Part shown: piece after piece, positions 1-18,278 of the stretch
Layout: every line of letters starts with the position of its first letter
Numbering within the stretch: position 1 is the first letter of the stretch
Virus record (IMG/VR): IMGVR_UViG_2565956720_000017
Origin: a virus
Taxonomy: Duplodnaviria > Heunggongvirae > Uroviricota > Caudoviricetes
Length of the DNA: 18,278 bases
Reading direction: 5' to 3' (one strand)
Notes under the pieces: model-generated
What the model was told of the DNA's origin: nothing
Databases searched by the model: none
Seen by the model: only the letters and a program-made list of their open reading frames with translations
Position numbers and translations under genes: made by a program

Positions 1-651
1 GTGAACAACATCTTGAGAAAATCGCCAATCGAACGGCTTTGTTCATCTGTATCGATTACCCCTCATGAAATGGCTGTGGCCTTGGCTGGCCTAAACCCAT
101 CTATGCGCATTAGCGATGTGCCTGAGGAAAATTTCGAATATGTCGATTTTGTCAGAACTCATCTTGCCAGAGCTATCAAGGTGTACAGAGGTGAAAAAAC
201 TAGTAAAGACGAGCCTTGCCATGCCCTTGATATTTTCTTAGCTTCTTACCCATTTATTGACACAAATACACCAGAAATAATTGTTCAGAAAATATCAGAA
301 GCGATTGATGATTTGCGTGGCACCAAGGGCTGGGAAGAAAAAGCCCGAAACCTTGGAGGACTCCAGTTAGTAAACTACATCAAAGAAACCAACCGCAGCG
401 GACGTGGGCAGCATAGAAAGCAGGATGAGGAAAACGGGACAATGAAAATGATGGGGTTGATAGTACATCTGCTGATAAAAAAATCAGGCTCATCTTCCTA
501 CATCCAAAATGGGAAACCTAATCGCACAGCTATATACCGTGACATAGAAACCTTAATCAAGGATGAAGGGATATCCCATAAAGGAATAGCAAAAGCCACA
601 TTCCTAGAAAAAATCTCACGGGCTTTATTAGCTGTCCACGATCTCGACTAA
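1..651 (+). CDS. hypothetical protein, possibly 5'-truncated at the window edge
   Basis: Open frame from base 1 (GTG) to the stop at 649-651, 216 aa, with no motif I recognise. It sits upstream of alpA, where CP4-57-like islands carry an unknown gene between int and alpA. The true start may lie outside the window. Confidence 0.4.
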   Translation: MNNILRKSPIERLCSSVSITPHEMAVALAGLNPSMRISDVPEENFEYVDFVRTHLARAIKVYRGEKTSKDEPCHALDIFLASYPFIDTNTPEIIVQKISEAIDDLRGTKGWEEKARNLGGLQLVNYIKETNRSGRGQHRKQDEENGTMKMMGLIVHLLIKKSGSSSYIQNGKPNRTAIYRDIETLIKDEGISHKGIAKATFLEKISRALLAVHDLD

Positions 652-1010
652 TCACTTTTCACGCCCCTCCAAAGCAATGGCGGGGCATTACCTGTTTACC
701 CATCTCCACCAGCATAGATAATTCTATGCCTAGCCATTGCTATATCTGTTCGGCTTAGTTCATCTGTAATCACCCCATCTCTAAAAGATACGCCAGCTAT
801 CATTAGCCATTTTAAGCCATCATGAGCCATTATAAACCGACTCAACCAATTGAATAATAAAAGATAAAAGGAAATGTAAAAACATGATGAATGACGATGA
901 AAGATATAACTCTTTGATAAAACAATGATTTTTTAAACTGGTAACTAATTGAAAATAAAGAAAATAATTATCCCACCTGCATTTGCAATCTTTCAGTGGA
1001 TCGGTATTTT

Positions 1011-1042
1011 TTCAATAGATTTATAATTTCTTTCAATAGATT
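1011..1042. promoter_or_regulatory. direct repeat TTCAATAGATT x2 upstream of alpA
   Basis: Identical 11-bp copies at 1011-1021 and 1032-1042, spaced 21 bp start to start (two helical turns), in the AT-rich region about 80-110 bp upstream of the alpA start. AGCCAT also recurs four times around 797-835. Confidence 0.3.
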
Positions 1043-1122
1043 CTAGTCTTAATAGAAATACTGTATGGGCAACCACTAAACTTTAAGTAACTTCATGAGC
1101 TATCAGAGAGGTTACTAGAGAT

Positions 1123-1341
1123 ATGACAGCACACAAGCCAGCATCATCAGCTATCCCAACAACTGGATACATCCGTCGCTTTCGCATGCCGGAATTGCTA
1201 GGTGTTTCACTGCCTACTATTGATAGATGGGTTAAAAATGGCACTCTTCCACGCCCAGTGAAGCTAACAGATAACGTGACTGCGTTTGATGCGGTGGAAA
1301 TTAATAACTGGCTGGCAGAACGCCGAAACACATCAGCCTGA
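1123..1341 (+). CDS. alpA: AlpA-family DNA-binding transcriptional regulator (prophage excision/regulatory protein)
   Basis: 72 aa. The sequence RMPELLGVSLPTIDRWVKNGTLPRPVKL...EINNWLAERR matches the AlpA (Phage_AlpA) helix-turn-helix signature in length and motif. Confidence 0.85.
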   Translation: MTAHKPASSAIPTTGYIRRFRMPELLGVSLPTIDRWVKNGTLPRPVKLTDNVTAFDAVEINNWLAERRNTSA

Positions 1342-1415
1342 TTAAATGACTACGGGGGATGACGTTCAACCCCACCAGCAAACAAAAGTAACTTAATTTA
1401 ATAGCAGGTGTTTTT

Positions 1416-2114
1416 ATGAAACTGCGAAAAACGCCCGTACAGGGGCAGGGCTTCGTTCGGCCTGAAACCAGCATGAGCGATATTCTGGTTCGCCACAAAG
1501 CGGAGTCGCGCATTGATTCCCGCTTATTTGCTGAGCGTATTGGCATAAAGCACAAAAACCTTTATTCGCTCATTCAGAAGCACAAAACCGGATTGCGTGA
1601 ACTGGGCATCCTTCCGTTTCAAACGGAGCGATTAAAAACCCGTCAAAACGGGGAGCGTGAACATAAGTTTGCCCTCCTGAATAGCGATCAGTTTGATTAC
1701 ATGTGTCGCATTGTGCGCGGTCGTGATGATGAACGCATGAACCGCTTCAAGCTGGATGTTACGAAGGCATTCGCAAAACATCGCGCTACCGAGCCTGTAC
1801 GCCGTGAATATCTGCCAGGCTATCACGAAAGCCGTGACGGGCTTAAAGCACTGGGCGCAGAACGTCACCATTACATCAATCTGGCACGCGCAGAGAACCG
1901 TGTTACAGGTCTGGTAACTGGCGAACGAGGCACAGCCAGCGAGCAGCAGTTAGGCTTGCTGATTGTCATGCAGAAAATCGAACAGGCCGCATTTGAGGAG
2001 GCGATACAGAACGGCATGACACCTACCGAAGCAGTGCGGGAGGTTGCCCGACGCATGGAGACATTCGCCAGCCTGATGACATCTGAGCCGTATCTGGGGG
2101 TGAAATATGCGTAA
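1416..2114 (+). CDS. Rha-family phage regulatory protein (antirepressor-like)
   Basis: 232 aa with AGGTG 8 nt upstream of the ATG. The N-terminal region DSRLFAERIGIKHKNLYSLIQKH...LGILPF...NGEREHKFALLNSDQFDYMC follows the Rha pattern. An internal start at the MSDILV methionine (about 1470) is possible. Confidence 0.6.
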   Translation: MKLRKTPVQGQGFVRPETSMSDILVRHKAESRIDSRLFAERIGIKHKNLYSLIQKHKTGLRELGILPFQTERLKTRQNGEREHKFALLNSDQFDYMCRIVRGRDDERMNRFKLDVTKAFAKHRATEPVRREYLPGYHESRDGLKALGAERHHYINLARAENRVTGLVTGERGTASEQQLGLLIVMQKIEQAAFEEAIQNGMTPTEAVREVARRMETFASLMTSEPYLGVKYA

Positions 2115-2883
2115 TTATGTTATCCCGCCCAATCATGAAGGCGGTTATATTTATGTGGCGCTTTCTGACATTGGATTAGTTAAGGTTGGAAAAACCAGAA
2201 ATGTTTCAGCCAGAATGAAACAGCTATCCACTGGTAGCGGCATCGAAATCACTAAAGTTGAGGTGTTGGGGCCATTTGTTAATTACGGACAAGTTGAGTT
2301 AGCTATTCATGCAAAACTTTCATCAGAACGCCGCTCTGGTGAATGGTTTTCTGCCGATTTGGATACGGTTAAAGCAATTGCCATCGACGCATCAAGAATT
2401 GGCACTCCAGGTACGAAGTTAGTTAATAAAGATGTTAACCATCCAATAATTGTTTACTTGTGGCTTGACGCACATGAGAAACACACCGAGTACGAGAAAA
2501 AACTATGTGAAATACTGTCTGATAGAGCAATTAACTTTCTTAATAATTATGGTGCGCCTTGCGTCCCATATGTTGCTTTATGCATTCATACAATGGGGCA
2601 GGTCATTCTTCAACAAGGCCAAAAGGCCTACTCTGTGTATCCACGAGGATTTGAAGCGTCCTCATTGCATCAATTAAGGGAGGATTGGGGGAATTTTGCA
2701 GATAAAGATATTTTCGAAAACTCTGAATTTGACGAGTTTCTTATAGATATAAGCGATAAAGATAAATTTAAGTCCGCGGCTGAGAAATGGAGGTCTGAGG
2801 CAATAAATAATCTTTTCGCAGAACTTACAGATGATTACCAGCGCTGGTTAGCCCGCCACATGGAGGTGAGCAGCCATGCGTAA
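2107..2883 (+). CDS. T5orf172 (GIY-YIG-like) domain protein
   Basis: 258 aa. The start overlaps the previous stop (ATGCGTAA) and GGGGGTGA lies upstream. The N-terminus GYIYVALSDIGLVKVGKTRNVSARMKQL...ELAIHAKL...RRSGEWFSADL is the T5orf172/MUG113-type signature. The C-terminal half is AT-rich with no recognisable motif. Confidence 0.65.
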   Translation: MRNYVIPPNHEGGYIYVALSDIGLVKVGKTRNVSARMKQLSTGSGIEITKVEVLGPFVNYGQVELAIHAKLSSERRSGEWFSADLDTVKAIAIDASRIGTPGTKLVNKDVNHPIIVYLWLDAHEKHTEYEKKLCEILSDRAINFLNNYGAPCVPYVALCIHTMGQVILQQGQKAYSVYPRGFEASSLHQLREDWGNFADKDIFENSEFDEFLIDISDKDKFKSAAEKWRSEAINNLFAELTDDYQRWLARHMEVSSHA

Positions 2884-3434
2884 ACCTGTCTTTTATGCCG
2901 GGCGCACTGAAATCTCTGTCATTAAATTCGATGACATTCAGGTGCGCATAGTGAGTATCAACGGCGAACCGTGGTTTGTTGGCGCTGATGTGTGTGCTGC
3001 GCTGGAAATCAGCAATGTTACTGATGCCGTTTCAGTTCTGGATAACGACGAGGTAATGACCCTAGCTTTAACCGAGGGGCATTCCGGTAAGCGTGGTGGT
3101 GCCAGAAGCTGGAATGTTGTCTCTGAATCAGGTTTCTACAAACTGATCGCCCGCAGCCGTAAAGCTTCCACACCAGGCACATTTGCGCACCGTTTCAGTA
3201 ACTGGGTATTCCGCGAGGTTATCCCTTCAATCCGCAAAACGGGGGGGTTATGGTGTTCCGTTTGCCATGCTGAATGATTTCAGTAAACGCCAGGCTGCCT
3301 ATCAACAGGAAGCCAGCAAACGCGGTTACAGGTTACAGCAATGCAAAGAGGCAAAAGATGCACTGGAACGAGAAGAGCGGGCGCTATGGCGTAAATATCA
3401 GCCTGATTTTCTGGAGGGTGAAAACAATGTGTAA
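2876..3434 (+). pseudogene. BRO-N domain antirepressor-like protein, interrupted by a +1 frameshift at a G7 tract
   Basis: The frame starting at 2876 (GGAGGTGA SD) encodes a BRO-N domain (FDDIQVRIVSINGEPWFVGADVCAALEI) and stops at 3277 shortly after GGGGGGG at 3241-3247. The adjacent frame then continues from the same tract to a stop at 3434 (GGYGVPFAMLNDFSKRQAAYQQ...). One fewer G would give a single protein of about 186 aa. This is either an assembly error or a real inactivating or slippage-prone tract. Confidence 0.6.
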
Positions 3435-3481
3435 CGATCCGAACGTTACAGAAAGAAAAAGCGCTACGTTGCTGGATAACT

Positions 3482-3512
3482 GGCAAAACAAAGGCGACCG
3501 GGAGAGGTCGCC
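3482..3512 (-). terminator. Rho-independent terminator for the minus-strand regulator operon
   Basis: Perfect 7-bp stem GGCGACC (3493-3499) / GGTCGCC (3506-3512) with a 6-nt loop. On the minus strand it is followed by TTTGTTTTGCCA (complement of 3481-3492), about 67 nt past the stop of the 3579..3773 gene. Confidence 0.5.
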
Positions 3513-3578
3513 AGTGGGAACAAAGGAAATCAAACGCATCGCCAACAATGCCAGATTTGCAGCTGGTGGGCAATGTGA

Positions 3579-3773
3579 TCAGTCAGATTTGGTTCGTTCC
3601 AGGGTTTGCAACGAGAGCTTTTTCCTGTGCTCTTTAAGGAATTTCTCAAGAGCAAACGAACAAGGTGCGAATCTTTCTGATTCATGTTCATGCGCTATAT
3701 TTTTGCGTCGTCTCTTACGAGTTGGTGATGGTGTTTTGGTTGATTCTTTATCGGTCATTGTGTTGTCCTGCAT
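3579..3773 (-). CDS. small basic hypothetical protein
   Basis: 64-aa ORF from the track with a basic stretch (RKRRRKNIAHEHE). It lies between the upstream minus-strand gene and the minus-strand terminator. There is no convincing SD; an internal start at 3758 is possible. Confidence 0.35.
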   Translation of the reverse strand: MQDNTMTDKESTKTPSPTRKRRRKNIAHEHESERFAPCSFALEKFLKEHRKKLSLQTLERTKSD

Positions 3774-3815
3774 AGCAATGCGCCTGCGTTCCTCAAACTA
3801 TGGCGCTGATAGTGG

Positions 3816-3995
3816 CTATTCCTGCTCTTTGGCCTTCCGGCGCTGTCGGCGTTTGATCTCGCCGCGCATGGCTGCACTTATAAACTGCCCTGTACTTTCG
3901 CCTTCTTCTTTCACGTTTTCCATGCCTTCAATAATTTCATGGGCAATACGTGCAGTTACAGATTGTGATTTTGCATTCTTTGGACCTGTTGCCAT
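3816..3995 (-). CDS. small putative regulatory protein (repressor-like) transcribed divergently from the replication operon
   Basis: Start chosen at the ATG at 3995 (protein MATGPKNAKSQ..., about 59 aa), which has AAGGAG 6 nt upstream on the minus strand. The track's longer 72-aa version starts further upstream without an SD. The gene abuts the operator-bearing divergent promoter. Confidence 0.5.
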   Translation of the reverse strand: MATGPKNAKSQSVTARIAHEIIEGMENVKEEGESTGQFISAAMRGEIKRRQRRKAKEQE

Positions 3996-4016
3996 GTCTA
4001 ACTCCTTATGTTTTTG

Positions 4017-4097
4017 GTGTAAGACAATATACATGAAAAAAAATTATTTTGAAGGGTTGACGTGTAAGACACTGCTATTTTACATTGTGTCTTACAC
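4017..4097. promoter_or_regulatory. divergent promoter region with three copies of a GTGTAAGACA(C) operator
   Basis: Plus-strand -35 TTGACG at 4057-4062 and -10 TTACAT/TACATT at about 4080-4086. An 11-bp perfect inverted repeat, GTGTAAGACAC (4062-4072) and GTGTCTTACAC (4087-4097), brackets the spacer and -10. A third copy, GTGTAAGACA (4017-4026), lies at the expected start of the minus-strand transcript. Confidence 0.55.
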
Positions 4098-4390
4098 CTT
4101 GTTGGTGCAAGGTGCAGAAACGACGAAACCCGGCAGTGCTGGAACACTAACCGGGCTTCTAACCACCAACGATAGCAGAAGTATCGAGGTAGCTATGAGA
4201 AATCATACCACACACCCGCAAGGGCGGGACTCGCACAACCTGAATAAATACATCTGGCGTTTTATCGCCCTGAGCACGGCACAACCGCGCGTAATCCACA
4301 TTGAGGCCACCAGAGAACAGGAAGCCCGTCAGCAATCCCCGGCTGGCTGCGTGATGGTATTTACTGCCCGCATCCGTCAGGAGGAACACT

Positions 4391-4648
4391 ATGCGTGATG
4401 AACGATTTATTCTTCTGGAGCAAAAATTCAGCGAAGCGCCAAAAAATGAAATTGATGCTCTTTTGCATATCGCGAATATGCTAAAAGTAGCAACGTTCCT
4501 TATAGTTTCGAATCTGGAGCATGAAACGGCGTTAGATATACTGAACAGTGCTGTCGATTATTCTGAATATATTGCCGAGGATAAATACAGGCAATTACCA
4601 GATTTGTTAACCCATAAATATAAAGAAGAACCCCATACCGGGAAATAA
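4391..4648 (+). CDS. hypothetical protein
   Basis: 85 aa with a strong SD (AGGAGG 7 nt upstream). It is the first ORF after a leader of about 290 nt. Confidence 0.6.
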   Translation: MRDERFILLEQKFSEAPKNEIDALLHIANMLKVATFLIVSNLEHETALDILNSAVDYSEYIAEDKYRQLPDLLTHKYKEEPHTGK

Positions 4649-4650
4649 AC

Positions 4651-4953
4651 ATGAAGAAGATTAAATTTACTGGCTTAAATGCCAGCGGACAGACTCACCC
4701 GAAAATCAGGATCGGGGATATTTTCCGGGATAAATATGGCGACAGTGTGGTTATTAATTCCGTGTATGAACGGCACATTACATACCGCCGCGCAGGGTAC
4801 GACTATGACTGTGTGATGCCCGTTCATCAGTTCCGGCGTGATTTTTCACTGGTATGTGCAGCACCACGCAGTAAGCCCACCAGTAAAGAGAAAGCACGGG
4901 CAAATATTCAGGTAATAAAGAACATGATTAACGCATTCAGGGGCAAGAAATGA
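4651..4953 (+). CDS. hypothetical protein
   Basis: 100 aa, tightly packed between the preceding ORF and the primase gene; its stop overlaps the primase start (ATGA). Confidence 0.55.
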   Translation: MKKIKFTGLNASGQTHPKIRIGDIFRDKYGDSVVINSVYERHITYRRAGYDYDCVMPVHQFRRDFSLVCAAPRSKPTSKEKARANIQVIKNMINAFRGKK

Positions 4954-7076
4954 AACGCGCACCGAATTTAAAGCACCAGCCGAAAGACAAAATGACGGAG
5001 GTGATTATCTTTGCGGGTAGTGATGCCTGGGCACATGCGAAAGAGTGGAGCGAATGGGCCGGAAAGCATATTGCGGCAGATGATACACATCCAGTTATTC
5101 TTGGACCGGAACAACTGGCGAGTCTGGCAGACACGCAAATCATCGACAAAGGGCGCTATTACGTGCGCGTTTATCGTGCTGGTGAAATATCAGAGCAGCA
5201 CCTTACACAGATAGCGACACTGCTTGCAGTGGCGGGTGTGAAGGAGGCGCGTTGCTACCGCAGCTTTGTTGACCAGCAGCCGGAGGACTGGACACCGCGC
5301 ATGGCTGGACTGAAGGATGATGCGGAACGCGGTAACAGTCTGGTGTTCAACCTTCCGGCAAAGACAAATTTCACCGGAAATTATGATGACGAATTAAAGC
5401 CTCGTGTTGAAAGTCGCGTCGATGGTGTTTTCTGGGTAACGCCCAAAGTGGACAAGCAGTCAGGCGAAATTATCCGGCCTGAGACGTGGTTATGTTCTCC
5501 GCTTGAACTACTGGGAACAGGAACAATCGGCAAAGAGCATTACCGCGTGATGCGCTGGAAAAAACCAGCAAACCATGAGGTCATTACAATGGCGGTCCCG
5601 TGCGGAGGCATTGGTGACCGTGACGGCTGGCGGTTGCTGAAAGACCACGGTCTTAACGTGACGACCAACGGCAAATACAGAGCCATCCTGGCTGACTGGA
5701 TGCAGTTAAGCGGAAGTCATGAGGAATGGCAGCTAAGCACTACAACGGGCTGGCATTTTGGTGCGTACATCATGCCGGATGGTTCGGTCATTGGTGAATC
5801 AGAGAAACCCATCCTGTTTACCGGAAAAACTGCCGCAGTTAATGGCTATTCCGTGGCGGGAACAGCGGAGGGCTGGCGCGATACCGTGGCGCGGCTGGCT
5901 GGTGGTAATCCGTCCATGATGCTGGGTGTGGCGGTATCGCTATCCGCACCATTAATCGGGCTGGTGGGTGCTGACGGCTTCGGGGTTCATCTTTTTGAGC
6001 AATCATCAGCAGGTAAAACCACCACACAGAACATTGCATCAAGTTTATGGGGAGAGCCGGACGCGCAACGGCTGACCTGGTACGGAACGGCGTTAGGTAT
6101 CGCCAACGAGGCCGAAGCACATAATGACGGGCTGTTACCCCTGGATGAAATAGGCCAGGCCGGAAACGCGCGGGAGGTGTCCACGTCAGCCTATACGCTG
6201 TTTAACGGTTCCGGGAAATTACAGGGGGCGAAGGACGGCGGCAACAGGGAGATAAAACACTGGCGCACGGTGGCAATCAGCACCGGAGAAATGGACGTTG
6301 AAACATTCCTCAAAACGGAAGGGATAAAAATTAAAGCGGGGCAGCTTGTCCGTCTGCTTAACGTGCCGATGGAAAAGGCATCGCAGTTTCACGAATACAG
6401 CACCGGAAAGGCGCACGCAGACGCGTTAAAAGATGCCTGGACAGAAAATCACGGGGCGGCAGGTCGTGAGTGGGTTAAATGGCTGGCAGGTCACCAGCAG
6501 GAGGCAAAGGACGCGGTAAGGGCATGTCGCGAGCGGTGGCGCAACCTGATACCGGAGAGCTACGGCGAGCAGGTTCACCGTGTGGGGGAAAGATTCGCCG
6601 TACTGGAGGCCGCGCTTGTGCTTTCCGGTCATGTTACAGGCTGGGATGTTCAGGCGTGCCGTGATGCAGTTCAGCATAACTTTAATGCCTGGGTGAAGGA
6701 ATTCGGCACGGGCAACAGGGAATTTAAACAGATGGTTGAACAGGCTGAGGCGTTTTTGTCGTCGTTCGGGTTCAGTCGATACCTTCCCTATCCAAACAGC
6801 GACGAGCGTGATTTACCGATTAAAGACCTTGCCGGATACAGAAAGGGGAGTATCAGAAACGAAGATGACGAGTTCCGTTTTTACACGTTCCCGCATGTGT
6901 TTGAGGGTGAGATAGCACAGGGATTTAATCCGTCTCACTTTGCCCGCGCGTTGAGTGCTGCCGGAATGCTGGAAGCGGGAGGCGACCGCCGTTACAAGAA
7001 AAAGGCGCTCGGCAGGATTGGCGGGAAGCAGCATATTTTTTACGTGCTGATGTTCCAGCCTGAAGCAGAAGATTAA
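4950..7076 (+). CDS. replication initiation protein, primase/helicase-like with P-loop NTPase (DUF927-like)
   Basis: 708 aa. A Walker A-like P-loop FEQSSAGKTTTQNIA sits in the central region. The gene follows alpA and small ORFs and is immediately followed by an iteron array, the layout of replication proteins in P4/CP4/PICI-type elements. The family name is from memory, not from a search. Confidence 0.7.
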   Translation: MKRAPNLKHQPKDKMTEVIIFAGSDAWAHAKEWSEWAGKHIAADDTHPVILGPEQLASLADTQIIDKGRYYVRVYRAGEISEQHLTQIATLLAVAGVKEARCYRSFVDQQPEDWTPRMAGLKDDAERGNSLVFNLPAKTNFTGNYDDELKPRVESRVDGVFWVTPKVDKQSGEIIRPETWLCSPLELLGTGTIGKEHYRVMRWKKPANHEVITMAVPCGGIGDRDGWRLLKDHGLNVTTNGKYRAILADWMQLSGSHEEWQLSTTTGWHFGAYIMPDGSVIGESEKPILFTGKTAAVNGYSVAGTAEGWRDTVARLAGGNPSMMLGVAVSLSAPLIGLVGADGFGVHLFEQSSAGKTTTQNIASSLWGEPDAQRLTWYGTALGIANEAEAHNDGLLPLDEIGQAGNAREVSTSAYTLFNGSGKLQGAKDGGNREIKHWRTVAISTGEMDVETFLKTEGIKIKAGQLVRLLNVPMEKASQFHEYSTGKAHADALKDAWTENHGAAGREWVKWLAGHQQEAKDAVRACRERWRNLIPESYGEQVHRVGERFAVLEAALVLSGHVTGWDVQACRDAVQHNFNAWVKEFGTGNREFKQMVEQAEAFLSSFGFSRYLPYPNSDERDLPIKDLAGYRKGSIRNEDDEFRFYTFPHVFEGEIAQGFNPSHFARALSAAGMLEAGGDRRYKKKALGRIGGKQHIFYVLMFQPEAED

Positions 7077-7100
7077 CTTCCCTGTGTGAGGTAAAAAGTT

Positions 7101-7224
7101 GCGGGTTATGCGGGTTATCCTGTGCATAAGTTAATTAACTGCATGATTAAAAAGGAAATCAATAACCCGCACGTAACCCGCAAAACGGCAGTTATAACCC
7201 GCAAATGTGCGATTGTAACCCGCA
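7101..7224. repeat. iteron array (putative origin of replication)
   Basis: Two tandem GCGGGTTAT copies (7101-7109, 7110-7118), then an AT-rich spacer, then four TAACCCGCA copies in the opposite orientation starting at 7163, 7174, 7195 and 7216 (spacings 11, 21 and 21 bp). It lies directly downstream of the primase stop. Confidence 0.7.
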
Positions 7225-7286
7225 AAATTTCACTGTAAGAGTGTAAACAAGCGTAACTATCACGTTAAAACCGGAGAACAAACAGC

Positions 7287-7709
7287 ATGACGGCGCAAAT
7301 ATCAGCTTACGGGCGGCTGGTGGCTGACCCGCAGTTAAAGACCACCAGCAAGGGCACACAAATGGCGATGGCGAGTATGGCGGTCCCCCTTCCATGCAAT
7401 CAGGCAGATGACGGAACGGCGACGATGTGGTTATCCGTCCTGGCGTTTGGCAGACAGGCCGACGCACTGGCAAAACACCACAAAGGCGAACTGGTGAGCG
7501 TGGCGGGTAACATGCAGGTAAGCCAGTGGACAGGCCAGAACGGCGAAACGCGGCAGGGCTGGCAGGTTATCGCAGACAGCGTAATCAGTGCGAGAACGGC
7601 GCGACCGGGCGGCAAAAAAGGCCAGCAAGGGCAGGCTACTGACGCACTGAACAGGGCAAAACAACAGGCGGGTAACGACGATCCGTACGGGGACGGGATA
7701 CCGTTTTAA
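7287..7709 (+). CDS. ssb: single-stranded DNA-binding protein (SSB-like)
   Basis: 140 aa with an OB-fold-like N-terminal region, a Gly/Gln-rich linker and the acidic C-terminal tail ...DDPYGDGIPF, which resembles the SSB DDDIPF tip. GGAGAA lies upstream. Confidence 0.7.
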   Translation: MTAQISAYGRLVADPQLKTTSKGTQMAMASMAVPLPCNQADDGTATMWLSVLAFGRQADALAKHHKGELVSVAGNMQVSQWTGQNGETRQGWQVIADSVISARTARPGGKKGQQGQATDALNRAKQQAGNDDPYGDGIPF

Positions 7710-7745
7710 TTCACAACAGCGAACAGAGTAATTACAGGGGAAGGC

Positions 7746-8243
7746 ATGACAAAGCTGACCATAAACAGAAAACCGAAGGGCATTTACGGCACGCCGCAGA
7801 AAACAGCACAGGCGGCGCAGCAGCAGAATAAAACCACATCGGCGCATAAAGTGATGCCAGATAACCAGAACACACAGCAGAAGCTCACAGGAGCAACACC
7901 GCGGCGGCGTATGACCAAACAGCAGCGTAAAAACCGCAGACGCGTTAACCGTCTTATTGAGCTATGGCCTGAATTATTCAGCCCGGAATCACCTAAGCCG
8001 CTTAAGGTGGGGATATTTGACGACCTGATACAGGATATTGCCGCGAGAGGTATTTCACTCGGACAGGGAACACTACGCGCAACGCTGGCGCGTTATGTGC
8101 AGACTCCGCGCTATTACCGCGCCCTGGTAGCTGGTGGCGCGCGTTACGACCTGAAAGGCCAGCCGTGCGGCGAGGTAACACCACTACAACAGACGCACGC
8201 AGGAAAACTACTGGAGGAGATGAATGGAAATAGTAAGAAATGA
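7746..8243 (+). CDS. ProQ/FinO-domain RNA-binding protein
   Basis: 165 aa. [30 protein letters not shown]...[11 protein letters not shown] parallels the E. coli ProQ N-terminal domain (PLKIGIFQDL...VDLDGNPCGEL) as I recall it. The N-terminus is basic and Gln-rich. Confidence 0.8.
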
Positions 8244-8640
8244 TCACGCACATGGTCGCCGTGCAGGTGATCACATTGTGGATGAAATGGCGGAAAAACA
8301 AAGAGTTGACATTATTGTCAGTGTCACAGTCGAGAGCGCGAAGCGCCAAAATAAGCGTATAAATGATCGTTCAGATGTACATGGTGTGATCACTCGTTTA
8401 CGCCAGACTTTTGTAACTCGTGAAGAGATGATTGAAGCTATTGACCAGCATACAGCATGTATCAGCGTCAGGGATATACCGGAGGTCATTGCTAACTACT
8501 TCATGATCACCAGACGCCTTTACCGGAGAAAAGACAAGAGCACGGTTAACCGTCTCCTGATGTCTGATATTCGCGAATACCTGCAAGAAAGGGGCTATGT
8601 GAATCCACCAGAACAGCGCTACGGAAGAGTCGGAGGCTAA
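8224..8640 (+). CDS. hypothetical protein
   Basis: 138 aa. The start overlaps the end of the ProQ/FinO gene and has GGAGGAG upstream. It is AT-richer than its neighbours and has no motif I recognise. Confidence 0.5.
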
Positions 8641-8725
8641 CTAAAACCCTGTACCGAAGAGCGGCGGCGCGATGGGGGTGAAGTAATGCAGTTGGGAAAC
8701 TGATAAGGAACGGTATTACATATCA

Positions 8726-8875
8726 ATGCGACGACTGGAATGTTCCAGGAAGGCACAGAGGCCACCGAAGCAACCGGATAATTTAGAAGACCTGAAACGG
8801 TCGCTTAAACGCACTGAAAAAGAAATGGGGATAGATGGGATCGGGAAATCAGTATGGCGTAACTACCAGAAGTAA
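8726..8875 (+). CDS. possible small ORF (about 49 aa)
   Basis: Hand-translated ATG-to-TAA frame (MRRLECSRKAQRPPKQPDNLEDLKRSLKRTEKEMGIDGIGKSVWRNYQK) ending 7 nt before a strong terminator. It has no good SD and is below the track's size cutoff. Confidence 0.2.
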   Translation: MRRLECSRKAQRPPKQPDNLEDLKRSLKRTEKEMGIDGIGKSVWRNYQK

Positions 8876-8881
8876 GCACAG

Positions 8882-8906
8882 AGCCGGAGCAATCCGGCTT
8901 TTTTTG
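8882..8906 (+). terminator. Rho-independent terminator ending the replication operon
   Basis: Stem AGCCGGA (8882-8888), loop GCAA, stem TCCGGCT (8893-8899), followed by a run of seven T (8900-8906). Confidence 0.7.
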
Positions 8907-9007
8907 GGGCTGAAATCAATCAATCTGTTTTTGTGATAGAAATATGTTTATCTACCACTTTTTCAGATCAATAATGTGCATAGTTTAGTCAGTAAGAGGA
9001 AATTGCT

Positions 9008-9214
9008 GTGAATTGTATTAACGACCTGAACACAGGCGATGTCAGAGGTGGTTCCGTTCATCTGGATGCACAGACCGTGATGCGCATTAAGCAGTACAGA
9101 ATCGACCATGTGAACAATCACCCTGATCAGCCATTACCAGGCGTGGCGCAGATTGTCAGACATGCCGTAAACGCCTGGCTTAATCAGAATGGTTTTGCAT
9201 CGGGGGGTGAGTAA
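9008..9214 (+). CDS. hypothetical small protein (GTG start)
   Basis: 68 aa with AAGAGGAAA 7 nt upstream of the GTG. It is the first gene after the terminator and directly upstream of the giant-protein operon. Confidence 0.45.
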   Translation: MNCINDLNTGDVRGGSVHLDAQTVMRIKQYRIDHVNNHPDQPLPGVAQIVRHAVNAWLNQNGFASGGE

Positions 9215-9310
9215 TGAATCGCTGGTACAGCATCAAAGCAGAGGGACGCCAATGTTATCTAACTCAGGTTTTATGAATTCTGACTCCCGATTCAAAATAG
9301 GAGGTTACTA

Positions 9311-11842
9311 ATGCCAGTCGTACCAACAGTATCCGGACGTCAGGTTGAGAGCCGTGGAGTTCAGTCAGCAGGCTTGCAGACGTTTTCTCAGCCAGGTATT
9401 AGTGATGCTTTTGTTCGTGCAGGAGCAGAGGCAATTGATGTTCTGGGTCAGGCAAAACAGCGTGCCAATATTGCCTTGGTTCAGGAGGCATCCCTTAAAC
9501 TCAGTCAGACAGGCAGTGATCTGCTGAATAATCCTGAAACAGGATTGCTTAACCTGAAAGGGAAAAATGCTATTGGAAAAGGCCATGAGTATACGCAGCA
9601 GTTTGATGCTCAGGTCGAACAACTGGCTATGTCGCTGCCGGATGAACAGGCCCGTAATGCTTTCATGCAGCAGGCACAGCAGCAGCGCATTCAGTTCACT
9701 ACGCAGGCCGGGCGGTACGAGATCGGGCAAATAAATGCCTACGAAGAAGGCCAGTTTCAGGCTACGCTGCTGAACAATGGTAAAAATGCCGCAGCATTGT
9801 ATGGCGACAACGCCGCATACGTATTGGCTAATAAGCAAACTTTCCAGCAAATTGAGGAGTACGGCATTGCGCATGGCTGGAGCGACGAGCAGATTCGGGC
9901 CAGGAAAATCGAGTTTAAAGAAGCAACAGCAAAAGCAACTGCTCAAAATGCTATTGGAGCAAACTATCTTCAGGTAAGACAGCAAAACGGCGAGTTAAGC
10001 GATACTGCTGCTGGAGCTCGCCGTGCTGTAGCAGATAGTGGATCTTCCGATCGTACCCGCGGTATACGCAACAATAACCCCGGCAATCTTGAATACAGCA
10101 AAACTAATCCGTGGGTTGGGCAGACTGGTGATGATGGTCGCTTTGCTAAATTCGAAACACCTGAACACGGTATTCGTGCATTAGGGCGGAACCTGATGTC
10201 GTATCAGCGGCAGGGTATTGATACCGTCAGCGAGATAATTAATCGCTGGGCACCGCCTACTGATAAAAATGACACTATGTCGTATATCAAAGCAGTGTGC
10301 GAACAACTTGGCGTTTCTGCTGATGATCCTATAGATGCATCTAATCCGGATACCCTGAAGGCGCTTTGTGCAGCCATTATCCATCATGAAAACGGTAGCC
10401 AGCCATACAGTGATCAGCAGTTAACTGCAGGTGTTAGTGCTGCGCTGGGGCTTTCTCAGCTACCGACAAAAAATAAACGTTATACCGGTGTAGCCTGGTT
10501 CGATGCTTTAAGTGAATCGGATCAGGCCAGCGTGTTGCGACAGACTGATGCACTAGCCAGACAACAGCAGGCTGAATATAAAACGATGCTCGACAGCCGG
10601 GTTCGCGATGCGACAGCTGCGTATATGCGTGGCGTTGAATTTCCTAACCCACCAGGTGAGGCTGATTTTATTGCAGCTTATGGCGTCAGAGAAGGAAACC
10701 TGCGATATACCGAGTTCAGAAATACGCAGATCGCCGGACAGTATATAGGCTCTTTCCGCAACATGCCGACAAGCAGCATTACCGCATATGTTGAGCAATT
10801 GCGCCCGGATACTGGTGAAACAGGGGAGGGGTATGCGTCTCGTGCGGAGTTATTCGACCGGGTATCGGCGGCAGCCACGAAGGTAATAACCCAGAGGCAG
10901 AATAATCCGTTTAGTGCAGCGGTGGAAATCGGAGCCTATAAGCCGATCACCAGCAACAACCCTGACGACATCACTGCCGAGGTGGCTAACCGTTTCTCGT
11001 CGCAGGAAAGCTTACGTTCGTTGGGAATTAATGCCCCAATCCTCAACAGTGAAGAGGCGGCTGCGCTGGCACAGCAGGTGCGCGGCACTCAGAACGTTGA
11101 CCAGACAATTAAACTGTTGCAGAGCATGGGGGAGAAGCTGCCTGCGCCAGCAATACGGCAGGTGGCATCTGTAATTGCTCCGAACAGTGCAGCAACAGCC
11201 TATTCTGCGCTGCTGCTGGGCACGCCGGATAATCAGTACGATAACACCAGGCCGTCGATCCCATATAGTCAGTTCATCGGGTATAAGCCGACGATGAACA
11301 AGTACGACGTTGCAAAGGTTATTCTTTCCGGCGACCAACTACTGAATCCGACGAAGGCCATGAAGAATGCGGGCATAACTCCGGTACAGTTGCCGAGCGA
11401 AGATAAGATGAAAGACGCTTTCGACGAACAGGTAGGTAATGCATTTGCCCGTAACCCGCAGTTACGCCAGATCAGTTATAGCCTTTTCAAAGCCGCTTAC
11501 GCAGGAATAGCTTATCAGTCTGGTGATGCATCTACGGTAAGAACCAGTATGCCTGATACAGACATTGTAGCTGATGCCGTGAAGTATGCTACTGGCGGTA
11601 TATACAATGGTTTTAATGGCGGCGACGTTGTAATGCCTTTCGGCATGGATAAATCTACTTTCAAAGATCGCTATACCACATCTGCGAAACAAGCACTGAA
11701 AGATGCCGGACTTAACGTAAATGCAGTGTCAAATTTCACGCCAGTTAATATCGGCAATAACCGGTATCGGCTGGTAAATGGTAGCGGACGCTGGGCAACA
11801 GATCCCAGAACCAATAAAGCTATTGTCGTGAGGGTTGAATAA
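9311..11842 (+). CDS. large protein of unknown function (843 aa), first gene of the cargo operon
   Basis: Long uninterrupted frame with a strong SD (AGGAGGT 7 nt upstream). It is Gln/Ala-rich and contains the conserved-looking block RGIRNNNPGNLEYSKTNPWVGQTGDDGRFAKFETPEHGIRALGRNLMSYQ. Its stop overlaps the next start (TAATG). Confidence 0.8.
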   Translation: MPVVPTVSGRQVESRGVQSAGLQTFSQPGISDAFVRAGAEAIDVLGQAKQRANIALVQEASLKLSQTGSDLLNNPETGLLNLKGKNAIGKGHEYTQQFDAQVEQLAMSLPDEQARNAFMQQAQQQRIQFTTQAGRYEIGQINAYEEGQFQATLLNNGKNAAALYGDNAAYVLANKQTFQQIEEYGIAHGWSDEQIRARKIEFKEATAKATAQNAIGANYLQVRQQNGELSDTAAGARRAVADSGSSDRTRGIRNNNPGNLEYSKTNPWVGQTGDDGRFAKFETPEHGIRALGRNLMSYQRQGIDTVSEIINRWAPPTDKNDTMSYIKAVCEQLGVSADDPIDASNPDTLKALCAAIIHHENGSQPYSDQQLTAGVSAALGLSQLPTKNKRYTGVAWFDALSESDQASVLRQTDALARQQQAEYKTMLDSRVRDATAAYMRGVEFPNPPGEADFIAAYGVREGNLRYTEFRNTQIAGQYIGSFRNMPTSSITAYVEQLRPDTGETGEGYASRAELFDRVSAAATKVITQRQNNPFSAAVEIGAYKPITSNNPDDITAEVANRFSSQESLRSLGINAPILNSEEAAALAQQVRGTQNVDQTIKLLQSMGEKLPAPAIRQVASVIAPNSAATAYSALLLGTPDNQYDNTRPSIPYSQFIGYKPTMNKYDVAKVILSGDQLLNPTKAMKNAGITPVQLPSEDKMKDAFDEQVGNAFARNPQLRQISYSLFKAAYAGIAYQSGDASTVRTSMPDTDIVADAVKYATGGIYNGFNGGDVVMPFGMDKSTFKDRYTTSAKQALKDAGLNVNAVSNFTPVNIGNNRYRLVNGSGRWATDPRTNKAIVVRVE

Positions 11843-13902
11843 TGTCTGATGTTTTTTCTTTGGCTCCAGAAGGTCAGGCATGGATTGACGACAAAACAGT
11901 TGCCAACCCAGCAAGGCCAGAAGACTACGATCCGACTCCATTCCAGGGTTCAGGTACTGCACTTTTGAGCGGCGTGGCGGAGGGGGCTCTCGGTCTCGCG
12001 CAGTCTGCCGTCGGATTCAGCAAGCGCCTGATTAGCGATCCGGCATTTACCGCAGACGTGGCACCGACTGTTAATATTTTTCGGGAGATGTTCCCTGATG
12101 CTGACAAAACACTGAATGATACATACGACACGATCGGAAAACAGTTACAGGATGCCCGCAGCTATGTGAAGCCTGATGCAGGCAGTCAGGGAATGGCGGC
12201 TGAGGTATTAAATGAGCTTGGTAAATTTGTTCCTGCAATCGGAACAACTATGTTTGGCGGTCCCCTCATCGGCGCTGCTACAGCTTTCAGTTCTACGTAT
12301 GAGCAGTCCTATCAGGATTTTAAAGGGAAGGGAGTAGACGAGGCTACGGCGCGTAACCTGGCAACGCAGCAAAGCCTTTTCAATGCTGTGGGTATGGCCT
12401 TACCCGCTGCCGTCGGCACCACACTGGCAACGCGCATTGCCTCAGGTGTGGCAATCAACACCGGATTCGGTGGACTGAACCGTTACTCTGTCGGCGCAAC
12501 ACTGGAGGAAAAAGGCTACACGGAGATGGCAAAACAGTACCGGGTATTTGACGGTCAGGCGATGTTAGTCGATGCCGTTTTAGGCGGGGTCTTTGGTGGC
12601 GTTCATCACCTGACTACCCATAATAACCATGATGGTACAGAGTCGAACATTTCTGCAGAAGAAATAAAATCAACTTTTGGTGAACATTATCAGCAATCTC
12701 CTGATGGTAACATTGAGTCAATGGTTCGTGATTTATCTGATTCAGGAGTAATAGAACTTATTAATGAACCAGCAATAAAAAATAGTGATGGAGAAATACT
12801 TCTGAATAAAGGTCATGTGACAGTAGCTTCTGGAAAAGAACCAATAATAAGAATAAATATTAATGGATTAAAAGATCATGAAGAACTGTTAGAAACCCTT
12901 CATCACGAGGCGCTTCATCTTGAGCAGCGCCATTACCCTGACTGGAAGGCCAGAAAGCTAGCTAATGCTGTACTTAAATCTGCAAACAAGCATTCTGACT
13001 ATCCTGAATTTGCATATGGGATGTCACAATATTATGAATATAAGAAAAGGGGTGAGTACCCTGAAACATATCCTGAGTGGTTGTACGCTGAAGAAGTTGC
13101 CGCACATGCAGTAAATCCATCTCTAAAGACAAGCGTTTCATCATGGGAAAAAATTATTTCAGGTTTTAAAGCCTATATATTCAGATACAGTGGTATTCAG
13201 GTTGGAACCGTTACACCTGAGCAGTTACGGTTACTCGTAAGTATGCGTCTTCGCAATATGAAACTGGAAGCCGCAGTCGAAAAAGTTTTTGGTATCCGGG
13301 CAAGGGAAAGAATAAAACCAAGCGATATTGATGCAGCCCACATTTTGAATGAGGGGCTTCATTACGATATTGAATCGTCACCAGTGCTTCACACCAGCAA
13401 TGAGAGCATCAACAGCCATGTTGACGCCATGGATGAAGCATACAGGCAACTTAATGATGGTCAGCCTGTAAATGTTGGGGGGATGGCGCGAGGGCTTGAT
13501 GGTCCATTGCGATCAGATATATCTGATACTTACCAAGAGCAATACCATGAAATACAAAAGGTTTTTGAAGAAAATGGTGTCAGATATGAAACATCATCAG
13601 AGCCAATTAGTGAATCGCCTGTCCCTCGTGCTGAAAGTGCTTTCTCATCGGCTGGTGAACACAGAGGGGACGTCAGCGTTGATCCAGATACAGGGCAGGT
13701 TCTCTCATCCAACAGCTATGACCTTATGGCTGCCAGAGACATGGCTGTTGCCAATCCTGAGCTGACTATAGCTCACCCGGAAACCGGAAACCCGACAAAA
13801 CTTTCTGATCTCCTGGCTGAGTTGGATGAACAGATTAAGACAGTCCAGAACGAATCGAAGGTTTATTCTGTAGCGGCAGCGTGCTTCTTGAGGAACCCAT
13901 AA
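11842..13902 (+). CDS. large protein of unknown function (686 aa) with Gly/Ala-rich hydrophobic segments and an inserted HExxH module
   Basis: TAATG start overlap with the upstream gene and GAGGG upstream. The N-terminal half has several Gly/Ala-rich hydrophobic stretches (for example FVPAIGTTMFGGPLIGAATAF and AVGMALPAAVGTTLATRIASGVAINTGFGG). The central AT-rich segment encodes HHEALHLEQRHYPDW. The C-terminus is acidic. Confidence 0.8.
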   Translation: MSDVFSLAPEGQAWIDDKTVANPARPEDYDPTPFQGSGTALLSGVAEGALGLAQSAVGFSKRLISDPAFTADVAPTVNIFREMFPDADKTLNDTYDTIGKQLQDARSYVKPDAGSQGMAAEVLNELGKFVPAIGTTMFGGPLIGAATAFSSTYEQSYQDFKGKGVDEATARNLATQQSLFNAVGMALPAAVGTTLATRIASGVAINTGFGGLNRYSVGATLEEKGYTEMAKQYRVFDGQAMLVDAVLGGVFGGVHHLTTHNNHDGTESNISAEEIKSTFGEHYQQSPDGNIESMVRDLSDSGVIELINEPAIKNSDGEILLNKGHVTVASGKEPIIRININGLKDHEELLETLHHEALHLEQRHYPDWKARKLANAVLKSANKHSDYPEFAYGMSQYYEYKKRGEYPETYPEWLYAEEVAAHAVNPSLKTSVSSWEKIISGFKAYIFRYSGIQVGTVTPEQLRLLVSMRLRNMKLEAAVEKVFGIRARERIKPSDIDAAHILNEGLHYDIESSPVLHTSNESINSHVDAMDEAYRQLNDGQPVNVGGMARGLDGPLRSDISDTYQEQYHEIQKVFEENGVRYETSSEPISESPVPRAESAFSSAGEHRGDVSVDPDTGQVLSSNSYDLMAARDMAVANPELTIAHPETGNPTKLSDLLAELDEQIKTVQNESKVYSVAAACFLRNP

Positions 13903-16658
13903 TGAAACAGGCATGTGTTGAAGCTATTGCGCAGACACTTGGTCGCCAGCCAAAGGCTGATGAGCTGAAAAATATTGAAGATCGTATCAAAGAAGCTGTG
14001 CAGCATGTGCACAGAAAGAATGCAAAAGAAGGAAAAAGTGGTATTCCTGATGCTCAAACATACATGGATGCAGCAGAACTGGTACGCCAGCGTGTGGTTC
14101 ATGATGTGTACAAGAAAAGACAGCGTGTTGCCCACAATGCGATCGCCATCAGTAAAATTATTGACACTCTCGATGCTAACATCCCGCCTGATCAGCAGAC
14201 ACCTGTTAATTTGCAGCAGTTTATTTTTGCTGGCCGACGATCGAGAGACAAAGCTGATATCTCCGTTACTTCTGCTGAAGAGCTTGCAATTGGGGCATAT
14301 CAGGACTGGTCCCGTCAGCTCAGTGCTGAACTTCTAAAAGCAGGTGATGACGTCCGCAAATTCTTCGAGCAGAGCAGGGCGCTTGGAGAGCAGCGGTTTC
14401 GGAGTGTATTCGACAGGCAGGCGGCAAAGTCTGCACAACTCCAGATCCTTAAAGAGATTTACGGCGAAGATACCGGGAATCCACTGGCGAAGAAAATTGC
14501 ACAGATTTGGAAGGATGTAACAAGCCGTGTTCGCCATGAGATGAACGACAACGGCTTTGACATAGGCCAGCGAGACGACTGGAATATGCCATATGTGGAT
14601 GATGCTGACCTTATTCGCAATGCCGGGCGCGAAGAATGGCTGGCATCGTTACCAGTGACAGAACAAGCTACAGCACGTCTTTCAGGTCGCCAGCCACCGA
14701 TTGAGTTTGCCCGCCAGGCATGGGTTGATGACGTTTACAACACGCAGGATCGCAGCAATTACGTTAATCCTGATGGCAGCATTATGAATGACGTTGAGTA
14801 CCGTCAGGCACTGGAAGCGATCTTTGAAACGAAGGCCACTGATGGGGCAAACAAAATTGAGCCTGGTACATTTATGGGAGCCGGAGGAATAAAGAGCCGT
14901 GGTTCTCAGCACAGGGTGATGGCGTTCAAGGATGCGCAGTCACACTTCGCCTATATGGAGCGATACACTCAGCAGCCGCTGGTGGGGGTGATGATGTCGC
15001 ACCTGCAATCATCATCCAGGGATTTGGGCGTCGTTAAAGCCTTTGGTCCGGACGCCGAAAGAAACTTTTCCCTGGTACTGGATCGCATCTATAAGCGCGC
15101 AGTAACAGGCGGGAAACGCAAAAAAGAAATGGAGGATGAGGCCAAATTAGTAGCCCGTATGTTCAACTCAATGGCTGGCCTAAATGGTGTCGCTTCATCG
15201 AGTGTGTTCTCTTCAGCTGTTGGTGGTCTGCGTAACCTGATGACCAGCGCCATGCTTGGCACCAGCGTACTGACAGCAACCAGCGACCAGGCAATTATGC
15301 GGGCAAATGCGCAGGCGCTGGGCTTTACCCGTGGTGGAATGCGGCTTTCCGTTAACACTATCAAAAACCTGTTTAGTGGAGATGCCAAAAAGGCGAATGC
15401 TGAACTCGGTCTGCTGGTGGATTCACATGCTGCTGTGGTTTCGAAAATGGGCGGGTTTGACTTGTCTCGCGGCATAACTGGCTGGTTCGCAGAGAAGACA
15501 CTGAAGTGGTCCGGGCTGATCGCTATGGACCGCGCAAACAAAGCGTCGTTTGGTCTCCTGATGTACAAAAACATTGGCGAGCTGACCAGAAAATTTAAGA
15601 CGCTGGACGATATGAAAGGAACCGATAAAACCATTCTGGCTAACAAGGGATGGAGCAATGAGGACTGGGCCATCATGGCAGCGGCAGAACTCAGGCCGAT
15701 GACTACAGCCGGGCATATGGGGATGACGCCAGACGCGATTTACGCTGTGCCCGATAACGTAATCGCCGACATTATGGCAGACCGTATTGCCCGGATTCGT
15801 GCCGGGAGTGAAAAGGCACTGGCAGCCCTTGGTGATCTCCCTCCAGAACGCCAGAAACGGATGAAAGAAGCATTCGACGCTGAGGCTGAGCAGACCATCA
15901 TGCGCATGATTCGTAATGCACGCGCTGAAGCAGCCCAGAAATTGCTGGGAATTACGCACGGTGAGATGACCAATGCTGTGACCACCGCTACGGGTATTGA
16001 TACATATGCCCGTGATGATGCTGGCGAGTTAATGAAGAGCTTCATGCTCTTCAAAACAACCCCATTTGCTGGATTTCGGCAACTTGTTAACAGAACACGG
16101 GATTTGGACACCGTTCCGGCCATTAAATTTCTGGCCTCATATATCGGGGGAACAACTCTTGCTGGTATGTTTGCGATCCAGATGAACAGTTTGTTAAATG
16201 GTAATGACCCGCTGGATATGACAAAACCAACCACATGGGTTCAGGCTCTACTGAAAGGTGGTTCGTTCGGTATCTACGGTGATTTTATTTTCCAGGACCA
16301 TACGCAATATGGCTCCAGCATCGGTGCCACTATGGGTGGCCCTGTGTTGAGCTTTGCAGAGCAGTTAACAAAATTACTGATTACTAACCCACAGAAGGCT
16401 ATACAGGGTGAAGAAACATCATTCGGTGCCGATGCACTGAAAACAGCCCGCATGATCACCCCATTCGCAAACCTGTGGTATGCGAAAGCGATAACCAATC
16501 ACCTGATATTGCAACAACTTCAGGAGATGGCAAACCCTGGTTACAATGATCGAGTAAGGGACCGCGCGCAACGGGAGTTCGACATAACGAGTTGGTGGGA
16601 ACCGGGTGCTATTGCGCCACGTAGAGCACCGGATTTTGGAAAGGCGGTGGGGAACTGA
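13902..16658 (+). CDS. large protein of unknown function (about 918 aa)
   Basis: Start placed at the ATG at 13902, which overlaps the upstream stop (TAATG) and has GAGGAA upstream. The track's start at 13881 lies inside the previous gene and lacks an SD. Gly/Ser/Ala-rich hydrophobic patches occur in the C-terminal third. Confidence 0.75.
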   Translation: MKQACVEAIAQTLGRQPKADELKNIEDRIKEAVQHVHRKNAKEGKSGIPDAQTYMDAAELVRQRVVHDVYKKRQRVAHNAIAISKIIDTLDANIPPDQQTPVNLQQFIFAGRRSRDKADISVTSAEELAIGAYQDWSRQLSAELLKAGDDVRKFFEQSRALGEQRFRSVFDRQAAKSAQLQILKEIYGEDTGNPLAKKIAQIWKDVTSRVRHEMNDNGFDIGQRDDWNMPYVDDADLIRNAGREEWLASLPVTEQATARLSGRQPPIEFARQAWVDDVYNTQDRSNYVNPDGSIMNDVEYRQALEAIFETKATDGANKIEPGTFMGAGGIKSRGSQHRVMAFKDAQSHFAYMERYTQQPLVGVMMSHLQSSSRDLGVVKAFGPDAERNFSLVLDRIYKRAVTGGKRKKEMEDEAKLVARMFNSMAGLNGVASSSVFSSAVGGLRNLMTSAMLGTSVLTATSDQAIMRANAQALGFTRGGMRLSVNTIKNLFSGDAKKANAELGLLVDSHAAVVSKMGGFDLSRGITGWFAEKTLKWSGLIAMDRANKASFGLLMYKNIGELTRKFKTLDDMKGTDKTILANKGWSNEDWAIMAAAELRPMTTAGHMGMTPDAIYAVPDNVIADIMADRIARIRAGSEKALAALGDLPPERQKRMKEAFDAEAEQTIMRMIRNARAEAAQKLLGITHGEMTNAVTTATGIDTYARDDAGELMKSFMLFKTTPFAGFRQLVNRTRDLDTVPAIKFLASYIGGTTLAGMFAIQMNSLLNGNDPLDMTKPTTWVQALLKGGSFGIYGDFIFQDHTQYGSSIGATMGGPVLSFAEQLTKLLITNPQKAIQGEETSFGADALKTARMITPFANLWYAKAITNHLILQQLQEMANPGYNDRVRDRAQREFDITSWWEPGAIAPRRAPDFGKAVGN

Positions 16659-16972
16659 TGACGAGAGATAAAATTGAATATATTGCTTCTCTTAAATATG
16701 AAGCTGAGAAATGGAGAAGGATTGGCGGGTGGGGAACATTAATATCACTCTCTGCTTTACTTATAGACTCCTGGTTCAGACATATTGATGCAGCATCATT
16801 ACTTTTTGAATCAGCAGTACTTGGTGGATTCATTTGCTGTTGGGGTGGTAATTATGATCGGGCGTCCAAACATAAGAGAGAACTTGACGCGATATGTTTT
16901 GCTTTATTCGGTAAGGATTACGAAAGTTCTGACCTTGATATAATTGAATTCAACAAAACGGAACTATCGTGA
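16658..16972 (+). CDS. small membrane protein (two predicted hydrophobic helices)
   Basis: 104 aa with a start overlapping the upstream stop (TGATG). Two hydrophobic segments (GTLISLSALLIDSWF and LLFESAVLGGFICCWGG) are visible. It is AT-richer than the operon and followed directly by a strong terminator. Confidence 0.6.
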   Translation: MTRDKIEYIASLKYEAEKWRRIGGWGTLISLSALLIDSWFRHIDAASLLFESAVLGGFICCWGGNYDRASKHKRELDAICFALFGKDYESSDLDIIEFNKTELS

Positions 16973-16980
16973 CATGTCAC

Positions 16981-17006
16981 AAGGCCGCTTTCGCGGCCTT
17001 GTTTTT
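16981..17006 (+). terminator. Rho-independent terminator ending the cargo operon
   Basis: 8-bp GC-rich stem AAGGCCGC / GCGGCCTT with TTTC loop (16981-17000), followed by GTTTTT (17001-17006). Confidence 0.8.
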
Positions 17007-17676
17007 AACGAATGCCACCGCCGCCCGGGCGGGAAACCGCAGATAAAAAAGCCCGCTGCGCGGTTTTATTAATACTTATACCATGGGGATTGATCCTTCA
17101 ATGGACAATCCTTCCATCGTGTGGCCAGCCATTCATATTCTTTGTCTTTTCTTCAGTACCGGCTTTGCATCTTCTACACCCTGAAAGATGTCGTTTTATG
17201 GTGTATCTGATGATTTATTCCCTAACAATAGATATTCGAAAAATTAATCAGTTAAAACAATTATTTGGATAATTTCAGGTAAAACTATCTTAATCTTCTG
17301 GTGGATCTCAATGCGCAGTGACGGTATCGGGATTAACGGCGTGGATATGCGCGATATATGCCGCTACACCCCTCAACAGTAATAGATATGCGCTTTTTAC
17401 GCTCTCCTTTCACTGTTGAGAACGGCAACAATGTGCCACAGGAACGCGCTGTAATCGATTCTGACGCACTTAATTGCGTTGGGTAATGGTTTGCCAGCCT
17501 GTGGGGGTAACTCTGTTTTATGAGGCTTTGGCTATAGTGCAAAAATGCACTTTGTCTTGCCTCTCAATTTGATGAGACTGGAACGACAACAGGACAGACC
17601 ACCAGCAACAGTTACCGTATTCAGCCGTTCTGTAGCACCAGTGGAACTATCCACCCCAGCTTTCAGCAATGTGTTT

Positions 17677-17829
17677 GCGGGTTATTTTGGGGCGTTTGCG
17701 GGTTATTTGGGATGTTTTGCGGGTTATGCGATGCTTGAATAATGAACAGTGCATTTTTCAACATATTGATACTAAAGAACAAAAAATAGTTAGCACGCTA
17801 AGATAACCCGGTAACCCGCATAACCCGCA
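17677..17829. repeat. second iteron cluster (cis replication region-like), mirror image of the first
   Basis: Three GCGGGTTAT copies at 17677, 17698 and 17719 (exact 21-bp phasing), then an AT-rich spacer, then ATAACCCGG / TAACCCGCA / TAACCCGCA at 17803-17829 in the opposite orientation. A (TA)n run follows at about 17839-17850. Confidence 0.7.
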
Positions 17830-18278
17830 CTGTTTTGTATATATATATACGAAAAATTGCATTCAGGAGGGGGGATCGAAATCCCTACAACCCATTGCTT
17901 ATGGGACCGCCGCCTCGTCAAATTTTTACACCCGCGAAATAAAAAATACTTCACGCTGGTGGGCATGATGCTGATATGAGAGGCTTCCATAACGCCACCA
18001 TTCGAAACTATGCAAATCTGCATAGAAAAGGGGATGCCTGATACAATACCCTCGCCCGATAAAATCACACCGATAAACTCATCTGCCACGAGTAGAAAGA
18101 GCGAACGAACCCGATACGCAGTAATGCTGGTCGGGTCCAGCTTTTTAAGGCGGCTGTAGATATCAGGCCATCCGTGATCATCCACCAGCGTAATTGCTGA
18201 ACGCTTTAAAAAAACGTGTACATAAGGGTGTACATAATCAAAAACCGCATTAGAAAGAAACCAGATACAATGCGGCAT

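What the first reader, a model, noticed from the sequence alone, without database searches (positions are those of the whole stretch)
3996..4100. Genetic-switch-like divergent promoter with a triplicated GTGTAAGACA operator
A near-consensus sigma70 promoter for the replication operon is overlapped by an 11-bp perfect inverted repeat (4062-4072 and 4087-4097). A third copy of the half-site (4017-4026) sits at the start of the divergent small-regulator transcript. This architecture suggests a repressor that controls both the replication operon and its own gene, probably the switch that keeps the element quiescent until a helper signal arrives.
Basis: seen in the sequence. Interest (0 to 1): 0.5.

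Follow-up and report, generated by a model that had tools for sequence, protein, structure and literature searches.

The report
Satellite repressor operator with swappable specificity
The three repeats are very probably docking sites for a tiny ribbon-helix-helix repressor (the neighbouring YlcI/YnfO gene) that shuts off both the replication operon and its own gene in a phage-satellite island; the same module sits in the model island EcCICFT073, where no repressor has yet been identified.

Summary
GTGTAAGACA occurs exactly three times within 82 bp (4017-4026 and 4062-4071 on +, 4088-4097 on -) and nowhere else in the 18 kb window. The copies overlap two back-to-back sigma70-like promoters.

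Comparison of 134 related loci changes the anatomy. The unit is not a half-site but a complete 11-13 bp box, (G)GTG-N5-CAC(C).
- Box 1 abuts the -10 of the leftward ylcI promoter.
- Box 2 is fused to the -35 of the rightward promoter.
- Box 3 covers its -10/+1.

Best reading: YlcI is an autoregulated RHH repressor of the icd-primase operon. This rests on comparative evidence only, with no experiment. Box 3 is inverted in some classes and direct in others, so the palindrome is incidental.

Also found: a covariation-supported SymR-like antisense RNA opposite the icd start.

The kind is known (RHH operator). The family assignment and its satellite context look undescribed.

The parts
4016..4026 (+). 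Box 1 (GGTGTAAGACA). It abuts the -10 and covers +1 of the leftward ylcI promoter, and is the presumed autoregulatory site. In relatives it often deviates by 1-3 bases in the N5 core and usually lacks the final C of CAC, so it is possibly weaker.
   Evidence: position and core conserved in relatives
4061..4072 (+). Box 2 (cGTGTAAGACAC). Its first G is the last base of the -35 hexamer, and it occupies the spacer of the rightward promoter.
   Evidence: -35 TTGACG/TTGAAG/TTGAGG fused to the box in 76 of 81 distinct relatives
4087..4098 (-). Box 3 (GGTGTAAGACAC read on the minus strand). It starts directly after the -10 and covers the predicted +1 of the rightward promoter. It is inverted here and direct in other classes.
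   Evidence: box 3 starts -2 to +2 nt from the end of the -10 in 63 of 80 relatives and +9 to +11 in 16
4057..4086 (+). Rightward promoter of the icd-orf85-DUF4222-primase operon: TTGACG, 18-nt spacer, TACATT. Predicted start about 4093-4095.
   Evidence: conserved hexamers and 17-18 nt spacing in relatives. The start site is inferred, not mapped.
4026..4053 (-). Leftward promoter of ylcI: TTCAAA, 16-nt spacer, TATATT. Predicted start about 4019. The -10 is TATACT in most relatives.
3816..3995 (-). ylcI-like gene, 59 aa. Predicted ribbon-helix-helix repressor: beta-strand about residues 10-17, helix 19-28, helix 35-58, and a near-invariant basic segment E46-R52 (EIKRRQR) in the C-terminal part of helix 2.
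3579..3758 (-). Second small ORF (59 aa) downstream of ylcI on the same strand. It is an accessory gene, not the specificity factor.
   Evidence: The same protein is found with TAAGA, GGCCA and TATTT classes, and it is absent from many loci. PHROG 21027, unknown function.
4095..4114 (+). Stem-loop at the 5' end of the predicted rightward transcript (CACCUUG-uuggug-CAAGGUG). It begins in the CACC of box 3.
   Evidence: a hairpin is kept with different sequences in relatives; not analysed formally
4115..4198 (-). SymR-like antisense RNA. The RNA proper runs from about 4196/4194 to about 4122, complementary to the SD and start codon of the icd-like gene. It has three helices.
   Evidence: Rfam symR 33 bits, E 1.8e-4, below the gathering score of 61 and 35-45 bits in 5 relatives. 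95.4% of cells paired, 15 pairs with compensatory changes, 0/500 shuffles. 161 G-U cells on this strand against 3 on the other. Model R1 hits K-12 symR exactly.
4202..4210 (-). Extended -10 (TGgTATGAT) of the antisense RNA, inside codons 3-6 of the icd-like gene. The TAnnnT pattern is kept in most of the aligned relatives despite coding changes.
   Evidence: sequence; alignment A3; inferred
4195..4398 (+). icd-like gene, 67 aa. This is the probable true start, with SD GAGG at 4186-4189. The RefSeq ORF 3922-4398 runs across ylcI and the promoter and is over-extended.
   Evidence: NF033153 matches only residues 110-153 of the long ORF. The equivalent short ORF is annotated in CFT073 and Nissle 1917.

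Best explanation
The window is a PICI-like phage satellite inserted between yicC and dinD. Its gene order is int, alpA, Rha, GIY-YIG, BRO-N, then the leftward genes orf59 and ylcI, then the rightward genes icd, orf85, DUF4222, DUF927 primase, ssb, ProQ/FinO and cargo.

The 59-aa YlcI/YnfO protein is a ribbon-helix-helix dimer. It recognises 11-13 bp boxes of the form GGTG-N5-CACC. I infer that invariant residues (S10, R16) read the invariant GTG/CAC frame, and that variable residues 12 and 14, on the same face of the beta-strand, read the variable N5 core.

Boxes 2 and 3 occupy the spacer and the -10/+1 region of the rightward promoter. Bound repressor would therefore exclude RNA polymerase from the icd-primase (replication) operon. 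Box 1 abuts the -10 of ylcI's own promoter and would give negative autoregulation. It is often less well matched in relatives, so it is probably filled last.

The ylcI-operator cassette is exchanged between elements as a unit, giving many mutually distinct repressor-operator specificities (inferred immunity types).

A second, independent lock sits downstream. A SymR-like antisense RNA covers the ribosome-binding site of the potentially toxic icd-like gene.

Shown by computation: the repeats, their conservation in position, the co-variation with YlcI, the RHH fold, and the structured antisense RNA.

Inferred: binding itself, repression, relative affinities, and how repression is lifted. My guess for release is AlpA-dependent read-through from the upstream co-oriented operon, or an anti-repressor, after helper induction.
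For: - **Repeats are real and non-random:**
- **Three boxes at fixed promoter positions:** found in 134 of the 135 loci analysed (83 distinct YlcI/upstream combinations).
- **Concerted core changes:** the N5 core is shared by the boxes of one element and differs between elements. Each core class goes with its own YlcI 10-17 motif: TAAGA with SQSVTARI, GGCCA with SQALKARV, TCCGT with SQK(T/I)SVRI, GAsTC with SQK(L/V)Q(A/T)RA, TATTT with SQMTT(V/I)RI, CAAGT with SQQITARI, GCATT with SQQIVSRV, CGATT with SQQLNARF, GTTAG with STQIASRV, CTAAG with STQLASRV, and GTGTT with SLQVSVRL.
- **Specificity positions:** residues 12 and 14 carry the highest mutual information with box class (2.02 and 1.98 of 2.75 bits) and almost no variation within a class. 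S10 and R16 are invariant. This is the alternating pattern expected of a DNA-reading beta-strand.
- **Other candidates excluded by shuffling:**
  - Identical AlpA occurs with 3 classes.
  - orf59 is shared among classes or absent.
  - Icd types are shared among classes.
  - The icd-primase side is 92-97% identical over 1.2 kb between elements of different class, while their YlcI proteins are 61-71% identical.
- **Same module in the model PICI:** it is present in EcCICFT073 and in about 700 of 5426 complete E. coli genomes.
Against: - No experimental binding, footprint, reporter or transcript-start data exist for any member.
- ylcI and the boxes are adjacent, so linkage alone produces some association. 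The argument rests on concerted change of three separate boxes and on which residues vary.
- An 11-13 bp box is long for one RHH dimer, so the stoichiometry is unknown.
- Box 2 to box 3 spacing varies (22-26 or 35-36 bp), so no fixed helical phasing supports cooperativity.
- The promoters are consensus matches only.
Confidence: 0.75

Rival explanations
1. The boxes are bound by another element-encoded protein (AlpA, the Icd-like protein that PHROGs label 'transcriptional repressor', orf59, or the primase), and YlcI does something else.
For: The PHROG label on the Icd-like ORF. AlpA is the proven regulator of Gram-negative PICIs (PMC6092414).
Against: The PHROG label is probably inherited from records such as P4's, where the historical 'cI' ORF is annotated as transcriptional repressor. 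Identical AlpA, orf59 and Icd types occur with several box classes. The icd-primase side is near-identical between elements of different class. Only YlcI tracks the core.
Confidence: 0.05
2. YlcI binds the boxes but acts mainly as an activator or architectural factor, for example a partition- or centromere-like RHH or a replication-origin accessory protein, rather than as a repressor of the replication operon.
For: Many RHH proteins are centromere-binding (ParG, omega, and the weak CB_ParB_C hits). No expression data exist. The 3' half of the GTGTT-class box resembles the P4 type I origin iteron TGTTCACC (annotation, my comparison).
Against: There are only three boxes. Each is locked to a promoter element: box 2 is fused to the -35, and boxes 1 and 3 abut the -10 hexamers. 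These are positions that occlude RNA polymerase. No further copies exist in the window. PICI origins lie downstream of the primase gene (PMC6092414).
Confidence: 0.1
3. The 4062-4097 inverted repeat acts at the RNA or DNA-structure level, as a hairpin, attenuator or cruciform, rather than as protein-binding sites.
For: A perfect 11-bp stem with a 14-nt loop. A weak miRNA-like fold hit (E 1.8).
Against: Box 3 is in direct orientation in the GGCCA, CGATT, GTGTT, GTTAG, CTAAG and TCCGT classes, where no hairpin can form. The repeat lies upstream of the predicted start. No U-tract follows it.
Confidence: 0.02
4. Chance repeats in an AT-rich intergenic region.
For: Promoter-like hits in the region are not above chance. 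Low-complexity runs inflate repeat counts in shuffles.
Against: 0 of 3000 shuffles gave three non-overlapping copies. The three-box plan recurs in 134 of the 135 loci analysed, with class-specific cores.
Confidence: 0.01

Closest known systems
Omega repressor of inc18 plasmids (pSM19035), PDB 1irq/2bnw
   Different: Omega binds contiguous 7-bp heptads in arrays. Here there are three separate 11-13 bp boxes with a symmetric GTG/CAC frame around an asymmetric 5-bp core. There is no detectable sequence similarity. The context is a satellite, not a plasmid.
Arc/Mnt (phage P22 immI) and CopG-type RHH repressors
   Same: Tiny RHH proteins whose beta-ribbon reads the major groove. Their operators overlap promoters, they autoregulate, and they control a divergent or overlapping promoter.
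   Different: Different operator architecture (Arc binds a 21-bp operator as a tetramer). The YlcI family is not captured by Pfam RHH models. It has a long second helix with a near-invariant basic EIKRRQR segment.
Stl/Rpr master repressors of Gram-positive PICIs (SaPIs)
   Same: Same logic and position. The repressor gene is divergent from the replication operon and is proposed to hold the island silent.
   Different: Stl is a larger protein, an HTH repressor as far as I recall, that is relieved by helper-phage proteins. YlcI is a 59-aa RHH, and nothing is known of its release. For Gram-negative PICIs the literature names AlpA as activator and calls a global repressor 'unclear' (PMC6092414).
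Phage P4 immunity (P_LE promoter and CI RNA upstream of icd and alpha)
   Same: Same place in a syntenic layout: AlpA/Vis-type gene upstream, then a promoter, an Icd-like gene and a primase operon.
   Different: P4 uses a sense-strand CI RNA that causes premature termination, and has no ylcI. No C4/CI-like RNA was found here. My RNA model does not hit P4.
SymR antisense RNA of the E. coli SymE-SymR type I toxin-antitoxin pair (Rfam RF01809)
   Same: For the neighbouring RNA only. It has the same size and similar helices. Its 5' end overlaps the start codon and SD of the gene opposite. There are reciprocal sub-threshold hits.
   Different: Scores are below Rfam's gathering score (33-45 against 61 bits). 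The target is an Icd-like cell-division inhibitor gene, not symE.

Membership tests
Ribbon-helix-helix (MetJ/Arc/CopG) superfamily | Beta-alpha-alpha fold with an N-terminal strand | tested here: met
Ribbon-helix-helix (MetJ/Arc/CopG) superfamily | Alternate residues of the strand read the bases, so they should determine specificity | tested here: met
   Positions 12 and 14 have the highest mutual information with box class. S10 and R16 are invariant. This is covariation only, not a contact map.
Ribbon-helix-helix (MetJ/Arc/CopG) superfamily | Conserved G-x-S/T/N turn at the start of helix 2 | tested here: met
   G32 (at least 90%), E33 and S34 invariant, T35 at least 90%, immediately before helix 35-58
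Ribbon-helix-helix (MetJ/Arc/CopG) superfamily | Significant match to a curated RHH sequence model | tested here: not met
   No Pfam hit for the window protein. RHH_1 matched in 1 of 65 relatives at E 0.009, and RHH_5 in 1 at E 0.09. The PDB profile search was empty.
Ribbon-helix-helix (MetJ/Arc/CopG) superfamily | Obligate dimer that forms the two-stranded ribbon | not testable with these tools
   Only single-chain prediction is available.
YlcI/YnfO family (NCBIfam NF041551; formerly DUF3950) | Score above the curated cut-off | tested here: met
   66.8 bits against a cut-off of 30, residues 9-50. PHROG 949, function unknown.
Lambda-type bistable switch (CI/Cro on a tripartite operator) | Three operator sites shared by two divergent promoters | tested here: met
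   Boxes 1-3 and the two back-to-back promoters
Lambda-type bistable switch (CI/Cro on a tripartite operator) | Two antagonistic DNA-binding regulators, one from each promoter | tested here: not met
   The first rightward gene is Icd-like, with no DNA-binding domain found. Its types are shuffled relative to box class.
PICI master repressor (Stl/Rpr) | Repressor gene divergent from the replication operon, with operators on the intervening promoters | tested here: met
   Gene order and box positions. The same holds in EcCICFT073.
PICI master repressor (Stl/Rpr) | Repression relieved by a helper-phage protein, with derepression starting the island's cycle | not testable with these tools
   Needs genetics or biochemistry.
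P4-type RNA immunity (CI / C4 antisense RNA family) | CI/C4-like RNA in the leader with complementary target sites | tested here: not met
   No C4 hit even at E 10. R1 does not hit P4. The structured RNA lies on the opposite strand.
SymR (Rfam RF01809), for the neighbouring antisense RNA | Score at or above the gathering threshold (61 bits) | tested here: not met
   33 bits in the window. 35.5-44.9 bits in five relatives.
SymR (Rfam RF01809), for the neighbouring antisense RNA | Cis-antisense RNA whose 5' end overlaps the start codon and SD of the opposite gene, with a conserved fold | tested here: met
   Arrangement. 25 pairs, 95.4% paired, 15 pairs with compensatory changes. A reciprocal hit to K-12 symR at its annotated coordinates and strand, 32.7 bits, E 2.5e-5.

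The most novel reading that the evidence does not exclude
YlcI/YnfO-type RHH proteins are the missing master repressors of many Gram-negative PICIs and cf-PICIs, including the model island EcCICFT073. They come in a dozen or more operator specificities that are swapped as cassettes and set island-specific 'immunity'. Induction works by overriding this repressor, through AlpA-driven read-through or antitermination across the convergent ylcI cassette or through an anti-repressor. A SymR-like antisense RNA, possibly helped by the island's own ProQ/FinO protein, independently gates the toxic Icd-like gene.
Probability: 0.35. Interest if true: 0.7.

Novelty: new member of a known kind. Interest (0 to 1): 0.55.

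Why it matters
- **An open question becomes testable.** Gram-negative PICIs are described as controlled by the activator AlpA, and whether they have a global repressor is called unclear (PMC6092414). This work points to a specific 59-aa candidate and its operators. The module is present in EcCICFT073 itself and in roughly one in eight complete E. coli genomes, so the idea can be tested directly in an established system.
- **A function for an uncharacterised family.** It gives a first functional hypothesis for the YlcI/YnfO (DUF3950) family.
- **A natural recognition table.** The data pair at least 11 beta-strand motifs with their 5-bp cores. This is useful for RHH recognition rules and for designing orthogonal repressor-operator pairs.
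- **A wider home for SymR.** The SymR-like RNA suggests that the SymR regulatory cassette is widespread on satellites.

Tried and rejected
- **Rfam at gathering thresholds** found nothing in the window. Only the permissive scan showed the symR-like hit.
- **Phage-collection DNA search** with 3560-4660 gave one short hit, vB_KppS-Ant.
- **P4 comparison.** P4's 'cI' ORF and its CI-RNA region show no significant similarity beyond a faint Icd pattern. This explains the misleading PHROG label 'transcriptional repressor' on the Icd-like ORF.
- **Literature searches** for YlcI/YnfO/DUF3950, for PICI repressors and for an Icd antisense RNA found no functional study. One search hit the isocitrate dehydrogenase gene icd instead.
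- **Features rejected as chance.** The imperfect fourth copy at 3995-4004 is at chance level and not conserved. The 9-nt repeat GGAACACTA at 4141-4149 and 4383-4391 is also chance (about one such pair is expected in 800 bp).
- **Module-shuffling test.** A first threshold of at least 97% identity over 900 nt gave no pairs. Relaxing it showed pairs at 92-97% over about 1.2 kb.
- **Cargo ORFs.** PADLOC and Pfam gave nothing.
- **Two Rfam calls** failed on size limits.

Full report
**1. Observation**

- GTGTAAGACA is exact at 4017-4026 (+), 4062-4071 (+) and 4088-4097 (-).
- The repeat finder reports a perfect 11-nt inverted repeat at 4062-4072/4087-4097, and a second at 4016-4026/4088-4098.
- No other exact copy exists in the 18 kb window. 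Copies with two mismatches are at chance level.
- Three non-overlapping copies of a 10-mer in 3996-4100 arose in 0 of 3000 dinucleotide shuffles.

The consensus scan finds two back-to-back promoters.
- Rightward: TTGACG (4057), 18-nt spacer, TACATT (4086).
- Leftward: TTCAAA (4053), 16-nt spacer, TATATT (4026).
- Each matches 9 of 12 positions.

**2. Context**

The window is 100% identical over the 1.6-kb stretch compared (3400-5000) to an island between yicC and dinD in E. coli SCEC020022. Its gene order is:
- integrase, a hypothetical gene, AlpA (1123-1341), Rha, GIY-YIG, and a frameshifted BRO-N gene, all rightward;
- two leftward small genes, orf59 (3579-3758) and YlcI/YnfO (3816-3995);
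- then rightward: Icd-like, orf85, DUF4222, DUF927 primase, SSB, ProQ/FinO, PerC and three large unknown ORFs.

This is the layout of Gram-negative PICIs. RefSeq's Icd-like ORF (3922-4398) runs across ylcI and the promoter. The family model matches only its last 45 residues. A good SD precedes the ATG at 4195, and the short form is what is annotated in CFT073 and Nissle 1917. The true gene is therefore probably 4195-4398. The PHROG label 'transcriptional repressor' on this ORF is probably inherited from records such as P4's, where the historical 'cI' ORF carries that product name. It is not evidence of DNA binding.

**3. Comparative anatomy**

YlcI homologues were fetched with flanks from genomes, viral contigs and metagenomes.
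- 135 loci were usable, giving 83 distinct YlcI/upstream combinations.
- All but one show the same plan.
- There are three boxes of the form (G)GTG-N5-CAC(C).

Box positions:
- Box 1 lies about 20 nt upstream of the ylcI start codon and abuts a conserved -10 (TATACT or TATATT) on the ylcI strand.
- Box 2 is fused to the -35 of the rightward promoter. The hexamer is TTGACG in 49, TTGAAG in 19 and TTGAGG in 8 of 81 distinct regions.
- A -10 of the TAnnnT type follows at 17-18 nt.
- Box 3 starts within 2 nt of the end of that -10 in 63 of 80 regions, and 9-11 nt later in 16.

In promoter coordinates, box 2 fills the spacer. Boxes 1 and 3 each cover about -7 to +5 of their promoter. These are positions that occlude RNA polymerase.

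**4. What the unit is**

- The GTG/CAC frame is constant and symmetric.
- The central five bases differ between elements but are the same, or within one base, in the boxes of one element.
- The classes seen are TAAGA, GGCCA, TCCGT, GA(G/C)TC, TATTT/TATGT, CAAGT, GCATT, CGATT, GTTAG, CTAAG and GTGTT.
- Box 3 is inverted relative to box 2 in the TAAGA, TATTT, GCATT and CAAGT classes.
- Box 3 is direct in the GGCCA, CGATT, GTGTT, GTTAG, CTAAG and TCCGT classes.
- The start-to-start distance from box 2 to box 3 is 22-26 or 35-36 bp.

The 11-bp palindrome in this window is therefore a by-product of two oppositely oriented whole sites. It is not a dyad operator made of half-sites, and it cannot be a conserved RNA hairpin.

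**5. Which protein reads the boxes**

Each core class goes with one YlcI motif at residues 10-17. Examples are SQSVTARI with TAAGA, SQALKARV with GGCCA, SQMTTVRI with TATTT and SLQVSVRL with GTGTT.

Across 62 distinct proteins:
- Positions 12 and 14 carry the highest mutual information with class (2.02 and 1.98 of 2.75 bits).
- Their within-class entropy is 0.08 and 0.
- S10 and R16 on the same face are invariant.

Linkage alone cannot explain this, because the rest of the element is shuffled against box class.
- Identical AlpA proteins occur with GGCCA, TAAGA and TATTT boxes.
- The same orf59 occurs with three classes, and it is missing from many loci.
- Icd types are shared among classes.
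- Elements that are 92-97% identical over about 1.2 kb of the icd-primase side carry YlcI proteins only 61-71% identical, with different boxes.

The ylcI-plus-operator cassette is thus exchanged as a unit.

**6. Fold**

- YlcI matches NCBIfam NF041551 but no Pfam family.
- With a 65-sequence alignment, AlphaFold gives pLDDT 89.9. The model has an extended N-terminal segment, helix 19-28, a conserved G-E-S-T turn and helix 35-58.
- Foldseek and sequence-profile searches found nothing. Weak Pfam hits (RHH_1, RHH_5, CB_ParB_C) are at best suggestive.

The alternating invariant and variable strand residues fit an RHH ribbon in the major groove. It is my inference, not a result, that R16/S10 read GTG/CAC and residues 12 and 14 read N5.

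**7. Mechanism proposed**

- YlcI dimers occupy boxes 2 and 3 and block the promoter of the icd-orf85-DUF4222-primase operon.
- Box 1 gives negative autoregulation. In many relatives it deviates by 1-3 bases in the core and usually lacks the final C, so it is probably weaker.
- How repression is lifted is unknown.
- AlpA is the helper-induced activator of these islands (PMC6092414, PMC11773190). A Pseudomonas AlpA acts as an antiterminator (PMC7969949).
- The alpA operon here runs towards the convergent ylcI cassette. No convincing rightward terminator was found in the stretch scanned from 3500. Read-through that both interferes with ylcI and enters the replication operon is a plausible route.
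- Anti-repression by the Rha or BRO proteins, or by a helper protein, is another route. Both are speculation.

**8. A second regulator next door**

The stretch 4115-4198 is more conserved than the coding DNA around it.
- Rfam's symR model hits the minus strand below threshold: 33 bits in the window and 35-45 bits in five relatives.
- On an alignment of 47 sequences, a three-helix structure has 95.4% paired cells and 15 pairs with compensatory changes. It beats all 500 shuffles and all slid controls.
- Of the paired cells, 161 are G-U on the ylcI strand and only 3 on the icd strand. The functional RNA is therefore antisense to icd. The structure was derived on that strand, which biases the percentage paired but not the G-U asymmetry.
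- A covariance model built from it finds the annotated symR of K-12 at its exact coordinates and strand (32.7 bits, E 2.5e-5). It also finds a copy in the induced satellite vB_KppS-Ant, which has no annotated ylcI in the stretch fetched. It does not hit P4.
- An extended -10 (TGgTATGAT, 4210-4202) fits a start at 4194-4196, opposite the icd start codon and SD.

By analogy with SymR/SymE, this RNA should block translation of the Icd-like cell-division inhibitor.

**9. Comparison with known systems**

- **Kind.** This is a classical RHH repressor-operator with autoregulation. The closest in behaviour is omega of inc18 plasmids, whose asymmetric repeats are usable in either orientation. Arc/Mnt and CopG are also close.
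- **Role and position.** It parallels Stl/Rpr of Gram-positive PICIs. It sits where P4 has its RNA-based immunity, but it meets neither family's defining features (see the membership table).
- **Not a lambda-type switch.** No second DNA-binding regulator is evident.

**10. Novelty and limits**

I found no functional study of YlcI/YnfO. One 2026 survey merely lists it as an accessory gene of cf-PICIs (PMC13612085). The 2018 PICI paper states that a global repressor in Gram-negative islands is unclear.

The same cassette is in EcCICFT073 itself: YlcI of 59 aa with SQALKARV, and boxes GGTGGGGGACA, GTGGGCCACAC and GTGGGCCACACC. A 101-aa variant is in Nissle 1917 and ATCC 25922. Homologues occur in 701 of 5426 complete E. 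coli genomes.

Everything here is computational. Binding, repression, start sites and the release mechanism remain to be shown.

Noticed in passing
window 4115-4198, minus strand: A structured antisense RNA of about 75 nt lies opposite the SD and start codon of the icd-like gene. It has reciprocal sub-threshold similarity to SymR of the SymE-SymR toxin-antitoxin pair, strong covariation, and an extended -10 at 4210-4202. It is also present in the satellite vB_KppS-Ant (L003 2850-2933).
   Followed up: yes
window 3922-4398 against 4195-4398: The RefSeq 'Icd-like' ORF of 158 aa overlaps ylcI and the whole promoter region. The conserved domain and the SD indicate a 67-aa protein starting at 4195. 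The PHROG label 'transcriptional repressor' for it probably traces to the old P4 'cI' ORF annotation.
   Followed up: partly
window 7746-8243: The island encodes a ProQ/FinO-family protein (Pfam PF04352, 84 bits). It could be a chaperone for the SymR-like antisense RNA. This is a speculative link.
   Followed up: no
window 4095-4114: A stem-loop at the predicted 5' end of the rightward transcript starts in the CACC of box 3. Relatives keep a hairpin there with different sequences. It may be a 5' stabilising structure.
   Followed up: partly
window 9311-16972: Four co-oriented ORFs (843, 686, 918 and 104 aa) in the cargo region have no Pfam or PADLOC match. They may be an uncharacterised defence or accessory system.
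   Followed up: partly
L180 8243-9053 (E. coli CFT073, EcCICFT073) and L178 8848-9550 (Nissle 1917): The model PICI EcCICFT073 carries the same orf59-ylcI-boxes-icd module (GGCCA class). Nissle 1917 has a 101-aa YlcI variant with degenerate TAAGA-type boxes plus an extra inverted copy.
   Followed up: partly
L006 4961-5029, L010 4946-5011, L013 4969-5037, L014 347-413: The Rfam int-alpA RNA motif (RF02996) is present above threshold in related islands, but nothing reached threshold in this window.
   Followed up: no
window 2876-3434: The BRO-N domain gene of the alpA operon is frameshifted in this island (RefSeq pseudogene). The island may therefore be partly decayed.
   Followed up: no
L002 (phage P4) ori type I repeats against L013/L015/L016 boxes: The P4 origin iteron TGTTCACC equals the 3' part of the GTGTT-class box GGTGGTGTTCACC. 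This is probably coincidence.
   Followed up: no

Follow-up and report, generated by a model that had tools for sequence, protein, structure and literature searches.

The locus examined here raises the question of why a chromosomal island carries one and the same 9-bp repeat in two clusters that lie 10.5 kb apart. The window (the whole stretch of DNA analysed, 18,278 nucleotides) corresponds to a chromosomal island of E. coli that sits at yicC/dinD and has a PICI backbone. The 9-mer TAACCCGCA is present in 12 exact copies compared to 0.14 expected, and this count was reached in none of 200 dinucleotide-preserving shuffles, which excludes chance or low complexity as the source of the clusters. 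Eleven of the 12 copies fall into two clusters termed A (7100-7224) and B (17676-17829), both outside coding sequence. Cluster A starts 24 bp past the primase stop codon, and cluster B is located after the last cargo gene and before the right end of the island. A first-pass annotation had described two clusters of a single 9-mer, phased at 11 or 21 bp and with opposite internal arrangements; the copy positions and two inverted repeats (I1 and I2) confirm this description, and the cluster coordinates given then were correct within one base. The clusters are mirror images, B having the reverse-complement layout of A. They consist of the following elements, listed together with the twelfth copy:

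7100..7117, minus strand: tandem iteron pair of unit A (copies at 7100 and 7109, 9-bp pitch), present in all relatives of the TAACCCGCA allele
7118..7162, no strand: AT-rich spacer of unit A, 45 bp, 29% GC, a putative melting region according to the PICI origin layout (PMC6092414, PMC9371898)
7163..7224, plus strand: four phased iterons of unit A (copies at 7163, 7174, 7195 and 7216; spacing 11, 21 and 21 bp)
11452..11460, plus strand: stray single iteron within the gp15-like gene
17676..17726, minus strand: three phased iterons of unit B (copies at 17676, 17697 and 17718; spacing 21 and 21 bp)
17727..17802, no strand: AT-rich spacer of unit B, 76 bp, 32% GC, conserved within the allele
17803..17829, plus strand: three tandem iterons of unit B (copies at 17803, 17812 and 17821), the first one degenerate (TAACCCGGT)
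17830..17857, plus strand: conserved tail of unit B, CTGTTTTGTATATATATATACGAAAAAT, 23% GC, common to the B units of all iteron alleles, whether next to A or distal

In both units, opposed sets of iterons thus surround an AT-rich region, with two copies on the minus and four on the plus strand in A, and three on each strand in B. IMG/VR loci resembling the window also have the stray iteron of 11452, at +4354/4355 from A; it is probably incidental. Unit B ends in a conserved TATATATA tract, which is constant across alleles although the iterons differ; the tail may be an unwinding element or a -35-less promoter. A simple promoter scan did not call the tail (17830..17857), scans for consensus promoters and terminators yielded nothing convincing at cluster A or B, and no Rfam RNA family was found in the window.

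Cluster A directly follows the gene for the protein Pri-Rep:

4950..7076, plus strand: Pri-Rep gene, 708 aa, DUF927, putative iteron-binding initiator, helicase and primase
about 6717-7073 (residues ~590-708), plus strand: allele-specific C-terminal domain of Pri-Rep, defined by identity across alleles

Pri-Rep matches the Pfam family DUF927 (E = 1.7e-46), and its residues 215-603 match a structure described as 'Pathogenicity island protein' (PDB 8TCH, E = 2e-14). The Cch helicase (PDB 5DGK) also matches, and NCBIfam returned a weak match to the Cch1 helicase. Judged by these matches, the 708-aa protein is homologous to the SaPI Rep helicase, which is the self-loading type of helicase expected for a PICI/SaPI replicon. 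The iteron origin of PICIs and SaPIs directly 3' of rep is reportedly associated with the name of Ubeda et al. The SaPI origin is located just 3' of rep and has an AT-rich centre (PMC9371898, Qiao et al. 2022); the iterons are bound by the C-terminal winged-helix domain of Rep (PMC9371898). E. coli PICIs have the same origin layout (PMC6092414, Fillol-Salom 2018), and pri-rep-ori of EcCICFT073 was shown to drive the replication of a plasmid (PMC6092414). Unit A agrees with this position directly 3' of rep, while unit B is found next to rep not in the window but in contiguous relatives (see below).

Comparison of alleles revealed that the Pri-Rep core is 90-98% identical between them. The C-terminal domain is 83-100% identical inside the TAACCCGCA group and 28-47% identical to other groups, and among nine island protein segments tested this domain (the last ~118 residues) was the only one that tracked the iteron sequence. 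The clean co-variation suggests that the iterons are recognised by the Pri-Rep C-terminal domain; a single-sequence AlphaFold model of the domain was too poor for a winged-helix comparison (pLDDT 44.7). Both arrays, whose organisation had been likened to P4, are built from a single iteron, and the sequence of this iteron goes with that of the C-terminal domain of the neighbouring primase-helicase. Further iteron alleles, TGGGACAAC and TGAGGCAAC, were also observed.

Relatives of the island show how the two units are arranged elsewhere. In EcCIEDL933, the prototype capsid-forming PICI (bioRxiv 10.1101/2022.09.08.507074), A and B are located side by side and form one origin of ~320 bp just after the primase gene (L002, 14398-14713). 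EcCIEDL933 and one further locus (L005) each carry TAACCCGCA in a single uninterrupted A+B array. With other iterons, the contiguous architecture was seen in L006-L008 of E. coli and, of 12 loci belonging to other genera of the Enterobacterales, in 10. The remaining two are an E. albertii locus, which is split (L009), and a locus in which A and B are about 170 bp apart (L012). Altogether, contiguous relatives span about 10 genera, and in them B co-varies with the C-terminal domain of the replicase. The split form is found in a subset of Escherichia islands, in which B lies 2-10.6 kb downstream, beside a phiP27-type cos near attR. It occurs at six or more integration sites, with 2.3-10.6 kb between A and B, and with two iterons: TAACCCGCA in the window and in L003, L004, L023 and L026-L028, and GGGACAAG in L009 and L024, where the iterons of A and B are likewise matched. 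A third split allele was not found at loci L029-L031. The breakpoint between the split and contiguous forms lies immediately 3' of 7224, the end of unit A. The A-side junction is the same in all TAACCCGCA split islands and differs from that of the GGGACAAG group; this suggests either that the split arose more than once or that matching iterons were selected for.

The paired arrangement, proposed earlier as something to be looked for in homologous islands, is indeed present there: a matching distal B was found in 27 of 27 decidable A-only islands, which represent two iteron specificities and include many near-clonal loci. Among IMG/VR contigs sampled by way of unit A, all 18 decidable A-only contigs had a distal B. 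Part of this co-occurrence could stem from shared descent. A distal second origin unit is not described in the searchable PICI/SaPI origin literature, two cf-PICI papers contain no origin detail, and a literature search on the 9-mer returned unrelated papers only.

The region between and beyond the two clusters contains the following features:

7287-7709, plus strand: SSB gene (Pfam), first gene of the module now between the putative origin halves
7746-8243, plus strand: ProQ/FinO gene (Pfam), following SSB in the same module
9311..16972, plus strand: the 'cargo', homologues of epsilon15 gp15 (lytic transglycosylase), gp16 and gp17 plus a small ORF (PHROG 992, 1145 and 684)
17866..17947, plus strand: phiP27-type cos site (cohesive-end packaging site), 86% identical to the phiP27 region with an annotated cos-site
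18216..18239, plus strand: GTGTACATA-type repeats (repeat families D5 and D8), copies of which also adjoin attL; likely integrase or excisionase arm sites
about 18300-18320: attR core, 21 bp that repeat the 3' end of yicC, just past the window end

The clusters do bracket the SSB and ProQ/FinO genes and the cargo, as had been stated, and the cargo can be specified as epsilon15 virion-protein genes. Its PHROG matches reach E values down to 1e-296, the proteins are 78-89% identical to epsilon15 gp15, gp16 and gp17 (phage tblastn), and the DNA is collinear with epsilon15 at 75-79% identity. A defence system was considered and rejected, since Pfam, PADLOC and NCBIfam were empty and the PHROGs and phage tblastn searches led to epsilon15 virion proteins. 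In capsid-forming PICIs, the slot taken here by the cargo holds the capsid and terminase module. The window contains no genes for capsid, portal, protease, HNH, TerS or TerL and thus lacks the gene set of a cf-PICI; the close relatives L003, L004, L023 and L026-L028 carry the cf-PICI packaging module. In relatives of the contiguous type, the SSB-led module comes after unit B. Unit B is about 470 bp away from attR. The excised island is a circle of ~19.8 kb on which A and B are almost opposite, and the earlier statement that the cargo lies inside the replicon consequently has little content.

With its backbone of int, alpA, icd-like, DUF4222, DUF927 pri-rep, SSB and PerC genes, the island resembles EcCIEDL933, with which it also shares the TAACCCGCA iteron and a Pri-Rep C-terminal domain that is 87% identical. 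It differs in that A and B are contiguous in EcCIEDL933 and split here, and in carrying epsilon15-type virion-protein genes instead of capsid, portal, HNH and terminase genes.

The most probable reading of these data, which we hold with good confidence, is that A and B are the two halves of a PICI-type island origin and that both are binding arrays for Pri-Rep. Pri-Rep would be a self-loading helicase-primase related to SaPI Rep, its C-terminal domain would read TAACCCGCA, and each cluster would constitute a complete PICI origin unit with opposed iterons around an AT-rich melting region. In the DUF927 replicon family, the origin would normally consist of the mirror units A and B fused in this order within ~320 bp after pri-rep. 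A rearrangement in the window lineage would then have placed the module from SSB to the accessory genes between them, so that A was kept at the primase gene and B was displaced 10.5 kb downstream to the P27-type cos near attR. After induction and excision, Pri-Rep hexamers would form at the phased iteron sets of both units and open the AT-rich spacers, and replication would start. B would still be needed in cis, either as a second helicase-loading site or for Rep-mediated looping to A, a partnership that would resemble that of P4 ori and crr. That both clusters are required in cis is suggested by the comparison of islands. More tentatively, and with clearly less confidence, we propose that the distal B may be an obligatory cis partner over 8-10 kb, through looping or as a second, opposed helicase-loading site, and that PICIs may have evolved a P4-like ori/crr arrangement independently, possibly twice, from a fused bipartite origin.

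Two other roles for B have to be weighed against its being an origin half. B might be a passenger that was displaced once and now hitch-hikes with cos and the island end, with A alone as the working origin. Unit A by itself satisfies the published definition of a PICI origin, the TAACCCGCA split islands share their single A-side junction, and B and cos move as one module into islands that have an unrelated replicon or none (L006, L022, L021, L054 and L057). A mismatched distal B was seen only in these loci, together with a complete local origin or without a replicase, which speaks for the reading as an origin half. In such orphan B units the iterons are almost intact despite the lack of a cognate Rep, so B is able to persist without serving the resident replicase, or may travel with the adjacent cos. 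However, reciprocal recombinants carrying an orphan B are common, and nevertheless every decidable A-only island has its matching B; moreover, islands of a second iteron specificity, whose A-side junction is a different one, also have split A and B units that match. The co-variation of B with the replicase C-terminal domain across contiguous islands indicates that B is under Rep-linked constraint in the family, and we regard the passenger role as quite unlikely. B was also rejected as part of cos itself, as its iterons follow the replicase allele while the adjoining cos stays constant, B adjoins A in contiguous islands where no P27-type cos was detected beside it, and L029 has the cos site without B. 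The P27-type cos sequence of the window is also present in the prophage locus L030, between HNH and a P27-type terS. Alternatively, B could mainly be a regulatory site controlled by Rep, either a promoter or operator on the TGTATATATATA tract or an array that controls copy number through titration or handcuffing, as in P1 incA and F incC. Contiguous B units end 30-40 bp upstream of the first gene of a hyp-SSB-PerC-packaging operon, the TATATATA tail is constant over all alleles while the iterons change, and a second iteron cluster with a regulatory role is a known feature of iteron plasmids. In split islands, however, B is located downstream of the operon and is followed by cos and attR and by no gene, yet it has kept matching iterons, and the consensus promoter scan detected no site at B. 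A regulatory function would also be compatible with an origin role; as the main function of B we consider it unlikely.

In the plasmids P1 (incC/incA) and F (incB/incC), the repeat bound by the initiator occurs at the origin and again at another locus beyond intervening genes, and the second clusters are dispensable negative regulators. The island likewise has one repeat at the presumed origin and at a second locus beyond genes. Unlike in P1 and F, the second cluster has the full layout of an origin unit, with an AT-rich core and inverted iteron sets, and is missing from none of the 27 decidable A-only islands.

The analogy with P4 ori and crr was examined using the GenBank annotation NC_001609 and a repeat scan. 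In P4, crr directly follows the alpha gene, ori lies at a distance of 4.7 kb, and both are made up of TGTTCACC repeats. The layout of the island matches: two clusters of one repeat, kilobases apart on a small circle, are bound by the replicase in P4 and presumably here, one of them lies directly downstream of the primase-helicase gene, and the second is near att or cos functions. That the island is itself a P4-family replicon with a true ori and crr, to which its Icd-like and AlpA genes might also point, is nevertheless highly improbable. The replicase is of the SaPI-Rep type with DUF927 and has no detectable relation to P4 alpha in BLASTP (E = 0.11), while the L022 primase used as a positive control is 49% identical to alpha (E = 6e-161); such genuine alpha-like PICI primases exist and use TGTTCACC iterons. 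The crr of P4 consists of two 120-bp direct repeats, and neither these nor sid, psu or delta genes were found in the window. Moreover, both elements are experimentally required in P4, whereas for the island the need for both is suggested by sequence comparison, and its relatives have both parts fused. Instead of a dedicated pair of the ori-plus-crr type, as first suggested, the clusters appear to be halves of one origin, which most relatives, EcCIEDL933 among them, have in contiguous form. The first-pass annotation had also mentioned a transposon-like unit from SSB through the cargo with the clusters as terminal inverted repeats, and the clusters are in fact mutually inverted and bracket a gene block. 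A target-site duplication was looked for outside the clusters and was absent, the outer flanks being partly complementary (I2) and not direct repeats, and no transposase was found between the clusters. In addition, the left boundary of A adjoins the primase stop codon in contiguous islands as well, and the iterons co-vary with the replicase C-terminal domain. We consider a transposon extremely improbable.

The putative origin is of a known PICI kind, with a Rep-homologous replicase, unit A 24 bp past its gene and an iteron specificity that tracks the Rep C-terminal domain; what is new is a second mirror unit displaced far from rep. Compared with the published PICI/SaPI origin layout, the DUF927 family of this island has two mirror-oriented units, which here are 10.5 kb apart with the second beside cos and attR. 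PICI and SaPI origins serve as a model for self-loading initiator-helicases and raise the question of how two hexamers are placed at them. The DUF927 family adds a mirror-unit origin whose units can be parted by 2-10 kb while their replicase-matched specificity is kept. Split islands therefore offer a natural test of whether origin halves work at a distance, and bear on whether one unit is sufficient, whether the units communicate through looping, and at which sites forks are started. In split satellites, the variable accessory slot, occupied in this island by phage virion-protein genes, sits between the origin halves, and tools for satellite finding and origin annotation should not expect the entire origin next to rep. 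If the distal unit is indeed an obligatory partner, split islands would serve as naturally made constructs from which it follows that a self-loading-helicase origin does not require adjoining halves.

In the 18,278-bp window the repeat TAACCCGCA is present in 12 exact copies; dinucleotide-preserving shuffles gave an expectation of 0.14 copies, and none of 200 shuffles reached the observed number. Eleven of the 12 copies are grouped into two clusters, A and B; these repeat clusters are real and non-random. The first-pass annotation had described them as mirror images bracketing the SSB and ProQ/FinO genes and the cargo, and re-derivation of repeat count and coordinates showed its cluster description to be accurate to ≤1 base. 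The layout of B is the reverse complement of the A layout, and CTGTTTTGTATATATATATACGAAAAAT comes right after B. Spaced iterons are 11 or 21 bp apart and are therefore on one helix face.

Features of the window (window positions).
7100, 7109; minus strand; cluster A, tandem pair of exact TAACCCGCA copies
45 bp between the tandem pair and the plus-strand copies; cluster A, spacer, 29% GC
7163, 7174, 7195, 7216; plus strand; cluster A, four exact TAACCCGCA copies
9311-16972; cargo, epsilon15 gp15-gp17 homologues, terminator-like match at 16963-17006
17676, 17697, 17718; minus strand; cluster B, three exact TAACCCGCA copies
76 bp between the minus- and plus-strand copies; cluster B, spacer, 32% GC
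17803; cluster B, degenerate iteron directly before the tandem plus-strand copies
17812, 17821; plus strand; cluster B, tandem exact TAACCCGCA copies
17866-17947; phiP27-type cos, directly after B

A lone exact iteron within the gp15-like gene (11452-11460) is probably incidental; its offset from A (+4354/4355) is kept in the window-like IMG/VR loci L073, L079 and L081. The RefSeq hypothetical protein WP_497755118.1 (window 17790-18278, minus strand; 25791-26477 in L001, the island in its genome context) overlaps the B tandem iterons and cos and crosses the attR repeat into the chromosome, and is probably a spurious junction ORF.

Between yicC and dinD, E. coli strain 22-245 has a chromosomal island whose sequence is identical to the window. 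A tyrosine integrase gene lies immediately left of the window, the same 21 bp from the 3' end of yicC are found at both island ends, and GTGTACATA repeats are located close to both ends; the end repeats give an island size of ~19.8 kb. In an excised circle the A-to-B arcs would measure 10.6 and 9.2 kb. The island encodes AlpA, Rha, GIY-YIG, BRO-N, Icd-like and DUF4222 proteins, the 708-aa DUF927 protein (Pri-Rep), SSB, a ProQ/FinO-domain RNA chaperone (7746-8243), PerC and three large ORFs. According to RefSeq, BRO-N (2876-3434; L001 10877-11435) and PerC (8650-8876; L001 16650-16876) are frameshifted, so that island regulation may be partly decayed while the replication module is intact. A conserved structured non-coding stretch after the TATATATA tract (17850-17960), for which an Rfam search gave no match, could be the source of a small transcript.

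The relative in EDL933 (E. coli O157:H7) is EcCIEDL933, the prototype capsid-forming PICI (cf-PICI; bioRxiv 10.1101/2022.09.08.507074). Here, TAACCCGCA is present in a single contiguous array of ~316 bp just 3' of the DUF927 gene (EcCIEDL933 locus L002, 14398-14713), with the A layout followed by the B layout without a gap. Fused A+B with other iterons was found in the E. coli islands L006-L008, where the iterons are TGGGACAAC and TGAGGCAAC, and in 10 of 12 loci sampled from other genera, among them Winslowiella, Cedecea, Pantoea, Rahnella, Citrobacter, Pectobacterium, Tenebrionibacter and Apirhabdus; the two remaining loci are split (E. albertii L009) or have an A-B gap of ~170 bp (L012). This wide spread makes the fused arrangement the common form, and it is probably also the ancestral one.

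Islands that have only A behind the primase gene, with SSB right after it, carry a B with the same iteron 7.7-10.6 kb downstream (window, L003, L004, L023, L026-L028). With the exception of the window island all these TAACCCGCA split islands are complete cf-PICIs; they are integrated at yicC, gcd/hpt, rcnR/thiM, yifB or in the interior of a prophage terL, and share one A-side junction, which follows iteron four without a gap (window 7224/7225). The split also occurs with a second iteron specificity, GGGACAAG: in L009 (E. albertii) and L024 (E. coli) the A-B interval contains only SSB-ProQ-PerC (2.3 kb), and the A-side junction is a different one. IMG/VR contigs were sampled from the A side and thus without bias toward the presence of B, yielding seven contiguous contigs, 18 A-only contigs with a matching distal B (in the locus itself or elsewhere on the contig) and nine that ended too early to decide on B; none of the decidable contigs was A-only without B. 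Homologous islands thus bear out the pairing of clusters noted in the window: overall, a matching B is present in 27 of 27 decidable A-only loci, which are partly non-independent and cover at least 10 A-to-B distances, at least six integration sites and two specificities. Two split-origin cf-PICIs lie inside the terL of a resident prophage, leaving two pseudogene halves (L023 2172-19193, L026 7331-24414), which fits the 'helper-embedded PICI' configuration (PMC10111431). The KSC9 island (L003) contains a 121-nt direct repeat (94% identity; 25209-25329 and 25643-25763) that flanks distal B plus cos and may be a trace of insertion of the B-cos segment; a similar sequence is found near the end of L031.

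Residues 215-603 of Pri-Rep match two solved structures, that of the SaPI "Pathogenicity island protein" (8TCH, E = 2e-14) and 5DGK, a Cch helicase. SaPI Rep binds iterons with its C-terminal winged-helix domain; the SaPI origin, directly 3' of rep, has an AT-rich centre with at least two oppositely oriented iterons on each side and is thought to be the loading place of two hexamers (PMC9371898). E. coli PICI origins have the same layout, and a pri-rep-ori segment drives plasmid replication (Fillol-Salom et al., PMC6092414). Judged by sequence, A and B each satisfy this published layout on their own. The DUF927 core (residues 150-590) is 90-98% identical over nearly all alleles (L007 79%), and the last ~118 residues show 83-100% identity within TAACCCGCA islands versus 28-47% to islands with other iterons. 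In a segment comparison across islands, AlpA, the small ORF, DUF4222, the Pri-Rep N-terminus and core, SSB and ProQ did not track the iteron. We infer that the Pri-Rep C-terminal domain binds the iterons; a single-sequence structure model of this domain was of too poor quality to assess the fold. A and B are best read as a split version of the bipartite PICI Pri-Rep origin.

Alternatively, B might be a passenger displaced by rearrangement that hitch-hikes with cos and the island end, with A alone being the working origin. Unmatched B units do travel with their right flank as a module into islands with other origins. Distal B units whose TAACCCGCA iterons are almost intact are found as orphans in L006 (24538-24692), which has a DUF927 allele and its own complete fused TGGGACAAC origin, in L022 (18046-18202), L054 and L057, which have a P4-alpha-like primase and a complete TGTTCACC-iteron origin, and in the decayed, primase-less island L021 (18055-18210). 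The simplest explanation of these islands would be recombination, the breakpoints falling in the shared SSB-to-packaging region; L022 and L027, for example, share one yifB integration site. They show that B and its right flank are mobile as a module and able to persist unmatched, which speaks for the passenger reading. However, the reciprocal recombinant, A without B, was never seen, and rough row counts gave ~104 genomes with split-type A versus 115 with distal B. We therefore consider the passenger explanation improbable and retain the split bipartite origin.

Every distal B ends in a conserved tail, after which come ~120 bp matching the region of Stx phage phiP27 with the annotated cos-site. 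The window sequence is 86% identical to this phiP27 region, and phiP27 CGCCCGCCCC aligns to window CGCCGCCTC at ~17907-17915. In L029 this cos is located at the island end with B absent, and in prophage L030 it lies between the HNH and P27-type terS genes; B is thus inserted just upstream of the terminal cos, and B as a part of cos was ruled out. Since the window island has no terminase gene, packaging would need a P27-like helper phage or a co-resident cf-PICI. A second, related cos-like sequence (…CCGACCGCCTCCTCAAATTTTTGTGCACGG…) is present between the HNH and terS genes of cf-PICIs (L002 20380-20670, L003 22285-22575, L004 22982-23272, L027 20797-21087, L023 15650-15940), so that split-type cf-PICIs would have two cos-like sites, recalling EcCICFT073, which reportedly has two cos sites.

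The comparison with P4 ori and crr drawn in the first-pass annotation holds for the layout and fails for the replicon family. P4 crr ("cis required region for replication") is annotated directly after the alpha gene and ori 4.7 kb away (NC_001609), and a repeat scan found both to be built of TGTTCACC, a close analogue of an array after the primase gene with a second one kilobases away. P4 has an alpha-type replicase, whereas any similarity of the window replicase to alpha is below significance. Among PICI primases, that of L022 is truly alpha-like (49% identity to P4 alpha, E = 6e-161). PICIs and cf-PICIs with such primases (L022 7657-9700, L031 9543-11589, L054, L057) have a fused origin of the P4 type-1 repeat TGTTCACC, which in P4 itself occupies two separate places. 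The window island is thus P4-like in layout and lies outside the P4 replicon family.

The cargo occupies the slot of the capsid and terminase module of cf-PICIs. Its 843-, 686- and 925-aa proteins have full-length matches to PHROG virion-protein families 992, 1145 and 684 (E down to 1e-296) and 78-89% amino acid identity to gp15 (lytic transglycosylase), gp16 and gp17 of the Salmonella podophage epsilon15; PADLOC, Pfam and NCBIfam gave no match. The DNA is collinear with epsilon15 at 75-79% identity as far as the epsilon15 terminator. No satellite with podovirus internal virion/ejection-protein genes was found described in the literature searched, and a PICI-type satellite in which internal virion-protein genes of a podovirus replace the capsid module is worth a separate study. 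As to replication, no description of a split PICI origin was found in the literature searched, and for this reason the split arrangement with matching kept is counted as new, the bipartite Pri-Rep origin being already known in kind.

Follow-up and report, generated by a model that had tools for sequence, protein, structure and literature searches.

The operon at positions 9311-16972 of the window (the whole stretch of 18,278 nt analysed here) encodes three large proteins that are, by their sequences, homologues of the internal core/DNA-ejection proteins of Uetakevirus, and it resides in a phage satellite of E. coli. The full-length homology to gp15, gp16 and gp17, in the same gene order, points to a temperate podovirus of the epsilon15/phiV10 type as the source of the block. 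Known satellites steal or resize capsids, redirect the terminase, or build heads of their own; to our knowledge, there is no description of one that provides the ejection (core) proteins by which DNA crosses the envelope. We consider it probable that this captured helper late module has been kept functional and equips helper-built particles with satellite-encoded ejection proteins.

A PICI-type island at yicC

The island comprises 19,773 bp, almost all of which is covered by the window, and is integrated at the 3' end of yicC in E. coli. A 21-bp att core, corresponding to the yicC 3' end, is found on both sides of the island, and other strains possess the empty site. Genome context places the island end and the attR core 21 nt past the window end, where dinD adjoins, yicC and dinD being the flanking genes. 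A tyrosine integrase with Arm-DNA-bind_3 and Phage_integrase domains is encoded just upstream of the window (positions 13736-15004 of the genomic locus L001). The backbone features within the window are as follows:

1..651, + strand: 216-aa ORF directly 3' of the integrase gene, in the integration zone (phrog_30524, unknown function; annotation of the identical E. coli locus)
1123..1341, + strand: AlpA-family HTH regulator/excisionase (Pfam Phage_AlpA, 6e-6, above the curated cut-off)
1416..3434, + strand: Bro zone
1416-2114, + strand: Rha-family regulator of the Bro zone
2107-2883, + strand: GIY-YIG/T5orf172 protein of the Bro zone
2876-3434, + strand: frameshifted BRO-N/antirepressor gene of the Bro zone
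4195..7076, + strand: replication zone
4195-4398, + strand: Icd-like gene, followed by an 85-aa ORF
4651-4953, + strand: DUF4222 gene of the replication zone
4950-7076, + strand: DUF927 primase-helicase gene of the replication zone
7100..7225, no strand: iteron cluster 1, candidate ori just 3' of the DUF927 gene, an AT-rich spacer surrounded by two direct and four inverted copies of TGCGGGTTA
7287-7709, + strand: SSB, in the gene group 7287..8875
7746-8243, + strand: ProQ/FinO-family protein
8224-8640, + strand: 138-aa ORF
8649-8875, + strand: frameshifted PerC-family gene
17676..17830, no strand: iteron cluster 2, within the island and 3' of the operon, with three direct and two to three inverted copies of TGCGGGTTA

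The element exhibits a tyrosine integrase at one end, flanking att direct repeats where it is inserted in a conserved part of the chromosome, an AlpA-family regulator adjoining int, with Bro-network genes after it, its own primase/helicase with adjacent origin repeats (DUF927, iterons, SSB), and a length of 19,773 bp, far below that of a phage genome, with no full set of virion and lysis genes. On these features, the window represents nearly the whole of a Gram-negative PICI-type phage satellite of E. coli, and the satellite-like character proposed in an earlier, sequence-only reading of this DNA is borne out by int, AlpA, Bro, DUF927, SSB and the att repeats. Helper-induced excision, replication and high-frequency packaging of the island are suggested only indirectly, by its co-occurrence with Uetakevirus prophages and by its use of two integration sites with different integrases (both described below). 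The arrangement resembles that of the Gram-negative PICIs (Fillol-Salom 2018/2019, EcCICFT073), which likewise combine int and AlpA, Bro genes, primase/SSB/ori and a late zone holding a helper late-gene block, and which integrate at the 3' end of a conserved gene between att repeats. The integrase plus primase-helicase replicon and the two iteron sites, comparable to ori/crr of P4, also recall P4 and the capsid-forming PICIs (cf-PICIs). The island differs from cf-PICIs in having no capsid, portal or connector gene. Pfam and PHROG scans of its ORFs matched no Sid, Psu or Delta-like proteins, and a search for a lambda-type cos site (cosN) was negative. An Rfam search returned no family at gathering score, only a sub-threshold SymR-like match.

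The operon, its proteins and its junctions

The operon consists of four translationally coupled ORFs on the + strand, bounded by two terminators and located between the two iteron clusters. This organization, already proposed from the letters, was seen directly, the overlaps being TAATG at 11840-11844 and 13900-13904 and TGATG at 16656-16660:

9311..11842, + strand: homologue of epsilon15 gp15, 843 aa, internal virion protein with a peptidoglycan-hydrolase domain
11842..13902, + strand: homologue of epsilon15 gp16, 686 aa
13902..16658, + strand: homologue of epsilon15 gp17, 918 aa from the ATG in TAATG, internal core protein
16658..16972, + strand: small hydrophobic protein, 104 aa

For the gp17 homologue, the program that listed the ORFs starts at an upstream GTG (13881). 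The proteins can no longer be called unassigned, as PHROGs (992, 1145 and 684, full length, for the three large proteins) and BLAST gave full-length matches to known virion proteins. The whole operon is 77.5% identical in nucleotide sequence to epsilon15 12140-19319, with amino acid identities of 78% for gp15, 83% and 74% for the two ends of gp16, and 89% for gp17; the resemblance to podovirus internal-virion/ejection proteins, earlier noticed in composition only, is real homology (78-89% aa to epsilon15 gp15/gp16/gp17). The gene order (gp15, gp16, gp17, small ORF, palindrome, terminator) is that of Uetakevirus, and the overlapping stop/start codons and the gp15 hydrolase domain are also shared with epsilon15/phiV10. 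In contrast to these phages, the genes lie outside a phage, a satellite leader drives them, and the operon is a mosaic.

The hydrolase domain of the gp15 homologue spans approximately residues 245-403; residues 249-403 match Gp29 of PDB 9vvp (3e-38), and the domain also matches the endolysin of PDB 7q47 (3e-17) and PHROG endolysin/transglycosylase families. The 5' 1.5 kb of this gene is of the phiV10 type (89-100% nt) and the remainder of the epsilon15 type. The N-terminal 277 aa of the gp16 homologue contain moderately hydrophobic, Gly/Ala-rich stretches (39-59, 126-150, 177-205, 235-259), followed by a variable centre (278-479) whose island version occurs, among the loci compared, only in satellite copies and matched no phage copy. 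The gp17 homologue has one such stretch at 738-761. The 104-aa protein, with one clear hydrophobic segment and one weaker, is found directly 3' of gp17 in true Uetakevirus prophages (80-84% aa), as an alternative to epsilon15 gp18.

In epsilon15, gp17 is an internal core protein (PMC5850374), and the presence of gp15-gp17 in the virion and their ejection into the cell have been reported (PMC5850374, PMC12391199); we infer that the island copies would likewise be incorporated into virions. The T7 gp14/gp15/gp16 and P22 gp7/gp20/gp16 ejectosomes offer a functional analogy, in that their internal virion proteins are ejected and span the envelope, one of them bears a peptidoglycan hydrolase domain, and they have hydrophobic segments and evolve rapidly as mosaics (PMC8954989). 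The comparison with T7 and P22 suggested earlier yielded no similarity beyond this analogy: searches of the gp16- and gp17-like families against the PDB, with single sequences and profiles, gave no matches, and Foldseek with an all-alpha AlphaFold2 model of the gp17-like protein, whose mid-confidence (pLDDT 61) limits the comparison, retrieved nothing below E 0.1. Scans of the four proteins against Pfam, NCBIfam and PADLOC were also negative.

A six-frame search of the whole island identified no counterpart of epsilon15 genes beyond gp15-17 and a distant integrase, and none of the terminase, portal, major capsid, gp11/gp12 tail, gp13/gp14, tailspike or lysis genes, whereas the complete Uetakevirus gene set is present in the true prophages compared (L007-L010, L012-L014 and L095). 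The earlier observation that no capsid, portal, terminase or tail genes lie nearby holds equally just outside the window. Lacking gp13 and gp14, the core protein set of the island is incomplete, which on gene content makes it still helper-dependent.

The sequences surrounding the operon delimit the captured segment:

8883..8905, + strand: intrinsic terminator closing the upstream genes, hairpin GCCGGAGCAATCCGGC followed by a T-run
8906..9214, + strand: satellite late-operon leader, consisting of a conserved, promoter/operator-like stretch of approximately 100 nt and a 68-aa ORF
9008-9214, + strand: the 68-aa ORF of the leader, ribbon-helix-helix-like by eye (phrog_4934)
9214..9242, + strand: left recombination junction, with the first ~10 codons left of a ClpP-protease/major-capsid fusion gene
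9243..9310, + strand: final 68 nt of a phage core gene (T7-gp14 family), the rest of which is absent, with the AGGAGG RBS of the gp15 homologue
16968..17006, + strand: end of the phage-derived operon, palindrome CGTGACATGTCACA (16968-16981) and intrinsic terminator (16979-17006; -19 kcal/mol, z -5.4)
17007..17143, no strand: last phage-derived stretch

The phage segment (9243-17143, 7.9 kb) begins 68 nt 5' of the gp15 start codon and ends just past the phage late-operon terminator. Similarity to L005-type satellites of E. coli resumes by 17311, which places the right junction between 17143 and 17311; the ORF at 17012-17272 is unlikely to be a gene. On both sides, the block adjoins satellite DNA common to the L005 type. 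These satellites (int, AlpA-like HTH, Icd-like, DUF4222, DUF5906 primase, SSB) share backbone segments with the island at 70-93% nucleotide identity, as well as the late leader with its 68-aa ORF, which is about 87% identical and precedes a ClpP-protease/MCP fusion gene and a TerS-like DUF1441 gene at the matching place. The capsid-fusion remnant of the island reads MNRWYSIKA, versus MNHWYTIKA in L005. Their late cassette measures 2.75 kb against 7.9 kb of podovirus core genes in the island, and their total length is about 11 kb against 19.8 kb. Comparison of the loci demonstrates that the phage block replaced an ancestral protease/capsid-fusion plus TerS-like cassette behind the satellite's own leader. 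The term cargo, applied to the operon earlier, is consequently inappropriate, because the operon sits in the late (morphogenetic) slot of the satellite. A homology of the 68-aa leader ORF to epsilon15 gp3 was considered and rejected on comparison; this ORF shows no similarity to the small ORF 5' of gp15 in the Pectobacterium island described below, and no motif common to the island leader and the helper genome was found.

PICIs are already known to take up clusters of helper late genes in their 'Late zone' (Tommasini, Mageeney & Williams, 10.1101/2022.07.18.500453). Those captures involve lambdoid (cos, siphovirus) helpers, capsid genes being the commonest, whereas in the present island the source is a podovirus, only ejection/core proteins were taken, and no capsid or TerS/Rpp-like gene is left. 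In the literature searched, we found no description of satellites carrying ejection/core proteins.

Conservation across islands and the link to Uetakevirus prophages

A sibling island at tRNA-Gly, for which an att repeat was looked for and not found, has a different integrase, att site and Bro zone (AntA/AntB), and all four operon ORFs are intact in it with identical lengths. Nonsynonymous to synonymous differences between the two islands amount to 51:88, 0:16 (gp16) and 18:19, and so few nonsynonymous changes would arise under neutrality with an overall P of 7e-32. Substitution patterns thus demonstrate purifying selection on the operon genes across islands with different integrases, very strong in the case of gp16, as for a working structural protein. 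The constraint on gp17 is weaker in satellites, with an omega of 0.20-0.28 against a median of 0.066 for phage copies.

The island is present in 37 of 5426 complete E. coli genomes, and 901 contigs encode the exact gp16-like protein. The same three genes are carried by at least two other satellite lineages, one represented by L050/L052 and another by L011 and L100 of Pectobacterium, and in these two the block has the same left boundary at the gp14/gp15 junction. The gp15-17 genes of each lineage are closer to phage copies than to those of other satellites. The Pectobacterium lineage encodes a P4-alpha-like Zn-ribbon/Toprim/DUF927 primase. L050 had been considered as a circular permutation of L052, that is, an excised form, and is better explained by a second integrase downstream.

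A second copy of the gp15 5' end was detected in 16 of 35 island genomes versus approximately 6.8% of the others, an odds ratio of 11.6 that is uncorrected for phylogeny and ignores the clonal relatedness of strains; about half of the island-bearing genomes have no second gp15 copy at megablast sensitivity. Uetakevirus gp16/gp17 occur as two deeply divergent allelic types, and island strains often possess a complete Uetakevirus prophage with the type other than that of the island. Strain PU-1, used for the comparison with a co-resident prophage, holds a complete Uetakevirus prophage with phiV10-type gp17, and island and resident E. coli prophage gp17 are of opposite type, with 27% amino acid identity. 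The 5' end of island gp15, in turn, matches that of resident-type prophages at 96.6-100% identity, implying recent recombination. Natural phages with portal-to-gp14 modules 97-100% identical carry either core type, so that the two types are interchangeable.

Possible roles of the operon

Of the three roles put forward earlier, packaging into helper-phage particles is the one favoured here. Upon induction of, or infection by, a Uetakevirus helper, the island would excise, replicate from its iterons and express the operon, and the satellite core proteins would become part of helper-made capsids, at the portal. Ejected during infection, they would form a trans-envelope channel that delivers the packaged DNA, and the satellite would thereby be independent of the fast-diverging core allele of the helper. 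The island, 0.50 of the phiV10/epsilon15 genome in length, would fill a headful as a dimer. Against this scheme, no pac-site mimic or TerS that would let a headful terminase choose the island was found in it, the only k-mers common to the island and the helper terS region being a terminator-associated palindrome, and the ancestral TerS-like gene and cos-like site were lost. The cost of the operon, 39% of the island length for proteins that the helper already makes, also weighs against the scheme, as do the weaker constraint on gp17 in satellites, the lack of gp13 and gp14, and the island-bearing genomes in which no second gp15 copy was seen. More tentatively, the island may exemplify a class of podovirus-parasitising satellites that bring their own ejection allele rather than remodelling capsids or redirecting terminase, their DNA thereby entering cells that exclude the helper's type. 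Such cells could be helper lysogens with superinfection exclusion or hosts with defences acting on DNA entry, and at least three satellite lineages would have acquired or retained the trait.

A different function, which we regard as rather unlikely, is that of an interference or defence module, in which foreign-type core proteins co-assemble with a helper or superinfecting Uetakevirus into defective cores, or block ejection in the envelope, so that phage yield falls to the benefit of satellite and host population. Satellites typically interfere with helpers (PMC6739421), the island gp16/gp17 are of the type opposite to that of resident prophages, the gp15 N-terminus, matching resident phages, could dock in helper structures, and the constraint on gp17 is relaxed or altered in satellites. 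However, the interchangeability of core types on identical portal-to-gp14 backgrounds indicates compatibility rather than poisoning, poisoned particles would be the very pool that the satellite needs, gp16 is under very strong purifying selection, and PADLOC gave no matches. It is less probable still that the block is a functionless by-product, an accidental recombinant of satellite and co-resident prophage serving as filler DNA, for instance to reach half a helper headful. Junctions resembling illegitimate recombination (the 10-codon capsid-gene and 68-nt gp14 remnants), the half-genome length and the raised gp17 omega would agree with this, but not the intactness and equal lengths of all four ORFs across islands differing in integrase, att site and Bro zone, the strong synonymous excess including 0:16 in gp16, the recurrence of the same three-gene block and left boundary in two further satellite lineages, or the wide distribution of the island.

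The remaining explanations are far weaker. The sequence-only reading was to be refuted by full-length homology to virion proteins of a complete prophage with morphogenesis genes continuing just outside the window. Half of this came true, in that the homology to phage virion proteins was obtained. It would agree with an ordinary Uetakevirus prophage of which only a remnant is seen, the other structural genes having decayed or lying beyond the window, and in E. coli some 'PICI' calls by SatelliteFinder have proved to be intact Uetakevirus prophages (PMC10121019). Nonetheless, the operon is not part of a complete prophage: att repeats 21 nt past the window and next to the integrase, the yicC/dinD flanks and the empty site bound the island, the block is flanked on both sides by L005-type satellite DNA, and the six-frame search found no other epsilon15 gene. 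The att-bounded context and this search refute the remnant reading, to which we assign a very low probability. Slightly less credible even than this is a toxin/effector operon whose small membrane protein confers immunity, or a novel anti-phage system unrelated to virions, as might be suspected from large proteins without Pfam domains and a small hydrophobic protein ending the operon; no toxin or defence family was matched, the Pfam, NCBIfam and PADLOC scans leaving the earlier toxin/effector proposal without support, and syntenic orthologues of all four genes, that of the 104-aa protein among them, occur in the late structural operon of complete phages.

If the satellite-encoded ejection proteins are incorporated and used, the DNA entry step of transduction would come under satellite control, adding a point of conflict between helper and satellite. 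Nature would then also offer two allelic ejectosome types for comparison on a single capsid background, making the fast divergence of podovirus ejection proteins addressable. Three 'hypothetical proteins' present in hundreds of genomes can now be named. Being fairly common in E. coli, with relatives in Pectobacterium, the island may matter for gene flow. Its carriers include avian and extra-intestinal pathogenic E. coli strains.

Operon layout and relation to epsilon15

The sequence-only reading had described four translationally coupled ORFs delimited by terminators, and this layout was confirmed. The ORFs are as follows:

9311-11842, + strand: ORF 1, gp15-like protein (protein 1)
11842-13902, + strand: ORF 2, gp16-like protein (protein 2)
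13902-16658, + strand: ORF 3, gp17-like protein (protein 3)
16658-16972, + strand: ORF 4, 104-aa protein

The overlapping stop/start signals read TAATG (11840-11844), TAATG (13900-13904) and TGATG (16656-16660). The operon is followed by a strong intrinsic terminator (16979-17006, -19 kcal/mol, z -5.4), and the upstream terminator lies at 8883-8905. The two iteron clusters also proved real, consisting of TGCGGGTTA at 7100-7225 and 17676-17830, and the Gly/Ala-rich stretches of proteins 2 and 3 were found to be moderately hydrophobic.

A megablast search against phage genomes aligned the whole operon with positions 12140-19319 of Salmonella phage epsilon15 (77.5% nucleotide identity). Protein 1 is 78% identical to gp15 over its full length, protein 3 is 89% identical to gp17, and protein 2 matches gp16 over residues 1-277 (83%) and 480-686 (74%), its centre remaining without a match. 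PHROG families 992, 1145 and 684 match the three large proteins end to end. Residues 249-403 of protein 1 match phage Gp29 (PDB 9vvp, 3e-38) and an endolysin (7q47), and make up its cell-wall hydrolase domain. The 104-aa protein shows no similarity to epsilon15 gp18; it is encoded, at 80-84% identity, directly behind gp17 in true Uetakevirus prophages, e.g., in Ca. Erwinia dacicola. None of the four proteins had a match in Pfam, NCBIfam or PADLOC, and structure-based comparison of the gp16- and gp17-like proteins with T7 and P22 ejection proteins yielded none either. In epsilon15, gp15 and gp16/17 are listed among the parts of the packaging/injection device (PMC12391199), and the internal core gives rise to a tubular channel during infection (PMC5850374).

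Some E. coli "PICI" calls are intact Uetakevirus prophages (Hochhauser et al., PMC10121019). That explanation was rejected for this island, which has no counterpart of any epsilon15 gene beyond gp15-17, gp13 and gp14 being absent. Taken together, the identity of the operon and the anatomy of the island are very well supported.

A 14-bp palindrome, (T/C)GTGACATGTCAC(A/G), occurs once in the island (16968-16981), directly ahead of the terminator; both elements are phage-derived too. In Uetakevirus genomes the palindrome directly precedes terminators at three operon ends (2141, 19516 and 39611 in epsilon15, locus L004; 3170, 5435 and 22963 in the PU-1 prophage, locus L095), with 3-4 copies per phage genome vs 0.15-0.19 expected. 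The motif may have a regulatory or processing function linked to termination.

The island and its late region

The E. coli chromosome NZ_AP038810.1 is identical to the window except for a single 1-nt length difference, and carries this sequence between yicC and dinD. Comparison with an empty yicC-dinD site revealed, at each end of a 19,773-bp island, a 21-bp att core that corresponds to the final 21 nt of yicC. All of this island is in the window apart from the integrase gene and the terminal 21 nt ahead of attR. The gene order is:

start: integrase, 216-aa ORF, AlpA
next: Rha, GIY-YIG/T5orf172 protein, frameshifted BRO-N gene
next: YlcI/YnfO, Icd-like, DUF4222, DUF927 primase-helicase, iterons, SSB
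end: ProQ/FinO, 138-aa ORF, frameshifted PerC gene, then the operon

This order fits the Integration / Bro / Replication / Late zone plan of Gram-negative PICIs (10.1101/2022.07.18.500453).

The late region retains traces of an exchange. Just 5' of the operon, positions 8893-9245 comprise a conserved stretch of ~100 nt that resembles a promoter/operator, together with a 68-aa ORF, and share ~87% identity with the leader of L005, another E. coli satellite type that is far more common. In L005 this leader is followed by a ClpP-protease/major-capsid fusion gene and by a DUF1441 gene with matches to TerS PHROGs. At the left junction, the first ~10 codons of the capsid-fusion gene are left at 9214-9242, and the final 68 nt of a T7-gp14-family phage gene (9243-9310) join this remnant to the gp15 start codon. 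At the right junction, phage similarity stops at 17143 and similarity to the L005 right end returns from 17311; the second iteron cluster lies past the captured phage block, yet inside the island. The leader, the capsid-fusion remnant, the gp14-family remnant and the junctions together indicate that the satellite exchanged its 2.75-kb capsid/TerS-like cassette for 7.9 kb of phage DNA, which occupies the late slot and follows the leader of the satellite itself. Both the ancestral TerS-like gene and a cos-like site were lost, and no pac site or TerS was found in the island.

Several smaller features accompany this architecture. In the annotation of the two island variants examined (yicC and tRNA-Gly), the PerC-family regulator gene (8649-8875) carries a frameshift, and the BRO-N gene (2876-3434) is frameshifted in the yicC island. 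Just 5' of the late leader, the 138-aa ORF (8224-8640) has a PHROG hit to an "anti-repressor Ant" family over residues 57-127 and a weak one to a "terminase" family over residues 5-68; its product might bind DNA and be of relevance for packaging or regulation. The GIY-YIG/T5orf172 protein of the Bro zone (2107-2883) weakly matches the PADLOC candidate system PDC-S57 (9e-8), and its position is taken by an AntA/AntB antirepressor in the sibling island. P4-like and PICI Bro zones encode small immunity RNAs. Adjoining the Icd-like gene on its upstream side, Rfam gave a hit to the SymR antitoxin RNA that stays below threshold (4122-4194, - strand; 33 bits vs a gathering score of 61, E 0.006) and is probably due to chance. 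The annotated 227-aa "hypothetical protein" (17790-18278, - strand, to position 33477 of the genome context locus L001), which starts outside the island and crosses attR inward, is probably not a genuine gene.

Distribution and related satellites

The leader and operon were found in 37 of 5426 complete E. coli genomes at 96.6-100% identity, and the exact gp16-like protein on 901 contigs of E. coli, E. albertii and Shigella. In a sibling island (L006), located at a tRNA-Gly gene, the integrase differs and AntA/B replaces Rha/GIY-YIG; all four operon ORFs are of identical length in both islands. Nonsynonymous:synonymous differences between them amount to 51:88 (gp15-like), 0:16 (gp16-like) and 18:19 (gp17-like), a pattern far from neutral. 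For gp17, omega is 0.20-0.28 in satellites vs a median of 0.066 for similarly diverged pairs of phages, whereas for gp16 it is 0-0.016 in satellite copies vs 0.08 in phages. Constraint in the satellite setting has shifted, being weaker on gp17 and tighter on gp16 than in phages.

Two further satellite lineages hold the same three genes without a portal, capsid or gp11-14 gene; the remaining relatives examined were all complete phages. One (L050/L052) has a DUF927 protein of 61% aa identity and gp15/16/17 of 73/75/87%, its phage similarity starting 15 nt upstream of the gp15 start. The other, in Pectobacterium zantedeschiae (L011) and P. carotovorum (L100), has a P4-alpha-like primase and gp15/16/17 of 48/42/73% aa identity. 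The genes of each lineage are nearer to phage copies than to those of other satellites, which implies independent capture or continuing exchange with phages.

The P. zantedeschiae satellite also carries QueC-like and nucleoside 2-deoxyribosyltransferase-like genes (L011 5419-7367, - strand), possibly for 7-deazaguanine-type DNA modification. In P. carotovorum, a further integrase lies downstream of the satellite, with Thoeris ThsA/ThsB next to it (L100 18645-20062).

Uetakeviruses as candidate helpers

We propose that induction of, or infection by, a Uetakevirus helper would lead to island excision, replication from its iterons and transcription of the operon from the late leader. The three satellite proteins would then be assembled into helper capsids as the internal core and ejected at the next infection, when gp15 would cut the cell wall and gp16/gp17 would insert to form a channel delivering the DNA. 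The island is 0.50 of the length of helper genomes (39.1-39.7 kb), so two copies could fill one headful. The main candidate benefits for the satellite are that it no longer depends on the diverging core allele of its helper, that it evades exclusion at the entry level, or that it interferes with the helper. We infer this function with moderate confidence. That PICIs take up late genes of a helper into their late zone has been published for lambdoid helpers, mostly involving capsid genes (10.1101/2022.07.18.500453); in the literature, we found no description of a satellite carrying only podovirus ejection/core proteins.

The first 450 nt of the gp15-like gene were found in 403 genomes. A second gp15 5' copy is present in 16 of 35 island genomes vs ~6.8% of others (odds ratio 11.6, P 3e-10, ignoring clonality), and no helper was detectable in half of the genomes with an island. 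The PU-1 genome has its second copy in a Uetakevirus prophage that is complete, with genes for terminase, portal, capsid, tail, endosialidase spike and lysis. ExPEC XM and 22-245 are further strains in which the island and a Uetakevirus prophage occur together. The 5' 1.5 kb of the island gp15 is 96.6% identical to this prophage, and its 5' 450 nt are 100% identical to prophages of strains without the island; this near-identity points to recent recombination with resident phages.

The gp16/gp17 genes of the PU-1 prophage are of the phiV10 type, its gp17 being ~27% identical to that of the island. Over gp15, gp16 and gp17, the island and helper proteins differ at 33-73% of residues. This type was found in 324 genomes, and epsilon15-type prophages are rare in E. 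coli. Within Uetakevirus, gp16 and gp17 come in two allelic types that have diverged deeply from each other (~30% and 26% aa identity), with the swap breakpoint falling within gp15. Either type is carried by phages whose portal-to-gp14 modules are 97-100% identical (Citrobacter prophages L010 and L013 vs epsilon15; PU-1 prophage), and the types are therefore plug-compatible. Their swapping looks like a diversifying module exchange of the ejection apparatus.

PU-1 is a K1-type strain, and its candidate helper prophage has an endosialidase tailspike (L095 25372-28491), which makes it a temperate Uetakevirus specific for the K1 capsule. Among the strains that carry the island, several are avian or extra-intestinal pathogens of type O2:K1.

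Follow-up and report, generated by a model that had tools for sequence, protein, structure and literature searches.

The closest described systems are the zincin-like MPTase domains of phage and plasmid polyvalent proteins (Iyer et al. 2017, PMC5512222), in which a helix bearing HExxH and the next one, bearing a Glu, may be separated by variable inserts. The genes for their carrier proteins lie with late or virion genes, and the proteins are delivered along with the DNA. The seed of this group is the region spanning residues 2130-2448 of the virion RNA polymerase (vRNAP) of phage N4 (PMC5512222), which has been solved as the C1 domain (PDB 9PNR, residues 2124-2375; PMC13434306). N4 vRNAP is reported to be packaged unprocessed, and its C1 domain is without demonstrated protease activity (PMC5512222; PMC13434306), so that a non-catalytic role is possible for this domain family. 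Zincin-like domains (C-terminal MPTases) are also carried by phage P1 DdrB and plasmid ArdC/TraC1, proteins that enter the recipient with DNA, as is predicted for the protein described here, and an autoprocessing or effector role has been proposed for them (PMC5512222). We describe a putative domain of this kind within a homologue of gp16 of phage epsilon15, encoded in a stretch of viral DNA of 18,278 nt (IMG/VR record IMGVR_UViG_2565956720_000017), the whole of which is referred to here as the window.

The gp16 homologue and its neighbours

Three large genes of epsilon15 type follow one another in the window, and the middle one is divided into two conserved blocks with a variable segment between them:

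9311..11842, + strand: epsilon15 gp15 homologue, 843 aa; internal/ejection protein, one segment of which resembles lytic transglycosylases (phrog_992, E 1e-296)
11842..13902, + strand: 686-aa ORF, the epsilon15 gp16 homologue carrying the cassette (BLASTP to epsilon15 gp16; phrog_1145)
11842..12612, + strand: conserved N block, aa 1-257 (nearly invariant columns, alignment A1)
13312..13902, + strand: conserved C block of gp16, aa 491-686 (alignment A1; 74% identical to epsilon15 gp16)
13902..16658, + strand: epsilon15 gp17 homologue, 918 aa when read from the annotated ATG (RefSeq annotation; match to phrog_684 'virion structural protein' at E 2e-295)

BLASTP aligned residues 1-281 and 480-686 of the 686-aa ORF with epsilon15 gp16 at 83% and 74% identity, respectively, with nothing aligned between them, and the match to phrog_1145 (E 2e-136) is split in two stretches. 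The stop codon of the gp15 homologue overlaps the start of the gp16 homologue; residues 244-364 of the former match phrog_7182 ('tail injection transglycosylase'), and epsilon15 gp15 (842 aa) is itself annotated with an HHpred match to lytic transglycosylase. The longest ORF for the gp17 homologue begins at a GTG at 13881, and epsilon15 gp17 is 918 aa long. The collinear N and C blocks and the place between gp15 and gp17 homologues are those of the epsilon15 gp16 family. Podophages of epsilon15 type have three large internal (ejection) proteins, gp15 to gp17, and by homology the 686-aa ORF is the middle member of this set. From this homology, and from its position between gp15 (annotated as a head protein) and gp17 (annotated as a virion structural protein), we infer that this gp16 allele enters the cell with the DNA. 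Four segments of the N block (aa 39-59, 126-150, 173-205 and 235-259) are rich in Gly/Ala and moderately hydrophobic (Kyte-Doolittle 19-residue means of 1.2-1.3), and the block is presumably membrane-active. The sole PDB match of the whole ORF, a C39-like peptidase (E 0.03), is confined to the N block and is not a credible one. Full-length copies of the ORF at 95% identity or more are present in 37 E. coli genomes, in 36 of them at 99% or more.

A variable slot, of foreign composition in this allele

Alignment of the gp16 homologues (A1) bears out an insertion in the middle of the protein, as the initial annotation had proposed: relatives of 521, 629-636 and 686-690 aa differ solely between about residues 258 and 490.

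12613..13311, + strand: variable slot, aa 258-490, occupied by an AT-rich cassette in which a replaced linker (aa 258-295) precedes the domain (alignment A1, GC/GC3 profile, slot survey)

The slot holds one of three kinds of content, namely a short Pro/Ala linker, a linker with a coiled-coil-like segment, or a module of about 195 aa, the last of which was found in a gp16 slot only at this locus and on one other contig. The 521-aa relatives (phrog_1145) have the linker only and epsilon15 gp16 (634 aa) has a Pro/Ala-rich linker with a coiled-coil-like segment, and in neither is there an HExxH. One further gp16 homologue (L144) has an extra insert of 100 aa that neither matches a Pfam model nor resembles ART-PolyVal.

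The same annotation had called the centre of the ORF AT-richer than its flanks, and a sliding-window profile agrees. The GC fraction is 0.381 over 12610-13330, as against 0.530 upstream (11842-12609) and 0.472 downstream (13331-13902), and in 300-nt windows it is 0.33-0.35 over 12601-13050 versus 0.50-0.56 upstream. GC3 is 0.07-0.17 across residues 285-345 versus 0.5-0.6 in the N-terminal block, so that the shift in composition sits in synonymous positions and is not merely a matter of amino-acid content. Among 40 loci surveyed the slot could be delimited in 34, and in 33 of these its GC equals that of the flanks; it deviates (0.39 versus 0.53) only in the one locus of this allele. A slot that varies among homologues, with a GC offset confined to this allele, supports the suggestion of an acquired or exchanged domain: the segment is a cassette that has been swapped in and is foreign in composition. 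The AT-rich donor was sought by a distant-mode blastn search of phages with the cassette DNA, which gave zero matches, and by a scan of one genome per species, which gave no cassette match; the copies found in a metagenome scan with the cassette DNA were all 100% identical. A recent transfer of the module between the lineages of the window and of the nearest homologue, P0003, was considered and rejected, since the three genes are evenly 53-84% identical at the DNA level; the module (53-71%) falls at the low end of this range and forms no separate class.

The P0003 allele lies downstream of a gp14-like gene, a phage-type context. Compared with this gene, which is 71% identical, pS is 0.74 and thus saturated, and pN is 0.23 in the module and 0.19 in the C block; the pN/pS of the module is about 0.3, with pS saturated. 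Between the ORF and its counterpart in a second copy of the host island (see below) there are 16 synonymous and 2 non-synonymous codon differences, of which 3 and 0, respectively, fall in the module. Judged from these codon changes, the module is under purifying selection. This pattern bears on the reading in which a chance HExxH lies in a low-constraint AT-rich spacer, as filler DNA kept for the reading frame. HExxH is admittedly short, and the gp16 family accepts very different slot contents, but the substitution pattern, together with the spread of the domain over many phage genera without any change in the motif, makes the probability of this reading nearly negligible.

The HExxH-containing domain and its relatives

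Within the cassette, alignment with other phage proteins delimits the following features:

12727..13275, + strand: core of the predicted zincin-like (MPTase-type) domain, aa ~296-478 (alignments A2 and A4 with DarB-like/PLxRFG domains; hhalign to N4 vRNAP)
12904..12918, + strand: HEALH (H355, E356, H359), proposed metal-binding/catalytic motif in a predicted helix (invariant in A2 and A4)
13090..13095, + strand: E417-E418 in AEEVAAHA, candidate for the third metal ligand, located on the conserved helix that follows (invariant in A2, A3 and A4)
13192..13230, + strand: C-terminal domain motif G-x-Q-x-G-x-[VI]-T-P-x-Q-L-R, aa 451-463 (A4 columns)

The HExxH had been placed at 12901-12945, and in the translation of the 686-aa ORF these positions do encode HHEALHLEQRHYPDW (aa 354-368). 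By itself an HExxH is weak evidence: about 0.05 are expected from composition in this protein, and the window as a whole has three in 36.5 k positions read in six frames. H355, E356 and H359 are invariant in all of the recovered module homologues (22 non-redundant sequences; A4) and are present in 38 of 38 IMG/VR loci, one of the two patterns used in that scan having included the motif. The claim that did not hold is that of an HExxHxxxxH followed by an aromatic residue, as in WLM, SprT or DUF45. The further histidine, H364, is Asn even in the module of P0003, which is 64% identical, and is missing from all other homologues, which have Pro, Ala, Gly, Arg or another residue at this position. 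Its spacing is 4 residues, whereas that of the third His in SprT/Wss1 is 5, and no Pfam match to these families was obtained at E up to 10. Since the extra His is not conserved the assignment fails, and a minimal metallohydrolase of WLM/SprT/DUF45 type, with HExxH and a nearby third His, is contradicted by the conservation pattern and highly improbable.

The conserved Glu-Glu pair, and not a third His, is the candidate for the third ligand, in a predicted gluzincin arrangement. E417-E418 lies 58 residues downstream of HExxH and is aligned with the N-E of ALNEFMAW in N4-like vRNAPs. Helices are predicted at residues 347-364 (HExxH) and 412-423 (E417-E418), with two helices between them; HExxH is in a predicted helix in both models, for which two AlphaFold runs gave pLDDT values of 54 and 56 (alignment of 10 sequences), too low to establish the zincin core, a three-stranded beta sheet and an N-terminal helix ahead of the HExxH helix. 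In the C-terminal motif, A4 columns G166, Q168, G170, T173, P174, Q176 and L177 are invariant or nearly so.

Sequence searches of Pfam, NCBIfam and the PDB, with the whole ORF and with the module, gave no useful match, the lone Pfam match of the module at E up to 10 being FapA_N (E 0.15). Against 1.84 billion cluster representatives, phmmer found just a 74-aa fragment of the same protein, which is presumably represented in that set by a module-less allele, and a word-indexed search with the module alone as query returned zero matches, its own protein included. Relatives that could be aligned occur in several genera of podophages, where an unannotated domain of 'DarB-like/PLxRFG' virion proteins of 3100-4800 aa is collinear with the module over about 190 aa. 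These proteins are encoded by Ralstonia phages Gervaise, GP4 and Cimandef, Klebsiella phage ZX1, Serratia phage Parlo and Ochrobactrum phage POI1126, and their domain has in common with the module an invariant HExxH, W, EE, W, K and G.Q.G..TP.QLR..R. When A4 was compared by hhalign with A5, the family of N4 vRNAP HExxH domains, the probability was 95.0% (E 3.7e-8, 121 aligned columns); against N4 vRNAP residues 2130-2448 it was 83% for 7 sequences versus one, 91% for 22 versus one and 95% for profile versus profile. The real score of 60.5 compares with 14.3 +/- 2.8 for column shuffles and with 24.7 +/- 2.8 (maximum 35.1, n=60) for shuffles that keep HExxH. These comparisons show, at the level of sequence profiles, that the module is homologous to the HExxH (C1) domain of N4 vRNAP. 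There is a curated Pfam model for the polyvalent-protein zincin, MPTase-PolyVal; neither the N4 seed region nor the copy from Gervaise gave a match to any Pfam MPTase model, from which it follows that the model misses these branches.

The predicted order of secondary-structure elements in the module agrees with the MPTase definition, with HExxH on a predicted helix, a variable helical insert, an invariant Glu on the next conserved helix, and homology to the founding member from N4. The zincin-like character first suggested for the motif is upheld in a different form, HExxH being part of a conserved zincin-like domain of proteins that travel with phage DNA (PMC5512222). As among the polyvalent proteins, the closest sequence relatives of the module adjoin LPD3, ART-PolyVal and PBECR1 domains in their giant proteins. 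The carrier here differs in being a 686-aa ejection protein of essential type, with no other effector domain, and not a multi-enzyme giant. The module is very divergent from the polyvalent copies (22-28% identity, no Pfam match), has an 18-residue insertion ahead of the HExxH helix and does not have the His on strand 2 that forms the consensus among copies in giant proteins. In the DarB-like/PLxRFG proteins the domain is one of many and has the GC of its own phage, whereas here it is a compositional outlier.

Two other readings accept the conserved motif and dispute the peptidase. In one, the cargo would be a non-peptidase enzyme of HExxH type, such as an alpha-ketoglutarate-dependent HExxH oxygenase; a match pointing that way fell well short of significance and did not recur, and the HExxH...E layout and the polyvalent-protein context fit the MPTase definition, which leaves this very unlikely. 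In the other, a zincin-derived fold would serve solely as a structural or interaction module, for example in encapsidation or in docking to partner ejection proteins. The related C-terminal region of N4 vRNAP is required for encapsidation of a protein that is packaged unprocessed (PMC5512222), the HExxH motif is described in a 2026 structure paper with no activity attached to it (PMC13434306), and other gp16 alleles hold non-enzymatic linkers in the slot. Invariance of H, E, H and E-E across sequences 22-28% identical to the window module is, however, hard to explain without metal binding or catalysis, and we consider a structural role alone to be unlikely.

The host island and the possible role of the cassette

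The 686-aa ORF is encoded on an E. coli chromosomal island of roughly 18-20 kb, two copies of which (RefSeq annotation), at yicC-dinD and at tRNA-Gly, have different integrases and the same gene order. Strains that carry the island include ExPEC XM and APEC O2:K1:H7. The island has an integrase, its own replication and regulation genes and a phage P1 pac-like sequence (window 8241-8396), and is devoid of capsid, portal, terminase and lysis genes; scanning the window for Rfam families and tRNA genes gave no hits. On this gene content it is satellite-like, and since it has no capsid genes, packaging of this gp16 copy would need a helper; the pac-like sequence is the sole basis for a putative helper-dependent induction or packaging. 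A random decaying prophage remnant is not favoured, given the two integration sites with the same gene order and the three intact long ORFs; synonymous changes exceed non-synonymous ones between the island copies. EcCIMP1/Kapi1 was considered as a known equivalent and set aside, that PICI being without structural genes. It is quite unlikely that the island represents a new type of phage satellite, with its own gp15-gp17 under purifying selection, one of them peptidase-armed, a P1 pac mimic, and no capsid, portal, terminase, tail or lysis genes. Were this so, helper-built particles would be loaded with 'armed' injection machinery, or the helper's machinery sabotaged, and the peptidase would be a delivered weapon, a counter-defence or a means of interfering with the helper.

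The explanation that we favour, and regard as fairly probable, is that this gp16 allele carries in its slot a foreign zincin-like metallopeptidase-type domain, predicted to be a zinc peptidase with an accessory role in the infected cell. A tolerant linker slot lies between the N and C blocks of gp16, and the usual Pro/Ala-rich or coiled-coil-like linker would have been swapped out by recombination with DNA from an AT-richer source. The incoming DNA would encode a domain of about 195 residues, with a few short beta strands, the HExxH helix, an inserted helical pair and the Glu-Glu helix, which is likely to supply the third zinc ligand. This domain would bind zinc and act as a peptidase, enter the infected cell as part of gp16 and serve an accessory function there. 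One possible, if tentative, form of that function is that a protein of the host or of a competitor is cleaved in trans, and cleavage of gp16 or its partners in cis is somewhat unlikely; we rate the former above the latter because module-less alleles are evidently functional and there is no other cargo domain needing release. The role of 'delivered effector or toxin' put forward in the initial annotation is plausible by analogy, and the domain may instead have an autoprocessing or non-catalytic role.

This allele is a rare further case of the known delivered zincin domains of polyvalent type, not a new system. The module marks a branch of the domain for which Pfam and NCBIfam at present have no matching model. 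The ejection proteins of phages with short tails are usually regarded as structural builders of a conduit; this allele shows that the slot in the epsilon15 gp16 scaffold can take up an enzyme-like cargo domain, of the type found in giant polyvalent virion proteins. Should the domain prove to be an active peptidase that is delivered at DNA entry, it would provide a compact and tractable system, with one 686-aa protein, one catalytic Glu and natural domain-less alleles, and a route to asking what delivered zincins do, including those of phage N4, P1 DdrB and plasmid ArdC.

The variable slot of the gp16 homologue

The window encodes three long ORFs whose products correspond to the internal (ejection) proteins gp15, gp16 and gp17 of the Salmonella podophage epsilon15 (842 aa and lytic-transglycosylase-like, 634 aa, and 918 aa, respectively).

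Long ORFs of the window
9311–11842: gp15 homologue; PHROG head or virion protein families and injection-transglycosylase families
11842–13902, + strand: gp16 homologue, the 686-aa ORF that carries the module; PHROG family annotated as head or virion protein
13902–16658: gp17 homologue; PHROG family annotated as head or virion protein

In epsilon15 the genes for internal virion proteins gp13 and gp14 are followed by those for gp15–gp17, by the small ORFs gp18 and gp19, and by the tailspike gene. Epsilon15 gp16 is 83 % identical to the 686-aa ORF over aa 1–281 and 74 % identical over aa 480–686, with no match in the alignment between aa 281 and 480. The N-terminal block contains four Gly/Ala-rich segments that are moderately hydrophobic.

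The initial annotation had described an AT-richer, presumably swapped or horizontally acquired module in the middle of this protein, with a HExxH motif encoded at 12901–12945. Translation of the ORF places HHEALHLEQRHYPDW at these nucleotides (aa 354–368), and a sliding-window profile (300 nt) bears out the composition, with a G+C content of 0.33–0.35 at 12601–13050 as against 0.50–0.56 immediately upstream; by part of the gene the values are 0.530 (5′ part), 0.381 (12610–13330) and 0.472 (3′ part). Third codon positions fall to 0.07–0.17 over aa 285–345, compared with 0.5–0.6 in the N-terminal block, and since the drop is thus mainly synonymous it goes beyond a mere difference in amino acid composition and points to foreign DNA.

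That the segment is a variable cassette is evident from an alignment of 13 homologues and a survey of 40 IMG/VR loci, in which the flanks of the gp16 family are near-invariant and variation is confined to about aa 258–490, a slot with three different fillings.

Forms of the gp16 slot
Form 1: Pro/Ala-rich linker of 53–80 residues; proteins of 502–529 aa, mostly 521
Form 2: linker plus a coiled-coil-like segment, 166–196 residues; proteins of about 607–645 aa, including epsilon15 gp16
Form 3: HExxH-containing, 237 residues; proteins of 686–690 aa

The third form turned up only in the E. coli sequence of the window with its near-identical copies and in the Logan contig P0003/L010, whose protein is 71 % identical. 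In all other surveyed alleles the slot has the G+C content of its flanks (0.48–0.63), whereas in the window allele the values are 0.39 and 0.53. The other alleles are located mostly on epsilon15-like contigs of about 40 kb, and in L010 the preceding gene is gp14-like, as is normal among phage late genes. We note that a distant 738-aa gp16 homologue (IMG/VR locus IMGVR_UViG_3300047661_000008, 389–2602) carries about 100 additional aa of another kind (…VRVYHSGSVGEGETGRWVSTNRQYAADY…) inside the C block, which match no Pfam family and do not resemble ART-PolyVal; this may be another cargo insertion site of the family, at a second position.

Relationship of the module to polyvalent-protein metallopeptidases

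Sequence searches of Pfam, NCBIfam and PDB with the module gave no match, and a phmmer search of 1.84 billion representatives yielded no more than a fragment of the protein itself. When phage genomes were searched by tblastn, weak but consistent matches (E-value about 3×10−3) were found to giant proteins of Ralstonia, Klebsiella, Serratia and Ochrobactrum podophages, labelled 'DarB-like antirestriction' or 'PLxRFG'. The module shares with these a domain that is collinear over about 190 residues and in which the HExxH motif, a Trp nine residues past it, the Glu-Glu of A-E-E-x-x-A-[YH]-A, a second Trp, a Lys and G-x-Q-x-G-x-[VI]-T-P-x-Q-L-R are invariant. Further copies were collected by a profile search and an IMG/VR scan, and in the resulting non-redundant alignment of 22 sequences the invariant residues are L, H-E-x-x-H, E-E, A, G, Q, G and T-P. 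Neighbouring domains in the giant proteins include LPD3, ART-PolyVal and PBECR1, which are hallmarks of the 'polyvalent proteins' (Iyer et al., 2017; PMC5512222).

The commonest domain of polyvalent proteins is a zincin-like metallopeptidase (MPTase). Its definition combines a three-stranded sheet and an N-terminal helix with a HExxH helix and a later helix bearing a Glu ligand, the last two being separated by variable inserts, and its family seed is residues 2130–2448 of the phage N4 virion RNA polymerase (PMC5512222). Profiles of the module sequences match the N4 region alone with probabilities of 83 % (7 sequences) and 91 % (22 sequences); against a profile that adds eight Schitoviridae homologues the probability is 95.0 % (E-value 3.7×10−8, score 60.5). 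The alignment pairs the two HExxH motifs, and A-E-E-x-x-A-Y-A with A-L-N-E-F-M-A-W. Column-shuffled controls score 14.3±2.8, and 24.7±2.8 (maximum 35.1) when HExxH is kept in place, so that the similarity reaches well past the motif. The N4 domain has a solved structure (C1, residues 2124–2375; PDB 9PNR), whose authors remark on its HExxH and report no activity (PMC13434306).

Two AlphaFold models of the module, with ten input sequences, are poor (pLDDT 54 and 56) and not trustworthy at the tertiary level. Within the limits of such models, their secondary structure elements come in the order described for zincins: a short helix is followed by three to four short strands or bridges, then by the helix with HExxH, by two more helices and finally by the helix with Glu-Glu. 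A Foldseek search with a low-confidence predicted model gave no match, and the second model, equally poor, reproduced only the matches to lethal factor and Certhrax.

Like the N4 C1 domain and the polyvalent MPTases, the module has HExxH followed by a conserved Glu, and these comparisons support its assignment as a probable zincin-like domain of the polyvalent MPTase type. The earlier proposal of a zincin-like domain on a foreign cassette thus stands, but its choice of a WLM/SprT/DUF45-like subfamily with a further His as third ligand does not: H364 is Asn in the L010 protein and unconserved in all other homologues, no SprT-like, WLM or DUF45 model matches the module in the Pfam search, and the conserved candidate for third ligand is Glu. 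The domain class is already known; as a predicted MPTase of the polyvalent type hosted by an epsilon15 gp16-type ejection protein, the module is a rare new member of it.

A conserved HExxH…EE domain lies on a foreign cassette in a tolerant slot of an ejection-protein homologue. Judging from the families involved, a gp16-type protein would be packaged in the capsid and expelled along with the DNA, and the domain would then arrive in the cell envelope or cytoplasm as infection begins. Autoprocessing of the carrier and attack on host proteins have both been proposed for the polyvalent-protein MPTase (PMC5512222). Here the 686-aa protein has no second cargo to set free, and many alleles lack the domain; for these reasons we tentatively favour an accessory peptidase acting in trans, with processing in cis, of gp16 or its partners, as somewhat less likely. 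A non-catalytic role of the domain is slightly less probable again.

The island and the history of the module

The 686-aa ORF resides not in a complete prophage but in an island of about 18–20 kb. E. coli ExPEC XM carries the ORF at 100 % identity, on an element between yicC and dinD, and a second copy at tRNA-Gly has another integrase, the same gene order and 98 % identity over 15 kb.

Island copies
NZ_CP025328 (L001), 6864–26885: copy at yicC–dinD
NZ_CP066839 (L072), 2577–20131: second copy

Besides gp15–gp17 and a few small ORFs, the island has genes only for an integrase, for regulators of the HTH, Rha, Ant and Bro types, for an Icd-like protein and for DUF4222, a DUF927 primase, SSB, ProQ/FinO and PerC; genes for capsid, portal, terminase, tailspike or lysis functions are missing from its annotation. 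The island resembles a satellite that has retained ejection proteins of its own, and we found no description of such an element. The window left of about 2839 cannot be aligned with the second copy, and the regulatory module is thus mosaic; the products of this regulatory module include a protein with a T5orf172/MUG113 domain and one with Bro-N (2107–2883 and 2876–3277).

All three long ORFs are intact in both copies, with 16 synonymous and 2 non-synonymous differing codons in the 686-aa ORF, 3 and 0 of these in the module, and 81/39 and 18/14 in the other two. In the gp15 homologue (843 aa) 120 codons differ, and about half of them cluster in its transglycosylase-like region at aa 279–378 (10175–10445 corresponding to aa 289–378), which suggests a recombination patch within its enzymatic segment. 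Between the window and L010, DNA identity is uniformly 53–84 % over the three genes, and the module (53–71 %) is at the lower end of this range without forming a class apart; recent transfer of the module was rejected on these grounds. At a saturated pS of 0.74, the pN values of the module (0.23) and the C block (0.19) are similar. The module is kept by purifying selection.

A P1 pac-like sequence

Positions 8241–8396 are 83–85 % identical to the 5′ part of P1 pacA (NC_005856, 90729–90884), the part that holds the pac cleavage sites and the IHF site. The window sequence preserves the cleavage core and about four of the seven TGATC(A/G) hexamers. Among complete E. coli genomes the sequence occurs in about 550 plasmid records, with P1-like plasmid prophages among those listed, and at 59 chromosomal places, where 45 records with at least 95 % identity are of the island type. 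We also observe that an overlapping 138-aa ORF (8224–8640, + strand), conserved in both island copies, is chimeric: aa 5–68 match P1 PacA/terminase (phrog_1711) and aa 57–127 the antirepressor Ant (phrog_63); the DNA of this second part is about 82 % identical to ant of RCS47, a P1-like phage. The putative pac mimic suggests a satellite-like element that may be packageable by P1-type phages, and the island context may merit attention apart from the module.
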